A stretch of 64,000 bases of DNA, from positions 68,558 to 132,557 of the IMG/VR virus record IMGVR_UViG_3300044614_000912. The stretch is one strand, 5' to 3'. This document shows positions 1 to 64,000 of this stretch, in pieces. Position numbers and translations under genes: made by a program. Each line of letters begins with the position of its first letter. Positions within the stretch are counted from its first letter, which is position 1. The stretch comes from a virus. The notes below the pieces were generated by a model, which was given only the letters and a program-made list of their open reading frames with translations, was not told the DNA's origin and searched no databases.

Positions 1-453
1 CCAGAAACTGAAAAGGAACGCATGTTAGAGTCTGCGATTAAAAGTATTCAATTGGCGGGCAAAGAAGGATCAAAATTAGAGAAATTTATTTATGAAGAAA
101 TTGTGAAGCATGGGTATAAAGTAGAATATCATAAAAAACAGCTTATCCAAAACGAAAATTTGGAAATCGACATGTACGTACCCTCCGTCAAGACTATAAT
201 AGAGGTAGACGGCCCTTCCCATTTTCTTCCAATATGGGGAGAAGAAAAACTACAAAAACAAATCAAAGCAGACTTCCACAAGACAGGCTTGATTCTAAGC
301 AAAGGAATGGTTATTGTTAGGATTAAAAATCTGTCGGATTCTGTCTGTTTAGCAGACAAGGAAAAGTTGAGGCTTGACATTTTGAATTGCTTGGATACAA
401 TAAAGAAAAAGTTCCCCAAAGAATCAGAAAGGTACATTGAGATAGAAATATGA
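1..453 (+). CDS. Vsr/DUF559-like PD-(D/E)xK endonuclease; probably the C-terminal part of a longer gene
   Basis: Motifs EIDMYVP and IIEVDGPSHF. The frame is open back to position 1, so the true start may lie upstream of the window. Confidence 0.7.
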   Translation, partial: PETEKERMLESAIKSIQLAGKEGSKLEKFIYEEIVKHGYKVEYHKKQLIQNENLEIDMYVPSVKTIIEVDGPSHFLPIWGEEKLQKQIKADFHKTGLILSKGMVIVRIKNLSDSVCLADKEKLRLDILNCLDTIKKKFPKESERYIEIEI

Positions 454-1217
454 GTACAGCAACAGAAATATCAGAAAATCTATTTGCAGAAGTTGAGTTG
501 TCTACACCGGGAAATACGGACACATCGGTGAAGCACGTTATTGATTCAAATATGCCATCTATGTTATCAGCAGAGTGGCATGAATATGCTATGAGCCTGT
601 TCCATGAGTCAGAACTGGTGGATGGTCATCCTCTAGTCGCTGGACTAAGACGGGTAGCAGAACTGGTGCTTGGAACCATTGTTTTTAGTGGTCCAACGCA
701 AGTATTTCCGGTTCAAAGAGAAGATCATCATGGTAGAGCCACAGTAGTCTTTTCGGTCAAGTTTGCTAATGGAATCACCTATTCCGAAGTAGCAGACTCT
801 TGGGAAGGCAATACCGATGATATGTTCTGTGCTTTTGCTGTTGCTATTGCTAGTACTAGAGCAGAAGCCAGAGCGTTAAGAAAGGCTCTAAAGATTAAGG
901 GTGTCGCTGCGGAAGAACTTACAAAGAAAGATACCGCAAAGATCGTTCGTGCTATTTCTTCTACAAAGGCTAGCAGCGAGGGCGAATATGACGATCAGAG
1001 CCGCATGAGCGATGCTCAGTACAATTTTATCGATGTTAAGTGTAAGCAACTTAATATTGATGGACAGAAGCTATTCAAACAGTTTAATGTGGATAGCGGA
1101 AAGAAGGTTTCTAAGAAAGTCGCTAGTGATATTATTGATGTTCTCAATGATTACCAGCGGGATAAGAACTTAATACCAAAAGATATAACAGGCTATCAAC
1201 AGGAGTGGCGTAACTAA
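450..1217 (+). CDS. Putative Rad52/Sak-like single-strand annealing protein
   Basis: RATVVFSV strand, ASTRAEARALRKAL helix typical of Rad52-like SSAPs, and a C-terminal MSDAQYNFI helical module; ATGA overlap with the upstream gene. Confidence 0.5.
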   Translation: MSTATEISENLFAEVELSTPGNTDTSVKHVIDSNMPSMLSAEWHEYAMSLFHESELVDGHPLVAGLRRVAELVLGTIVFSGPTQVFPVQREDHHGRATVVFSVKFANGITYSEVADSWEGNTDDMFCAFAVAIASTRAEARALRKALKIKGVAAEELTKKDTAKIVRAISSTKASSEGEYDDQSRMSDAQYNFIDVKCKQLNIDGQKLFKQFNVDSGKKVSKKVASDIIDVLNDYQRDKNLIPKDITGYQQEWRN

Positions 1218-1552
1218 TGAAACTAACATACACTACAAAAAATGGCAGAATTACAGCAGAGTTAGAAGGGGAATCTCAGAAGGATTTATTTGGCGAACTA
1301 AATAAATTCCAAGAGGTTTTTGAAGAAACCGTCTGTGGCAAGTGCGGCAACGAAGATGTAAAGTTCGTTGTCCGAACTGTCGATGATAACCAGTACTATG
1401 AGTTACGTTGCTCAAAGTGTGGTGCTAGACTCGCCTTTGGAGTTCATAAGAAGGGTGGCGGTCTATTTCCAAAACGAAAGGATAATGATGGCAAGTGGTT
1501 GCCCGATAATGGTTGGGTGAAATGGAATCCCAAGACGGAGCAATCGGAATAA
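1217..1552 (+). CDS. Zinc-ribbon protein, hypothetical
   Basis: CGKC...CSKC pairs; TAATG translational coupling with the upstream gene. Confidence 0.65.
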   Translation: MKLTYTTKNGRITAELEGESQKDLFGELNKFQEVFEETVCGKCGNEDVKFVVRTVDDNQYYELRCSKCGARLAFGVHKKGGGLFPKRKDNDGKWLPDNGWVKWNPKTEQSE

Positions 1553-1564
1553 AAAGGAGAGCTT

Positions 1565-1867
1565 ATGAGATTAATTGCAAGTATCTTATGTTTGCTTGTT
1601 GCGTTTGCGTCCTTGGATGCAAAAGCTTGTGAGGTTACGTATGTTACGAATGTTGTAACTGCCCCTCCACAGCCAGTGCCGTATTTACAGGTTATGGTGT
1701 ATCAAGCACCGGCCTATACGGTTATGGTTCCAGTTGTAATTCAACCACAAACGGTTGTTGAGCAACGAGTGGTATGGGGATATCCCTACCAAGCTGTGAC
1801 AGTGCCAGTGAATCAATACCATCACTGGGGATATAACAAGCGTTGCTTGCCTATCTATAAGTATTGA
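1565..1867 (+). CDS. Small exported protein with signal peptide, V/P/Y/Q-rich
   Basis: AAGGAG RBS; MRLIASILCLLVAFASLDAKA-C signal peptide with an AxA cleavage site. Confidence 0.65.
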   Translation: MRLIASILCLLVAFASLDAKACEVTYVTNVVTAPPQPVPYLQVMVYQAPAYTVMVPVVIQPQTVVEQRVVWGYPYQAVTVPVNQYHHWGYNKRCLPIYKY

Positions 1868-1875
1868 TGAGGGAA

Positions 1876-1915
1876 GAATTGGGGGGTAGCCTAAGAAACT
1901 ACCCCCTTATTCATT
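1876..1915. terminator. Hairpin terminator between convergent operons
   Basis: GGGGGTAG (1882-1889) pairs with CTACCCCC (1899-1906), followed by a T-rich tract; lies between convergent stop codons. Confidence 0.7.
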
Positions 1916-1926
1916 CTTACTTATTT

Positions 1927-2640
1927 TCAGAGATATTCAAGAGTAAAATATAAACCGTATTGAGTCTTACTACCTACGGTTACTGGTTCTGAACTTAGTG
2001 CTAAATACCAATCGTGTCTGACAGATTGATGGGTAACACCTTCTTGTGAAGTATAGCCAAGGCTTGTGCTAGCATCTTGGGTATTGGTATTCTTACCGCT
2101 TGCTCCGGGTGATGCTGTAAAAGGCATGTCTGTCATGGCGTCAACTGGATCAAATTCGTACCAGCTAGTTTCGCTTCTTCCGCGATGACTTAAATTTACT
2201 ACAGATTGTACAGTTGCGGGATGTCTAGCCTCATAGACGTAAGTTACAACGCCGCTAGCATGATTATTGATATTGTTGCGATCAAAAATGCGAAGACGGC
2301 AATTCTGAACACGCACAGGCTCTGTGTGAGTAAATCTGACGTTTAATGGGCAGAGATAGTTGGGTAGCTTGTCTAGATCAACAGCACTTAAACCATTAAT
2401 ACTCACTGTTCCTTTTGTGGTTAAATTACCACTAGTAACAAATGCGGTATTATTTAACTGTGCGCCTTGATTAGTACCTATAGCATTGGTTACGAAAGTC
2501 GTGGTCTGTTTAGCACCAACGGGAACCGAGATACCAAAGCCATTACCATAAAAGCCAATACCAGAACCGGCGGAATGATTGATTAATTCACCATCGCCGC
2601 TTTGGTCTTTGATATTCGCATAAAATTTGATTTCAGCCAT
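1927..2640 (-). CDS. Virion structural protein, unknown function
   Basis: 237-aa beta-rich ORF with a GGGAG RBS and its own GTGTATA motif upstream. Confidence 0.6.
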   Translation of the reverse strand: MAEIKFYANIKDQSGDGELINHSAGSGIGFYGNGFGISVPVGAKQTTTFVTNAIGTNQGAQLNNTAFVTSGNLTTKGTVSINGLSAVDLDKLPNYLCPLNVRFTHTEPVRVQNCRLRIFDRNNINNHASGVVTYVYEARHPATVQSVVNLSHRGRSETSWYEFDPVDAMTDMPFTASPGASGKNTNTQDASTSLGYTSQEGVTHQSVRHDWYLALSSEPVTVGSKTQYGLYFTLEYL

Positions 2641-2675
2641 AGAATTCTCCCTATTTTAGACGGTTCTATATGTAT

Positions 2676-2682
2676 TATACAC
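2676..2682 (-). promoter_or_regulatory. Putative late promoter GTGTATA
   Basis: Intergenic, 36 nt upstream of the ATG at 2640; same motif at other late operon starts. Confidence 0.65.
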
Positions 2683-2687
2683 GAAAT

Positions 2688-5600
2688 TTAACTTGATCCG
2701 ATTTCTAAATTGATGTACTGATGAAAGCCCGGAACAAATGCTTCTGGCTCTAAAAGCGTATGTAATATATCATTATGGAAGAAATAAAAGGCGTCGTATT
2801 TTCCATCTTTGTTTGGTGATAATCCAACGCTAGAAACATTGGTGCCTTCTGAAGCTTTTTCTCCACGGTAACTTGGTAAACTCAATCTAACAGGTCCACT
2901 TGTACTTTCCAAAGGACACGCATCATAGGCTAATTTGTCATATACAATTCCATCGTGAAATAAAATAGATGCTGATTTTGAGCCGCCATTTATATTGAGC
3001 CTCAGACCATAATATGTTGTACTTGAATCCTTGGGTTTATATGATCCAGAAAAATCACTTGGGGTAAATCCTTCTCCGCGATTCTTTTTCTCAATAATAA
3101 AACGCGATATATTTCCCTTTTCTCCAATAGCGGTAACTTTTAGTTTTGCACCTTTAGTCAAAGAAATTTCTTGATCGACAGAAAAACCTTCGCCACCATC
3201 TATTATCATATAATTATCTGATAATCCAATAACCCTTTTGTAATATCTAAAGCCACCACCAGTTAACAATTGGCCCCTACGAATAGGATTAATTCTCCAT
3301 TCCGAACTGGGTCTTAAAGCTTTATTGTTGGCTCCGTTGCGATTTATTTTTGAGTTTATAGGAACTGGGAAATTATCTATTTCATCATCTCCAATTGGGT
3401 CGGCATATGTTGGTATTCTAAAATCTACGGCGGTTTCTATTTGGTCTACATCTCTAGGATATTTTGGCAATGCTTTAGATGGATTCCAATCTGTCAAATC
3501 TGGTCTAGCATCGGCATCTACTCTTTTAGATTTTACATTCATTCCTAGTGGCAATGGATTAAAATGCAACACGGCAAAATATCTTGGATCATATATTGTT
3601 TGCTCGTCGGGCCACTGATCAAATATACGAACGTGTAAAGCTGTTGTTCCAAAACTATTTGGACTGTCTTCTGCTGATCCCCACTGAGGATATCCATACG
3701 TAAATGAAGGATTGGATGGACCAACCCAACCAATACCTCCTCCGATTGGCAATATTGTGATTCCTCCAGTTTGACCACCGGCAACTTTTTGAACTTTTGG
3801 TAATCCAAAGTATTGCGTTGTTGTAAAGTTAATAGCTCCTCCACCTCCAAATTTATTTTTGGCTACAATAATACCAACAAAATTGGATTTTTCATCGCCG
3901 CTACTAGCATCAGAATCTGGTAATAAATCTGGACCACCGAGTGGGCCTTCTCCATTTGAAACAGTATCTGGTCCAATCAATGGAAATGGTGCTAATCCTC
4001 TAGTTGCTACGCTACCTTGATCTGTATTGCCGGGAATCAATCCACCCCACATATGACTACCGGTATCTCCAGTGGTAAGTGTATTGAAAAAATTTGTACG
4101 TAATCTATTATATTTTGGTTGATCGCTTGGGGCAAATGCCTTATAAGCATGAACAGCGTATTGCAATTGAAGTGGAGAAAATTGAATTTTGGATGCTTGC
4201 GCCGGGGCTAAACCATAAATATTCCCGCTATCTGCTACACTAGCAAGCCAAGTATATCGTTTTCTAGAATTAAAAAAGCCAAAATACGTATCCAATAAGT
4301 TGGTGGTTGGCGATTCTAATTTTACTAATTCATCTAATGATTCTATTGGTGTACTATAAGTACCAGACAATGATCCATTGACTCCAATTTCTGCTGGAAG
4401 TTGATATAATCCAGCATCCTTTGTATTAGAAAACATAAAATTACTGGTATCAATTGTTTTATTTTTATCTGGGGTAGCAGATAATATTTCTGAGCCATCT
4501 GATGGAACCACAAAAAATGGATCACCGAATTGAATTCCCAATCTTGCTGAACCATTCATTGGCATCATATTTCTTTGTTTTTTCAATAATGATGCCTGCT
4601 GAACAGAATACCCCTCTGTAAAAATTGGTCCCCAAAAATTTGGAAAATTTGTTTGATACCAAGCGTCTGCATTAGTGCCTCCATCTGGAGAATAAATTAC
4701 ATTTGTTCTACCAATAATATTGTATTGGTTAGTGCCACCCATATGAGAACCGACTTGATCAAACGCTGTAACTTGTACATATCTTCTTGTTGGCTGAAAA
4801 TCATAATCGTTTTTAGAAGGCAAAGACAATAAAAGCGCAACGGTTTCATCTGTTTCATCAAAAACATAAGATGGTTGATCCGGTTTTGCGGACGGAACAT
4901 ACAAATTTAATTTAGTAATCAGATTCAAATCATTCATTTCAGACAGGGCTGAAATAGATTTATTAGATATTGCTGGAGCGGCAGAGTCACCGCCACCTTG
5001 AAACATGGATGCGTAGTATCGTAATCTCATATAGGACTCATATTGAATACCATTTATATTTTGAAAATATTGCTTACCATTGCTAGAACGATATCGTTCA
5101 TCTTTGAAAAATGAATCGGCATCGGCTAAAAATTTAGCAAATGACCATTTTCCAAGCTTTAGACTAACAGGGGCTATACTTGTAGTTCCAGCATCAAAGC
5201 CCTGTATAATCCATTCTCCATCGATATGGCTACACATCACTACATCGCCTTTTTTGAATCCTCTTGGTGATCTATTAACAATTTGTATTTTTTCTTTTTT
5301 ATTTGCATCATTGGCAGCAGCGGTCATATTTGGACCACACATATTGGGATTTCCACCCTCAACGCTAATTGGCAATGCTTTCCCTATCGTAAATTGACCC
5401 ATATAGTAAGTCGAATTAGTATCATAAAATTCATCTGGAGCAATATCATCAATGCTATCGAAAGGTATATCCTTAATTTTTGCTGGGTCAACATCTGTTA
5501 ATAAACGAGCAAGCATTTGCTGTGTGCCAGATTCCCATTCGCCAATAGCTGAATTGTATGTTAATCTGAGATTAGCGGCCACAGAATTAGCCGGATTTAC

Positions 5601-6251
5601 GTTTCCACCTTCTGATGGGTTTTGATATACTCCAACTGGTTGCTCCTGCGTACCTTGCCATCCGTATTTTGCGCCCGTTGGTCGTTTTGGTACTGACGAA
5701 ATCAATGGCGCTCCATTTTGCGCTAATGATCTTGTTGTATCACTCTGTGACTTTGGTTTAAGATATACTTTTACCAAGGGTGTTCTAGTTTGATTAGTAG
5801 AACCAAATTTTACTGAAAATGATGGATGAAAAGTAATACATCCAGAATAACTTCCTTGTATATTTTCAACTACTTGCTTAACATCTTCATCTATGGCTAT
5901 ACCCCACTCATTAGTATTATGTTTAGCTAATAATTCTGGTAAATCGGAGGCGACCGATGTTCCAGATTTGGTTTTGAAAATATCTGCGCCAGTTTTTAAT
6001 TCATATTCTTTGGTATCTTCATTCCATAAAATAATGGATAAAGAATCAATAGAAGATTTACCAACTAAAGTATCATAGGTTGTTTCAGTCTCACCGAATA
6101 AATCTTTTACATCATCATTGGGTTTATCAACTAAATATCTTTTTAAACTAGCTACCGAATACGACGCTATCCCCAATGATTCTAATGCAAAATCACTAGT
6201 TGTAAAAGAATGGTATTCGGTGGATGCTGAATGTAAATTAGAATCAAACAT
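2688..6251 (-). CDS. Large tail-tip/baseplate-associated protein (1187 aa)
   Basis: Lies downstream of the tape measure; C-terminal IIDGGEGF...NRGEGF repeat typical of phage tail proteins. Confidence 0.55.
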   Translation of the reverse strand: MFDSNLHSASTEYHSFTTSDFALESLGIASYSVASLKRYLVDKPNDDVKDLFGETETTYDTLVGKSSIDSLSIILWNEDTKEYELKTGADIFKTKSGTSVASDLPELLAKHNTNEWGIAIDEDVKQVVENIQGSYSGCITFHPSFSVKFGSTNQTRTPLVKVYLKPKSQSDTTRSLAQNGAPLISSVPKRPTGAKYGWQGTQEQPVGVYQNPSEGGNVNPANSVAANLRLTYNSAIGEWESGTQQMLARLLTDVDPAKIKDIPFDSIDDIAPDEFYDTNSTYYMGQFTIGKALPISVEGGNPNMCGPNMTAAANDANKKEKIQIVNRSPRGFKKGDVVMCSHIDGEWIIQGFDAGTTSIAPVSLKLGKWSFAKFLADADSFFKDERYRSSNGKQYFQNINGIQYESYMRLRYYASMFQGGGDSAAPAISNKSISALSEMNDLNLITKLNLYVPSAKPDQPSYVFDETDETVALLLSLPSKNDYDFQPTRRYVQVTAFDQVGSHMGGTNQYNIIGRTNVIYSPDGGTNADAWYQTNFPNFWGPIFTEGYSVQQASLLKKQRNMMPMNGSARLGIQFGDPFFVVPSDGSEILSATPDKNKTIDTSNFMFSNTKDAGLYQLPAEIGVNGSLSGTYSTPIESLDELVKLESPTTNLLDTYFGFFNSRKRYTWLASVADSGNIYGLAPAQASKIQFSPLQLQYAVHAYKAFAPSDQPKYNRLRTNFFNTLTTGDTGSHMWGGLIPGNTDQGSVATRGLAPFPLIGPDTVSNGEGPLGGPDLLPDSDASSGDEKSNFVGIIVAKNKFGGGGAINFTTTQYFGLPKVQKVAGGQTGGITILPIGGGIGWVGPSNPSFTYGYPQWGSAEDSPNSFGTTALHVRIFDQWPDEQTIYDPRYFAVLHFNPLPLGMNVKSKRVDADARPDLTDWNPSKALPKYPRDVDQIETAVDFRIPTYADPIGDDEIDNFPVPINSKINRNGANNKALRPSSEWRINPIRRGQLLTGGGFRYYKRVIGLSDNYMIIDGGEGFSVDQEISLTKGAKLKVTAIGEKGNISRFIIEKKNRGEGFTPSDFSGSYKPKDSSTTYYGLRLNINGGSKSASILFHDGIVYDKLAYDACPLESTSGPVRLSLPSYRGEKASEGTNVSSVGLSPNKDGKYDAFYFFHNDILHTLLEPEAFVPGFHQYINLEIGSS

Positions 6252-6252
6252 A

Positions 6253-9200
6253 TTAATCTCCGTATCTTGTTACATCAGAATCATCAAAAGTTTCTGCATT
6301 TTCTGGAGCAACGTAGTATTTTGATTTTGATTTTATAAAGGGTAGGGGTTTAGCGGCCATATTAGGGTGATATACATCATTTGAAGCTGGGATATATAAA
6401 TCATTTTTATTGCCACCACAAATAGCAGAGGATGCTGTATTATAGTATTCTCTAGCCAAACTGTCTTCTGTTAGGAAGTTTTGAGCTACTCTACCGATTT
6501 GAGCATTATCCTGCACCGATCCTTGAACCATGTAGTCTGTGGCGTCGTGTGGTGTCCAGCTGGGTTCTCCATCTCCAAACAATTTATCTGGAGAAGCACT
6601 GGCTCCACCCATTTGAGTGCTAATTCTCTTTTCGGTAAATTTCTTAACAGATGCTACAACATTACCCATCGGATTAGCAAACTGCTGTACATTTTCTGGA
6701 TTTACGCTACGTAAAGTATCGTATATTTGACCATAATTCACGAATGAAGTTGCTGCTTTGCCAAGACCTTTTCTTATTAAAGCATTTCGCTCATCTCGTA
6801 ATCTTTGTCTTTCTCTGCTAATTTTAGAAATTTGATCTTGCTTTTGCTTTTGTAGTTTTCCAAAACTAGAAGTATATAAATCCATCTTTATGGTTGTTTG
6901 TACTCCACCCTCTGAAATACTAACATCAACATTTGTTACCAATGGACCACCATTCAACAATGCCTTACCTAAAGAATTACCCGGAGGCAGTCCCGGCACA
7001 ACAAATCCACCTCTTTCTGAAAATAAAAGCAGGCTATTAGAGAATTGAGCTTGTAATCTTCCAGCTTCATTCATTAATTGATACCCAGCATAATTCCAAG
7101 GAGATAAATTCTCATCTTTGATGAATTCTACTCTGCCGCCAATATTTTTGTATACATTTGCTTGACCATCTAACTGTGAAGATACCCAAGGCCCATAACA
7201 TCTATCCCTAGACATTAATGGTAAAACTACTAGATTTGGATATACCGGAGAAGGGCTAGTCACATTGATTCTATTTGGAAAAGCGAAATTTAAAGAATCT
7301 ATAGCTTTTTTAGCTGCCATCCACGCTTGTAATTTTTGATCATCAGATAATTTATCTCTATAGTCTCCATTGTTAGCTGGAAAAGGCTTCGGCGGGATGA
7401 TTGGTGCGGCAAATTCTGGAACATCGACAGTATCCATAGTCATGAAATGTTTAAATCTTTCAGCATTCATTTGTTGAAATGGACCATCTCTAAATCTAGC
7501 ATCTTTTGTTGGTATAACTTTAGATGGTAGTGTGATCAGAACATATACATTCTCTGTGTCTAATTGATCCAGTTCAGTATCAATAATATAACTATTTAAT
7601 ACTTCATTTTCTGTTCTTTTAAAATCCCAAAGCTCTACATCTTCTCCACCTTTAGCAAGAGGAACATAATGAGGTCTATAATATGTAAAACTGTCTACAT
7701 ATCTATCTTCATCTGGCAAGTAGATTTTTTGTGGTAATGTTTTTCTACCTATATCTTTGTATGCTCCACCGTGAACTGTTATTGGTCTTATTTCTACTTT
7801 GGGTGGCATGAATAATTGTTCTGATACTGTACACTTTATAAAAGCTATTTGCTCTGGTATATCTTCCTTATCTGGATCGTCTGCGTCTTCTTCAAGATTT
7901 GGAAAACTGTGCCACTCATCACCGTTAACATTATCCAAACCTTCACATAAATCTGGAATCATAGCATTACCAATTTTTACCTGTTGCGTTAAGTCATTGG
8001 CTGAAATTCCATCTAAAGACAAAAATTGACTATGATCAAAACGAACATATGGAGATATTCTTCCTTGCTCATTAATGAAATTGGTTAGGTCTTGCGGAAT
8101 AAGGCACTGTCTGACACCAAGTGGCGCATTATTAAAATTTTTATCGATGACGTTATTAAGATTTTGTTGAGGTAATACATTTTGAAACAAATCAAATTCA
8201 AAGAATCCACCTAAATCTAATGGCGTGTAATTAGATTCATATTGTTCCGATATTGGATTATAATTGATTTCTAAACTACCAGCATATTTCGATTGTGCAT
8301 CCACTATTCCAGAATTAAGGAATGCTTTTATCATATTTGTATCAGAATCAGCATCAGCATCTTCTCGCACTTGCTGTCTAAATGCTTCTGAAAATTCATA
8401 ACCGGGGATATTATTAATAGCCCTAGGTTGAAATCCGAAGGGTCCACTACTATACTCAACAGAGTTTTCTAATGTAATTTCCTTGTCATAATTTAGATTA
8501 ACCTTTTTGGGTATCTTAACTAAGAATTTTTTACCAAGACATTCATCTGCAACATTTTTTAAGAAATTATATACCCTCATTGCATTTTCTGTACTTTTCT
8601 TTGCAATTTTTGGGAAAATAGCAAATACATCTTTGTTATTGGTCAAGCTTCTTTCAACCAATGCTACAGTATCAGTAATCTTTTGTGGAGTCGGATTACT
8701 CATTAAAGCCTGTAAAGCGTTAAAGTATTCTTCTTCAAAAGGACTTAACCCTGTTGACTCTTTGATTTCTTTTAATCTCTTGAATTGTGTTTCTAGTACA
8801 GCCTTAAAGTTCTTTTGGTCTGTAGATTTTAATTCTGCAAAATTAGTTAATACTGTAGTATATCTTGTCTGAATATCAGTTAAACCACCCTCTGGAATAC
8901 CAAGTTTCGTCATTCTCTTATAATATAGCGGGTATCCATATGGAGGGTTACACGGACTAAATGGCAAATCATCATCACCATAATCTCTTAAAGCATATGT
9001 GTCGAATAGTGACCTTGGCACAGTTACGGCATATGAATTGGATATATCTGATACTGGGGGCGCACCGGCTGGAGCTTCAGCTTGAATAACACCAGCGGTT
9101 TGTTCTGAATCATCTATTTCAAGAGATTCAATATAAGTATCGTTATATATTTTAAGAAATTCTTTCCATCTATCGTAAGATACGGCAGCGCATCGCAATT

Positions 9201-10992
9201 CCATTTCTGTGGCTACGTAATATGCACCAACGCCGATTGCGTTTAAGCCCGTAGTATCCAGTAGAATTTGTTGATACGCACCAAAACCTTTAGGAATAGT
9301 GACGGCGTGTTTTCCAAGCATACCATAGTAAGGTAATACTTGTTGTTCTAATGAAGATTCCAATCTCCATTGACCACCGGCAGGAGTATTTTCGGGTTGA
9401 CCGTTTTGTCTTCCTAAAGCATCAAGTTCATCTCTATCGGCATTAGTAGAAAAATAATACATTTCTACTTCTTGGGCACCAACGACAAATTTATCTGTTG
9501 TGATATTTGATAATTCATATCCAACATCTTGATTCTCTACATAAATTCCACTTGTGGCAAGAGAATCGATATATAATTTGATAGCCCCATAAGAAGGCTG
9601 AATTGACCTATCTATGGTATCAATTCTGATAATTCCAGCAATAAGCTTTTTGGGATCGGTCCCATTGGCTCTATTCCAAGCCGTTAAAAAGCCGCAAGCT
9701 GGGTGATCTATAACAGGTAATAACGTAACGAATAGTTCTTTGCTAGTTACGTCACAGATTTCCATCGCTAACTCTAAAAGATTTATTTGATCAAAATCCA
9801 AATAATACATACTTGGCAACGATGGCAAAGTTCCAAAATCAACTACATAATTGAATCCTCTGAAATTAATAACCCCACCAAAGGCTTTATCAATATATTC
9901 TTGTGGCATTGTACCTTGATATCCCATAATAGCATTTATGGCCTGCTTAACTCTATAAAATGGAATACCTTGCGGCCCTCTTCTAGAGAATCCTGTGCCA
10001 GTTATTGGAAAATTTGGACCGAAAGATGTTGCAGAAACTGTAGATGTGGAGCTATCACTCTCTGTTCTCCATGTGTCATCTCCTTCAAATATAAAGGTGC
10101 CATTGTCTGCAACTACTTTACGCAAAATTGATTTCTTTGGAAATTGTCCTTTAATTTCATCTTCTGTTTCTTGAGATGGATTGAACTCTAAAAATCCATA
10201 TACATTGATAAGATTGTTTTGATTGTATATTGATCCAGAATAATTATTCAAAATGACCGTAACATTAGATAAAATTTCTCTTGGATCAATAACTTGAACA
10301 CTATAGAGTGGATTTCCTCCCGGTCCTCTATTCTGAGTATATGTTTGTAGTATGCCACCAAAGACCAAGTGATCTCTACCTCTATCTGGACCACTTAACT
10401 GTGCAGTATAGTCATATATAGTATTATTTTTTAGATCAACATACTGATTATTGCTTAACGTTCTAAAATTATTTTTATCATATGCTCCACCGCCCATTGA
10501 CGGTATTGTAGCACCTCTGGTGTTCAAACCATATAAATCATCAAATGTTTGCTTATATGCTTCCGATACAGTTGCAAAATTTTGACCAAATTTAAAAAAG
10601 ACAGGTGAGCCTGCTATTGGTGGAGAAAATTTGTCATATTGACCGTTGTGATAAACATCGTCACCTTGACCAATCGGTGTGCGATCAGAAACATTGAATT
10701 CATCATTTATTAATTCTACGCTCAAAGAAGAACTAGAGTCACCGAAACCTCCATTCATAGTAAAGTTTCGCACAGAAGCTCCAAGAAAAGTTTGTTGTGC
10801 AAAACCCCTAGCATCAACGGTCCAGCCTCCAGCGGAAAAAGATTGCGGAATAGCTCCGCTGCTAGCAGGCCAATCATTGCCATAATAACCAGAAGCCGGT
10901 TGAATACCCATAGGGTATACTGGTAAAGAAGTAGTTGTAACAGTTGTTGAAACTGTAACACCGGGGTTTCTAATAATGTCTTCGTATGTCAT
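6253..10992 (-). CDS. Large tail-tip/hub-like protein (1579 aa)
   Basis: Tail module position; hub-like C-terminal strands (VTNVDVSISEGGVQTTIKM) followed by a coiled coil. Confidence 0.55.
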   Translation of the reverse strand: MTYEDIIRNPGVTVSTTVTTTSLPVYPMGIQPASGYYGNDWPASSGAIPQSFSAGGWTVDARGFAQQTFLGASVRNFTMNGGFGDSSSSLSVELINDEFNVSDRTPIGQGDDVYHNGQYDKFSPPIAGSPVFFKFGQNFATVSEAYKQTFDDLYGLNTRGATIPSMGGGAYDKNNFRTLSNNQYVDLKNNTIYDYTAQLSGPDRGRDHLVFGGILQTYTQNRGPGGNPLYSVQVIDPREILSNVTVILNNYSGSIYNQNNLINVYGFLEFNPSQETEDEIKGQFPKKSILRKVVADNGTFIFEGDDTWRTESDSSTSTVSATSFGPNFPITGTGFSRRGPQGIPFYRVKQAINAIMGYQGTMPQEYIDKAFGGVINFRGFNYVVDFGTLPSLPSMYYLDFDQINLLELAMEICDVTSKELFVTLLPVIDHPACGFLTAWNRANGTDPKKLIAGIIRIDTIDRSIQPSYGAIKLYIDSLATSGIYVENQDVGYELSNITTDKFVVGAQEVEMYYFSTNADRDELDALGRQNGQPENTPAGGQWRLESSLEQQVLPYYGMLGKHAVTIPKGFGAYQQILLDTTGLNAIGVGAYYVATEMELRCAAVSYDRWKEFLKIYNDTYIESLEIDDSEQTAGVIQAEAPAGAPPVSDISNSYAVTVPRSLFDTYALRDYGDDDLPFSPCNPPYGYPLYYKRMTKLGIPEGGLTDIQTRYTTVLTNFAELKSTDQKNFKAVLETQFKRLKEIKESTGLSPFEEEYFNALQALMSNPTPQKITDTVALVERSLTNNKDVFAIFPKIAKKSTENAMRVYNFLKNVADECLGKKFLVKIPKKVNLNYDKEITLENSVEYSSGPFGFQPRAINNIPGYEFSEAFRQQVREDADADSDTNMIKAFLNSGIVDAQSKYAGSLEINYNPISEQYESNYTPLDLGGFFEFDLFQNVLPQQNLNNVIDKNFNNAPLGVRQCLIPQDLTNFINEQGRISPYVRFDHSQFLSLDGISANDLTQQVKIGNAMIPDLCEGLDNVNGDEWHSFPNLEEDADDPDKEDIPEQIAFIKCTVSEQLFMPPKVEIRPITVHGGAYKDIGRKTLPQKIYLPDEDRYVDSFTYYRPHYVPLAKGGEDVELWDFKRTENEVLNSYIIDTELDQLDTENVYVLITLPSKVIPTKDARFRDGPFQQMNAERFKHFMTMDTVDVPEFAAPIIPPKPFPANNGDYRDKLSDDQKLQAWMAAKKAIDSLNFAFPNRINVTSPSPVYPNLVVLPLMSRDRCYGPWVSSQLDGQANVYKNIGGRVEFIKDENLSPWNYAGYQLMNEAGRLQAQFSNSLLLFSERGGFVVPGLPPGNSLGKALLNGGPLVTNVDVSISEGGVQTTIKMDLYTSSFGKLQKQKQDQISKISRERQRLRDERNALIRKGLGKAATSFVNYGQIYDTLRSVNPENVQQFANPMGNVVASVKKFTEKRISTQMGGASASPDKLFGDGEPSWTPHDATDYMVQGSVQDNAQIGRVAQNFLTEDSLAREYYNTASSAICGGNKNDLYIPASNDVYHPNMAAKPLPFIKSKSKYYVAPENAETFDDSDVTRYGD

Positions 10993-11330
10993 GTTTGTGG
11001 GTTTCTATACTGCGAACTATAAATATTAAATCTTTGTGTTGCTAATTCAAGTAATGACATTGGATTAAATTGTATAACGCCTTGAGTATTATCATAATGA
11101 ATATATGGGTTGACTATTGTAAAATCATTGATACCAGCAGCGCCCGTTACTGATCTTGAATACAAACCATTAGATAGTGCTTGGTTTTGGGGCCAAGCTA
11201 AACCAACTGGTTTAACAATAGGAATAGCATTGGAATTAACAGGAAATTCTGGGGCTTGGGTTGTGGTTATAGATTGACCCGGAGGTATAATTGTACCGGG
11301 AGGTATTTCTATCAAATTTCCGTATGACAT
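10989..11330 (-). CDS. Small tail-module protein
   Basis: 113-aa ORF tightly coupled to both neighbours. Confidence 0.55.
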   Translation of the reverse strand: MSYGNLIEIPPGTIIPPGQSITTTQAPEFPVNSNAIPIVKPVGLAWPQNQALSNGLYSRSVTGAAGINDFTIVNPYIHYDNTQGVIQFNPMSLLELATQRFNIYSSQYRNPQT

Positions 11331-11331
11331 A

Positions 11332-13005
11332 TTAGGTATTTAACTCGTATGTCCAGTTTAAACTCAGACTATAGCTGCCACTTTTTGCATCCCAAGTTTC
11401 GCTTGGTGGACTAAGAAAATATTTTCTCACCCCGATCTCTTGTGCTGGGCTGTAAGCAGAAATAATAGAATTGATTTGACTCCTAAATGGTTCTACTAAA
11501 CTTGGCTTTGATAAAATACCAAAATTACGAATTTGATTGACATTTGGGTTTGGTATATTAGTTATAGACTGATAATATTTTCTATCCATAACTAAATCTA
11601 TATTAACACTTCTTTGATATTCTGTTCTACCGCCGATATATTGTAAAACTGGACCGGTGGCTCTTCCTATCACTGGAATAACAGCAAAAACATCTCCGGG
11701 GTAAGTATCATTTACTGAAACACTTTCCGATAAAACACCACTAACCAAGTTGGATGGTCTATCATTATACTCTATATTATATGTTATCTCCCCGGTAAAT
11801 TCATTAGTTCCTATGCTAACAGACAATGGTTGATGATTAAGTGATAAATTTGTTAAATTACTGGCTCTTCTAAAAATATGACAATTAGGACCAAACGCTC
11901 CATTATTTGTTATTTGATAATACTTTAGTGAAGCGTTTTGATATGGAGTATTTCTTGGTGTAGTATCATTACCTCCAAAAATAGAACCGCTAGCTGGTGC
12001 AGAAGTTAATCCTTTAATGGTCCCATTTACAGATACGGTTGAAACAGTATCAGTAATAGAGCTAGACAATGATAGGCTATAGTTTTCATATGCTGTTCCA
12101 CTAGAAAGTAACCAAGTGTCATTTAGCGTGTATGATCCAGCCGTTTTATCAATAGTTTCTGTACGAAGATGATTATACCCACCAAATATATTATTGGCTA
12201 AGTTGATAGTACCACTTGCTATATGTCCACCAACACTATTGCTAGGATAATTAGCATGACCTAAATTACCACTAGAGCTAGCAAGAAATTTCATTACGAA
12301 TTGCTTGGCTTGCGAAACGGGATGATTAGATTCATCACACCCATCGCCGCCGCGTTTTCCAGTAGCACTCAAAGTTCGTGTAACACGATAATTTCTCATT
12401 GTATAATGAGGGGAAGATGATGGATCATAAGTATTTCCATTTCCTTCTTCTGGTTCTATTGACCAGCTTTCTGAAAAGTCTTCAACAAATCCACCAAACT
12501 GAGTTTTATAATCGGATAATGACATGCCGGAAGGTCCACCGTAACTACCGGCACCAATAATACTGTCATTATTATCTAATAAGAATCCAGCTTCAAGTTC
12601 TATAGTATAATTACAAGTGTTTACCCAAACACCTTGATCAAAATTCATTGATACAAGCTTTGGATAAAATGTAAATACTGGCTCATTACCATCTATCGAT
12701 AGTACTTCAATTTTATTACACTTATCAGCAAATAGATTTCTTAACGCCGCCTGCTTTTTAAGAATACTCCCCAATTTTTCTTCTACGGGAACGACTTCGC
12801 TAGGTGGTCTAGGATCATAAGCTGTTGCAAAAGCACCGCTCTTAAAGGGGGAACCTTCATCATCTAAAATAGTGCCTGTCAGAGTAATAGAATAAGAGCC
12901 ACCACCAGTGCCACCTTTATTTTGTGAAGAGGTCCATGCCAATGAAATAAGAGGGCATGGACGTATGATTTGAGCGGCTGTACCGCCTTGATAAACAATA
13001 ATCAT
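11332..13005 (-). CDS. Tail protein, possibly distal-tail-like, with repeated beta modules
   Basis: 557 aa with internally repeated S/Y-x-I-T-L-x-G strands; located in the tail operon. Confidence 0.55.
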   Translation of the reverse strand: MIIVYQGGTAAQIIRPCPLISLAWTSSQNKGGTGGGSYSITLTGTILDDEGSPFKSGAFATAYDPRPPSEVVPVEEKLGSILKKQAALRNLFADKCNKIEVLSIDGNEPVFTFYPKLVSMNFDQGVWVNTCNYTIELEAGFLLDNNDSIIGAGSYGGPSGMSLSDYKTQFGGFVEDFSESWSIEPEEGNGNTYDPSSSPHYTMRNYRVTRTLSATGKRGGDGCDESNHPVSQAKQFVMKFLASSSGNLGHANYPSNSVGGHIASGTINLANNIFGGYNHLRTETIDKTAGSYTLNDTWLLSSGTAYENYSLSLSSSITDTVSTVSVNGTIKGLTSAPASGSIFGGNDTTPRNTPYQNASLKYYQITNNGAFGPNCHIFRRASNLTNLSLNHQPLSVSIGTNEFTGEITYNIEYNDRPSNLVSGVLSESVSVNDTYPGDVFAVIPVIGRATGPVLQYIGGRTEYQRSVNIDLVMDRKYYQSITNIPNPNVNQIRNFGILSKPSLVEPFRSQINSIISAYSPAQEIGVRKYFLSPPSETWDAKSGSYSLSLNWTYELNT

Positions 13006-13006
13006 A

Positions 13007-16000
13007 TTATTTTCCTCTGATTCTTAGATTGAGATTATCAGAATAACTTCCTACCCCACTAGCCATGAATAACATTAATCCAGACTCGGATACAATTATT
13101 GGGTCTGGAGTATGTACGTATAATAACATTCCAGATGGCTCGTTGGAAATTATTCCATCGACGGAGCTAGTGTACAGTCCTAAATCATTATACACATTAA
13201 TTATGCTGTCTACACTAGTAAATAGATTGATATTCCCAGATGCATTTTGTGCCCCATCGGTAAATAGGGGTAAATTACCGCTATTTGGAATTCCGAAGAA
13301 ATAGGTGCCTTCTACAGATTTAATATATGGTCGATGTTCGATAAAGCCCTTTAATACTGGGTCTTGTCCAGATGCTTCTACGAATATTTCACCTTGATAA
13401 TTACTATATATGATACCAGTTGCTTTATATTCCTTATTGGCGTCCAAATTATTCTTGAAAGACAAGAAGATTGCTGGATCGCCAGATGCATTTGTTTCTC
13501 CAAAGAATTTGGCGTCAATAAATGAATCTGGACTTTGTATGGCTGGAGCTTGACCTCTTAACATAATATCAGTGATAAATGCGGCACCAGCGCCGGTAAC
13601 AAATTGATCGTAACTTAGAGGTAATCCAAGTTCATCATAAGCATATTGTTCTCTATTTGATGTTTCGCTATGCGATCCACCAATAATTGTGTAATCAGCA
13701 TCTGTTCGTTTTGATCTATCTAAAGCGACTGATTCTCCAAATCTGTCAGAAACGTCTGTGCCATATAATGTATACTCATGGTAAAATGGTGCGTTTTCTA
13801 CTAGTTTTTCTACATAAACCCATTCTTGCTTCTTGGTGGGCCAATCTACTATCTTGTTTTCAAATGTAAAAATAGCACCCATATTTATAATAGTATTAGC
13901 ATTTACAATTGATGGATCGTAGGTATTTCTTATTCCAGAATTGCCAAGATCAATAACGGCCCTAGATGGAATACGGAACTCTGGATTGAAACATCTTCTA
14001 ATAAAATCTCCAGAGCCATTAATGACATAGTTGCCATAATCATGACCCGGAGCGCCGATAGCAATAATATCTCCGTCTATATCTATATCGCTACCAAATT
14101 TATCTCCCATAATTTCAATGCCAGAATTTGATCCAACATTGATACTATCTGGTCTTAACTTTTGAGTAAATGACCAAGGGGTAAATGTACCATGTAATCC
14201 ACTGCCCTTATTGTTTCTTTCAAATAAATATGCCGCTCCAGCACCACCATTATATGATAGTTCTATACCGGATGTTGATCCTCCATCTAATATATAATCC
14301 CAAGAAGATATTTCTTCTCTAGAATAAGCACTGAATGGTGAACCGACAACAAGTTTATTTTTGTATAGTGCTACAGAATAACCGAATAGATCGCCGGGGA
14401 ATCCAGATTGTGTGATGTCAAAGTCAAGGTAATCATAACCTTTTTCTTTCATTAAATCTGGCATACCGCCACCAATGCCAGCATCTCTATAAAGCTTACC
14501 GTCGATAACGCCACTGAACATAGCGGTTGCACCGTGAGATGTTTGTATGCCCTTAAAGCCGCTTATAATACCCTGTTTGATGTTTTCAATTTCTTCCGAA
14601 GTTGCACCATCGGGCCAAGGATTCTTCTTGGGGCGTTTAACAAACTTGGGATCATATCTAGATTCTTTATTAGAAAATGATGATAATCCAACGGGCGATC
14701 CAGCAAAATCACCAAACAAGTGAGCCAAGCCGCTATTATTCACAATACTTCTATACTTTTGTGGACTTCCTCTTTCTGGGGGCATAATCTTAGTCATAAT
14801 AGTATACTGTCTTCCAGAATTTGTATCCGGCCAGTTAGTATAAGGATAGAGGCTTCTTAAGAATCTCACAGTTTCAGAACTCATGCGGAAGTTATCATCT
14901 CCCATGCATTGACCTTGAACAAGGCTAGAATCAGAAATTAAGGTAATTCTTGATCTTGCTACTCCTGTCATGAATTGTGAAAAATGTTCGATTTCTTGTG
15001 CTACTATTACAGGACCGTCTGCGATTTGCTTGTGACCGAGTGTATCTTCACATCCATCAGCGCAGTAAACGGTATTGTCATTTAATATAGGCGATACAAT
15101 AACCTCTGTTAAGGTTTGTGCTGGTTGAGGATCAGAAATACGATAATATTCATTTCTATCAAACACTTGATAAAATTCTGGTATTCTTACTGTTTCTATT
15201 GGTACTAATACTCCAGAAATACCCAATAATCGCGTTGTCTTTGGTATATAGGAATTTGTTTTAACGGATAACCTTTCATTGTTATTCGCTATATAGAAAT
15301 TGATTGTTGATGCTTCTCGTATAACCTGTGCATCAAATGAATATGTTACTGGTTTATTTTCTATGCTATAGGTGGCTCTTCGTAAGTTTCCTAGTTTATC
15401 AACTGAATATCCAGCACCCAAATCATAACCAAATAATCCTTCTGTATCTGAATCTGATGGATTAGTAGTAATTCTCATGTTAACATTTTGAGTGGCGATA
15501 AATAGGTCTTCTGTTTCAGCCGGTGTTTCTGATATTGTGGTAATGAAAATCTTATAACCAGAACCGGGAAGTGCAGGAAAAGAAACCTTAGTTACGCCAG
15601 ATAATGACTTCCAATAACCATTTGTAATAAATTTCTTATCGTAGATTGGTCTATAGTCATAACATACTGGAACAGTATTTTCCACTAGTGCTATTGGCGT
15701 GAATCTACTTTGTGATACAACTTCAAAATATTCTATAGATGTATTTACATTCCATCCTGTAGATACTGGGTGAATAGAATTAAACTCTAGAGATTCAGCG
15801 CCATCAACGACCGCATATTGATCAAGTACTGGTAGATATAATGGTTTAATTCTGCTACCAATCATATCAGATAACTGTTTAGCCAACAGAACCTGTGAGA
15901 TATTATTGTCATATGTAATGATAAGCTTTTTATTTGGTCCGTTTAACCAAGATAGAAGATCGGTAAGTTCTTGTTGTGATGGTAAACCAGCGGGATTTGC

Positions 16001-19000
16001 TATCCAGCATACATCGTATTGATCTAACAGTGTGATTACATTCTCATCTACTGTGTTGCCAACGTTTTGAAATAAGTTAAACAAAAACGAATCTGGATAT
16101 GCATCAATGAAACTAGTTCTCTTTGTCCAACCACCTAATTGTGCAATTAAAGATTCACCGTCTATCGTTCTACCAACTAGATTGGCGTAAAAATTAATAT
16201 TTTGATCGCCAAAGCCAGAATATAGATTATTTTCTGATTCGGTGAAAACACCCGCTATGAATACCAACTTAGAAGATTTGTTAGCTAATGTTTCTTCAAC
16301 GCAATAATATCCACGATTAGAAGCAATTTGTTTGTCTTCTAGAATTTCGGATTGAGGAATCGCATTAGCCATTATCAATGATTGTCTATCATCAAAAATT
16401 TCTGGAGTGTAAAATAAACCATTAGAATTAATTTGACCTTCATTAAGATTCAAATAGGATGATGTATTCTCGCCAGAATTCCAAATAAATGCTACGCTAG
16501 ATGGTGATATAGGAGCATCAAAAATAGTTTGGAATCTAGACTCTTCTACAGTCCTATATACTGGATATACTCCAGACACGGCTGGGGATGCTGGTATATT
16601 TGTTATTTTTGTCACATAATCGCCAGCCACTATCAATGGAACTGGTTCTTGCTGTGGGAAATCAAACGGTCCAACTTGCGGAACACAGCACGGTGGAGAA
16701 TATGTTCTAAACATGTAAGCCCAATTTACTGGATAATATACCCATTGATCTTTACAGTTTTTGCATCTATCTGTCCACTCTGCTCTAAGATCGCCTAGAT
16801 GCTTGAGTGGTAATTCGCATTTTTCATTAATAACTTCAAATGCTGACTCTCCAGAATCTATCAATTCTGATGGTAAAGCATCATTTTTAGATGTACATGG
16901 CATAAACTGGGCAAATTCTGGACTGTCTTTTAAGTACATGCGAATATCAGCAACGCCATAAGCTTTTGTGGTGATCGGCTCAATATATGATGGGGTTGTG
17001 TTACGCGGTATATAAGATGGTAGAGCCATTGAGCATCCAGAAGATAAAGCCTCATAAGAATTTCTGGCAGGATATAGTCTTAATCTAGACTTGACTCTAT
17101 CCAAAATCTTATTTATAATGCTGTTGGATGTTTCATATATTCCATTCTTTTCCCATATTGGATCGTTTCCAACCAGCACAAGATTTCTATCTCCTAATGC
17201 TAGCCAATTAAGAATGTTGTCTGTGACTTCATCGCTTAAAGCATCTACTTCTGGAGTAATAATGAATGCTAAACCCGCCTCTTGTGGAATATTAACTTCT
17301 GTAAATTCTGTCTTTCTGAAGTTCATGTCGCTAAATGCTGAAGCAAGATAATTGAAATGACCAGAATCTTCTGGAAAATCCATACTTTCTTGTAGATTTC
17401 CAAATTTTCCGAATTCTACGACACTATTATGTGGGTAATATTTTCTAGCTTCAAACAATCTGACGGCACCGGCATTTGTACTATTTATCCAGCTTGGACT
17501 AATTAGATTAGTATTTAGATTTTCATCATTATTTGGATCATTATATCCTTCATTTTTATACCAAACATTTCCATCTTCCCATTCATTAAAGCTATCAGTT
17601 GGGGCACCAAATGCAACAACTGTGCCATCTTCATTTACAGCAACGCTATAACCCAATCTTGATGTAGGAGCAAAATGTTCTGGTATGAAACTCCAAGTAC
17701 CAAAATTATAACTGATATTGCCATATCCATATGTGTAGATATTTTGATACTCTTGAATATTAAGATATTTTCTAGCTTCAAATTTTTCAGTTGAATCTAG
17801 TTTGGAATAAAGGATTTGATTTGCGTATTCTATTCCATAGGTATTCGACCATATTGCATAATCGGTGATCATATTCCTATATCTAGCAAATAAACCTCCA
17901 GTAATGGCATTTTTGTATCCAAGCCAAGAAAATAGACCAGCATAGAGTCTATCTTTTTCTTCTGGCTTGTACTCATAAACCTTACAAGCTTCTGAAATGT
18001 ATGGCGATCCAATGGCGATGACTTCTGTATCATCACTAATTGCTACTGCATGTCCAAATCTGTCTGGAATACCATATGTTATATTTGGAGAACGTATTTC
18101 TTGAACAAGATTCCATGCGCCGCTTTCTTTTTCAAATACATATACTCTGCCGCCGCTTTCTGGAGGATAATTAAACTGTGATAGATTTTCATTAAAGAAT
18201 TCCTGACCAACTCCAGATGTAAGATACTTGACTTGATTGTTGGATACAAGTCTTCCTGTATCAAGAACTTCCCCAAGAATAGTTTGGGACATGAATACCC
18301 AATTTTCTGCCGCACCAAAATCAGATTGATATTCTACAAATGCTCCAGAGCTTTGAATTCCATAAAAATCTCTTAATCCACTAGCAAAGCTATAGTTTAG
18401 ATAATAGTCTCTAAACATATTTTTAGCCTTACCCAACGCACCACGCATAGAAGCACTATCATCAACATACAATCCTAATATTGGTGGAATATTATTATGA
18501 ATTTTTGTCTCATCGTATGGGAAAGCCTCATTAAAGGCTTCTTTGATACCACTTAAAATTCTTTCATTTTGTTCTGGAGTTGGGATTCCTTTTACTCGTT
18601 CAATTTGTTTTTTGATGATAAAATTTGGTTTTGGTTCTGGAAACTCTTTAACGGTGACATTAGTAGAATTCTTAGTTGGTTCACAAATAATTAGTTTAAC
18701 GTCAAAACGAATTGGTGGTTCAGCAAAATATCTAAACAATAAGTCTTTGTTGTATATGGTGTCTAGTATGTCTTCGTAACTGTAATTTGGTCGTGGTTTT
18801 TTACCGGGGGCTGGTATAACTGGAGTAAATTCGTCAGTAAAGATCATTACTCCGATTTGTACGCCGGATGTATATAAATCCTCAAAATCTCTTTGCCATT
18901 TGGCACTAGGACCACCAACTACAAGAACTTCTCGTTTATTTTCTCCAAATGATTTATGAGTATCTGAAGCAGCTATATCAAGACTATGGCCGAACTGTCT

Positions 19001-22000
19001 GCCTTCTTGACCAACATTCCATTTTCTTTGAATCACAGTGGCTGGAAGTTCGATATTATCAATCTTGTTGGTTTCAATTCTATCATAGTAATCTTTTCTT
19101 AAACCAGATGGTAGATATAATCTTTCTTCCAGATACCAAGGCGATTTTTGCGTTCCATCGGGCCAACTATATCCACTTGGTCTATTATCTCTTCTAAAGA
19201 TATAAACAGCACCGGCTTCATCTAATGTACTAGTTACAAGGTTGCCACTAGAATCATATTCTGTATATGTAATATCATGACCGGGAGCGCCTATACAAGC
19301 TAGATTATTTTTGACTGCAACAGATTTACCAAATTTTTCATTGATTTGCCTTAAAGTAGAGCCTTGGTTACTATTTGGTGAATCAGCAGTAAGTTTTCTA
19401 TTAGTATAATTTGTATAACCATTATTTACTACTAGATCGTTAACAACTATTTCATCTGTTCCATATTCGCTTTCGATATATTCTGTTGGTAATTCTATAG
19501 TATTTTTACTTCCTGTCTTACCAATTACATTAACAAAGTATGGAGCCTGTGGTATAAGATTTGTGTACTTTCTAAGCCCGTAGAAGTGTCCACTATATCC
19601 AATTTCTGTCTTAAATCCACTTGTTTCCAAATTAGTGTATGTGTTCTTCGCTCTGAATATTCCTCCGTCAACGCAATCATTTGGTGTTGACCATATATCT
19701 TCGTGTAGAACAACTGATTCTTCTGTGCAGGAGCCAACATTTTGACAATTACCATAGCATAATAGTTCAACACCGCGTATTTCATCGTTTGCTTCTAGAT
19801 AAGCATATCTATTGTCATCAACAGCAATATTCTTGCCGGGATAATCACTATTCCAAGTAATTGTGTATTGTTGTGAGCCGGTGGCGCTGAATGCTGGATA
19901 ATTAACCAAGAATAGATTTACAGATGAATCTATATTTGTTACATCGAAATCTTTGCCACTAATCCATAGATTCATTCTTTCGCCGCCATCTACCAACGAA
20001 ACTGGTACTGGTGGAGAATTTATGAACATTGGCATAGCTTCTCTATAAATTACAGATACCCTCAATGGAGAAGCTTGCATATGCATAGTCATAGAAGAAC
20101 TATTGCTCTCTATGAGTCCTACGCTCTTAGTAAAGAGTTGAATAGAACCGCTAGCAGATTGATCTTCTATTCTATTTGTAATTGTAATCGGGAGAATTTG
20201 TTCATCGAATTTGTTATATCTACCAGACACATATAAGTTAGGGCCAAGATAGTAATCCTCACCGGCGGTGGCACCAAATAATTGAGAAGTAGAACTATTA
20301 ACAGAGCCTTTATTAAAAGTGAAGAGTCTAACATTTTGTGGGGTAGCATAATACGCTGAACCAATGAACATATTAACATTATCAGAGCTAACATCTGGCA
20401 GTGTGCCGCTGGTATAAAGCTGGAAGTCATCAGCAATAGTTCCGCGACCATAAACATATAAGTTAACGTCTTCTAGCCACTTCTTTTCTCCGTTTGAGAA
20501 TAGATTTAGTGAAGTATTAACATTTTCTTCTGATATCAGCGCATTCTCTAGTCTTACATTGGCTGAGTGTAATTTAATTCTTGATTCAAAAGGCGAACCA
20601 GATGGATACACTAAATCATATTGTAAGTACATCTGATTAATATCAGTGGAATAGTACTTAGTATCAAATTCTGTAATGCTTCTTTCTACATCAAAATTTG
20701 CCCAAGGCTCAGATGTGTCTATCAAATCTTGGTAAGTAAATTTGCTAGAAATCTTCTGCCAGCATCCAGATGGTTCTAGATAATGAATTGCTCTATTAAT
20801 CAAACCCCAATTTCTCTTACTTGGAGCATAAGATGGGTCTTGACTTGGGGTATACAAACTTACTATAAGTTTAGGACCGATATCTCCATTAGGCCAAATG
20901 ATGTTATTAAATGTTTCGTGTTCTAAAATTGTGTCAACTACCAATGCATCTTCTACAAAATTATATCCCCTCGGCAATGTCTTAGAAATTCTTGGATGTG
21001 CAGAGTAAAAATTGCCACTCGATGAAACGTCTGATAAGTATAGTCTTAAAAAGTCATTCTCTATTTGCGTGTGATATGCTAATCCAGAAGCCAATACATT
21101 AGAAGGTAATGGTAGGTTTGTTATTTGTGAATATCCAGAACCATGATGATTAATACTATGTAGTATATAATCTCTTCCAACTCTTTGAGTTAAGAAATCA
21201 AAGTCTGGTGAGAACTGACAAACTTTAAAATCACCTAAATGCCAACTATCTGTATCTTCTGATACCAATGTATTAAGAATATTTCTATCATCATGCCATG
21301 ATTCATTAGATGACCAATACTTATTTCTTTGTGATGCAAAAAATGATGGTACATCCGACGCCTTATAGAAACTATCTCTAAATCCTGTCTTGCTAGTAGA
21401 TATAGCCCCACTAGACTCTGGATACGAAATGCTAGAGAATGGAGTAAATCTTAAATTAGTCCTGTTATAAAATAAATTGCTTTGCTGAACTATAGCTTTA
21501 TTATGTGTTGATATTCCAATTTCACTAACAAACATATTTAATCCGACACCAGATGCTGGACAATGACCAATCAATAAATCATTATTACTTGGATTAAAAG
21601 ATACTATTCTTAGATTACCAATACTTCCGAAAGGAGCAATAAAGCCTCTATTTAATGTCCAAGCACCTTGAGAAATTTCATTATCGGTATACAAAAACAT
21701 GGAATTTGCCACGCCTAAAGAAGCATATGGTTCTTTGAATGTAACCATAGCTGACATGGGGAATTTGTATGCTGAATAATGTGCGGAATCTCTAGCCTTT
21801 AACATTACTCCAGAAATATAAGCATAAGCACACAAATGACCATTTTCATATCCAAGAACAAAACCTTGCTGTGAACCAGCATCCCACTGAGACATAACAA
21901 CGCCAGAATTGATTAAATTAAAGTTTGATCCACTTACTGGTAAGTCCGGTGAGAATCTAATATAAAAAGCAAATCCTTTAGAAGTATCAACTTGACCAAA

Positions 22001-24682
22001 ATTAATATAGCCATTTACTCCAGAAGTTCTTATGGCACTGTCAAAGTTATCGCCAATTTTTCCATATAATGGATCGTCTACAAAATCAACCGATCCATTG
22101 GATAAAGAAGTCCAATCTGTTGTCTTGTATGGTGAAGTAAAGCCCGGTAGTTGATTAGCAAATAAACTATTGCTATCGAATCTCCATCCGATATTCTTAA
22201 CTAAACTCTTTACATAATCACCGGTAAATGTACCGCTTAAACCGCCTAAGTTAGCTCCTAGTGGTACTGATAAGATATTATTTCCACTATTGCGGGTGAA
22301 ATTATAAAATCCTTCTAGGAATGGGTACTCTATAGTTGGATTAAAATAACCATAATCAAATTGTGCAGCATTGAAGGGGCCGTTTGTAATAGAGCCATTA
22401 ACACCAACCCACCGCTTAGAGTAATTTGTTTTGATCGAACTTGGAGAAGTAAATGCGTGTGGTAAATTTTCTAGTCTGGATATTGGGCCATATTCGTCGC
22501 TTGTATTGAATATACCATCTACAGACTGTCTTGTAGTCGGATATATTTTAACTTTTCTTCGCGTTAGCTCTTTTGAACCTTGAGCGAATGTATGCAACAT
22601 TAAACCATCAGATGGCTTATACTTCACCACCAGTTGGACGGTCGAAATAGTTGCTCCACTAGGAATAGGATATAAATCAAGAAAGAGATTTTCAATATAT
22701 GAACTGTTTCTGTAATCGGTTGATTTGCCTAATAAAACTGGGTCTTCATAAATTTTAAGTGGAATATTATACTCTTTGAAGCTAGTCGAATTGATCAATG
22801 GAGTTCTAGTTAATTCATAATGATCTTTAGCTGGATTTAATGTGATATCTCTAATATAGACTTGATCTTTTTCAGAGATAGATATGCTTGATATTCCCAA
22901 ATCATTTATATGCTTAAAGCCAGAAATTTGTGGAGTAAAACCGTCTTGATTAGCAATATCTACTATTAGGTAGTTGGACTCTGATGCTATAAAATTTGCA
23001 TCTTCATCTCCAAGATAAATTATTTCTGCATCGTTTTGTAAGAACGCACCTATCTTGGGAGTTCTATTTAATAATTTATCGTCATTGTATCCAACAACGT
23101 CTAAAGCGTAATCTGCTGACCCTACTGCTTTTTTAGCAATAACTTTGAGATAGACTTCATCAATAATAAAGAAATTGTCGTTTTCTTTAAGAGAAACTAC
23201 TTCCGATGTATTATAATTTTTGCCTTGGAACGCACCCTTAAATGGTCCGTTCGATTCTGCCCAAACAGATTTAGGTGGGAGGTTGGTAAATCTAAGTGTT
23301 AATCTACCACTATCTATGTGCGGCGTACTAGAGAGTAGTTTAATATAGTGAAATGGATAATCATCTTGAAGCCTTGATGCTGTTAAAGCTGGTTCTGTGA
23401 GACTATTATCTGTATTACCATATGAATCTGGATTAGATTCCCATAAACTATAAGCTTCTGGATAAATATCAACATCAACATCACTAGCAATCATATCTAT
23501 TGGAACAATATACTTAGTTAATCTTTGTCCAATTGGGGCAACATCAGTATAGAAGGGTATATAATTATCTCTTAAAATTCCAACGCCGCTAGAAAATACA
23601 ACGTCGTATCCTCCACTATTACATATTTCGATAGCAGATATTCTAATACTATTTTCTGGAGTAAGAGCAAAGCTTAAATTCTTGCTAGCATTTGCTTGTT
23701 CGCAAGATTCTTCGTACCCGACGTTAAATCCATCAGAAAATGGATCATAAAAGCACTGAGTATCAAAATCCAAATTTAATAAATAGCCACTAGGATATCC
23801 CATTAGTGGATAACCAGACTGCCAAGTGTGTAGCAATAAGTTGTTTGTCTCTGGTTCAGAGATATATGTAGTAAAATTTATATCATCTAATTGATAGTCT
23901 GCATCTCCTCGTACAAAAATATCCTTGTACTTGATAACGGTATTACCGCTGGGGTCAAGCAGTTTTATATTATGAATTCTATACTGTGGCGGTATATCAG
24001 ATGACTTTGTGTATGTTGGCGCGGCGGCGCGAAGAAAAACAAAACTATTTTCAGCATTATCAATGGGCCTAGTAACTTCACATGTATATCTAAAATCACC
24101 ATCACTCATCGTTGAAGATGGTTGAATATATGAAAATTTTTCGTCTGCTATGATCTTACTATTTTTGCCATTCTTAGTATAGTTACCAATAAATACGCCT
24201 TCATCAATATTAGAAAATAGATTGGTTGTGCTGTTTAACTTATCAACAAAATAACTATTGTTTAGTGATGTAACAATGTCTTTGATTGGATATAATTTTT
24301 GGGTTGCTTGAAAATTATCAAAAGCATTTAATGTGCCAAAATTACCAGCAAACTTATCAGTTTTGACATCATTTATAAGACTAGTGGCGGATACTCTAGA
24401 GCGTAAATTTCCATTTAATTGTAGAGTTGCTCTAATATCTCCTATGCCAGAATCTTGTAAGGCTTGTAAACCTATACTTAACTGAGCCTTGCTTCTGATA
24501 GCGCCTTCGCCGGATAATATGGCCGGTGTGATAGCTCTTAATGAATTACTGGCAACAATTTTACCAACTCCACCAATTCTCATGGTTGGTGAATGATTAA
24601 TAGTAGCTCTTGCGACAAAGTTACCGGCGGAACCGATTCTACTAGATTGATTTGATGTACAAGAAAAACAAACTTCACTCAT
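13007..24682 (-). CDS. Giant virion protein (3891 aa) with FG-GAP repeats and a LamG-like domain; probable adhesin/tail tip
   Basis: Seven FG-GAP-like blades (e.g. FGKSVAV..IGAP, FGHAVAIS..IGSP, LGYSVAV..FGAP, FGSDIDI..IGAP); LamG-like segment; immediately downstream of the tape measure. Confidence 0.7.
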   Translation of the reverse strand: MSEVCFSCTSNQSSRIGSAGNFVARATINHSPTMRIGGVGKIVASNSLRAITPAILSGEGAIRSKAQLSIGLQALQDSGIGDIRATLQLNGNLRSRVSATSLINDVKTDKFAGNFGTLNAFDNFQATQKLYPIKDIVTSLNNSYFVDKLNSTTNLFSNIDEGVFIGNYTKNGKNSKIIADEKFSYIQPSSTMSDGDFRYTCEVTRPIDNAENSFVFLRAAAPTYTKSSDIPPQYRIHNIKLLDPSGNTVIKYKDIFVRGDADYQLDDINFTTYISEPETNNLLLHTWQSGYPLMGYPSGYLLNLDFDTQCFYDPFSDGFNVGYEESCEQANASKNLSFALTPENSIRISAIEICNSGGYDVVFSSGVGILRDNYIPFYTDVAPIGQRLTKYIVPIDMIASDVDVDIYPEAYSLWESNPDSYGNTDNSLTEPALTASRLQDDYPFHYIKLLSSTPHIDSGRLTLRFTNLPPKSVWAESNGPFKGAFQGKNYNTSEVVSLKENDNFFIIDEVYLKVIAKKAVGSADYALDVVGYNDDKLLNRTPKIGAFLQNDAEIIYLGDEDANFIASESNYLIVDIANQDGFTPQISGFKHINDLGISSISISEKDQVYIRDITLNPAKDHYELTRTPLINSTSFKEYNIPLKIYEDPVLLGKSTDYRNSSYIENLFLDLYPIPSGATISTVQLVVKYKPSDGLMLHTFAQGSKELTRRKVKIYPTTRQSVDGIFNTSDEYGPISRLENLPHAFTSPSSIKTNYSKRWVGVNGSITNGPFNAAQFDYGYFNPTIEYPFLEGFYNFTRNSGNNILSVPLGANLGGLSGTFTGDYVKSLVKNIGWRFDSNSLFANQLPGFTSPYKTTDWTSLSNGSVDFVDDPLYGKIGDNFDSAIRTSGVNGYINFGQVDTSKGFAFYIRFSPDLPVSGSNFNLINSGVVMSQWDAGSQQGFVLGYENGHLCAYAYISGVMLKARDSAHYSAYKFPMSAMVTFKEPYASLGVANSMFLYTDNEISQGAWTLNRGFIAPFGSIGNLRIVSFNPSNNDLLIGHCPASGVGLNMFVSEIGISTHNKAIVQQSNLFYNRTNLRFTPFSSISYPESSGAISTSKTGFRDSFYKASDVPSFFASQRNKYWSSNESWHDDRNILNTLVSEDTDSWHLGDFKVCQFSPDFDFLTQRVGRDYILHSINHHGSGYSQITNLPLPSNVLASGLAYHTQIENDFLRLYLSDVSSSGNFYSAHPRISKTLPRGYNFVEDALVVDTILEHETFNNIIWPNGDIGPKLIVSLYTPSQDPSYAPSKRNWGLINRAIHYLEPSGCWQKISSKFTYQDLIDTSEPWANFDVERSITEFDTKYYSTDINQMYLQYDLVYPSGSPFESRIKLHSANVRLENALISEENVNTSLNLFSNGEKKWLEDVNLYVYGRGTIADDFQLYTSGTLPDVSSDNVNMFIGSAYYATPQNVRLFTFNKGSVNSSTSQLFGATAGEDYYLGPNLYVSGRYNKFDEQILPITITNRIEDQSASGSIQLFTKSVGLIESNSSSMTMHMQASPLRVSVIYREAMPMFINSPPVPVSLVDGGERMNLWISGKDFDVTNIDSSVNLFLVNYPAFSATGSQQYTITWNSDYPGKNIAVDDNRYAYLEANDEIRGVELLCYGNCQNVGSCTEESVVLHEDIWSTPNDCVDGGIFRAKNTYTNLETSGFKTEIGYSGHFYGLRKYTNLIPQAPYFVNVIGKTGSKNTIELPTEYIESEYGTDEIVVNDLVVNNGYTNYTNRKLTADSPNSNQGSTLRQINEKFGKSVAVKNNLACIGAPGHDITYTEYDSSGNLVTSTLDEAGAVYIFRRDNRPSGYSWPDGTQKSPWYLEERLYLPSGLRKDYYDRIETNKIDNIELPATVIQRKWNVGQEGRQFGHSLDIAASDTHKSFGENKREVLVVGGPSAKWQRDFEDLYTSGVQIGVMIFTDEFTPVIPAPGKKPRPNYSYEDILDTIYNKDLLFRYFAEPPIRFDVKLIICEPTKNSTNVTVKEFPEPKPNFIIKKQIERVKGIPTPEQNERILSGIKEAFNEAFPYDETKIHNNIPPILGLYVDDSASMRGALGKAKNMFRDYYLNYSFASGLRDFYGIQSSGAFVEYQSDFGAAENWVFMSQTILGEVLDTGRLVSNNQVKYLTSGVGQEFFNENLSQFNYPPESGGRVYVFEKESGAWNLVQEIRSPNITYGIPDRFGHAVAISDDTEVIAIGSPYISEACKVYEYKPEEKDRLYAGLFSWLGYKNAITGGLFARYRNMITDYAIWSNTYGIEYANQILYSKLDSTEKFEARKYLNIQEYQNIYTYGYGNISYNFGTWSFIPEHFAPTSRLGYSVAVNEDGTVVAFGAPTDSFNEWEDGNVWYKNEGYNDPNNDENLNTNLISPSWINSTNAGAVRLFEARKYYPHNSVVEFGKFGNLQESMDFPEDSGHFNYLASAFSDMNFRKTEFTEVNIPQEAGLAFIITPEVDALSDEVTDNILNWLALGDRNLVLVGNDPIWEKNGIYETSNSIINKILDRVKSRLRLYPARNSYEALSSGCSMALPSYIPRNTTPSYIEPITTKAYGVADIRMYLKDSPEFAQFMPCTSKNDALPSELIDSGESAFEVINEKCELPLKHLGDLRAEWTDRCKNCKDQWVYYPVNWAYMFRTYSPPCCVPQVGPFDFPQQEPVPLIVAGDYVTKITNIPASPAVSGVYPVYRTVEESRFQTIFDAPISPSSVAFIWNSGENTSSYLNLNEGQINSNGLFYTPEIFDDRQSLIMANAIPQSEILEDKQIASNRGYYCVEETLANKSSKLVFIAGVFTESENNLYSGFGDQNINFYANLVGRTIDGESLIAQLGGWTKRTSFIDAYPDSFLFNLFQNVGNTVDENVITLLDQYDVCWIANPAGLPSQQELTDLLSWLNGPNKKLIITYDNNISQVLLAKQLSDMIGSRIKPLYLPVLDQYAVVDGAESLEFNSIHPVSTGWNVNTSIEYFEVVSQSRFTPIALVENTVPVCYDYRPIYDKKFITNGYWKSLSGVTKVSFPALPGSGYKIFITTISETPAETEDLFIATQNVNMRITTNPSDSDTEGLFGYDLGAGYSVDKLGNLRRATYSIENKPVTYSFDAQVIREASTINFYIANNNERLSVKTNSYIPKTTRLLGISGVLVPIETVRIPEFYQVFDRNEYYRISDPQPAQTLTEVIVSPILNDNTVYCADGCEDTLGHKQIADGPVIVAQEIEHFSQFMTGVARSRITLISDSSLVQGQCMGDDNFRMSSETVRFLRSLYPYTNWPDTNSGRQYTIMTKIMPPERGSPQKYRSIVNNSGLAHLFGDFAGSPVGLSSFSNKESRYDPKFVKRPKKNPWPDGATSEEIENIKQGIISGFKGIQTSHGATAMFSGVIDGKLYRDAGIGGGMPDLMKEKGYDYLDFDITQSGFPGDLFGYSVALYKNKLVVGSPFSAYSREEISSWDYILDGGSTSGIELSYNGGAGAAYLFERNNKGSGLHGTFTPWSFTQKLRPDSINVGSNSGIEIMGDKFGSDIDIDGDIIAIGAPGHDYGNYVINGSGDFIRRCFNPEFRIPSRAVIDLGNSGIRNTYDPSIVNANTIINMGAIFTFENKIVDWPTKKQEWVYVEKLVENAPFYHEYTLYGTDVSDRFGESVALDRSKRTDADYTIIGGSHSETSNREQYAYDELGLPLSYDQFVTGAGAAFITDIMLRGQAPAIQSPDSFIDAKFFGETNASGDPAIFLSFKNNLDANKEYKATGIIYSNYQGEIFVEASGQDPVLKGFIEHRPYIKSVEGTYFFGIPNSGNLPLFTDGAQNASGNINLFTSVDSIINVYNDLGLYTSSVDGIISNEPSGMLLYVHTPDPIIVSESGLMLFMASGVGSYSDNLNLRIRGK

Positions 24683-24684
24683 TA

Positions 24685-27600
24685 TTAGACCTTTGGCATA
24701 GTTGATGAATTTTCTATGAGTTTTCCACCAGAGCCGACGCTGGTATTTTTGATCTTATCCGAGACAATTTTTGCAATTTCATTTCTTGCTTCCTGCGTTA
24801 AACCGGCAAGCATACCGCTATTTCCAGAAAAATTTACATTTACATTTGTACTATCTAATGTAATCTTAAATTTTGTATCTTGAAGAGATTTAATAGTATC
24901 CGACATTTGAGAAGTAAATGTCGTTAATGCCTTGGTAAGCATAGAGATAACGTCTGTACCAAGAATATTCTGGACTATTCCGTTTAATAATCCTCCTCCA
25001 GCTAAATATTGTACTTTTCCGCCCCTAGCAAAGTTTTGAACACCGGCTGATGCTCCCGCTGAACCGCTTAGACCATTATTCATAGCTTGTAATAGTTGTA
25101 GATTGTTACCTCTATTTACAGCTTCTCGTCTTACAACGAACTCTCCGGGTGTTAACATTGCGGGAACGGTATCTGTTCCACGGGGAACGAAGATACCCCT
25201 ACTTGCATACACGGTTCCGCCTTTTCTGAACATTGTAGGCTCACGGCCTCTACCGGCAGCTTCGGCATCTCTAGATGCTCTTTCATCTTCTGCCGACTGT
25301 TTAACCTCTGGAGCCATTCCCCTATCCCTAGTATTACTAACGGCTTCTTCGGCCTTCTTTTGAGCGGCCTGTAACTGTATATTTGCGGCATCTAGTTGTG
25401 ACTGAGCAGCTTGAACTTGTAAATCGGCGGTTGGACCCATAGTGCCAGCTAATGCACGTATATCGCTCTTTACTGCTTCTTCTTCTGGAGTGGTTCCTGC
25501 TAGCATTTGTGCTGCGGCTGGATTCTGAACACCTCTGGCCGATAATGCGGCTGTTGCAGCTTTCTCACCCAAACCACCCGGACCAGCAATACGTTGACCG
25601 TATATTTCTTGAACGCCAGCTTCTTTTTGTCTTTCAATATCAGAATAAGCACCAGCCAATGCTGTGGCACCAAATGCATTCATAAGGTCTTGATTACCAG
25701 TTGCTATTGCGGCTGTAGCTCCAACGGCGGCTTGTTGATCAAAGAACTTCTCTATATCGCCATTTATTAGCGATTCCATAGACTGTTTCTCAAGCTTATT
25801 TTTCTCTTCTATAGTCTTGAGTTCTTCTTCTTTGGCTTTAATCAAATCTCTAGTGGTTTGTATTTGACTCTTAGCTGCTTCGTTGAGTCTTCTTTCCTCT
25901 TCTTCCAATTGTAATCCAGCTTCACCAGCCAATTTAGCTTGAGCTTCTTTATCTCCACTTGCTGCCGCAGCCCTAATGCCCGCTATTTCTTGCTGCCTTG
26001 CTCCAATTTGCTGTGTTCTTTGTGTGATTTCAGCAGCACTTCCTGTCTTGAGATTATCAACACCTTGTATTCCGGTTGCTTGAACATTAGCTTGTGCTAC
26101 AATATTAGCTCGTCTTTCTGCTGGCGTGACAGCTTTGCCGCCGTATTTTGCTTCAATATCTCTTGCTTCCATCTGCACATTTAAAGCCTCTTGCTGTGCA
26201 GACATTAAATTGCGTTCTGCTTCTATTCTATTTTTAGTAAGCTGATTAAGTTGTTCTTGGATTTTTATTGCATCATTAAGTGGGCCGTTAACTTGCTCAA
26301 GAACTTTCTTGCCAAAATCACCCATAACCTCAGAGAAAACTCCAAAGTTACCTTCTCCAAGAGCGTTGAGTTGATCTTCTGATAATGTATCGGCCTGTGC
26401 CTGTAAACGCTTGATAGTATCGTCATCATATTTTCTATTACCAGCAGCATCTGTTTGAGCAGCAAGATTTTTACCAAGAATATCCTTAAAAGCTTTTCTT
26501 CTATCTTCTGCGCTACCGGAACTCAATCTTCCCTTAAGATCGCTCTTTGTTTGTTCAAAAATAGTAGCGGAATTCTTTTGAACTTCGTTAATAGATTTGA
26601 GATTACCCTTAAACTTATCAATTTGTTTATCATTTGCTCCAAATCTTCTAAGGGTTGCTTCAGCATCGCCAAGGGCAGCGTCAAAATCAGCATCGCTAAT
26701 GCCTTGAGCAGCAGATGTTACGCTGGCTTCAAGTGTAGCTAAAGATTGTTGTAATGGTATATTGCCAGCCTGTTGAGCAGCAATATAGTTAGTTATACCA
26801 AGTGCTGCTGCGGCAGAAGCACCTTGAACGTCTTGCATACCAAGGTCCATAGCTTCAAAAGCTTTTCTAGTTCTTTCTGCCTCCTTTTGTAAATTCTCAA
26901 AAGATTTATCAAGCTCTCTGGCTTGTTCTTCTAATACGGCGGCTTGTTCTCTAAATGCATTAGCTTCGTCTTTATTACCAGCAGTATCAGCTTCTGATGC
27001 TTTTATTCTCAATTGACTCATTCGACTTCTCATAGCACCCGGAGAATTAGCACCTAATTGAGCATCAATTTGCTCACGGGTCATGCCTTGAGCGATACCA
27101 CGCTTCATGCTTTCATTGACAACCGGCCTAGAAATATCAAAAGCCTTTCTTTCAGCTTCCGCGTTTTGTTTTATTAATCCGGCATTCTCTTTATCGATTC
27201 TTTCATTTCTTTGTTTGCCAGATTCTAAGCCAAAATATCCAGCTAAACCTAGTGTTGCAACTCTAGCTGTACCACGCAAGAAGCCTCCAACAGCCCCGCT
27301 CTTATTGCCCTTGTTAGATTCAACAGCTTTTTCATTGGCAGTTTGCATCGCCTGTCTTGAAGCTTGTACATTAGAAATTTTAGCAAGAGCTTCACCAGCA
27401 CTAATCGTTCCATTTTGTAAATCTTCTAAAGCAGAAGAAGCGTCTTTTTGTCCTTGTTCAAAAGCCTTTTGAGTTTTAACCGCTTGAGCTTGTGCAGAGG
27501 CTAAATCTTTGATACTATCATAAGTGTTTCCACCAAAGGCTTGACCAAGACCAATGAATGCTCTATTTACATAGTCAGTTCCAAAAATTGCTTTTTCTAT

Positions 27601-30600
27601 AGATGGCAGAAATTTTGTTGCTAATGCTACGCCTGCGCCAGCAATACCACCTATTAATGTTCCTACACCGGGAACAAGGCTACCAATAGCGGCACCCGCT
27701 AAAATAGCTGATGAACCAAAAGAATCAATACTTTCTTGAGCGGCGACATTGACAGAATTTTCTGATGCTTTGCCTATGTTACCTTCTTGTATAGCTTTAT
27801 TAGCTTGGTTTTGATAGTCAAAATAAGAATTAACAGCAGAAGATGCTGCCATTAAACCAACTTCTACCGCTAAAAGTGGTCCAGCAAAAGCATTTAAGCC
27901 TTTTGTAATTGTACCAACAGCTTTACCAAAAGATGCTACTCCAACATTGCTTATCGATCCGGCCATAGCTTTTTGGCCCATTGAACCGCCCATACTTGCA
28001 AATGGATTTGCTCCAACTTTGCTAGGAAGACCTACACCTTTCATTCCAGCATTAAATCCCTTAGATAAATCTCCAAATGCTGTTCCGGCTCTTCCAGATG
28101 TTTTTGCGACAAATTTTTGGAACCCACTAGCACCGCTCATGGATGACATAGTTGCTCCGCGACCCATAGAACCACCCATATTAACAAATGGATTGTTTCC
28201 TATGGCTCCAGATTTTACAGCTGAAAATAGTCCAGCTTGATTTTTCATTCCTCCACTAAAAGCTGAACCAGCAACATTTGCAGCACTAGATAAACTAGGT
28301 AAAGCCTTGCCGACACCACCAGCTATTTTACCACCAATACCACCTAACCTACCACCAATGTTGCCAATAATCTTGCCAACGCCAGAAAATTGTCCAGAAA
28401 GATTGCCTAAAGTTTGAGTTAAACTACTAGCACCACTCAAAAACTGTGTCATGGTTTGCACATTCAAAGCAACACCAAAAGCTTCTAAAGCGAAGCCAAC
28501 AGTTGTCAATGTTGACACAACGCCAAGCAATCCATGAGACATTCTTACAATAGCCCCAGAATTTTCATCTAGTGCTGGTAACATGCTTTGCATTAATCCA
28601 ACCGTCATGGAAGCAGCGAACATTTTGTTCGCAGAAACGCTTTCCATAATACTACGTTTTTGTTGGCCTTGAGCATTAACTAAATCTTCTGCTTGCTGAG
28701 TTAATGCATCTAGTGGTATAAAATTACCACCATTACCGCTGCCACTAACAGGAGATGGTCTAACGCCAGTAGCGGCTGTGCCAGTAGCGAATCTTTGAAC
28801 AATACCACCATTAGCGTATTTACCAACTTTATTCATACGGTTTAAATTACCGTATCCAATACTTTGGGCGGATGCTCTGTTTACAACAAACTCGCCGGGG
28901 GTTAATAATGCTGGAACAGTATCGGTTCCAACTCCACCTCCCGCAGCAAATCTGGCAACTCTTGTTGATCTTGGACCCTTGGCTCTTAATGCATCCATTG
29001 CGGGCTGTTTACTACCGCCCTGAGTAAATATCATATTTGCAAGTGGGATACCAAATAATCTACTAAGATACTCTGCAACTCCCGGCACCCTTTGAGATTT
29101 ACTAATGATGGATAATCTACCGGGCTGTAATTGTCCAGATTTTATAGCTGTTTGTAATTCTTTGCCAAACACGGTAAGCGGAGCAGATGTAACGTCTTTT
29201 AATCTAGCCTTTGGATCACGGAAATATTTATTTAGTGCGGCTGATTGTTGACCCGACGTTTTAGCCATACCATAAGCTTTGTCACCAATTGTTCTTTTTA
29301 GAGTTCTATCGATATCAATAGCACCACCGCCAGCTTTAATTAATGCTGCAATAGCAGAACTTGGGCGAGGCATCATTGTTCCGCTAGCATTTATGATATC
29401 ATCAATAAGTGGAGCTTTAGCCATACCGCCAGCAGCAAATTTCTGTATCAGTCCACCAAACTGTTTTCTAACAAGTTTGATACCCTCTAGTCTATTTATA
29501 TTGATATCGTTTTGAATTTTCTTAGATAACCCATCCGATCCAGTTAATAGACTCTTTGATCTTTTGACTTCTGCCTTTAAGAGTTTTGAAATTCTAGCGT
29601 CTTGACCGAACATTGATTGTAAATTTTGAACATCGTCTGGCAAGGAACCATATGGTAAGTCAAAATTGGCTCTGCCGCCAGCGGTTTTGGCACCGGTGAT
29701 ACTACTTATAATACCTTCAAATAAATAACCCTCTAAAGATGCTCTAAGATTTGTATCAGACACCATGTTCTGTAAAGCATTACCAATTAATGATGGATTG
29801 CCAATAAATGCTGGATCGGCTGATAGTAGATTTTTAGATTGAATTTCTGATACTGCATAATTTAATGATTTTTGAAAACCTCTTGTTGTTGCTTTAGAAA
29901 CTATGCCGCTAAATTGTTTTGATTTTTTAACATCTTTAAGACCGGGGTAAAATAATGGATAGGATGCACCTTCTAATATTGCTGGCATTGGTGCCATTTT
30001 ATCTTTTGTGCTTCCCGGCACAGCAGCGTCTGCACCACCATATGTCTTTAGAATACTTTTGTATAATTTACTGTTGGGGGATAGATTGAATTGAGTGTTA
30101 CCAGCTTTATAAAAGTCATCCGTACTCTTTGGGGGGTCTAAAACAAAGGCTCCAATTTGATTTGGAACTGGTCTAAATACAGGGGTTTGACCAAATTTGG
30201 AAACACCCTTTCTCATGCGAGAAGTTTCAATTGTTTCGCTGGTTTTACCAGCGTTTTTAATGGTGCCAGAGACTAAAGATTGTGGTTCTTTTTTGTTACC
30301 AGCAGCAGTTTGCGCTCTTGCTGCTGCAATTTTTTGTGCAGTAGTCATAGGACCGCCCTCTTTAAAGCGGTTCTCATTCATAGCAGCGAGGTTTCCTGCA
30401 CCTAACCTGTTCACGCTACTTTTACGTATAACAAATTCTCCCGGCTGTAACATGGCTGGAACAGTATCACTGTTGCCAGTACCGGGAACCATTCCGCCTC
30501 TAGCAAATTTATGAACTTTACCGCCTTTATTAAAGGTTCTTCCAGAGGCCAATCCTCCTCCAACTCCACCTAAGAATCCACCAATACCTCTAGTCAATTT

Positions 30601-31878
30601 AATAGCAGCCATAGCTCCTAATAATGGAATGAGTGGCTTGATAGACTCCGCTAATTTAATAAGAGCAGATGCTAGGGATAGTGCGGTATTAGCAAAAGCT
30701 TGGAATGTAGATGTTTCTGTTATACTACGAACTAAAGCCAAAAATTCTTCTTTGACTTTCATAATTCTGATAGCTAATGCGGCTTGTGCCGACGCAGCAT
30801 CTGCACTTAAAGAATTACTTGCTTTGGTAGCAACATTCAATGCCGCTTGGGCAGTAGAGAATTGTTGTAGTAATGGTAGAACTTTACCAATCTGACGGAA
30901 TCCGCCAAGTTCTTCTGCAATCTTGATAAATGTAATATCTCTGTCGCCAAGTCCCTTTAAGCCTTCGCTTAGTCTACGAATAGCCTCATAAGGACCGACG
31001 AACTTGCCCTCAAGATCAACAAGTTCAACGCCAAATTGTTTTAAGAATTCAATAGTTTTGGGACGCTGAATACGAGTAAAAATGGTACGCAAGCCAGTAC
31101 CAATACTTTCAGCACTTTCTCGCGTTGTGGCTCTAACGCTTGTAAATAGCGCAAGCAATTCATTTAAGCTACCACCAGAAGATTTAAAAACACCACCAGT
31201 TCTACGAACAACGTCAATTAAGTCACTAGCTTCTACAGCAAATGCGCCAGCGACAGCATTGATAGAACCAAGTTGTTTTTCTAAAGCTCCAACGCCTTCT
31301 TGGAACTGTGCTAAAATAGCAATAGCTCCTTCTGCCGTTTCAGTAATACTATCAAAGTTAGGAGCAAGGGCAGCTTTTGCTAAAGCATTAAGAGCTACTT
31401 TAGTATCATTAGCAGAAAGACCAGCCTGTGCTAAAACTGTAGTTACTTCCAATAACGAATCTGATGAAACACCAAGACCGGTAGATAATCTAGTAATTTC
31501 ATTAGTCAAGTCCCTCAATTGACTAACACTTTTACCAGTTACCTGAGAAACTTTGATCAATTGTCTTTCAAAGTTAATAGCGGTTTGTACAGCATCTCCA
31601 AGAGTGCTAGTAAATAAACCTACCGCTCTGGTGGCAATAGAGAATGCAGCAAAACGACGAACGGATACAGCAAATGCTCGTCCCATCCTTTCAGCCGCTG
31701 TTGTGGCTTGATTGACGTTCTGAGTTACTTGCTGTATCTGTCGTTGTGCTTGTGCAGAACCTTGAACTTGTAGATTAACAGTTACGCCATTTAACTGATT
31801 TTGTATCTGGCGAACTACTTGTGCTACATTGTTAGGTGCTTGTAATTGTAATTGTGCAGTTAGTACGAATCTGGACAT
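24685..31878 (-). CDS. Tape measure protein (2397 aa)
   Basis: TP901-type N-terminal TMP domain (INFERQLIKVSQVTG, GTGLRTIFTRI), Ala/Gly-rich helical regions, and three DTVPA[ML]LxPGEFV motifs; follows the tail tube and chaperones. Confidence 0.9.
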   Translation of the reverse strand: MSRFVLTAQLQLQAPNNVAQVVRQIQNQLNGVTVNLQVQGSAQAQRQIQQVTQNVNQATTAAERMGRAFAVSVRRFAAFSIATRAVGLFTSTLGDAVQTAINFERQLIKVSQVTGKSVSQLRDLTNEITRLSTGLGVSSDSLLEVTTVLAQAGLSANDTKVALNALAKAALAPNFDSITETAEGAIAILAQFQEGVGALEKQLGSINAVAGAFAVEASDLIDVVRRTGGVFKSSGGSLNELLALFTSVRATTRESAESIGTGLRTIFTRIQRPKTIEFLKQFGVELVDLEGKFVGPYEAIRRLSEGLKGLGDRDITFIKIAEELGGFRQIGKVLPLLQQFSTAQAALNVATKASNSLSADAASAQAALAIRIMKVKEEFLALVRSITETSTFQAFANTALSLASALIKLAESIKPLIPLLGAMAAIKLTRGIGGFLGGVGGGLASGRTFNKGGKVHKFARGGMVPGTGNSDTVPAMLQPGEFVIRKSSVNRLGAGNLAAMNENRFKEGGPMTTAQKIAAARAQTAAGNKKEPQSLVSGTIKNAGKTSETIETSRMRKGVSKFGQTPVFRPVPNQIGAFVLDPPKSTDDFYKAGNTQFNLSPNSKLYKSILKTYGGADAAVPGSTKDKMAPMPAILEGASYPLFYPGLKDVKKSKQFSGIVSKATTRGFQKSLNYAVSEIQSKNLLSADPAFIGNPSLIGNALQNMVSDTNLRASLEGYLFEGIISSITGAKTAGGRANFDLPYGSLPDDVQNLQSMFGQDARISKLLKAEVKRSKSLLTGSDGLSKKIQNDININRLEGIKLVRKQFGGLIQKFAAGGMAKAPLIDDIINASGTMMPRPSSAIAALIKAGGGAIDIDRTLKRTIGDKAYGMAKTSGQQSAALNKYFRDPKARLKDVTSAPLTVFGKELQTAIKSGQLQPGRLSIISKSQRVPGVAEYLSRLFGIPLANMIFTQGGSKQPAMDALRAKGPRSTRVARFAAGGGVGTDTVPALLTPGEFVVNRASAQSIGYGNLNRMNKVGKYANGGIVQRFATGTAATGVRPSPVSGSGNGGNFIPLDALTQQAEDLVNAQGQQKRSIMESVSANKMFAASMTVGLMQSMLPALDENSGAIVRMSHGLLGVVSTLTTVGFALEAFGVALNVQTMTQFLSGASSLTQTLGNLSGQFSGVGKIIGNIGGRLGGIGGKIAGGVGKALPSLSSAANVAGSAFSGGMKNQAGLFSAVKSGAIGNNPFVNMGGSMGRGATMSSMSGASGFQKFVAKTSGRAGTAFGDLSKGFNAGMKGVGLPSKVGANPFASMGGSMGQKAMAGSISNVGVASFGKAVGTITKGLNAFAGPLLAVEVGLMAASSAVNSYFDYQNQANKAIQEGNIGKASENSVNVAAQESIDSFGSSAILAGAAIGSLVPGVGTLIGGIAGAGVALATKFLPSIEKAIFGTDYVNRAFIGLGQAFGGNTYDSIKDLASAQAQAVKTQKAFEQGQKDASSALEDLQNGTISAGEALAKISNVQASRQAMQTANEKAVESNKGNKSGAVGGFLRGTARVATLGLAGYFGLESGKQRNERIDKENAGLIKQNAEAERKAFDISRPVVNESMKRGIAQGMTREQIDAQLGANSPGAMRSRMSQLRIKASEADTAGNKDEANAFREQAAVLEEQARELDKSFENLQKEAERTRKAFEAMDLGMQDVQGASAAAALGITNYIAAQQAGNIPLQQSLATLEASVTSAAQGISDADFDAALGDAEATLRRFGANDKQIDKFKGNLKSINEVQKNSATIFEQTKSDLKGRLSSGSAEDRRKAFKDILGKNLAAQTDAAGNRKYDDDTIKRLQAQADTLSEDQLNALGEGNFGVFSEVMGDFGKKVLEQVNGPLNDAIKIQEQLNQLTKNRIEAERNLMSAQQEALNVQMEARDIEAKYGGKAVTPAERRANIVAQANVQATGIQGVDNLKTGSAAEITQRTQQIGARQQEIAGIRAAAASGDKEAQAKLAGEAGLQLEEEERRLNEAAKSQIQTTRDLIKAKEEELKTIEEKNKLEKQSMESLINGDIEKFFDQQAAVGATAAIATGNQDLMNAFGATALAGAYSDIERQKEAGVQEIYGQRIAGPGGLGEKAATAALSARGVQNPAAAQMLAGTTPEEEAVKSDIRALAGTMGPTADLQVQAAQSQLDAANIQLQAAQKKAEEAVSNTRDRGMAPEVKQSAEDERASRDAEAAGRGREPTMFRKGGTVYASRGIFVPRGTDTVPAMLTPGEFVVRREAVNRGNNLQLLQAMNNGLSGSAGASAGVQNFARGGKVQYLAGGGLLNGIVQNILGTDVISMLTKALTTFTSQMSDTIKSLQDTKFKITLDSTNVNVNFSGNSGMLAGLTQEARNEIAKIVSDKIKNTSVGSGGKLIENSSTMPKV

Positions 31879-31910
31879 AATTCCCTTTCACTAAAACTGC
31901 ACACTATCCA

Positions 31911-32789
31911 TTAGCTAGCCGTGTGTTTGGTTCTTTTTTTGGGTTGATCTTCGGACTTTACTTCTTCCTTAGACTCTTCCTTTATATCATTAACATATTC
32001 CACGGTTGGTACGTAATTTCCAAACTCGTCTAGTGGATTACCGTCCCTATCTACACGTTGACCTTCGGTATTGATATAGTATCCACTCTTGTCTATTCTT
32101 CTACCGTCTAAGTCAACTGTTTCTCCCTTGTCGTTGACAAGACTAAGGTTGTCATCAACAAGTTTGAACATTTTAAGGAACTTATTTTCTGGTAATTTAG
32201 CTTCGAAATCCTTATCTACAGCATATAGCATAGATGCTAGAGCGGTAGCAGCCGCGAAGCCTATTTCACCATCAGCATTTTCTCTATAGTCATCCAAGTC
32301 TTTATACACTTTCTGTCCATTTTCATAAAATGTGGAATTTGATACCAAAAAGTCGAATCGGGCATTGTCAGAAATGGCCTCTGCGGTATTCTGCTCTAGG
32401 CTCATTCTTTCTGCAATTAAGTCTCGTAATTCTGACCTTTTCACTCTCATTTTAATAGCAATATCCTTGCCTTCTGAGGCTCTAAGTTTGCCATCCTTGT
32501 GAGTGCCGCTGACGAAAAGCTGCTTTTCTAGGTCACTAATTTCTTTTACAATTTTCTTCTGTTCCTCGTCTTTTCCGTCATTCCAGATATCTTGTTCTTT
32601 CATGAACTTTTCTAGTTCTTTTTTGGTCATAATGCCATCTCGTACACAATCAGTCCAAGCTTTGGCACCAACCCTTTGAGCTTGGGACATAACAGCATTA
32701 TTGGGGCGACGAATCAGAATTTTAACAGTTTCTTCTACACCATCTCTGGTAACTTTAACATCAATCTTCTTTTCCTTGTCCTGTGACAT
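31911..32789 (-). CDS. Tail assembly chaperone-like protein
   Basis: Charged helical protein just before the TMP. Start reassigned to the ATG at 32789 (MSQDKEKK) because AGGAGG lies just upstream. Confidence 0.6.
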   Translation of the reverse strand: MSQDKEKKIDVKVTRDGVEETVKILIRRPNNAVMSQAQRVGAKAWTDCVRDGIMTKKELEKFMKEQDIWNDGKDEEQKKIVKEISDLEKQLFVSGTHKDGKLRASEGKDIAIKMRVKRSELRDLIAERMSLEQNTAEAISDNARFDFLVSNSTFYENGQKVYKDLDDYRENADGEIGFAAATALASMLYAVDKDFEAKLPENKFLKMFKLVDDNLSLVNDKGETVDLDGRRIDKSGYYINTEGQRVDRDGNPLDEFGNYVPTVEYVNDIKEESKEEVKSEDQPKKRTKHTAS

Positions 32790-32800
32790 GGGTTTCCTCC

Positions 32801-33151
32801 TTAGTTCTTTGGTTGTTGGATAACGGGCATTTTGATCGAATATCTTAACCACTCAACATCATATTGGGCTAATTCAGCATCAATATTTCGTGCTTGGTTA
32901 TTTCCTTTGTCTAATATATCTGAACGAATTTTATTATATAGATTCTTCATAGCCTCTTGTTCTTTGGTCAACTTGCCGTCTGGGCTATTCCATAAAAATC
33001 CAAAATTTTCTTCGATTGTGCTTAAAGCTCCAATCATAGTGGTTTGAATTTTCTTTTTAAGAATTTTTGACAGTCTATCTTTAGAATCTGCCTTATACTT
33101 TGTTTCTCTGAGTTTTTTATATTCTGAAACTTGTTGTTTGATATCGTCCAT
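32801..33151 (-). CDS. Hypothetical protein in the tail chaperone region
   Basis: 116 aa, AGGAGG RBS, stop/start overlap with the upstream gene. Confidence 0.6.
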   Translation of the reverse strand: MDDIKQQVSEYKKLRETKYKADSKDRLSKILKKKIQTTMIGALSTIEENFGFLWNSPDGKLTKEQEAMKNLYNKIRSDILDKGNNQARNIDAELAQYDVEWLRYSIKMPVIQQPKN

Positions 33152-34200
33152 TATCGTCCTCCTTTAATGTTCCCTCTAAGCATATTTGTTTGTTCCATCT
33201 GAATCTTTTGTCTTTGATCTATAAAATCATGATCATTAACGGTGCCCTTCTGTTTTAGTGTTCCATCTCTTTGTTTCTTAACCATGTGAGAATGGATACT
33301 ATTTACACTATTTATTCTATCGGCGTCTTTCTTACTATTAGCTACTACGAATACTTCTGAGGCATTTTTGATTTTACCATTCTTAGTTGATTCATTAATA
33401 TCTTGTTCTGCTTTTTCTTGTTCCCTCTTCTTCGACTGTATTATAAACCAACCATCTAGCATATCATCATCATCAATTACATCTTTGTTTGGACAATCCA
33501 ATGATTCTTGAATATTATCATACATTTGGGACCAAATAATAAGATTTTTCTGATTATACGTTAATTCTGAACTTTCTACATTATTAAAAAGTTTAATTTT
33601 GGTATTATCTTTAACTACCCATAGTGATTTCCATGGTTCATTTCTTGCCAATTCTCTGATTTGAGAATCATGTAGAAAAGATGCTTGCCATTCTTCTACA
33701 ACATATGCTAATGTGTGATCTGAAAAATCATAGGGTTCATTATTCAAAAATGTTGAATTCCTAATTGACCATGCTACTTTTTCAGTGGTAGCATATCCTT
33801 CTGCCGTATTTTGATGATATGTATGTTTCTTAGAGAGATGAGTAGCGAATTGCGATTCACCGGCTCTGAGATATAGTCTAATACGCTCTTTTAATATATC
33901 GTTGTTTCTAGCATTATATATCTCAATTTTTAATCTCTCCAAGTCTTTTTTGAATCCTTCTGATTGTTCTTCATCTTCTTCTGTCCACAGGTCATTTTCC
34001 ATCATCCATTGGTTCATTTCTTCTTCATTCATCATACCATCAATATATGCTTGTTGATAAGCTTGTTGATAAACATCTGCTGCTTCGAAAGCTTGATCTA
34101 TAGTAAGTGGTCTAATCACTAAGGAGCAATCGTCAGTTTTTACAAATGTATTTCCTGTTCTTATCATAGCAATAAAAAACTCCCGCTCATGTTGTTTCAT
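33151..34200 (-). CDS. Tail assembly chaperone-like protein
   Basis: Follows the tail tube gene; LVIRPLT near the N-terminus and the acidic VIDDDDMLDGW motif. Confidence 0.5.
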   Translation of the reverse strand: MKQHEREFFIAMIRTGNTFVKTDDCSLVIRPLTIDQAFEAADVYQQAYQQAYIDGMMNEEEMNQWMMENDLWTEEDEEQSEGFKKDLERLKIEIYNARNNDILKERIRLYLRAGESQFATHLSKKHTYHQNTAEGYATTEKVAWSIRNSTFLNNEPYDFSDHTLAYVVEEWQASFLHDSQIRELARNEPWKSLWVVKDNTKIKLFNNVESSELTYNQKNLIIWSQMYDNIQESLDCPNKDVIDDDDMLDGWFIIQSKKREQEKAEQDINESTKNGKIKNASEVFVVANSKKDADRINSVNSIHSHMVKKQRDGTLKQKGTVNDHDFIDQRQKIQMEQTNMLRGNIKGGR

Positions 34201-34279
34201 AAAAACCTCATGGCGGGAGTCTATTATTTTGTTTCCTTTAAAATCCTAGTAAACTAATTTGGTCTAAAGATACTTGTTA

Positions 34280-35332
34280 TCAAGTATTATTTGGACCTGT
34301 TACTGTCATATCATTGAAGGTTGAAAAACTATACGTCATAGCGGCGTTACCACCACCAGCGTCAGCACCACCATATGTTACAGATGATAATCTATTCTTG
34401 ATTCCTAGATCAAATATAGTACCGTCTTGTAGAACAATCTTAATGGTTTCTTCTGTAGTATTGTTTCCCTCGTCAACTGTTCCAACATATGAAGACTTAC
34501 CTTCTTCATAGGCTGAAACAAAGTCTCCAGATACAGCAATAACTTCGATTTCACATGTTACTTCTACGGGGAAGTTAGGCGCACGATAATAAGGAGCTTT
34601 TCTACCTAGTTCTAGGATATTTTCACGACCAGCATCTGTGCTAATACTAATATTCTGAATGTGAGCTTTTGGTGTACTTGTGCCAGAATCCCAATTATTT
34701 CCGGCATTAGCATTTTGTGCAACGCCATAGATACTTTGCGGTAGAATAGACGAGGCCATAAGCACATTTTCTCTACGCTGAATACCGCCCTTGTATGAGC
34801 CAGATTGAAGATTCTTGGGTGTATCACCACCATATTTGAATCCAGCAGCATTTGTACTTGTAAATTTATTAGTAGCGTCCCACACCTTGTGATTACCAAC
34901 TAGGGTAATAGACTCTGTGCAGTTTCCTTCAACTGGCAATGTATAACTTATTGAATTAATATACATGCCCGACATATATACTTGAACATCTGGAGCGCCG
35001 CTAACAGAATCTTTATCGTCTGGATAAATTGCTAGAACGGCATTGCATCGCTGCTTGGTTCTATTAACTAAGGTGTCACCAGAAGCACCCTGAGTTGCTA
35101 GCTTATAAGCTAATGGATAACCGTCGAGAACTCTTTCGATGGTTACTTCAACGTCCGGTAAACCTTCTATATTTTCATAGATAGAGATTTGACCAAGTTC
35201 GAATGCTTGCTCTAAATTGAATGTTGTGTTTACGCCAACACTCTGAACGCCATGAAGCTCTGTAAAAGTAGTTGTACCAAATTGGCCTAGAGCTACGGCT
35301 TGGCAGGCGTAGAAAATTCTATTATTTGCCAT
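34280..35332 (-). CDS. Major tail (tube) protein
   Basis: Two internal repeats (GVQSVGVNTTFNLEQAFELG / HIQNISISTDAGRENILELG); AGGAG RBS; own late promoter; position between neck genes and chaperones/TMP. Confidence 0.75.
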   Translation of the reverse strand: MANNRIFYACQAVALGQFGTTTFTELHGVQSVGVNTTFNLEQAFELGQISIYENIEGLPDVEVTIERVLDGYPLAYKLATQGASGDTLVNRTKQRCNAVLAIYPDDKDSVSGAPDVQVYMSGMYINSISYTLPVEGNCTESITLVGNHKVWDATNKFTSTNAAGFKYGGDTPKNLQSGSYKGGIQRRENVLMASSILPQSIYGVAQNANAGNNWDSGTSTPKAHIQNISISTDAGRENILELGRKAPYYRAPNFPVEVTCEIEVIAVSGDFVSAYEEGKSSYVGTVDEGNNTTEETIKIVLQDGTIFDLGIKNRLSSVTYGGADAGGGNAAMTYSFSTFNDMTVTGPNNT

Positions 35333-35373
35333 TATATCGCTCTCCTATTAAGTTGAGGGAAACTCTAATTAGA

Positions 35374-35380
35374 TATACAC
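35374..35380 (-). promoter_or_regulatory. Putative late promoter GTGTATA
   Basis: Context TTTCGTGTATA, 42 nt upstream of the tail tube ATG; same 11-mer as at 2676-2686. Confidence 0.7.
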
Positions 35381-35385
35381 GAAAA

Positions 35386-36360
35386 TTATAATGTAGTCTC
35401 AATCGTTTCTGCGGTCATTTTAACGATACCAGCGTAGAAATTACTATTTATTAGGTCCATACCTTGTACTGTAGAATTTTTAAGTCTCACGCCTCCACGA
35501 TAGTAATTTTCAATTAAATCGGGGTATCTTAATGCTCCAGAAACTGGAACTCCCATATGGTCCAGCGGAAAAGCTCCGCTATTTCCTATCATATTACTAT
35601 TAAACATTTTGATGGTTTTTTCATTTTGTAAAGAGACTATATCTACTAGCTTATTTCTAGTAAATTCGTCTTCTGCAAGGCAATGGAACAGTATATCTGT
35701 TTCCACATATTGACCACCTCCCAGTTGATAGCCTCTTAAAGTCCTTCTAGGAACTACTTCTATGGCTATAGCCGGTAATTGTACCCTATCTTCTGGAGGA
35801 ACATTGAATTCGCCATTGGTCTTATTATTAAAACTCACTGGTAAATCTAGAGTTCTATATTGTATTTCTCTAATCCAAGGTAAACTATTAGCATAAATTA
35901 TGTTAATATATTTATAGCTATATTCTGCTTGCACTTTCGCTCCGCTTGGTATTCCACTATTAAATATCACGCGACCATTAAAATAGTCTATTTTATGACC
36001 ATATGATCCAGCGGTATCGGAGGGGTAAAACTGATCATTAACATAAATGCCAGAAATACCGGGAATAGCAGGATTATTTCCAACAATAGGGGCAGGAATA
36101 TAACTAACTCCACTTTGCCAAACCCAATTTTGTCTGAAGCCTTCCCAAATAGTACCAGATGGATAAGAAGTTACGGTAGACATTCTGAGTGAACTGTAAT
36201 CGTGACCATCTGGCGATAATTCACCCAAGGATACATTCTGATAATTACCCTTCTCTAATAAGGCCCAATCCAAAAATTCTACAATATTATCTTGCAACTC
36301 ATTATTCAGAGTTGTATCAAAAACATTATTGAATCCTTTTAAATTGAGATAGTCTGCCAT
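35386..36360 (-). CDS. Tail terminator/neck protein
   Basis: LPAIAIE and YQLGGG tail-completion-like core with an inserted beta domain (IDYFNGRVIFNSGIPSGAKVQAEYSY); precedes the tube gene. Confidence 0.55.
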   Translation of the reverse strand: MADYLNLKGFNNVFDTTLNNELQDNIVEFLDWALLEKGNYQNVSLGELSPDGHDYSSLRMSTVTSYPSGTIWEGFRQNWVWQSGVSYIPAPIVGNNPAIPGISGIYVNDQFYPSDTAGSYGHKIDYFNGRVIFNSGIPSGAKVQAEYSYKYINIIYANSLPWIREIQYRTLDLPVSFNNKTNGEFNVPPEDRVQLPAIAIEVVPRRTLRGYQLGGGQYVETDILFHCLAEDEFTRNKLVDIVSLQNEKTIKMFNSNMIGNSGAFPLDHMGVPVSGALRYPDLIENYYRGGVRLKNSTVQGMDLINSNFYAGIVKMTAETIETTL

Positions 36361-36992
36361 TATGAAAATACCTTAGATAGTAAATCTGATAGTTGTGATT
36401 CTACAAAGGGGTTGATAAAGGCTCTGGTAATAAAATTATCATCTTTAGTGCCTGCAAATTCTGGTGGAATACGAAATGCTCCACCTCCGATCATATTACC
36501 TAAACCGGATCGACCAAAACCAGTGGCGGGATTATACTGATAATTAGCAACAATAATATTGTCACCTCTTAATAATAGCCAATCTAACCAGTGTAAGTCT
36601 CCACCTTGAAAAATTGTATGACCACCAGATAAACCTAATAAATTTCCAAAAGTTGCTGGTTGAAATTGTAGCTCTAATCCGCCTTTTAGGTTTGTTGAAT
36701 ATTTAATAAATTTAACATTGGTAGCATCTACAACTGAACTAATGATCGAATTAACAATGCTATTTGCATCTCCGGGTATACCAAATTGACCAACCAAAGA
36801 AGTCGGCGCTGTTGATCTTAATGATGCGATTTCTGGCTGAGATTCGATCCAAGACGGTATGAGAGCTTTGACTTGGTTTAGGATTTTATTCTGTTCTCTG
36901 GTGATTATACCATTTATATGTTCTGCTATAGCGATATTGATATTTTTTTCTATCTGAGCGGGAGAATCAAGAAGTCTAACTGAAATACTCAT
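36360..36992 (-). CDS. Neck/tail completion protein
   Basis: LHWLDWLL..G and FAGTKDDNFITRA motifs; synteny. Confidence 0.5.
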   Translation of the reverse strand: MSISVRLLDSPAQIEKNINIAIAEHINGIITREQNKILNQVKALIPSWIESQPEIASLRSTAPTSLVGQFGIPGDANSIVNSIISSVVDATNVKFIKYSTNLKGGLELQFQPATFGNLLGLSGGHTIFQGGDLHWLDWLLLRGDNIIVANYQYNPATGFGRSGLGNMIGGGAFRIPPEFAGTKDDNFITRAFINPFVESQLSDLLSKVFS

Positions 36993-37474
36993 ACTCTACT
37001 CCATAAACAAGCAAAATATCTATCTTGTTTAAAACCGAATGTGGAGGGTTCTCCTAGTCTCTCGTATCTTAACTGTTTAATTTGACTAATAGCATCGTGA
37101 GCAATCAAAGATTTGGCTTGTAGAATATTATCTAAATCTGATAAATATCCAATAGTTTGTATTGTTCCATCTGGAACCTGTATATTACCGCCCACATTTA
37201 TCCAACTTTTTGGATTATAGTAAACTTTGAGCTTTATGGGAGTTAAGACCTCAACTTCTTTGATAATTTTATTCTGTCTTTCGTAATCGCCACCACGTAC
37301 TCTATGAGCATTAATAGAGTTTTTTTCTGGTATATTATTATTTATTGGGGCAGGTTCAATTATTTCAATTTTGTTCAAAGAGACTAATTGACACACCACG
37401 CCAAAAGATTCAATTGTGGCATCGATGCCTTCATTATATTTATCGAAAATAGCCTGCGGTATGTTGATAGTCAT
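36989..37474 (-). CDS. Head closure (stopper)-like protein
   Basis: 161-aa beta-rich protein in neck position. Confidence 0.45.
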   Translation of the reverse strand: MTINIPQAIFDKYNEGIDATIESFGVVCQLVSLNKIEIIEPAPINNNIPEKNSINAHRVRGGDYERQNKIIKEVEVLTPIKLKVYYNPKSWINVGGNIQVPDGTIQTIGYLSDLDNILQAKSLIAHDAISQIKQLRYERLGEPSTFGFKQDRYFACLWSRV

Positions 37475-37477
37475 TTA

Positions 37478-38605
37478 TCATGGTCCCGGCGTTGTAGTTG
37501 TTGTAGAGCAACAATCCAAGATAGCTTGATATAGAACTCCAGATATATTGTTGATGTAATTAGTTAAGATACCTGACAAGGAAGACAACTCATTATATCT
37601 ATTTTCAAATACGCCGGATACACTTGTTATTCTGGTATTGAGAGTATTTATTGTGGTGTTGACAGCTCCAAAAACATTGGTAATTCTAGTATTTAGAACT
37701 CCAGATGCTGAATTTATTCTACTATTTAGAACGCCAGAAACAGTATCTAGATTAATATTAGTGGCATATTCATTACTTAAATCTGGAATGTCATCAAGCA
37801 CAAGTGTTCTAAAACTTGGATAAGCTGGTGAACAAGGTGCGACACAACCGCTAGGAGGACCGGCAAAAACAGTGCCAGCATTTTGCTGTTTAAACAAAAT
37901 ATACTGATTCACAACTCCGCTAAGTTCTAGGACAGCACTACTGCCAGTTAGTTGATCAATCAATTCATTATTATATGCATAATCATCTAATCGATTTACT
38001 TCGTAGTGAGCTAATTGTCTACCACCAATATAAGAACTATCGCCATTGTTCTGTGGGGGAAAATAAACTCCAGATGAACCAATAACGATTCCAGATGATC
38101 TTATCAAAGATTCGGTGCCATCACCGCCAACATCTAAAGCATATTGCGGATTTGGGGTTTTGATACCTAACTTTTTATTAACGTCATCCCATAGCAAATC
38201 TTGATCATAATTAATAAGGCTGTTACTTGACCAGTACGCTATTCCACTTGTTTGAGGAGCATCGTATCCGAATACTCCAGACGAGGAATATACGGCATGT
38301 GTTGCTGGATAAGTAGAGTAGACTTCTTTTATACCTTCTGGAAAATTAATAATCAGATTATTTAAACTACTTCTCAGTGGAAATCTAACTAATTCGCTTT
38401 GAATTCCAGAAATGTAAACACCGGAGCCAACTTCATATCTAATACCGTCAGTTACCGCATAAAAAAGATTGCTACCATTTTGATAGCATGAACCGAAAGA
38501 GCTAAATCCAGCTACGGGTCCATTAAGCAATAGGTTGCCCGTACCTACTGTATAACTCAGTTCTTTCACTCTGTCAAAAACAGAGATTTTATGAGAGTCT
38601 AACAT
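37478..38605 (-). CDS. Fibre/whisker-type structural protein
   Basis: DRVKE..GTG N-terminal fibre domain, LGIKTPNPQYALDVGG repeat, SGVL coiled-coil repeats; ends DCCSTTTTTPGP. Confidence 0.6.
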   Translation of the reverse strand: MLDSHKISVFDRVKELSYTVGTGNLLLNGPVAGFSSFGSCYQNGSNLFYAVTDGIRYEVGSGVYISGIQSELVRFPLRSSLNNLIINFPEGIKEVYSTYPATHAVYSSSGVFGYDAPQTSGIAYWSSNSLINYDQDLLWDDVNKKLGIKTPNPQYALDVGGDGTESLIRSSGIVIGSSGVYFPPQNNGDSSYIGGRQLAHYEVNRLDDYAYNNELIDQLTGSSAVLELSGVVNQYILFKQQNAGTVFAGPPSGCVAPCSPAYPSFRTLVLDDIPDLSNEYATNINLDTVSGVLNSRINSASGVLNTRITNVFGAVNTTINTLNTRITSVSGVFENRYNELSSLSGILTNYINNISGVLYQAILDCCSTTTTTPGP

Positions 38606-38619
38606 GTAATGAGTTTACT

Positions 38620-39579
38620 TTATTGGACTACTGTTGGTTGGACACCGCTTGTTGACCCTTTGTTTCTGCCAAAAACAACTAAATCATTCATGGCAGCGTC
38701 AACATATTCTCCAGCATCATTAACAACATAGAATGTAACTTGACGTAACGATGAAGCATCGTCACCAGTTCTAGATACTAAACCTACTGTATTAACATCA
38801 AAATCTGCACCTTCGTCATTATCACTTCTAGAATTACTTTGCCCAATAGCAATGTAGTTATTATTGGCGAGTACGCCGGATGCAAAAGTAACAAGGAATT
38901 TACCAGCATTTGGTTGACCGGATGTATATAATCTTTCTATTTGTTGAACATTGTATGCTTCTCTTACTTGAATTAAGCCTCCGCTGGCACAGAAATTAAT
39001 CCACGCTCTAGCAACTCCTCGTCCGTCTTCTATAGTTGTATCATTAGACTTAAACACAAATTTAGTAGTTGAGCCAACATTTATATTTTCGCCACTAGAT
39101 GATACATATTGAAATTGTAAACCTCTATCATTCATACCAATCGCAGAACTACCGCTAGCATTTACCCAGTTGGTGCCAAGGCCCAAATTTCCTTGCATAA
39201 CTCTAGTGCCGTTACGATTGAGATACTGCAAGTGAGGATCGCCAACACTAAGGTCTTTTAATGAATTGTGTGGAATACTTGATGGGCCGGGGTATGGTTC
39301 ATATTGTTTTCCTTCATTTATCGATGTTGCATTAGGAAAGAATATGCCAGACTCAGCTATGAAAAATCCATAATTATTATTGATAATTTTGGCTCTTACA
39401 TTTTCACCAGTAAATGGTGTGCTAGTATTAAAATTGCCGCTAGCAACAATTTGATTGATCGATTCAACGATATCAACCATATTATGGCGTACATCATACG
39501 CAGAAATCAAGCCAGCATTGTTATCAGCTAGCTCGGAATTTATATTGTCGATAATCGTGCCGGTTGGTAGAATAGCCAT
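38620..39579 (-). CDS. Fibre-type structural protein
   Basis: N-terminal ADNNAGLISAYDVRH domain shared with 44970-48245, DPHLQYL motif, and a C-terminal ARAWINF..AYNV..I fibre-tip domain. Confidence 0.6.
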   Translation of the reverse strand: MAILPTGTIIDNINSELADNNAGLISAYDVRHNMVDIVESINQIVASGNFNTSTPFTGENVRAKIINNNYGFFIAESGIFFPNATSINEGKQYEPYPGPSSIPHNSLKDLSVGDPHLQYLNRNGTRVMQGNLGLGTNWVNASGSSAIGMNDRGLQFQYVSSSGENINVGSTTKFVFKSNDTTIEDGRGVARAWINFCASGGLIQVREAYNVQQIERLYTSGQPNAGKFLVTFASGVLANNNYIAIGQSNSRSDNDEGADFDVNTVGLVSRTGDDASSLRQVTFYVVNDAGEYVDAAMNDLVVFGRNKGSTSGVQPTVVQ

Positions 39580-39591
39580 AAATCTCCTCCA

Positions 39592-40092
39592 TTAATATCT
39601 GAAATAGTTTCCTCTAAAATTATAATCGTTATTTGTTCGGGTGATATATTCACTTCCGGGGCTATATGGGCCAAGCACAGACTGACCAGCGTTGCCAGAA
39701 TAGCCATAGTTGTATGCTAAAGCGTCGTATCTATTACATAAATCTTTGTATAACTCTAATAAAACGGCTGTAATTCCTCGCATATCTATGCTAGAAACTC
39801 CATCTTTTATAGAAATAGCATTAGCAGATTGAGCCTTGACCTCTCCACCTATGATAATACACGCGGCTTTGACGGTTACTAAGTTTATGAAAATGCTATC
39901 TGTGAGCGGGTCTGGAGATATTGTTTTATCTTCTACATCTATCTCGTACTCATTTTGAAAATCAAGCTCCAAGGACACCAACTGTGCGGATACAACTACG
40001 GCAGTATCTATTCTAGAATCTGTGTATTGCACACTATCTAGATCATTTATAAGTTGTCTGACTATAATTCTGGTGTGATCTTGCCAATGCAT
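39592..40092 (-). CDS. Head-tail adaptor-like protein
   Basis: VRQLIND...YTDSRI helical start typical of gp15/gp6-like adaptors; first gene after a late promoter. Confidence 0.55.
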   Translation of the reverse strand: MHWQDHTRIIVRQLINDLDSVQYTDSRIDTAVVVSAQLVSLELDFQNEYEIDVEDKTISPDPLTDSIFINLVTVKAACIIIGGEVKAQSANAISIKDGVSSIDMRGITAVLLELYKDLCNRYDALAYNYGYSGNAGQSVLGPYSPGSEYITRTNNDYNFRGNYFRY

Positions 40093-40142
40093 AGTTTTTC
40101 CTTAGTTTAAAATATAGCTATTTATGCATATCTCTAAGTAGG

Positions 40143-40149
40143 TATACAC
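40143..40149 (-). promoter_or_regulatory. Putative late promoter GTGTATA
   Basis: Intergenic, 51 nt upstream of the ATG at 40092. Confidence 0.6.
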
Positions 40150-40164
40150 TTTTTAGGGTTTTGT

Positions 40165-41220
40165 CTAATTGCTGGTCTTTTTGTTTAGGAGTTGATTTTG
40201 GTCCTCTTTTCTGAGAATATATAGTCTTTCCAAATCTTTGGTGGAAGCAACTAATACCGGTACTCCAAAAGCTAATTTTTCTGAGGCATCTTTGACCAAT
40301 ATATTGTAATCATAAGATCTAATTTCATTTATGAAATCGATGCTATCTTCTGGGTTAATTTTGACATTTGTTCTACTCTTCATGGGAGAATACATAAAAT
40401 CATACTTATCTATATGTTCATTGGTTACTTGGGTAATAACACCGATTAGTTTTTGAAGATTCTGGTATGATGCATCATATAAAATATCTATATCTTTATA
40501 GTCGCCCATACCATTATTTAGATATCTGGCAAAACTACCAAATATTATATATTTAACATTATTGTTATTTAATAGAGTGAATATATCTTGATAGGTCTTG
40601 TTATTAGAAGCATAGGAAAAAGAACTAGATAATCCTAGATAAGCACATACGCCACCAGCGCATTCCCACCCGACTATTGGGCAACAAACTAATGTCTCGC
40701 CACTAGAAGTGCCACATTGGGCTGTTCCCTGCGGACATTCACAATCGCCAACAACTCCGTCTAGACAGCAAGCTCCCGTACCATTATGAGTATATCCGGG
40801 TGGACAGTCTGGTGGGGATGGAGTAGTTGGAGGGGCGGTAGTTGTGCTGCTAGTTTCTGTGGCTGTTGTACTACTAGTGTTGGTTGTATTACTAGTAGTT
40901 GTGCTGCTACTAGTGGTAGTGCTACTGGTAGTTGTACTACTGCTAGTGGTTGTACTACTAGTTGTACTACTGCTAGTGGTTGTGGTGGTGGTAGTGGTTG
41001 TCGTTGTAGTAGTGGTTGTTGTGGTAGTGGTTGTGGTTGTTGTAGTAGTGGTTGTGGTGGTTGTAGTAGTGGTTGTGGTAGTGGTGGAGGTTGTGGTAGT
41101 AGTTGTGGAAGTTAACGTACAGTTAGCTCCACATTGTGCCGCAGAGACATACGGACCACTAACTATCTGATGGATAGTAGGATCATATTCGCTTACTTTT
41201 ATACAGATTTGTATTGGCAT
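40165..41220 (-). CDS. Poly-Thr/Cys-rich protein with a C-terminal Pol-beta-superfamily nucleotidyltransferase-like domain
   Basis: About 95-aa T/S tract, a CC-rich module, then YIIFGSFA...KDIDILY (GS plus DxD motif) and GVPVLVASTKDL. Confidence 0.65.
   Translation of the reverse strand: MPIQICIKVSEYDPTIHQIVSGPYVSAAQCGANCTLTSTTTTTTSTTTTTTTTTTTTTTTTTTTTTTTTTTTTTTTTTTTTTSSSTTSSTTTSSSTTTSSTTTSSSTTTSNTTNTSSTTATETSSTTTAPPTTPSPPDCPPGYTHNGTGACCLDGVVGDCECPQGTAQCGTSSGETLVCCPIVGWECAGGVCAYLGLSSSFSYASNNKTYQDIFTLLNNNNVKYIIFGSFARYLNNGMGDYKDIDILYDASYQNLQKLIGVITQVTNEHIDKYDFMYSPMKSRTNVKINPEDSIDFINEIRSYDYNILVKDASEKLAFGVPVLVASTKDLERLYILRKEDQNQLLNKKTSN
40820..41115. repeat. Low-complexity ACN/AGY codon repeat encoding poly-Thr/Ser
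   Basis: (GTA/GTG/GTT)n on the + strand. Confidence 0.9.
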
Positions 41221-41233
41221 AGAAATTTATAGA

Positions 41234-42682
41234 TTAAGTACATGTAATGTCATATAATGAGGCACTGTCACCACCAACAACTACTTCTATAGAAGTTGCT
41301 CGGGCCGGTTTGATTCCAACAATTGTTCCAACGGGTCCACCAACAAAAGGTTGATATAGTGGATCATTAGCATATTGAGAACCACCAACCCAACCATTTG
41401 TAGAAGCAATTAATACTCCTTCGCAATAAATATCGTACTTATTTGGTATACTAATAATAGGATCATTTTCGAAAGATGGACCGGATTGATAATTTAAGGT
41501 TATCGTTCTCTCACATTCATCAACAGTGTGCGTCTTAATACTATAGTTATTATGCCTTGAGAACGTTGGATCAATAGAGCATGGTTGACTTTCACACGAA
41601 CAGCATAAACAATTTTCGACATTTCCAGTAAAAAGCCATATCGGTGCAACATTACAAGTACAAGGCTCTTTTATTCCAACGATGGCAAATCCTGTAACAC
41701 ATGATACAGTAGCATTACTTAATGACCATTTAGTGGAACAAGATTCTGGGCCGGTATATATTACCTTTGGATCACAAGTAATGGTTGCTTCAATATAATC
41801 TCCACACTCTGTATATCCATTAAATTCCCAAATATTGGGAGAAATTTCTATAAATTGTATTGGGGTCGTAACTGCTCCACTAGAACAAGAAGTGAATTCT
41901 ATATAACTTGAACCATCCCACTGACAACAATCTGCTGGAGGCAACGTCGTTGTAGTACTAGAAGTTGTTGGTGGAATAGTTGTAGTACTAGATGTGGTAG
42001 TTGGAGGAATAGTTGTAGTGCTAGATGTAGTAGTTGGAGGAATAGTTGTTGTAGTACTAGAAGTGGTACTACATTGTACAACCGAAAAACTAAATGTCCT
42101 AGTAATTGTACTGAACCTATTAGCTAAATCTTTTAAACATACATTTACTGTATAGGTTTTTGGTGTGATATTATGTGTACAGATGCTTGGAACTTTGTTG
42201 TATAAGATAAACTCACTTGGCAACTTGTCGCAACAGTCTGGTTCTAATAAATCACAAATACTAATAATATCTATGCGTAATTTTACTCCACTGTCTATAA
42301 CTCGGTCTAGAATAGAGCTATCATCAATTTCAATTTCAGATATAGTTATTAATTGATTATCTATACCCAAAATTTTTAAACCAATATAATTTGAAGTATT
42401 CAATACTGATACTATAACTTTTATTTGACCATATAGAGTAACCGTATTATTTAGATTAACAAGAATTTTTTGAAGATTGTTTATTCCATCTATGGTTGTC
42501 GAAGAAGTAGCAAATAATTGACCGGCTTCAAGTACAGAATCGGTGTTATGTACTAGGTCATAGTTTTTACTAATTTCCCCATCAAATATAGTGATATTCA
42601 TTCCATCATTGGAATATTTACTTCCAATTGGCAAAAATATTTTACCACATGGGCACGAAAATGATGTTGGTAAACTTGTCAT
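41234..42682 (-). CDS. Cys-rich protein with Thr/Pro linker repeats
   Basis: About four TTSSTTTIPP-type repeats, many Cys pairs, C-terminal beta domain. Confidence 0.65.
   Translation of the reverse strand: MTSLPTSFSCPCGKIFLPIGSKYSNDGMNITIFDGEISKNYDLVHNTDSVLEAGQLFATSSTTIDGINNLQKILVNLNNTVTLYGQIKVIVSVLNTSNYIGLKILGIDNQLITISEIEIDDSSILDRVIDSGVKLRIDIISICDLLEPDCCDKLPSEFILYNKVPSICTHNITPKTYTVNVCLKDLANRFSTITRTFSFSVVQCSTTSSTTTTIPPTTTSSTTTIPPTTTSSTTTIPPTTSSTTTTLPPADCCQWDGSSYIEFTSCSSGAVTTPIQFIEISPNIWEFNGYTECGDYIEATITCDPKVIYTGPESCSTKWSLSNATVSCVTGFAIVGIKEPCTCNVAPIWLFTGNVENCLCCSCESQPCSIDPTFSRHNNYSIKTHTVDECERTITLNYQSGPSFENDPIISIPNKYDIYCEGVLIASTNGWVGGSQYANDPLYQPFVGGPVGTIVGIKPARATSIEVVVGGDSASLYDITCT
41940..42072. 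repeat. ~33-bp coding tandem repeat (TTTSSTTTIPP)
   Basis: Repeated GTTGGAGGAATAGTTGTAGT units. Confidence 0.85.
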
Positions 42683-43812
42683 TTTATTGATCGCTGTATA
42701 GAATTTGTGTTGCTACCATTAGTACATAAAGCTTGTAAAACTCCCCAAGTATAACTACTACTGCAATCTAAATTGTATCTACCAGCCCACAAATTAGGTC
42801 CAGCATAATTGTCATTGGTAACTGATGCTCCAGTGCCAACAGTAGCTCCATTTTCTGTGGAGGCAAAATTGATATTGAGATCGGAAGAAAATAACTTAAA
42901 GTTATATAATTCTGTATAAGATGTGTAGCCATATCTACCGTCATTGTACAATCTTAATCGTAAATATCTTGCTGTAATCGGTGAAAAAGTAGAGGCTACA
43001 CCATTAGATGTAGATAAATTATCTAATAAAATGTATCCATGTACTTCGGTCCATGAAGTGGACGATCTGGTATTTAATTGATTATTACTAGATATATCTA
43101 ATGCAACATGAGTAGTCTTGCCATCACTAAACATTTGATAATATCTAGCCATATTAAATGTTCTAGTTTGTCCGAGGTCTACAACAAGATAGAATGGAGA
43201 GGTTAAGCTACCCATACCTGAGAAAGTTGTTCCATTAGTTGAATATATAGGCTGTGCCGTGGTAGTAGTGGTGGTAGTGGGTGATGCCGTTGTGGTCGAA
43301 GTGGTTGTATTTCCAATAGCTATTATAGTATTAGATATTGGAGAATAAGTGCTGTATCCAGCACTATTATATGCAAATACACGAAAAATATAAGCACTAC
43401 CGATAACTAAATTTCGCACTGTGCTAGATGTTTGTGAACTTACACCGTCGTTGGCATTTAGCCAACCAGTATTATTTCGGTTATATTGTATAAGATAGTC
43501 GGTGATTGGTGGGCCACCATTTGACAACGGGGCTGTCCAACTAACTAATGCATAAGAACCAAGTGTAGCATTCCATAATGGTTGAGCAGTTACATTTGTT
43601 GGGGCGGATGGTGGTAGCAGTGGTGTCAAAGTAGTAGTGGTCGTTGTGGTTGTAGTAGTAGTGGTAGTAGTAAATTTATTTTCATCAAAAAACAAAGACT
43701 TTCCAATGACCTTAAAATATGCAGCATCTGTGCCGCCGCATACGCTAATTGCATATGGGCCACAGCCATCTTCTGATACATATATATCTGCTACTTTAAT
43801 CATAATCAACAC
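42679..43812 (-). CDS. Thr-linked FN3 plus F5/8-type C (discoidin) domain protein
   Basis: PSAPTNVTA..VSWTAPLSNGGPPITDYLIQY..YIFRVFAYNSAG is FN3; LVVDLG..ITARYLRLRL is discoidin/CBM32-like; poly-Thr spacers. Confidence 0.8.
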   Translation of the reverse strand: MLIMIKVADIYVSEDGCGPYAISVCGGTDAAYFKVIGKSLFFDENKFTTTTTTTTTTTTTTLTPLLPPSAPTNVTAQPLWNATLGSYALVSWTAPLSNGGPPITDYLIQYNRNNTGWLNANDGVSSQTSSTVRNLVIGSAYIFRVFAYNSAGYSTYSPISNTIIAIGNTTTSTTTASPTTTTTTTAQPIYSTNGTTFSGMGSLTSPFYLVVDLGQTRTFNMARYYQMFSDGKTTHVALDISSNNQLNTRSSTSWTEVHGYILLDNLSTSNGVASTFSPITARYLRLRLYNDGRYGYTSYTELYNFKLFSSDLNINFASTENGATVGTGASVTNDNYAGPNLWAGRYNLDCSSSYTWGVLQALCTNGSNTNSIQRSIK

Positions 43813-44957
43813 CCAATACCTTGATCAACTATACATTGACCAAAACAACAGATTTGTCCATTTGGGCATATGTCTTGTTGCCCAACGCTATTTGGGTCAC
43901 ACTCTGGACATTCGCATCTTGTTGCAACACAGATGCCGCCATATTTGCAGCAAAACCAATTTGGCTCTGGACAACAGCCATCTGGACAACAAGTTTCTTG
44001 CTGACCACATCCGGGGCAATTTTCTATTGGTAGTGAAGCAACAACTCTTTCACTACATAGTGGTGGAGCAATTGTTGTAGTTGTAGTTGTAGTTGTAGTT
44101 GTAGTTGTGGTTAAGATACATGCACCGTCCACGCAATCCCACCCAACCTCTGGACAGCAGACTAAAGATTCGCCACTAGAAGTTCCGCACTGGACAGTTC
44201 CTTGCGGGCATTCGCAATCACCAATAGAACCATCTAGACAGCAAGCTCCGGTGCCATTGTGGGTATATCCGGGTGGACAATCTGGTGGAGGCGGTGTTGT
44301 TTGAGTTGTAGTACTACTAGTTTCGGTCGTGCTTGTAGTGGTAGTAGTACCGGTAGTCGTAGTGGTACTAGTAGATGTAGTGGTAGTAGTACTAGTGGTA
44401 GTGCTGCTAGTAGTGGTACTAGTTGTCGTGCTGGTGCTAGTGGTTGTGCTAGTAGTGGTGGTAGTAGTGGTAGTAGTGGTAGTGCTACTAGTAGTGGTAC
44501 TAGTTGTTGTGCTAGTAGTGGTGCTAGTAGTGGTGCTAGTGGTTGTGCTAGTAGTGGTGCTAGTGGTTGTGCTAGTAGTGGTGCTAGTGGTTGTGCTAGT
44601 AGTGGTGCTAGTTGTTGTGCTAGTAGTGGTGCTAGTTGTTGTGCTAGTAGTGGTGCTAGTTGTTGTGCTAGTAGTGGTAGTGCTACTAGTAGTAGTAGTA
44701 GTGCTACTAGTAGTGGTACTAGTTGTTGTGCTAGTAGTGGTGGTCGTGGTGGTGCTAGTCGTGGTGGTTGGAGGAGTGGTAGTCATTAAGATGACACAAT
44801 AATATGGTTCAGAGGTTGTACTCGTTGGACAAATAATGCCACTCGCTGGGATAATAAAAAAATCTGGCTCTATTGTAGTAGAACTAGTGATGGTTGTTGT
44901 AGTGAAATCAATGTACGGGCTTGCTTGTTTAAAGCATGGAGGATTAGGCTTTCCCAC
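43806..44957 (-). CDS. Mucin-like poly-Thr protein with two Cys-rich modules
   Basis: GTG start; about 160-aa T/S tract of (TTTS)n, followed by CC-rich domains. Confidence 0.7.
   Translation of the reverse strand: MGKPNPPCFKQASPYIDFTTTTITSSTTIEPDFFIIPASGIICPTSTTSEPYYCVILMTTTPPTTTTSTTTTTTTSTTTSTTTSSTTTTTSSTTTTSTTTSTTTSTTTSTTTSTTTSTTTSTTTSTTTSTTTSTTTSTTTSTTTSTTTSTTTSTTTSSTTTTTTTTTTTSTTTSTSTTTSTTTSSTTTSTTTTTSTSTTTTTGTTTTTSTTETSSTTTQTTPPPPDCPPGYTHNGTGACCLDGSIGDCECPQGTVQCGTSSGESLVCCPEVGWDCVDGACILTTTTTTTTTTTTTIAPPLCSERVVASLPIENCPGCGQQETCCPDGCCPEPNWFCCKYGGICVATRCECPECDPNSVGQQDICPNGQICCFGQCIVDQGIGC
44300..44785. repeat. 12/24-bp coding tandem repeat (TTTS)n
   Basis: GTGCTAGTAGTG / GTGCTAGTTGTT / GTGCTAGTGGTT units in tandem. 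Confidence 0.9.
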
Positions 44958-44969
44958 TGTTAACCCCCA

Positions 44970-47900
44970 CTATTGATGACAACACTCACAAGATGTATCT
45001 GATGCACTTATCCATATTGGTCTATATTCATTATTAACTCTCATAGCAACAACATAGGCTCCAGAATGAATAACAGATGTGACATCTCTATTAACAACAA
45101 ATTGAGTGCCGATAGTATTCCAGTCTCTATCCTTGATTTGTAATAATCCACTATTTGGATTTTGTGAACTGGCTGGCGCACCTATTGCCGAGACAGCATA
45201 TCCTTCAATGGTAAAGCTTGCTAAACCACTAGCTAATGTGTCTATTCCAGAATTAGCAATCTGTAATCCAGATTCTAGCACATCTATATCAGTCAAGAAA
45301 TTTGCTGAATCTAATGATGTAGCGTCTGAAAATCTAATAGCTCCTAATAATTTAATATCGCCTTTAAGTTCAGCATATGGTCTAATTGGATTGGGTGTAA
45401 AATATGTTGGACTAACATTCAATGGATCGGCGGAATGATTAAGTTTGAATAGATCAGCAGAGTTATTGCCAGTAAAGTTAAAAACTAGAGTATTGTCGGG
45501 ATAATTATTACCACCGCCATCAATAACTTGTATTGTATTAGTCTTGAAACATAAGGAGTCTGTATTTGTATCGTCATTAATGTATAGTTTTCCGCCGCTA
45601 GGCATCGTTAGTTGCTTATTGGCTGTGGACGGTCCTAAGATACCATGTAATAATACTAAAGAATTTGAGGCTCCAAGGTAAAATTGGTAATCTCCACTGG
45701 TTCCGTTTGCTATTCCATTGTTACCTATAACAATATTATTACTAATATTTGATGATGTCAAATTAAATGAATTATTTCCTACAACAATATTGTTTGAACC
45801 TGTTCTAACAGAAGTTGCAGAAGAAGAACCATATAAAGTATTGGCATTTCCTGTTGATATACCGCTACCACAATTTAAACCAAATGCAACATTGGTGTCG
45901 CCAGTTGTAATACCATTGACAGCTTTATATCCTATAGCGGTATTCCCGCTAGCACTGGATAATGAGGTTCTAGTTTGTGGACAATAAAGACCTCCAAAAG
46001 TATTACCGTTATTATCTGTATACAAGCCGCGACCATCTGTTACGCTGTATTTATTGATTACTAAGTCATGTGCGTTGCCACTACCATCCAATAGATAAAT
46101 TGTTCCACCTTGGTATGGTTCAATTTTTGGTTTAGTGAATAATTTGTTATAACGACTAGTTGAGGTGATTGATCCAGACGCTTCATAAAGACTGATTGTT
46201 GCTTGAGTATTATAAGAATCACCAATAGTTAGCATAGCATTAGCATTGCCGCTAGCAGTAAATAATCCTAGCCTATTAGTATTACCATAGAATCTTAAAA
46301 ATACAGACTTACCAGAATCTTTATAAATACTTAAATCTGCCAGACCGCTACCATTGTAGTATTGAGCTTCAAAGCCATCTAGCAAACAGTTGCTACCACC
46401 GAGAAGCTGAACAGCAGACACTGTATTGCTTTGATTCTCAGCAGTAAGTCTGGCGATAGCATTACCAGCCATACGTAGATTAAGAGAGGTTTCTGGTAAT
46501 ACATTTTTAGCGAGTGGACTTAGATTATTAATACCAAACACACCATCATTATCGCCCTTTAACAGTGTTGCAGCATTAACAAATTTAGATGTTTTGTTAT
46601 ATGAGCCTATGACCAATCTATCTGTTAATTGATTTCCAAATACATTATTGGAATCATCAATATATTGAATTTCAAAGCCCTGTAGTTTATCTTTGTTATC
46701 ATTTAGCGCGTCTTTTGTTCTAATTTTAGCTGCTGTTAAAAATCTTTGACTAACACTTATACCAGATTCTAAAGCGACAATATTTACTATATAATCATCT
46801 GATCTTCCACTGGCAGCAACGAAATTGACATCGCTAATACCAGCTATGTATCCACTAGATGATGCTAATCGGGGATAAACATTAATATCAGCTTCATGAG
46901 CAAAATAAAACTTATCATCCAAAAGAAACGCACCATGACAACCATATTGACTAACAAGGCTTATATCTTTAGGAAATAGAACTCTATCTGTTAACAAATG
47001 ATTACCAGTGGATAAATGTAAACTAATATTACTATTCCAAGAAGCCTTGGCATATGGCGAAGAACTATTTAAACATGATATTGATTCATTTGGTGGCATG
47101 AAATCAAACTTATATTGACGAACATAACCAACGCCACTAGAATTTATTAAAAATCCAGCACCGGTTAATTCTTCATCACTAAGCATACCACATGTATCAT
47201 ATGCTGGCGTATGGTCTTGATAAGCGTATTCATATAGAGACTCTGGACCGCCGCCATCAATGGTATCTATACTACCGCTACCAGCTAAGTTAATAGTTTT
47301 GCATAGATAATCACATTGTTCTATGGCTTTTAGTCTATTAATAGTAGCGATACCGCTAACAAATATATCGTTTAGATAAGCTTTATTCCAAATATTGCTG
47401 GTACTTCCCAAATCATAAAGTTGATCTATGAGTGGTAATAAATTTCCGCTAACGGCAATATCACTGCCACTAGCAGATATTTTAGTATCATTAGAGAATG
47501 CTATAGAGTCTGTGAGAAATAATGTTTTCCATGCATATAACCTATGACCTAAGTTAAATTCAGCATTATTTACTGGAGAAATATCTCCGCTAACTTGTAA
47601 TACTCCATAGTCATGTAATGATCGCGTCTTAATACCAAAACGCAAATCATCTAAATCACCATAAACAAGAGGAATTAAACCAGAACCCAATGGATTATCA
47701 CATATATATTCACTATCTACTGGATGTGATGCTATAAACAATTTGTTACTAGTATTTTTATCAACATAATAGCCAGCAGCGTGACCAATGGCGATATTGA
47801 AATTACCCTCTTTGTTATTTGCCAGAGCATAATTACCAAAACCAAGATTAGCAAAACCAACAGTATTGCCACCTAAAGATGAATAACCAACACCAATATT

Positions 47901-48245
47901 ATCTTCACCGTATATATTACAACTTAAAGAGTGAGAACCAAGGGCGGTATTTCTGACCCCTTGATAATTTGATCGCAAGGCGGCGTAACCAAATGCAGAA
48001 TTATCTACACTAAAATACCCTTCTAAACCAAGTTTATCAATGGACAGTTCGCCAACTCTAGTTGTTCTAGATGGCGGTGTACCAAAATTAGAACCAGATA
48101 AAGGTTTTCCGATTGTTAGTAGATGTACAGAGTCAATAATATCTAATAAATTGTGTCTGATATCATGTGGGGATATTTGACCAGTTGAATTATCAGATAT
48201 TTCATTGACAATGTTCTCAACAAGAATTAACTTGCTTAAGATCAT
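44970..48245 (-). CDS. Long fibre protein (1091 aa) with beta-roll NxAxG repeats
   Basis: YadA-like repeats (NSAFGYAAL, NTALGSHSL, NTAIGYKAV), YDLGSTSNIW motifs, shared N-terminal DNxxGxISxxDxRH domain. Confidence 0.7.
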   Translation of the reverse strand: MILSKLILVENIVNEISDNSTGQISPHDIRHNLLDIIDSVHLLTIGKPLSGSNFGTPPSRTTRVGELSIDKLGLEGYFSVDNSAFGYAALRSNYQGVRNTALGSHSLSCNIYGEDNIGVGYSSLGGNTVGFANLGFGNYALANNKEGNFNIAIGHAAGYYVDKNTSNKLFIASHPVDSEYICDNPLGSGLIPLVYGDLDDLRFGIKTRSLHDYGVLQVSGDISPVNNAEFNLGHRLYAWKTLFLTDSIAFSNDTKISASGSDIAVSGNLLPLIDQLYDLGSTSNIWNKAYLNDIFVSGIATINRLKAIEQCDYLCKTINLAGSGSIDTIDGGGPESLYEYAYQDHTPAYDTCGMLSDEELTGAGFLINSSGVGYVRQYKFDFMPPNESISCLNSSSPYAKASWNSNISLHLSTGNHLLTDRVLFPKDISLVSQYGCHGAFLLDDKFYFAHEADINVYPRLASSSGYIAGISDVNFVAASGRSDDYIVNIVALESGISVSQRFLTAAKIRTKDALNDNKDKLQGFEIQYIDDSNNVFGNQLTDRLVIGSYNKTSKFVNAATLLKGDNDGVFGINNLSPLAKNVLPETSLNLRMAGNAIARLTAENQSNTVSAVQLLGGSNCLLDGFEAQYYNGSGLADLSIYKDSGKSVFLRFYGNTNRLGLFTASGNANAMLTIGDSYNTQATISLYEASGSITSTSRYNKLFTKPKIEPYQGGTIYLLDGSGNAHDLVINKYSVTDGRGLYTDNNGNTFGGLYCPQTRTSLSSASGNTAIGYKAVNGITTGDTNVAFGLNCGSGISTGNANTLYGSSSATSVRTGSNNIVVGNNSFNLTSSNISNNIVIGNNGIANGTSGDYQFYLGASNSLVLLHGILGPSTANKQLTMPSGGKLYINDDTNTDSLCFKTNTIQVIDGGGNNYPDNTLVFNFTGNNSADLFKLNHSADPLNVSPTYFTPNPIRPYAELKGDIKLLGAIRFSDATSLDSANFLTDIDVLESGLQIANSGIDTLASGLASFTIEGYAVSAIGAPASSQNPNSGLLQIKDRDWNTIGTQFVVNRDVTSVIHSGAYVVAMRVNNEYRPIWISASDTSCECCHQ

Positions 48246-48256
48246 GTCGCTCTTTC

Positions 48257-48970
48257 TTATTTGAGGCTAATTTCTAAAGAATTCGTGTCGAACTTGATAT
48301 TATCACCGGTATAAACATACCTTGGATTCTGTAGCTTTGCATACATTAGCATGTTGCCAGAACCGTGCTGTGTGGTATCCATGACCGCCACACCCGACAC
48401 CCATCCCCAATCTGTTAAAGCAGTATCAAAAATTATTTGATTTGCATTTTTAATAAATCCGTTACCCTCATATTTTGTATATCCGGGGTCGATAGCAACT
48501 CCAGATTGCTTTAAACTATCTGGAGCATGAAATAATACATTTGGAAATTCTACAAATCTGAATGAAAAAGAGAAGCCTTGAGCGGAGCCAGTATTTGCAG
48601 AATCTGCATTTTGAGCGGTTTGTTGATTTAAGTATAGAGGATAAAAATAACCACTAGCTCCAGCACTTACTCCCGAATTGCTAGTTCCATATACTGAATA
48701 AGTTGTTAGATCATCTGCTCCAACAGAATTCCAAATAGTATTACCGGAAGTCGCTGGGTTAAATAAGTTTACTCTTTTATAGTTTGTTGTTACAAAGTTA
48801 GTACCTCTTGCGACACCGGATGGTAATTCTGGCATGGTCAATCCAGAATCAGAATCTAACGGTACGCCACTAGTCAAAGCAATAGCGATTGAAGAGGGCT
48901 TTGGGAAAGCTGCGCCTCTAAAAATATGATTAAGAATTCCTGACTCTAAATAATCAGATAGTGCTGCCAT
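48257..48970 (-). CDS. Virion structural (fibre-associated) protein
   Basis: LSDYLE..ILNHIFRG and NANQIIF..A..DWG..GN.L motifs common in phage structural genes; AGGAG RBS. Confidence 0.6.
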   Translation of the reverse strand: MAALSDYLESGILNHIFRGAAFPKPSSIAIALTSGVPLDSDSGLTMPELPSGVARGTNFVTTNYKRVNLFNPATSGNTIWNSVGADDLTTYSVYGTSNSGVSAGASGYFYPLYLNQQTAQNADSANTGSAQGFSFSFRFVEFPNVLFHAPDSLKQSGVAIDPGYTKYEGNGFIKNANQIIFDTALTDWGWVSGVAVMDTTQHGSGNMLMYAKLQNPRYVYTGDNIKFDTNSLEISLK

Positions 48971-49015
48971 ATTTGTCTCCTAATTTGAGTCCTCAAGATA
49001 GTTTATCCAATAATC

Positions 49016-49022
49016 TATACAC
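49016..49022 (-). promoter_or_regulatory. Putative late promoter GTGTATA
   Basis: Directly abuts the U-tract of the MCP terminator; 46 nt upstream of the ATG at 48970. Confidence 0.65.
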
Positions 49023-49023
49023 C

Positions 49024-49057
49024 AAAAAAGCCGCCCCCAAGCAAATGAGGGCGGCTT
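49024..49057 (-). terminator. Rho-independent terminator after the major capsid gene
   Basis: AAGCCGCCC / GGGCGGCTT stem followed by TTTTTT on the - strand. Confidence 0.85.
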
Positions 49058-49090
49058 CTTCTTTCCAAATTACCCTAGCTTTTAGACAGA

Positions 49091-50098
49091 TCAGAATGAG
49101 CCAAGGACAATTCTGCGATTGTCTAGAACGCCAAAGCCAAGTTCAGCCCATCCGTAGTAGCCAGCGCGTTGCTGACGATGGAGGGTTGGGTCTTCGAAGA
49201 CCTGTAACTGGGCCTTAACGGGCATTACGAAACTGTCTGAAGCGGACTGATCAAGACCCACAACGAGTTCAACGTCACTGCCTTGCACAGCACCGCCAAG
49301 ATCGTTTGTAAAGAATTCTTGATACTGTTGACCTTCACCGAGTTCATCTAGGTCATGGAGACTTACACCGAAGATTCTGGTGATGGGAGCGCCACCCTCA
49401 GAAGCGGTGTAGATTTCACGACGAGTTACCTCGTCAACTTGATCTAGACCCCAGTTACGAACGTCCTCTAGGGCTTCTGGTGAAACATAGAGGTCAGTTA
49501 GGCGACCACGACCAACTGATGCCGAGTTACCACCAGAATTACGACGCATTACTGTCTGCATAAGAGAAACTAGTCTCTTTGAAAAGAGGCCAGCAGTTGC
49601 GTCAGCATCGTAAACGAGGATGTTACGATCAACGCCAGCAGCAAGAATTGTGTGCCAGCCGTCATCGTTCATCTTCTTCACGAAACCGGCTTCCATCACC
49701 TGCATAGCACGACCAACGATATCCCATCTGGCTTCGCGGGCAAAGCGAAGTAGATAGTCAACCGATGAAGTGATGCTATAGGTTGGGATGGTCACATAGT
49801 CACCCTCAACTGAACGCTCTGGAATTCTTCCGTGACCGGGATTGGTGTAAGCGACATGCTCACCTTCAAGGCCGGGAGAAACGAGGTCAAGAGGATACTC
49901 TGTGGTTGCACCGGGTTCAACATTCACGGTTTCGAAAATGTTACCGAGAATATTACCGACTAGAACACCCTTACGTAAGGGAAGCTCTAGAGCCTTTGCA
50001 AACTCACGTTGAGCAGCAGCGGCTACATTGATATCGGCATCCCCTGACTTACGTAGGAGAGCGATAAACTCATCGCTAGGTCTTTGATTAATTGGCAT
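49091..50098 (-). CDS. Major capsid protein (probably HK97 fold)
   Basis: 335 aa, follows scaffold and decoration genes, AAGGAG RBS, biased codon usage, strong terminator, C-terminal GYYGWAELGFGVLD. Confidence 0.85.
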   Translation of the reverse strand: MPINQRPSDEFIALLRKSGDADINVAAAAQREFAKALELPLRKGVLVGNILGNIFETVNVEPGATTEYPLDLVSPGLEGEHVAYTNPGHGRIPERSVEGDYVTIPTYSITSSVDYLLRFAREARWDIVGRAMQVMEAGFVKKMNDDGWHTILAAGVDRNILVYDADATAGLFSKRLVSLMQTVMRRNSGGNSASVGRGRLTDLYVSPEALEDVRNWGLDQVDEVTRREIYTASEGGAPITRIFGVSLHDLDELGEGQQYQEFFTNDLGGAVQGSDVELVVGLDQSASDSFVMPVKAQLQVFEDPTLHRQQRAGYYGWAELGFGVLDNRRIVLGSF

Positions 50099-50126
50099 GT
50101 TTAAATCTCCTTTGTTTAGTTTATTC

Positions 50127-50597
50127 TTAGGGGAGGTTGACTTCTACTTTTGCATAACCGTCTTCATCCTTACTGGATAAGAAACGGCCAACTTGAAGTA
50201 CGCCAGAACTGCCGGGGCTATCAATGCGAAGATTGCCAGCATTTACGTGGCAAGCATAAGCAGGATCACCAGCACTTACTGATGCACTTGTAATGCTATT
50301 TGTTACAACGTAGCCCTTGCGGAGTACAGTAACCTTTCCACCCTTCTGAACTTCATCCTTATACTGATTAAGGTGAGTACGGGTTAAGTCCTTATTAACT
50401 ACGTCGTTTAGTAGAATACCTACTGGGCGACTTGCGGCTGTGACAGCGGCATACTTCACAAGGTTTACACCTTGATCCATTGCAGCGCCCGAACCGGCTG
50501 TGTCATGTACAACTACGCCGCCGCGAGTAGCGACACCTTCGTTGTAAAAGAAACTGATATCAGTTTGAAGCTCGTATCTATCTGATTTTAGGGCCAT
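50127..50597 (-). CDS. Capsid decoration/cement protein
   Basis: 156 aa between scaffold and MCP; PVGILLNDV, GGKVTVLRKG and VGRFLSSKDEDGYAKVEVNLP. Confidence 0.65.
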   Translation of the reverse strand: MALKSDRYELQTDISFFYNEGVATRGGVVVHDTAGSGAAMDQGVNLVKYAAVTAASRPVGILLNDVVNKDLTRTHLNQYKDEVQKGGKVTVLRKGYVVTNSITSASVSAGDPAYACHVNAGNLRIDSPGSSGVLQVGRFLSSKDEDGYAKVEVNLP

Positions 50598-50616
50598 AGT
50601 TTTTCTCCTGTTTAAA

Positions 50617-51255
50617 TCACTTACGTAGGACGTTGTTTGTTAGCCACTCTGCTACACTAGCTCTTGTGACTTCTAATTCATCTTTTACATCAGAAGCGTC
50701 TACAAGAGTGGCTTCTGTTGATTCGACGTTTTGAAAGAGTTCTTCGGTCACTTCGTCTTCTTTGGCTTCTGTTGTTTCTGAGGCAACAGTTGCTTCGGAA
50801 GCCATTTCTTTCTTCTCTTCTTTCATCATCTTATCCTTCATAGCGCCCCACTTCTTCTTCATGGCAGCAACTACGGCTTCAAAAGCCTCGTCGCTGAGAG
50901 CGTCATAAAGTGGAAGAGAATCATCGGCCTCTGCATCTTCAAAGCCAGCCATAACTAGCTTTTCTTTACGCATACGGTCTTTTTCTTTCTTCTGCATATC
51001 TTTCATAGCAGCTGAAACTTCATCTAACTCTTTTTCTTTGGCAGAAAGAGTAGCCTCAAGAGCGGCAATCTTCTCTTCTGATGTTTTTAGAGCTAAATCT
51101 TTTTCAGCAAGACTTGTTTCAAGCACTGAAACTTTTTCTGCAAACTCTTTGTTTACAGTTTCCATTTCGGCCTTAACTGTCTTATTTTCTTCTTGTGAAG
51201 CGGCTGACTCACTGGGCAGATCGACTAGCTGCTTCTCTAAGTTAGTATCTGACAT
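50617..51255 (-). CDS. Nested in-frame scaffold protein (internal start)
   Basis: AAAGGAGATTTTAATATG gives a strong RBS and ATG at 51255 (MSDTNLEKQ), at the start of the coiled-coil part. Confidence 0.6.
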   Translation of the reverse strand: MSDTNLEKQLVDLPSESAASQEENKTVKAEMETVNKEFAEKVSVLETSLAEKDLALKTSEEKIAALEATLSAKEKELDEVSAAMKDMQKKEKDRMRKEKLVMAGFEDAEADDSLPLYDALSDEAFEAVVAAMKKKWGAMKDKMMKEEKKEMASEATVASETTEAKEDEVTEELFQNVESTEATLVDASDVKDELEVTRASVAEWLTNNVLRK

Positions 51256-52062
51256 ATTAAAATCTCCTTTAGAAACGGTTGAAATACTATACTGTTCGTT
51301 TACAGAGAAAGCTTTGCTAGAATCAAGAATGATACTTCTTGGATTTGCTGGCTTGGATACTAAACCCTTACCAGAAAATGAAATATCTTTTAATGATCTA
51401 CCAATTTTATAGCCTTCATACTCTCCTGTACCACCATACGCTCTTAGATGTTTAGTCAAAAATGCTGACTCTTCACTACGAGCTATAACCCTAGATTTAC
51501 CAGTTGTATCTATGATTGCATAATCGAAGCCAGCAAATAAACACTCCATTGAAACGAACCATTTGCCTTCTTCGATTTCTGATATAATCTTTTTCATCCT
51601 TTCTCTGTTATCTGGATTAATCCAGCTATTGTAAAGCACAGCTTCGGTAATAATATCAAACTCTGATGGAACCTTTTCGTCATCTGATGCTTCTAATCTA
51701 TTACCATTTCTGTCTACTACATAACAACCAGTTATATGTCCTATTATATCATTCTCATTATGCATGAAGTTGAATTGTTTGTCTTCGGGAGTTGATCTAG
51801 CGCCCCAAGTTTCTTTAGGATCAAAAACATCATCGTTCTTGTTCCATCCGGTAGAAACTAAAATAGACTTCATATAGTATAAGTCTATCTGGTTTGGGTT
51901 GCTAGAAGCCTTTATCTTATTGATAAAGTCCTTTTCCCAAGATGTTTTATTTGAATTGTTATCAACGTGTACCAATACTGCTGGAGCGCAATAGGCTACA
52001 GAAGCCTGCGCACGGATAGTATCCGATAAGCCGTCTAGTATTTCTTGTTGATATATTTTCAT
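50617..52062 (-). CDS. Prohead protease-scaffold fusion
   Basis: N-terminal protease-like domain (NKNDDVF, FMH..IIGH, VSMEC) and an acidic coiled-coil C-terminus; sits between portal and capsid genes. Confidence 0.75.
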   Translation of the reverse strand: MKIYQQEILDGLSDTIRAQASVAYCAPAVLVHVDNNSNKTSWEKDFINKIKASSNPNQIDLYYMKSILVSTGWNKNDDVFDPKETWGARSTPEDKQFNFMHNENDIIGHITGCYVVDRNGNRLEASDDEKVPSEFDIITEAVLYNSWINPDNRERMKKIISEIEEGKWFVSMECLFAGFDYAIIDTTGKSRVIARSEESAFLTKHLRAYGGTGEYEGYKIGRSLKDISFSGKGLVSKPANPRSIILDSSKAFSVNEQYSISTVSKGDFNMSDTNLEKQLVDLPSESAASQEENKTVKAEMETVNKEFAEKVSVLETSLAEKDLALKTSEEKIAALEATLSAKEKELDEVSAAMKDMQKKEKDRMRKEKLVMAGFEDAEADDSLPLYDALSDEAFEAVVAAMKKKWGAMKDKMMKEEKKEMASEATVASETTEAKEDEVTEELFQNVESTEATLVDASDVKDELEVTRASVAEWLTNNVLRK

Positions 52063-52097
52063 AGTAAGATTTTTTCCTTATAGTCTCTCAAAAATAA

Positions 52098-52104
52098 TAT
52101 ACAC
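52098..52104 (-). promoter_or_regulatory. Putative late promoter GTGTATA
   Basis: 36 nt upstream of the protease-scaffold ATG at 52062. Confidence 0.7.
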
Positions 52105-52145
52105 AAAAATCTAAGCAGTGTGAAAAAGGACGCTTACAACGCAAA

Positions 52146-54248
52146 TTATATACTATCTATATTTGATAGATATTCTATGTATGTGCCTATTGTGCTGCGT
52201 CTATATTTCTCCATGCTCATGGTATCTAGACTAATTCCTTGATCTTTCAAAATACTTTTAAAATCATTTGGGGTCTTTTTCTGAGCTAAAAGTATATTTC
52301 TAATAGTTTCAGCGTTAACGCTTGTCATAGGTTCAGTATTAGTAAATACATCTAATTTAAGCTGTTCTAAATCGGAAACCTCTGCCTTTGTTAATTGTCT
52401 AGAATTTTTCTTACCTAGTGTGTTTAAAAAAGCATCAGTTAAGTTTTCAGATATATAATCCCAGTTTTCTTCTGACCATACTATTAACTCTGCTACTCCC
52501 GGTGTAGATTTAGGTTTAGCCACTCTTTGCTTTCTAGGAGTAGAATCTTGGCTATTTCTTGGTCTGCCATTAGGATTTGAGGGCTTGGCTGGTGGTGCTA
52601 TTCCGCCACCTCCAGACGGTGGTGCCTTAATAACAGGAACCAATAAGTCCTTGGGAACGCTGGTCTTTAGACCAACATCCTGTGGCAATAGTTTTCCAGA
52701 CTGTAAACCAACCTTCTCTAAATCTTCTTTATGTTGAGGAGAATGAAATGGTCCTGCTTTTTTGGGATTCTTATCGCTCTGCCTATCAGATACCTCTCTT
52801 TGTAATCTAATCTTTTCAATTTGAGGAATCTCTTTAAATCTCTGGAGAAGGGTTTCTTGACTAATGATGTCTCTGTCTGCGAGTTGTATAAGAAGTGCTT
52901 TCTCTGAAGCTTCATCTGACAAGCTCATTTGGTCAAACTGGATATAAGCCTTGTGTCTAAAGCCCATAGCCTTTCTGACGATTTCTAATTCCTTATCCCA
53001 AAATTTTACTAGTTGATCACGACCATACTGTAGTCTTTCAACCAACGTCTTAAGAGAGATAAAGTTATTTGTGAATCCACCACCATTAGTAGCCATGCCA
53101 GTAAGAGTTGGAGGAACTCCAAGACCAGCATAGATACTATTTAGTACAGCGGTATACTTTTCTGAGCCTAAGAACTTGTATACTTCGCTGCTTGATTCTT
53201 TGAATGTTAATTCTGGACCCCATACAAGTTCCATAGTACCGCCGCCAACATTGCTAGCAAGAACATCTCTTAGCTTGTTAATAGCAGCCTTATTTGGTAA
53301 AATCTTATGTTCAAGACTACCAAGCGTCCATAGTCTAATGTTTGAGATAGCACCATCTAAGGCTGACATATCTGCTAATCTCATCTTTTCTAACATGATA
53401 ATATCGTCTAGAATAGCATAGATCATAGGATTAGCCCACTGTAACCAATCATCTTTCTTATAATGAAAAACATTAACTCTAGAAGCATCAAGAGGAACTT
53501 CTTTTTGTCCATTGTTTAATGCGGTTTTGATATTATCTGGTAAAGTATTAAATACGTCGGTTGGTATCTCGCCATCAGTAAATCTATCAAAAAACGTACC
53601 TAAATTTATGGTATAGTTAGGCTTGCCTAAAAATACAGATAGCTGACCATCTTTTAGTTTGACATTAAGAGGATTGAAGAAGTTATACCTCCAAGGAATT
53701 TCATTCTTGGTAGGATTTGGGACTTCAACTCTAATATCAGCAGCTAAAGATTTCATATACTGAGCAAGCTGCGGTGTTACTTTAGCATTACTGCGATATA
53801 CAATTACATTACCAGCTTTATAGAGATTGTTGAGGAAACGTTCTGATCTTTCTTTACCGTTGATATTCTTAAACCACTGTTGATAAAATTTTTCTACACT
53901 CTTATTCTGGTGAACAATACTTATTCCTTGGCAACCAAAATCGCCCATAAGATCAATAACATTTCTGATGATGCCAACTTTGTCGTAAGCATCCATGCAC
54001 ATTTTGATAGCTCTACTTTGAGTATTCGGTACAGCTTCGTTTGGTCTAAAAGCATAATAATCTAGGTGTGTAAATTGTGGTCTAACAGACTTACTAGGTT
54101 CAATATCTAGGAATGTGCGATAGGTAGAACCCTGTGTTTTGGTAACGCCAGTATATTGATCCACATTATCTGTGAATTGAGCCATAGCTTGAGCTTTGCT
54201 CTGAGGATTATCGTCTGACCACGAAACCATATCTTGATTATTGCTCAT
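52146..54248 (-). CDS. Portal protein
   Basis: Follows TerL; GIIRNVIDLMGDF, IYAGLGVPPTLTG and a Pro-rich C-terminal extension. Confidence 0.8.
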   Translation of the reverse strand: MSNNQDMVSWSDDNPQSKAQAMAQFTDNVDQYTGVTKTQGSTYRTFLDIEPSKSVRPQFTHLDYYAFRPNEAVPNTQSRAIKMCMDAYDKVGIIRNVIDLMGDFGCQGISIVHQNKSVEKFYQQWFKNINGKERSERFLNNLYKAGNVIVYRSNAKVTPQLAQYMKSLAADIRVEVPNPTKNEIPWRYNFFNPLNVKLKDGQLSVFLGKPNYTINLGTFFDRFTDGEIPTDVFNTLPDNIKTALNNGQKEVPLDASRVNVFHYKKDDWLQWANPMIYAILDDIIMLEKMRLADMSALDGAISNIRLWTLGSLEHKILPNKAAINKLRDVLASNVGGGTMELVWGPELTFKESSSEVYKFLGSEKYTAVLNSIYAGLGVPPTLTGMATNGGGFTNNFISLKTLVERLQYGRDQLVKFWDKELEIVRKAMGFRHKAYIQFDQMSLSDEASEKALLIQLADRDIISQETLLQRFKEIPQIEKIRLQREVSDRQSDKNPKKAGPFHSPQHKEDLEKVGLQSGKLLPQDVGLKTSVPKDLLVPVIKAPPSGGGGIAPPAKPSNPNGRPRNSQDSTPRKQRVAKPKSTPGVAELIVWSEENWDYISENLTDAFLNTLGKKNSRQLTKAEVSDLEQLKLDVFTNTEPMTSVNAETIRNILLAQKKTPNDFKSILKDQGISLDTMSMEKYRRSTIGTYIEYLSNIDSI

Positions 54249-54285
54249 TTTGACCTCAATTGGATTGTAATTGGATTACCAACTA

Positions 54286-56289
54286 TTAATACACATCTTT
54301 CATGCTATCGGTGAACCAGCTTGGGCCGACATATAGCTTTTCTTCGGAGGTTTTATTGAAATGACCACCGGTAGCAAAACCTCCATAAAATCGATATTCT
54401 TCTGGAGTTGGGGTTCTCTGCAAAACTCTAGCGGCCATGTTAGCCATCAAAAGAGCAGAATATCGGTCCTTTCTCATCTTGCTTTTCTTGCCCGTTCCTA
54501 CTATAACTTCTGGGGTATCCCATCTATCTCGACCGGCATTTGTTTGGGTCATTTGTATCATAGAAAGTTCGTCTTTTAGTTCTTCAATTTCTAAAACACA
54601 TTCTTCTAAAGTATCAAACATTCTGTGCTTAAGTTCGTCTTCTATATTAGAGACACTAAGACTAATAGGGTCGAACATTGGAAATAATAATACTTTATCT
54701 TCAAAGTCTTTTCTCATACCGTGATTTGCTTCTGCAAGCCATTCATGACGAGCAAATTGACATGGTTCTATAATATGTAATCCTCGTTCTCCGTCTGTAT
54801 CTTTTGGTTTGTTATTATCAATGGTGGGCCAAAGTGGCAATTCTCCTTCTTTAAGTTTGTCTGCGTCATGAAGTGACTCAATAACAGCAACGCCACCGCC
54901 CTGTGCATCAATGGATATATGGATACATGGAAACAGTTTCATTAAATCTCTAATTTTTCTGGCGCAATATGAGTAAAAATCAGTTTCATTGGCATAACCC
55001 TTTTTGACTTTCTCTTTATGCTCTGATCTTGTTGTAGTCCAGCAATATACTATTCTTCTATGAGATGGGTTTGCCTCTAGCACAACAATACTGAAATTAT
55101 CTACTTCCGATGCGGGGTCAACTCCAAAAATATATCGTTTGCTTGTATCACCAATAAGAGCAGCAGTAAAGTTAATTAGATTTCCATTTTCATCTTTGAT
55201 TTCATTATCTTTGTTGCCTACAACGCAAGACTCTATCAACGACCTCTTAAAGAAACCTTGACTATCTCTTGTAAAACAGGCTCCATATTCCATTTGATAG
55301 ATACCAGCATGTACTGTAGCCTTAGACCTCGCTACTTGATCAGCATCCATGAAACCCGGAGGTAGTAATTCATAAGGCATACGAACAATGGAGTATTGCT
55401 TCCAATCAAAATTATCTGGTGGATCATCTCCGTTAAAAATTTCTCTTAGTAAAGTTATATTACCTTGACTCTTAATTATAGCCTTCCACTTCTTCCAGTA
55501 TGTTGCAAAATGATTAAAATCGTAATAAGCTGTTCCAGATAAGATAATTTGATTGTCTTTAATTTCTGGATTGTCTTCTTCTGTTTCTAGTTCTATTCCA
55601 AGTTCAGCGGCTTTCTTCTTAGCTGATAGCCTTTTAACATTTTCTACTGGATTAGCACTGACAGCGGCGAAGCCAGCAACAACGTTTTCAAAAATATCCC
55701 TAGGAATAGATGCGAACTCGTCCGCGATAATATCATTTGCTCTCTGTCCTCTAATCTTTTGACCGTCACCAAGAGGTAAGCAGGTGATAACACTTTCATT
55801 GATTCTCATTGTGCATCTGTCAGTATCTCTACTTGGTCCACTATTACCATCACAAATATCTCTAAGCATGGGCGAATTACGCCAAATAGTTTCCATATAT
55901 TCGAAAACGACCTTAGACTGTCTAAAAGCAGCACCAACAATAACTATCTTTCTTCTAGGAAGCATCAACGCCCTTAACATAGAATAGATAGCCAATTTAA
56001 AGGATTTTCCAAAACCTCGACTAGCAATAAGCATTGGGAACTTACGCTGCCACAATTCGTGTAAGATTAAAGACTGCGATGGTAGTAATTGGGTATTTAA
56101 TAAATGATGAGCAGTAAATGACAAATATTCTGGCCTACTCATTAACCAAGTAAGCCTTAAATGGAAATCGTCTTCTGATGGATTTAATATACAAGTAGGA
56201 TTAAAGAGATGAGATTCTACATTATCTAATCCCAGCCACGCTTCTTTAATTTCTTTTAATTTAAGATCGCTCATGCTACGAAATGCCAA
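54286..56289 (-). CDS. terL: Terminase large subunit
   Basis: Walker A ASRGFGKS, RGQRA, Walker B IIADEF, RNase H-like nuclease FGVDPA and KDRYSA. Confidence 0.92.
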   Translation of the reverse strand: MAFRSMSDLKLKEIKEAWLGLDNVESHLFNPTCILNPSEDDFHLRLTWLMSRPEYLSFTAHHLLNTQLLPSQSLILHELWQRKFPMLIASRGFGKSFKLAIYSMLRALMLPRRKIVIVGAAFRQSKVVFEYMETIWRNSPMLRDICDGNSGPSRDTDRCTMRINESVITCLPLGDGQKIRGQRANDIIADEFASIPRDIFENVVAGFAAVSANPVENVKRLSAKKKAAELGIELETEEDNPEIKDNQIILSGTAYYDFNHFATYWKKWKAIIKSQGNITLLREIFNGDDPPDNFDWKQYSIVRMPYELLPPGFMDADQVARSKATVHAGIYQMEYGACFTRDSQGFFKRSLIESCVVGNKDNEIKDENGNLINFTAALIGDTSKRYIFGVDPASEVDNFSIVVLEANPSHRRIVYCWTTTRSEHKEKVKKGYANETDFYSYCARKIRDLMKLFPCIHISIDAQGGGVAVIESLHDADKLKEGELPLWPTIDNNKPKDTDGERGLHIIEPCQFARHEWLAEANHGMRKDFEDKVLLFPMFDPISLSVSNIEDELKHRMFDTLEECVLEIEELKDELSMIQMTQTNAGRDRWDTPEVIVGTGKKSKMRKDRYSALLMANMAARVLQRTPTPEEYRFYGGFATGGHFNKTSEEKLYVGPSWFTDSMKDVY
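54288..54294 (-). promoter_or_regulatory. Late promoter variant GTGTATT
   Basis: Overlaps the last terL codons, 40 nt upstream of the portal ATG; spacing matches the other sites. Confidence 0.45.
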
Positions 56290-56915
56290 TCGTTTAATAT
56301 AGCGTCAGCAAAACCATAATATACAGCTTCTTCTGCATTTAGAAACCAATCACCAGATTTCAATTTTCTAATAAGATATTGCTTAACCTGTTTCTCACTT
56401 GGCTTTTTACCAAATTTCTCAGCAAAAAACTTCCCCTCTACACATCTAGAGGCATAGATGTTAAACATAACATCACATAATCTCCTGTCAAAATCTGACC
56501 AATTCTGCGCACTTAAATAATCACCAATAAGATTGGTAGTTCCATAATGGCTCATAAAATGTGAACTGGGCGTCATATATCTGTAGTCAGCTGCTTGCAT
56601 GAATATGCTACTCATAGACTCAGCCTGCCCATATATAATAATGGTCACATATGAACGACACATCTTGATGGCATCATAAATAGCCATTCCATCTGCCCAC
56701 TCTCCACCTATGCTGTGACAATGAATTGTGATATTAGCATTAGTTTTCATATCTAACGCTCTAAGATTCTTAATGAATGTATTAGACATTCTATACTCTA
56801 CGCCGGGGTTCTCATTATCCTCGCTGTGATAATGATTATGTAGAAATATTTCTCTTGTGGCGATATTAGCCCCATACTCATGAAAATCTTTAAGCATTTC
56901 TGGTTCTGCCATCAC
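56271..56915 (-). CDS. clpP: ClpP-family serine protease
   Basis: HSIGGE..GMAIYD, GQAESM (catalytic Ser), FMSH (His), DWFLNAEEAVYYGFAD. Confidence 0.85.
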   Translation of the reverse strand: MMAEPEMLKDFHEYGANIATREIFLHNHYHSEDNENPGVEYRMSNTFIKNLRALDMKTNANITIHCHSIGGEWADGMAIYDAIKMCRSYVTIIIYGQAESMSSIFMQAADYRYMTPSSHFMSHYGTTNLIGDYLSAQNWSDFDRRLCDVMFNIYASRCVEGKFFAEKFGKKPSEKQVKQYLIRKLKSGDWFLNAEEAVYYGFADAILNDWHFVA

Positions 56916-57412
56916 GATTTTCTCCCTATAGTGTACATTTCGTTGACACGCTTGAGAATACTGCTAACTGCTAAAAATGCATTATATTTGTTACCACAGA
57001 ATAGCACATGAACGTCATTATATAGCTGGAATTCGAATAAGCATTTAAGCATATACTTTCCAGTAATTTTGACAGAAGCTTTATTTTTAATTGGAATTCT
57101 AGTCTCTTCGGGAAATTTGATTAAGTCTTCAAGAGAAAATTCTAAAACAAGAAACTTATGATCAAAAGGAGCCATCCTATCTATCTCTTCTAAGAAGGTA
57201 TACTTCTTTTGGCCTAAATTGATTGCTAATTCTTCTACGCAGCCTTTGCGTTCGATACATATCTTGTCTTCCAAGCCTTGTATGGTATAATCACCAGTAT
57301 CTAGCTTTTGTTCAATCATTCCAGCGCAAGCGTTGTACTCTTTAAAGAAGTATCCATCTTGCTCTCTAGTATCTTTTATAACCGTAAATTTTGGGGCTTC
57401 TTTATAAGGCAT
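56912..57412 (-). CDS. Stand-alone ERCC4 (XPF/Mus81-type) nuclease
   Basis: DTREQ, LDTGDY and ICIERK signature motifs. Confidence 0.85.
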   Translation of the reverse strand: MPYKEAPKFTVIKDTREQDGYFFKEYNACAGMIEQKLDTGDYTIQGLEDKICIERKGCVEELAINLGQKKYTFLEEIDRMAPFDHKFLVLEFSLEDLIKFPEETRIPIKNKASVKITGKYMLKCLFEFQLYNDVHVLFCGNKYNAFLAVSSILKRVNEMYTIGRKS

Positions 57413-57665
57413 TGATGATTTCCATAAATAGTGATTCGTAATGATGCTCTTGACCTTTTATACTTTTATGACAATTTTTACATAGTGTTATGCCATTTGA
57501 TGGCTCATATCTTAAGGAACTGGCAGTAGACCATTTCTTTATATGATGTACCTGTAAGTATTTCTTATATCCGCATCCCGGCATCATGCACTTTCTTCCA
57601 TCTCTTTTTAAGACATCTTTTCTAAACTGTTCATACGCTGGATCATCGTAATTTCTTTTAATCAT
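57402..57665 (-). CDS. HNH endonuclease
   Basis: VLKRD..CMMPGC..LQVHHI..NGITLCKNCH. Confidence 0.9.
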   Translation of the reverse strand: MIKRNYDDPAYEQFRKDVLKRDGRKCMMPGCGYKKYLQVHHIKKWSTASSLRYEPSNGITLCKNCHKSIKGQEHHYESLFMEIINAL

Positions 57666-57913
57666 GATAATTCGTAGATTTTATCTATTCTAGATTCTGC
57701 TCTCATTCTTCTACACAAAATTCTCATCGTGATAGACGGGTCTTGATCTATAATGATTTTGGTTAATTGATCTAATACCGATTTGCAGGCGTCATCTGGA
57801 TCGTCTGCTGAAATAAATATAGTTGGGAATGGGCTGTTGTATGACCTTAATTTAAGATGCCTAATATATGGGTAAATACTAGATATGTCTAGCATTATTC
57901 TGTAATTTATCAT
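57662..57913 (-). CDS. Hypothetical protein
   Basis: 83 aa, overlapping both neighbours. Confidence 0.55.
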   Translation of the reverse strand: MINYRIMLDISSIYPYIRHLKLRSYNSPFPTIFISADDPDDACKSVLDQLTKIIIDQDPSITMRILCRRMRAESRIDKIYELS

Positions 57914-58973
57914 TTAGTCTTGAATCGATCATGAGGTTAACTAACATTTTAAGATCATATTTTGGGGTCCATCCCAATTTGCTCTTTGCTTTTGAACAAT
58001 TGCCGCGTAAGAAATCTACCTCTGCTGGCCTATAGAATTCTGGGTCGATGTATACATACTTATCCCAACCATCTAGGCCAACAGCTTGAAATGCGTAGTC
58101 TAAGAAGTCTCTTACTTTGTAGGTTTCACCAGTACAAATAACATAATCGTCTGGCTCATTTTGCTGTAGCATTAGCCACATAGCTTCTACATAATCGCCA
58201 GCATATCCCCAATCCCTATATGACTCTACGTTTCCTAATCTTAATTTGGGGAAAGATTTGTCTTGAAGTCCAAAAATTTCAGTATCTGAAAAACATAGGA
58301 ATTCTGGCTTGATGTCATTATCCTTAAGCCATAGATAAAAATCTATCACCCAATTGGTAATCTTTTTGGTTACAAAGTTATCGCCTCGCCTTGGACCTTC
58401 GTGATTAAATAGAATTCCTGCGCTAGCGTGTAAGTTATAAGCCTCGCGGAATAGTCTCACGGCATAATGGGCAGCGCACTTAGAAATAGCATATGGAGAC
58501 TGAGGCAAAAACTTAGTATTTTCATCTTGATATTTTAGGCCGTCTTCTCCTACCGTATAAGAGCTACCAAACATTTCGCTGGAAGAAGCTTGATAAAATC
58601 TAACCTCATATCTATCTAAATCTATAATAGACTGCAAGATATTAAAGCATCCTTTACCGGTAATATCCCAAGTGAGGGCAGGTTGCTTAAAAGATGTGGC
58701 TACATGCGATTGAGCCGCTAGATTATAGATTTCATCTACATATTCGTTAGATTTAAGAACGTTCAACACGCTACTAGCATCAGTTATATCACCTTCAACC
58801 AATTGGAACTGTGGATGATTTAATATATGTTGTATTCTGGAAGAGGTGTCCGTGCTGCTTCGTCGTGCTACGCCGGTTACACTATAACCCTTTTCCAGCA
58901 ATAAATCTGCTAGATGACTTCCATCCTGTCCTGTAATTCCAAAAATTATTGCGTTCATGTTTTCCTTTCTCAT
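57879..58973 (-). CDS. gmd: GDP-mannose 4,6-dehydratase
   Basis: GITGQDGS, NLAAQSHV, FYQASSSEMFG, SPYAISK, GILFNHE, RDWGYAGDYV, RPAEV. Confidence 0.95.
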   Translation of the reverse strand: MRKENMNAIIFGITGQDGSHLADLLLEKGYSVTGVARRSSTDTSSRIQHILNHPQFQLVEGDITDASSVLNVLKSNEYVDEIYNLAAQSHVATSFKQPALTWDITGKGCFNILQSIIDLDRYEVRFYQASSSEMFGSSYTVGEDGLKYQDENTKFLPQSPYAISKCAAHYAVRLFREAYNLHASAGILFNHEGPRRGDNFVTKKITNWVIDFYLWLKDNDIKPEFLCFSDTEIFGLQDKSFPKLRLGNVESYRDWGYAGDYVEAMWLMLQQNEPDDYVICTGETYKVRDFLDYAFQAVGLDGWDKYVYIDPEFYRPAEVDFLRGNCSKAKSKLGWTPKYDLKMLVNLMIDSRLNDKLQNNARHI

Positions 58974-59620
58974 CTAACCAAAGTCCACACTGGACAATTA
59001 TGTGAATAGTAAGACCCATCTATCATATATGAGAATTTTGGAGCATTGTCGTATCTGTGTAGTTTATGATAGTAGCAAAGATCGCCCTTATCTGGAGGTA
59101 AATTTGCTATAAATGTACGAAATGTATCCAACATAGATGCATCAAACATATAAAAGTAATCGCAAGATAATTCAATGTCATCACCATATCCGTGCTTGCT
59201 GGTAACATTAATAACTTGATCTTCTATATTACAATTAGAAAGTCCTTCTAATTTAAACGATAAATCAAATCTAGTAATAATATAGTAATCATAAGTAGAA
59301 TCAAAAAGATTAAGAACTTCCTTGAATCTGCTGTGTCTTTGAGGAACCCAAGAGCCATCCATAAATTCATTAAACTTGTATGCTTTAGGTTGTAAATCTA
59401 ATAAGAGTTGCTTCTCAGAATCATGATGATAGGTAGAAAAAAAGTGATCCACGCTATTACCATTGTCTACAAGTATTTTATATAAAGAATCTCTATAGTT
59501 GGTTTTTCTCCAATCTGGATTGGTTTTCCATCCCATCCAATGGTTATAGTCGCTTCTACAGGAAATGCCAAATAGGCCAACAGCTATCTTTTTATTTTTT
59601 ATATCTGATATTAATGTCAT
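58970..59620 (-). CDS. Putative glycosyltransferase-like protein
   Basis: KIAVGLFG N-terminal strand and YDYYIITRFDL motif; lies within the sugar gene cluster. Confidence 0.4.
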   Translation of the reverse strand: MTLISDIKNKKIAVGLFGISCRSDYNHWMGWKTNPDWRKTNYRDSLYKILVDNGNSVDHFFSTYHHDSEKQLLLDLQPKAYKFNEFMDGSWVPQRHSRFKEVLNLFDSTYDYYIITRFDLSFKLEGLSNCNIEDQVINVTSKHGYGDDIELSCDYFYMFDASMLDTFRTFIANLPPDKGDLCYYHKLHRYDNAPKFSYMIDGSYYSHNCPVWTLVR

Positions 59621-60033
59621 AATGATAATCTTCTTTTAAGTTCTGAGGTGCTTATGTCTTGACAATATGGAATATAAACTAAAACAATATTATTAGAATC
59701 TAACCACTCTCTAGTGAATTGCATTTGTTTAAAATAATCCTTATGTGCCCAATCATCTCCAATGGCTATAATTTGAGGTTTGACATATAAAATAGTTGGT
59801 TTGCTATCGGAGCCACAAAGATTAGGGATTACCTCATCTACATATTGACAGTTTAATAGTGATCGTTTTCTCTCTTCATATGACATAATCGGAGGAGTTT
59901 TATATTCTGAGACAAACTCATCTGTATTCAGAGCTACTAAAACTTTATCAGAAATCATACGACATCGTTTTAAGAACTCCACATGTCCAAAATGAAATAG
60001 ATCAAAAGTTCCACCTGTATATAGCGTTTTCAT
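59617..60033 (-). CDS. Cytidylyltransferase (TagD/RfaE-like)
   Basis: YTGGTFDLFHFGH (HxGH), VDEVI, GDDW, ISTS. Confidence 0.9.
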   Translation of the reverse strand: MKTLYTGGTFDLFHFGHVEFLKRCRMISDKVLVALNTDEFVSEYKTPPIMSYEERKRSLLNCQYVDEVIPNLCGSDSKPTILYVKPQIIAIGDDWAHKDYFKQMQFTREWLDSNNIVLVYIPYCQDISTSELKRRLSL

Positions 60034-60647
60034 CCATTTTTCCTAATTACAGCAACATAAAAGCCATTCCACCAATTTTTGGTATCGCCGTTATGATTAG
60101 CCGGTAATACCCATGCTTTTTCTATCGTCAAGTTGAGCTTATCGAAAGCATCCTGAGTTCCTAGCGGAACTTCTGGAAAATTCCAATCATCACAAATATA
60201 GATAAAAGTGTCATCAAGAACATCAATGAAATAAGTTAAAGCCCTCTCATGACTTTCTCTTGAATGATTGCCATCGTAGAGATAAATGTTAACCTTGTCG
60301 GATAATAAAGATTTATCGAACTTAAAACAGTCTTGATCATAAAAAGTGAGATTGCATCTCACGTAATTTGATACATTATTACGGAGTTCCGCCCTTGGTC
60401 CAGAAAATTCTGAAAAGTTATCAATAGCAACAGCGAAATTAGGACTATTATTGTATAATGCTGAACATAGGGTGGAGCCTTTCCAAGTTCCTACTTCTAA
60501 ATACTTAGCATTGGGCATATCTACTATATTATTGAGAAAGTGTCTAATCTTTGGACTAGACATACCATCTATATTAAGTACGTTTTGATCTAGTTTAGAC
60601 TGATGGTTTTCAGCATTGTTTATCGATCTAATAACATGTTCTATCAT
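60030..60647 (-). CDS. Class I SAM-dependent methyltransferase (Methyltransf_24-like)
   Basis: YLEVGTWKGST, YLYDGNH, ICDDW. Confidence 0.85.
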   Translation of the reverse strand: MIEHVIRSINNAENHQSKLDQNVLNIDGMSSPKIRHFLNNIVDMPNAKYLEVGTWKGSTLCSALYNNSPNFAVAIDNFSEFSGPRAELRNNVSNYVRCNLTFYDQDCFKFDKSLLSDKVNIYLYDGNHSRESHERALTYFIDVLDDTFIYICDDWNFPEVPLGTQDAFDKLNLTIEKAWVLPANHNGDTKNWWNGFYVAVIRKNG

Positions 60648-61432
60648 TATTCTCTCACAGTATCTGGTGTTAAAAATGGTTGATCTACTTGCCCGTCTTC
60701 ATACTTATGAAACGCGCTTAAGCGTTTCTCTTCATTTTTCATCGCTAGTCTCATCTTCTCCATTTCGATTCCGTATCGCTTCAACATCTCAGGGTCTTGT
60801 ATGAGCATAGCAACCCAAGAGGTAAAACTTTGCTTACTATCTTCTAGTCGCTTGATACGCTGTTCTCTAGTGCCTTTCATCTCTCTAAGCATAGCGGCCT
60901 TTTTGGTTTGGAGTTCGCGGTAATCGCGGTTAAGACTTTCCTGACTAGCCCGTAATGCTGCCATTTGCCGTTCCATATTCATAAGATAATCTTGGTCACG
61001 CTGATCCTTATCTAAAGCTCTTTCGTCACGAATCAGCTTTTCAATAGTGTTCATTTCGTTAAGATTGTCTTTATTGCTTTTTAAGCATCTATTCATGAGT
61101 ATTTCTAGTTTGATAACGTCAACAACCTGTAGTTCTTCTGTGGGGAAAACATCATCTTTGAACTGTGCGATAATTCGGGTCCAGTGATATTTAAAAAGTT
61201 CTAATTCATCACCAGTAAATTGAGATTGTAGCTCTATCCAATACGGGCGCTCCTCTAGTTCATAAGCGACCTCCTCCTCTACGGACAAGCCTTTCTTAAG
61301 CTTTCGCTTTATAAAACTATCTATAGATTCAACATCACGGTCTAGCTTTTTAGCTATATCGGTAACGTTCATGCTATCTATGCTTATGGAAATGAATCTC
61401 ATTTCCTCTTTTGATAGTCTACCTTTCTTCAT
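60647..61432 (-). CDS. HTH plus coiled-coil protein (possible terminase small subunit or late regulator)
   Basis: N-terminal VTDIAKKLDRDVESI HTH followed by a long coiled coil. Confidence 0.45.
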   Translation of the reverse strand: MKKGRLSKEEMRFISISIDSMNVTDIAKKLDRDVESIDSFIKRKLKKGLSVEEEVAYELEERPYWIELQSQFTGDELELFKYHWTRIIAQFKDDVFPTEELQVVDVIKLEILMNRCLKSNKDNLNEMNTIEKLIRDERALDKDQRDQDYLMNMERQMAALRASQESLNRDYRELQTKKAAMLREMKGTREQRIKRLEDSKQSFTSWVAMLIQDPEMLKRYGIEMEKMRLAMKNEEKRLSAFHKYEDGQVDQPFLTPDTVRE

Positions 61433-61919
61433 ATCCTTCTCTTTCTACGATTTCTTTGATTATCTCAATGATCTCTTCTCTTCGTCTTTTTGGAACGTAA
61501 ACATCATTGATTAACTTTAAGTAGTCAGCGCGGTATTCTGCTGGCAAATTGTTATCAACTATCGATTGTATATTTTTAGCATCAAGAGCCGAATCGTTAT
61601 CTTGTTCTTGGTAAGGAACATAATCTTCATTCGATAAACTCTTGGGTTTTAGAATTCGCTTCTTTTCTTCCTCGTCTTTTGTATAATAGTTGTCTCTTAT
61701 GAAATTCTTGAGTCGATTGCTTAAATGAACCGATAAGAAGTTTTCTAACGGGCGTTTTTGGTCGTACCGATCAAGGGCATCCATACAAATAATAAAAGCC
61801 TCTTGTTTTATATCATCTACCTCATAACCGTGAAAAGCATATTTGGAGGCTATCCTATTAACTACGATATTAATTTGGTCAATAACCTGTTGTTCTGTCA
61901 TCTTCTTGGGTATTTTCAT
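61419..61919 (-). CDS. Phage sigma70-family factor (region 2 intact, region 4 apparently reduced)
   Basis: IASKY..DDIKQEAFI..ALDRYD..LENFL..NRLKNFIRD is sigma region 2; only 166 aa. Confidence 0.75.
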   Translation of the reverse strand: MKIPKKMTEQQVIDQINIVVNRIASKYAFHGYEVDDIKQEAFIICMDALDRYDQKRPLENFLSVHLSNRLKNFIRDNYYTKDEEEKKRILKPKSLSNEDYVPYQEQDNDSALDAKNIQSIVDNNLPAEYRADYLKLINDVYVPKRRREEIIEIIKEIVEREGYEER

Positions 61920-62674
61920 GAGGATAAATCATCCTTGGTAAAAGACAATGAACGCCAAGAAGTTCCGTCATAATATTTGAGAGTATCGTCACCCTCATCG
62001 TATATCAAGGTGCCCTTTCTCGTTGGAGGATTATTAGTAGGAACTAATTGAAAAACATTAGAACTAATTATTCCACGCTTGGTCTTGGTATTTATTTTTG
62101 TTGCATTGAAAGCCATCTGCTTAGTATAACCAGTTATGGCGCGAACGAGCGCCTCTCTAAACTCTTCATTTTGCGCTAGCTCATCAAATGATAGCGAAAC
62201 AATATCTCCATCAAGTCTTCCTAAGACTGAAAAATCAGATAACTGAACGGGCTTGGGAATGAATTGCTTATCACAAGCTACGACTGAGTAATCGTCGGAC
62301 AAGCTTTCTAAGAGAGATTGAGGATATGAGTTTGATATAACAACGTTTTCAGCAAAATCTATGGGGCCATTTAAGCATGGATATGCATTAGCATCTCCAA
62401 CAACGTAGTATCCTAGGGGCTGAATTCTTTCTAATTCATAACCGCTATCGGTAGGTACTAAACGGCCAATGCCGCGTTCTCTTAATAATACTGTATTATT
62501 TTGAACGATCTTTTCGGCTAAATAAAAGAATGTATGATCTGTGCCGAATAAGTCAAATAGTGTGGGAGAATCATCTGGGGCTAAGTGAGATTTTCCTAGC
62601 AGGGTAAGATTTTTACCTTTAGGAACTTGTATAGCGTTCTCAATCGCTACTTGATTTGTTGTTTTCAGATTCAT
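61916..62674 (-). CDS. Fibre-like structural protein
   Basis: N-terminal domain resembles that of 37478-38605 (FY..E.G.G..L.R); C-terminal KGTLIYD..LKYYDGTSW fibre motif. Likely start is MNLK at 62674, after GAGG. Confidence 0.5.
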   Translation of the reverse strand: MNLKTTNQVAIENAIQVPKGKNLTLLGKSHLAPDDSPTLFDLFGTDHTFFYLAEKIVQNNTVLLRERGIGRLVPTDSGYELERIQPLGYYVVGDANAYPCLNGPIDFAENVVISNSYPQSLLESLSDDYSVVACDKQFIPKPVQLSDFSVLGRLDGDIVSLSFDELAQNEEFREALVRAITGYTKQMAFNATKINTKTKRGIISSNVFQLVPTNNPPTRKGTLIYDEGDDTLKYYDGTSWRSLSFTKDDLSS

Positions 62675-62813
62675 CCGTGTCCTCATTGTCCTTTGGTGAT
62701 AAAATATCTGCCATTGGCTTATCGGGCTTGGATAAATCGTCGGCTACTTTTGATCGTAAAGATGCTGTTGCCCTGCATTCCAATTGTGTTTCGATTGTTG
62801 TCTTTTTAATCAT
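62640..62813 (-). CDS. Small 57-aa protein (not in the ORF track)
   Basis: AGGAG RBS at 62821-62825; translates MIKKTTIETQLECRATASLRSKVADDLSKPDKPMADILSPKDNEDTDESENNKSSSD*. Confidence 0.6.
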   Translation of the reverse strand: MIKKTTIETQLECRATASLRSKVADDLSKPDKPMADILSPKDNEDTDESENNKSSSD

Positions 62814-62834
62814 ATTGTTTCTCCTATATGATAG

Positions 62835-62841
62835 TATACAC
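62835..62841 (-). promoter_or_regulatory. Putative late promoter GTGTATA heading the late region
   Basis: 22 nt upstream of the ATG at 62813. Confidence 0.55.
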
Positions 62842-63021
62842 TGGAAGCTAATAAAACAGGCGACTCAAGTGGGGCGATGGGGGAGGATCGGGTAATACAT
62901 AATAATATTTGTTGGTAATTGTGAAAGAACCACCCCGCGTTTTTTCGGGTGTTAAGCTGGGCAAAATATATAAGATAAAACCCCCCATAGTACCCATCTT
63001 ACCATAGATATAGACATAGGG

Positions 63022-63060
63022 GGCCGCGAACGCTGTAAGTCCTTACGTATCAACAGTTTA
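63022..63060 (+). repeat. Early-region module copy 1: GGCCGCG-N7-TAAGTCC-N6-ATCAAC-AGTTTA
   Basis: Matches the copy at 63863-63901 with identical spacing. Confidence 0.75.
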
Positions 63061-63102
63061 TAGCAAGTCAAAAAAAATCGTGAAAAAAACATTTGTACAG
63101 TA

Positions 63103-63130
63103 TTGACTTCTAAAGATTTCTTGGTATAAT
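63103..63130 (+). promoter_or_regulatory. Sigma70-type early promoter
   Basis: TTGACT-N16-TATAAT with extended TG and upstream A-tracts. Confidence 0.8.
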
Positions 63131-63172
63131 GTCGATATAAGAAGTAAGAGAGAAAGAAAGAGAGTTAGAGAA

Positions 63173-63397
63173 ATGGAAAAAGTCACTCACATCAACAGTT
63201 TCATCCGTAGCCTTCCGAAGATCGTTCAGAAGAAGGTTTGGAAAGTGACCGATACCGATGGTACGGTTGTTCAGTACGTTGGTGCTACCGATAATCGGAA
63301 AAGCACTGCTCAAGTGTACATCAACGAGAAGTATCCGAATAGGGTTCTCAAGTTGACCTTCTCACACTTCAATGGAATGATCACGATCCCCCGATAA
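63173..63397 (+). CDS. Small early protein (74 aa)
   Basis: Follows the promoter and a purine-rich leader. Confidence 0.7.
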   Translation: MEKVTHINSFIRSLPKIVQKKVWKVTDTDGTVVQYVGATDNRKSTAQVYINEKYPNRVLKLTFSHFNGMITIPR

Positions 63398-63404
63398 GAG
63401 GGGA

Positions 63405-63432
63405 TTGACGGGGCGAGAAGATTTGGTATGAT
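63405..63432 (+). promoter_or_regulatory. Sigma70-type early promoter
   Basis: TTGACG-N16-TATGAT with extended TG, intergenic. Confidence 0.65.
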
Positions 63433-63454
63433 ATTGGAAAAGAAAGAGAGAAAG

Positions 63455-63598
63455 ATGATGACAGTCCTAGAACAGCACGGTAAGAAGTATAAGGTTTTCA
63501 GTGTTGACAGCACTAAGAACGATGGTAAGAATCGTAAGTTGCTTGGCACGTTCAAGACTAGTGACGATGCTATCCGTTTCATGAATAAGGTATCTTGA
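63455..63598 (+). CDS. Small early protein (47 aa, not in track)
   Basis: MMTVLEQHGKKYKVFSVDSTKNDGKNRKLLGTFKTSDDAIRFMNKVS*, after an AG-rich leader. Confidence 0.6.
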   Translation: MMTVLEQHGKKYKVFSVDSTKNDGKNRKLLGTFKTSDDAIRFMNKVS

Positions 63599-63603
63599 GG
63601 TAT

Positions 63604-63765
63604 ATGATGAAGACTTGGACTATGGACAATCGCCCTCTCGTTTGGACTTGCACTGAGGGGATGAAGGATCGTTACGATCTGTTCATTCATGGTAAGTGTG
63701 TTGGTGAGGCTCTGACCTTCACCGCTTGGTATGCTCTCTACAATCTCTATAGGAAGGTTATCTGA
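63604..63765 (+). CDS. Small early protein (53 aa, not in track)
   Basis: GAGGT RBS; MMKTWTMDNRPLVWTCTEGMKDRYDLFIHGKCVGEALTFTAWYALYNLYRKVI*. Confidence 0.6.
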   Translation: MMKTWTMDNRPLVWTCTEGMKDRYDLFIHGKCVGEALTFTAWYALYNLYRKVI

Positions 63766-63769
63766 ATAT

Positions 63770-63841
63770 ATGTTCAGTGCTATACTTTTTCTCGCCTCAT
63801 ACGTTGGCCTGTTCTACTGCTGCTGTGTAGTGAAAGACTGA
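63770..63841 (+). CDS. Possible 23-aa hydrophobic peptide
   Basis: MFSAILFLASYVGLFYCCCVVKD* fills the gap up to the next module. Confidence 0.3.
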   Translation: MFSAILFLASYVGLFYCCCVVKD

Positions 63842-63862
63842 ACAGCCGTATAGGTCGGGGCG

Positions 63863-63901
63863 GGCCGCGTTCATCATAAGTCCAATCAAATCAACCACTT
63901 A
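63863..63901 (+). repeat. Early-region module copy 2: GGCCGCG-N7-TAAGTCC-N6-ATCAAC-CACTTA
   Basis: TAAGT-N15-ACTTA inverted repeat, 841 bp after copy 1. Confidence 0.75.
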
Positions 63902-63941
63902 GGACAAATCAAGAAAAAAGAAAAATATTTTGATTTAAGGC

Positions 63942-63970
63942 TTGACAGGCCATATGCCGATATGTATAAT
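63942..63970 (+). promoter_or_regulatory. Sigma70 consensus early promoter
   Basis: TTGACA-N17-TATAAT, preceded by A-tracts and followed by an AG-rich leader. Confidence 0.9.
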
Positions 63971-64000
63971 AGGGACATACAGAAGAAAGAAAGAAAGAGA

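Follow-up and report, generated by a model that had tools for sequence, protein, structure and literature searches.

Phage tape measure proteins (TMPs) can carry cell-wall hydrolases, and that of lambda is cut and forms a trans-envelope channel. The locus described here raises the question of whether a phage ruler can also hold enzyme-like domains of other kinds and, if so, how they are built into it. We analyzed a 64,000-nucleotide stretch of viral DNA (IMG/VR record IMGVR_UViG_3300044614_000912, positions 68,558 to 132,557; hereafter the window) from an uncultured phage with a genome of about 150 kb. The original prediction, made from the letters of the DNA, had proposed that the TMP encoded in this window is a polyprotein, whose region between its first two conserved boxes carries a nuclease-like and a HAD-like domain as swappable cargo bracketed by [FY]xxGG motifs.

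The tape measure gene and its glycine-flanked units

The 2397-aa ORF under study gave a Pfam match to PF10145 (PhageMin_Tail) at aa 127–313, scoring 94.7 bits where the cut-off is 33.2, and also matched the PHROG tape-measure families phrog_28, 4211, 167, 1533 and 4704. By these Pfam and PHROG matches, its product is a tape measure protein of the TP901/PhageMin_Tail type. Terminase and head protease lie upstream of the gene, with two small overlapping ORFs next to it on that side; downstream follow three giant ORFs (3891, 1579 and 1187 aa). The neighbors of the gene gave no family match, and none of them could be recognized as tail tube, chaperone or hub. Positions 56271–56915 of the window encode a ClpP-like head maturation protease. 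Identity of the terminase to those of Bacillus siphophages does not exceed 26.6%. At E ≤ 1e-20, 2188 protein clusters matched the N-terminus of the TMP, and among the best 120 of these 2188 relatives N-terminal identity was 77–96%. No cultured relative with the modules described below was found, as a tblastn search of aa 445–1033 against 50,697 phage records returned 10 records that matched in the box only (7–11% of the query). The features of the gene, in window coordinates, are as follows.

24685..31878, minus strand: TMP gene (ORF, 2397 aa)
30940..31500, minus strand: PhageMin_Tail domain, aa 127–313, inside the conserved N-terminal 440 aa (Pfam)
30343..30546, minus strand: joint/box unit 1, aa 445–512, with FNKGG, FARGG, DTVPAMLQPGEFV and FKEGG (motif scan)
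29464..30342, minus strand: module A, aa 513–805, a hypervariable domain predicted to be folded (AlphaFold2)
29563..29757, minus strand: conserved core of module A, D708, G717, E721, F739-D740 and A769-[D/E]770-x-K772 (invariant in alignment A1)
29425..29463, minus strand: inter-cassette joint, aa 806–818, FGGLIQKFAAGG (breakpoints relative to relatives P0004 and P0003)
28954..29424, minus strand: module B, aa 819–975, conserved, predicted Rossmann-like and HAD-like, with invariant D855-x-D857-R-T859
28780..28953, minus strand: joint/box unit 2, aa 976–1033, with FAAGG, DTVPALLTPGEFV and YANGG (motif scan, lambda gpH match)
27559..28816, minus strand: second hypervariable stretch, aa 1021–1440, glycine-rich with hydrophobic windows (identity and hydropathy)
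24994..25230, minus strand: joint/box unit 3, aa 2217–2295, followed by the C-terminal ~100 aa (motif scan)

A motif scan recovered every predicted motif at its expected position inside the TMP. The box, DT[VI]PA[ML]LxPGEF[VI], occurs at aa 471 (30430–30468), 986 (28885–28923) and 2236 (25135–25173). The motif [FYW]xxGG occurs at aa 449 (FNKGG), 458 (FARGG), 505 (FKEGG), 814 (FAAGG), 951 (FTQGG), 977 (FAAGG), 1021 (YANGG), 2217, 2283 and 2291. We rejected a chance origin of these motifs: the whole protein has 10 (mean 1.47 and maximum 7 in 2000 shuffles) and aa 441–1040 have 7 (mean 0.55, maximum 5), so that the observed number was reached in 0 of the 2000 shuffles. Boxes and glycine motifs are combined in a conserved ~70-aa unit, in the order FAxGG, DTVPAxLxPGEFV, IGxGNLxxMN and YAxGG. 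Among the best 120 of the 2188 relatives, all 120 have unit 1, at a median identity of 81%, and all 120 have unit 2, at 83.6%; when modeled as a monomer, unit 2 had a pLDDT below 50. The idea that the glycine motifs bracket the cargo needs to be reworded. The cassettes are indeed flanked by such joints, but the [FY]xxGG motifs do not stand alone: they form the two edges of the ~70-aa unit, with the exception of FTQGG (aa 951), which sits within the conserved core of module B and marks no boundary.

Modules A and B

The segment between the first two boxes had been described as globular and unlike TMP sequence, and the AlphaFold2 models agree in showing a folded segment rather than a helical rod. 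Residues with a pLDDT of at least 70 made up 188 of 311 in the model of module A and 156 of 238 in that of module B with box 2, and both models mixed strands and helices. For module A, mean pLDDT was 70.2 and pTM 0.61, the N-terminal part being modeled as strand-rich and the C-terminal part as helix/strand; ten-residue blocks within aa 817–978, around module B, reached pLDDT values of 85–96.

Module A contains GYLFE at aa 717 (29716–29730), NFD at aa 738 and AEVK at aa 769 (29563–29574). E721, D740 and K772 were kept in 35 of 35 copies, and at residue 770 there was a D in 23 copies and an E in the other 12. The predicted order is an E-bearing helix, a short D-bearing strand, the ExK strand, a helix and a strand. 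The E...D...(D/E)xK layout on which a PD-(D/E)xK nuclease had been proposed is thus conserved, but searches for the corresponding fold or family came back empty. Four fold searches, which chiefly probed two long helices in a model of mean pLDDT 70, gave no match; Pfam gave 0 families for the query, and at E ≤ 10 none of the 25 members of A1 matched a nuclease family; and profile A1 matched 0 PDB chains. Module A is hypervariable, and these searches matched it to no known fold, so that a PD-(D/E)xK fold is a possible but unsupported assignment for it. Among the best 120 of the 2188 relatives, chosen by N-terminus alone, module A could be aligned in 43, with a median identity of 33.5%, and an A-like domain was present in 118. 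A divergent cassette type, C0, was related to module A (hhalign probability 97.1%) and retains G..FE / FDF / DAK. Module A is near-universal in the lineage, in the form of deeply diverged exchangeable alleles.

Module B shows the opposite pattern with respect to the proposed swappable cargo slot: it was found in only 27 of the same 120 TMPs (again the best of 2188 by N-terminus) and is an optional cassette, strongly conserved where present, whereas the A-like domain is not optional cargo. Its AIDIDRTL lies at aa 853 (29299–29322) and its LSIISKS at aa 922. In 92 of 92 copies we found D855, D857, T859, R862, T863, D866, R892, D895, T902, K927, S928, N948, T952 and K957. D855-I-D857-R-T859, which directly follows a predicted strand (aa 852–854), corresponds to HAD motif I, with D, D and T in every copy. 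S926 (Ser in 89 of the 92, Thr in the other 3), which ends a predicted strand at aa 922–926, fits motif II, an equivalence based on the model, and the invariant K927 and K957 are candidates for motif III. Motif IV had been noted as unclear, and we likewise did not find it in the three-strand model or the 92 copies, which have no conserved acidic pair (D962 is present in only 74). The ten best Foldseek rows for module B were all AphA or phosphoserine phosphatase (E 0.033–0.11), but receiver domains, which are not hydrolases, scored nearly the same as HAD folds, Pfam assigned no family to module B, with no HAD family appearing at E ≤ 10, and no HAD chain was found in the PDB by phmmer or profile. 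The only PDB sequence match for the slot was lambda gpH, in the box only. The HAD-like assignment, which comes from the model, is weakly supported; the invariant DxDxT, together with numerous Arg, Lys, Thr and Ser residues that never vary, would fit a putative phosphoryl-binding or phosphoryl-transfer site.

Module B is rare. Of 1.84 billion representatives searched with phmmer, only 55 were retrieved; the ones at E ≤ 1e-10 that were scanned or already known are tape measures. The four weakest matches (P0214–P0217) carry unrelated Pfam families and were set aside as apparently spurious. As a stand-alone protein, module B was not found at E ≤ 0.001 among 236 candidates of 90–287 aa, nor was any of 14 pattern matches in GTDB species genomes confirmed. 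The ESM Atlas returned only viral hypothetical clusters, with scores of at most 0.90, one row, no more than a lead, having P22 gp16 on 18% of its members.

Exchange of cassettes among relatives

We then compared the slot among relatives, whose inter-motif segments had been expected to be variable cassettes; the alignments bore this out. P0004 is 93–98% identical to the TMP outside module A and 28–50% inside it. The two proteins are near-identical through ...NENRF and again from QKFAAGG, placing the left breakpoint at the FKEGG edge of unit 1 and the right one at the aa 806–818 joint. P0003 is identical through KFAxGG, at the same joint, after which an unrelated cassette replaces module B; identity resumes at FAxGGGVGTDTVPA. 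In P0071 and P0072, FAxGG-type joints flank every cassette, including module B and an ADP-ribosyltransferase. The latter was detected as ADPrib_exo_Tox (PF03496, cut-off 23.4) in 2 of 18 relatives scanned, at aa 1067–1276 of P0071 (28.5 bits) and aa 943–1101 of P0072 (29.8 bits); Pfam found no such domain in the TMP of the window. An ART-like cassette with STS and ExE or QxE motifs was present in 23 of 217 proteins. The codons for FAxGG at aa 457–462, 812–817, 976–981 and 2282–2287 are alike but short. The joints probably act at least as linkers and recombination edges. P0004 also revealed the second hypervariable stretch: identity was 18–63% over aa 1021–1440 and 82–100% in the flanks, and Kyte–Doolittle windows of at least 1.6 lie at aa 1120–1138 and 1390–1420.

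Module A precedes module B in 68 proteins and follows it in 12, and 100 leftover slot segments formed 29 clusters. One of these, C1, matched module B with an hhalign probability of 95.9% but was rejected as B-like: it consists of the ART-like cassette plus the box, and the box columns of alignment A2 most likely account for the match. Frequencies taken from the 109-protein set are biased, as that set was picked for carrying module A or B. On a FastTree tree of the first 440 aa (121 rows of very similar sequences), A-type required 41 changes, compared with a mean of 45.6 after shuffling, and the presence of B required 20, compared with 25.5. Judged from these sequences, cassette type appears almost unlinked to the N-terminal tree; this near-random spread overstates the number of independent exchanges, since the tree sequences are very similar and the N-terminus may itself recombine.

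Explanations and known systems

The explanation that we consider somewhat probable is that window 28780–30545 is a recombination-prone slot of the TMP, fenced by glycine-flanked ~70-aa units and holding modules A and B as two independently folded, enzyme-like domains. The layout of the slot, its conservation and the exchange at its joints are shown, and its folding is predicted. Because the TMP exits the tail before the DNA, both modules would reach the host envelope or cytoplasm, where they may act as enzymes or as host-contact surfaces in an arms race; in other members of the family an ADP-ribosyltransferase fills the same slot. The original interpretation is, overall, partly supported.

It is less probable, but deserves serious weight, that modules A and B are built-in structural or host-contact parts of the ruler and not enzymes. 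They might dock on inner-membrane or periplasmic proteins of the host, help to build the trans-envelope conduit, or be recognized by host exclusion or defense proteins; the hypervariability of module A would then reflect escape from, or adaptation to, such partners, and the invariant polar residues would serve in metal binding or in stabilizing the fold. The near-universal A-like domain is as compatible with such a role as with cargo. The low alignability of module A next to an N-terminus and boxes at 81–84%, the second hypervariable stretch in the hydrophobic glycine-rich region, the lack of an enzyme family match by sequence in Pfam and the nearly equal scores of receiver-like folds for module B also point in this direction. 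Against it, the 14 invariant charged or polar residues of module B and the E/D/K set kept by module A, which is otherwise ~30% identical, are more typical of active sites than of binding surfaces, and a true enzyme family occupies the same slot in relatives. It is very improbable that module A is an unrecognized cell-wall hydrolase with E721 and D740 as catalytic acid and base. TMPs with peptidoglycan-hydrolase motifs provide a precedent in the accessible text of PMC1796659 and PMC12617516. Module A is near-universal in the family, and its model places the Glu in a helix and the Asp about 19 residues further on in a short strand, but it matched no lysozyme, transglycosylase or peptidase by Pfam or fold. 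Its invariant K772 and K787 also argue against this assignment, such lysines being untypical of cell-wall hydrolases.

That the TMP is a polyprotein, cut at the [FY]AxGG joints to free A, B and the ADP-ribosyltransferase of relatives as effectors in the virion or the host, seems unlikely to us. Joints bracket every cassette, the boxes have 81–84% median identity, the window encodes the ClpP-like protease, and the homologous lambda unit lies just after the glycine-rich region in which gpH is cut, according to the available sections of PMC12617516. However, as the same sections leave the exact lambda cut site and the enzyme unknown, the analogy places no cut at FAxGG; an assembly role, or one as linkers or recombination edges, would account equally well for the conserved joints; and at least three internal cuts would fragment the length-determining ruler, unless they occurred after assembly. 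The premise that TMPs are often processed was overstated, as cleavage has been demonstrated only for lambda and T5 in what is available of PMC12617516. We regard as quite doubtful the broadest reading, in which the TMP is a general injection vehicle for recombined, interchangeable effectors (a HAD-like phosphoryl-transfer enzyme, nuclease-like alleles and ADP-ribosyltransferases) that are freed by cutting at the joints. As the slot would lie in the part of the TMP that is towards the head in the tail and leaves last, such effectors may act beside the leading DNA end, and tape measures, in addition to capsid-packed proteins, would then be a main route for counter-defense and host take-over enzymes.

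Returning to the exchangeable slot, it is a defined part of the ruler in a large uncultured lineage, with enzyme-like domains that are not lytic and, in relatives, a bona fide ADP-ribosyltransferase. Should these domains act in the host, the ruler would be a modular delivery device carrying more than cell-wall enzymes, and the slot would be a place to seek new phage effectors and host-exclusion targets. Module B, an orphan family with 14 invariant polar residues, offers a compact target for structure determination and assays, and the conserved joint unit offers a testable handle on the cleavage site and the role of lambda gpHC.

The enzymes nearest to the modules resemble them in part. PD-(D/E)xK nucleases agree with module A in the order and invariance of E...D...(D/E)xK, and the predicted helix/strand order is compatible, but the 30-residue spacing from D to ExK holds predicted helices instead of a hairpin, and fold and family searches gave no match. 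Module B is 12–14% identical to the HAD-superfamily acid phosphatases of class B (AphA; 2B82, 1Z5G) and class C (P4-type; 3PCT, 2I33 and 3ET4), which gave no profile match; its model has only three strands, and its alignments to AphA and the class C enzymes stop at about chain residues 160–173, a point that we take to lie before their motif IV.

As for proteins that carry domains into the host, mycobacteriophage TM4 Tmp has a peptidoglycan-hydrolase motif (PMC1796659, as far as its accessible text goes), and the C-terminal fragment of T5 pb2 likewise belongs to a tape measure with a motif for this activity (PMC12617516, available sections). They resemble the TMP here in having a catalytic-type domain inside a ruler that is taken to the host envelope upon ejection. 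They differ in that the domains here match no cell-wall hydrolase and occupy an exchangeable slot between repeated joints, with an ADP-ribosyltransferase in relatives. Sle1-type effectors of actinobacterial contractile injection systems, as described in the available part of PMC13277306, also combine a TMP-related scaffold with diverse exchangeable domains and are loaded into the tube and ejected; however, they are cargo of a bacterial injection machine with a C-terminal variable domain, whereas here the cassettes are internal to the phage's own ruler. Polyvalent proteins of phages and conjugative elements carry many conflict-type enzyme domains, including ADP-ribosyltransferases, on one chain that is thought to be co-injected with DNA (PMC5512222, PMC7824862, accessible text). 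They are not rulers, the phrase "tape measure" occurring 0 times in the accessible text of PMC5512222, and the comparison is made through the general ART family only.

The closest counterpart is lambda gpH. Profile A2 aligned gpH 732–784 (8iyk_H) to box unit 2 over all four sub-motifs, a weak match (E 0.022, 17.5 bits), and this stretch of gpH has a glycine-flanked unit like that of the TMP here, HFATGG...GEFV...IGVGNLYRL..YATGGYV. In the available sections of PMC12617516, gpH is cut in a glycine-rich region near residues 690–710 into gpH* and gpHC, a region that the unit adjoins; the lambda structures (8IYK chain H; PMC10721106 and PMC12617516, in the parts accessible) show only gpH residues 818–849 and not the unit. 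Lambda gpH has one copy of the unit and the TMP here has three. Folded cassettes between units, present in the TMP here, are lacking in gpH, which also has no known enzyme activity, as far as the text available from PMC12617516 extends. In lambda the unit shortly precedes the C-terminal, tip-binding end (gpHC), and box unit 3 of the TMP here is placed likewise.

The cassette slot and its setting

The tape measure protein (TMP), whose ORF holds the entire finding, was identified by the Pfam domain PhageMin_Tail (PF10145; aa 127–313, scoring 94.7 bits where the cut-off is 33.2) and matches five PHROG tape-measure families. A search with its aa 500–985 returned 109 proteins, all of 1361–3873 aa and most with PF10145, and local alignments divided this region into two modules, A and B. 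These lie in the slot, the cassette region between boxes 1 and 2, where a box is the motif DT[VI]PA[ML]LxPGEF[VI] and a joint is an [FY]AxGG-type glycine motif at a cassette edge. The original prediction had read the TMP as a polyprotein with nuclease-like and HAD-like cargo, and all of its motifs were recovered in the TMP where it had placed them.

Features of the TMP (motif scan; modules by local alignment)
24685–31878, minus strand: TMP ORF, 2397 aa
TMP aa 471, 986 and 2236: boxes
TMP aa 449, 458, 505, 814, 951, 977, 1021, 2217, 2283 and 2291: [FYW]xxGG motifs
TMP aa ~513–805: module A
TMP aa ~819–975: module B
TMP aa 717, 738, 769, 853 and 922: GYLFE, NFD, AEVK, AIDIDRTL and LSIISKS, module motifs

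The record (132,557 bp, of which the window is the terminal 64 kb) is estimated to be 86% complete. The large terminase, the ClpP-like head protease and virion proteins are encoded upstream of the TMP, and ORFs of 3891, 557, 113, 1579 and 1187 aa downstream. The virus has no cultured relative: among 50,697 deposited phages, no terminase exceeds 26.6% identity to its own.

Neighboring genes
13007–24682, minus strand: 3891-aa ORF, starting 3 bases past the TMP stop
30197–30514, plus strand: 105-aa ORF with a TTG start
31911–32852 and 32801–33151, minus strand: 313-aa and 116-aa ORFs, overlapping by 52 bases
56271–57412 region, minus strand: ClpP-type head maturation protease (PF00574, 75.5 bits), overlapping the end of the terminase gene
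56271–57412 region, minus strand: ERCC4-type nuclease (PF02732, 31.1 bits), adjoining the ClpP-type protease
57879–60647 region, minus strand: nucleotide-sugar epimerase (phrog_540, E 4.8e-70)
57879–60647 region, minus strand: heptose 7-phosphate kinase / heptose 1-phosphate adenylyltransferase-like gene (phrog_7878, E 1.2e-33)
57879–60647 region, minus strand: phrog_1458 gene, grouped with the sugar-nucleotide genes

The 3891-aa ORF may encode a giant protein of the tail tip or a fibre; its sole Pfam match is to FG-GAP_2 repeats (63.7 bits, near aa 3526–3549), and a PHROG search gave no match. Neither the 313-aa nor the 116-aa ORF matched a family; they lie immediately upstream of the TMP, where phages usually encode the tail assembly chaperones that are made by programmed frameshifting. 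The sugar-nucleotide genes may be auxiliary genes that modify the host envelope, and the 105-aa ORF, opposite the TMP and within the range of the finding, is most likely a chance frame.

The TMP contains 10 [FYW]xxGG motifs; 2000 shuffles of the protein gave 1.47 on average and never more than 7. The motifs are not independent: [FY]AxGG stands on both flanks of each box to form a unit of ~70 aa. The aa 814 motif is part of the joint FGGLIQKFAAGG, and that at aa 951 sits within module B. A profile including box 2 found one meaningful sequence in the PDB, residues 732–784 of lambda gpH (E 0.022), which read HFATGG...GEFV...IGVGNLYRL..YATGGYV and align with the TMP box 2 unit. This stretch falls in gpHC, the C-terminal piece left after gpH is cut in a glycine-rich region near residues 690–710; it is not visible in the structures, and neither the exact cut site nor the protease is established (PMC12617516, PMC10721106). 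By the lambda precedent, in which the unit adjoins the cut, cutting at the TMP joints is a possibility. The box unit alone also occurs in cultured phages, at 49–64% identity over ~45–65 aa (Synechococcus phage S-SM2, 7674–7808; Achromobacter phage JWF, 22737–22889; Ralstonia phages YO163_3 and YO026_2), in proteins annotated as transmembrane protein, as tape measure / putative lysin, or not at all.

Exchange at the joints and linkage to the backbone

Slot content switches at the joints. The related TMP P0004 is 93–98% identical to our TMP over aa 1–480, 28–50% over aa 481–780 and 90–98% over aa 841–1020, with switch points between NENRF and KEGG and directly before QKFAAGG. A second relative, P0003, is identical through KFAxGG and again from FAxGGGVGTDTVPA onward, and in place of module B it carries an unrelated cassette of ~140 aa. 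Removal of A, B and the boxes from the slots left 100 segments, which fell into 29 clusters. Among 18 relatives scanned, two matched the Pfam family ADPrib_exo_Tox above the cut-off, immediately beside B (P0071, aa 1067–1276; P0072, aa 943–1101), and an ADP-ribosyltransferase (ART)-like cassette with STS plus ExE or QxE motifs was present in 23 of 217 stored proteins. Every cassette is flanked by FAxGG-type joints, and A precedes B in 68 proteins and follows it in 12. The predicted variability of the segments between the motifs is thus borne out by the switches in P0004 and P0003 and by the varied slot content of relatives, and by these comparisons the slot is a cassette site. The TMP is also hypervariable over aa 1021–1440 (27559–28816, minus strand), a glycine-rich stretch with hydrophobic windows; this second stretch is 18–63% identical to P0004, compared with 82–100% for its flanks, and alignable in 17 of 120 relatives.

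For a sample unbiased with respect to the slot, we used the N-terminal 440 aa of the TMP, which matched 2188 clusters at E ≤1e-20, and took the best 120 (77–96% identical). In these best 120 of 2188, an A-like domain was present in 118, B in 27 and, from two lists compared by eye, an ART-like cassette in 11. The A-like domains fell into four types that have diverged deeply from one another, with 44 domains of type A, 65 of C0, 7 of C2 and 2 of C5, and hhalign related C0, C2 and C5 to A with probabilities of 97.1%, 92.0% and 87.5%. The N-terminus, box 1 and box 2 could be aligned in 120/120, with median identities to the TMP of 82%, 81% and 84%, respectively; module A could be aligned in 43/120 (median 33.5%) and module B in 27/120 (median 67.7%). 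Judged by this distribution, module A is not optional cargo, being near-universal but hypervariable outside a few invariant polar residues, and module B and the ART are optional cassettes. On an N-terminal FastTree of 121 rows, A-type required 41 changes (shuffled mean 45.6, minimum 37) and B presence 20 (25.5, minimum 19). Since these counts are near the shuffled values, slot content appears nearly unlinked to the TMP backbone; a caveat to these counts is that the N-terminus may itself recombine.

Predicted folds of modules A and B

In most relatives, identity to module A is ~30%. D708, G717, E721, F739, D740, A769, K772 and K787 were invariant in 25 sequences; E721, D740 and K772 were kept in 35/35 copies, and position 770 was D in 23 of these and E in 12. 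The AlphaFold2 model (mean pLDDT 70.2, pTM 0.61) runs from a strand-rich part through long helices, the E721 helix, a short D740 strand and the E770/K772 strand to a helix and a strand, a predicted order compatible with a PD-(D/E)xK core. The fully kept residue set and this order would fit the nuclease-like reading of module A in the original prediction. Foldseek, applied mainly to model residues 143–227, gave no supporting fold in the PDB (best E 1.4) or BFVD (best E 0.64), and Pfam recognized no family in any of 25 members. In the relative P0035, the module A signature occurs twice in short form. One copy, GYAFES...FDF...LDAK (aa 627–674), has its D-to-DxK spacing reduced from 30 to 22; the other (aa 1225–1277) reads GYIFEA...LDAK.

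Module B is 56–87% identical across 36 relatives, and D855, D857, T859, R862, T863, D866, R892, D895, T902, K927, S928, N948, T952 and K957 were kept in 92/92 copies. Its model reaches pLDDT 85–96 in ten-residue blocks over aa 817–978 (the following box unit, modelled as a monomer, is below 50) and contains three predicted strands, with DxDRT directly after the first and S926 at the end of the second. All of the top ten Foldseek rows were HAD phosphatases, six of them AphA and four human phosphoserine phosphatase, at E-values of only 0.033–0.11. The structural alignments end short of what we take to be the position of HAD motif IV, for which D962, kept in 74/92 copies, is the sole acidic candidate, and sequence searches of Pfam and the PDB gave no link to HAD. 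Of the HAD claim, the DxDxT motif stands, and the structural resemblance lends the claim weak support; we call the modelled module HAD-like, not a HAD member, because the alignments miss motif IV and a sequence-level link was not found. With phmmer, 1.84 billion representatives yielded 55 matches to module B, 51 of them at E ≤1e-10; those scanned were TMPs, and the four weakest matches appear to be spurious. No stand-alone module B was found among proteins of 90–287 aa or in GTDB genomes, and by these searches it is an orphan family.

Relation to known systems

Catalysis by the slot domains is suggested by their invariant residues and by the true enzyme family that shares the slot. They would act in the host, given the established behaviour of tape measures, which exit the tail before the DNA does and either enter the envelope channel or form it (PMC12617516). 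Among the literature matches listed, none described an ART within a tape measure, and none of the 12 top matches listed combined tape measure with haloacid dehalogenase. ARTs are carried by polyvalent injected proteins (PMC5512222; PMC7824862), and the available text of PMC5512222 has 0 occurrences of ‘tape measure’. In actinobacterial injection systems, a TMP-related scaffold bears exchangeable functional domains (PMC13277306). Enzyme domains in TMPs are already known as cell-wall hydrolase motifs, as in TM4 and T5 (PMC1796659, PMC12617516).
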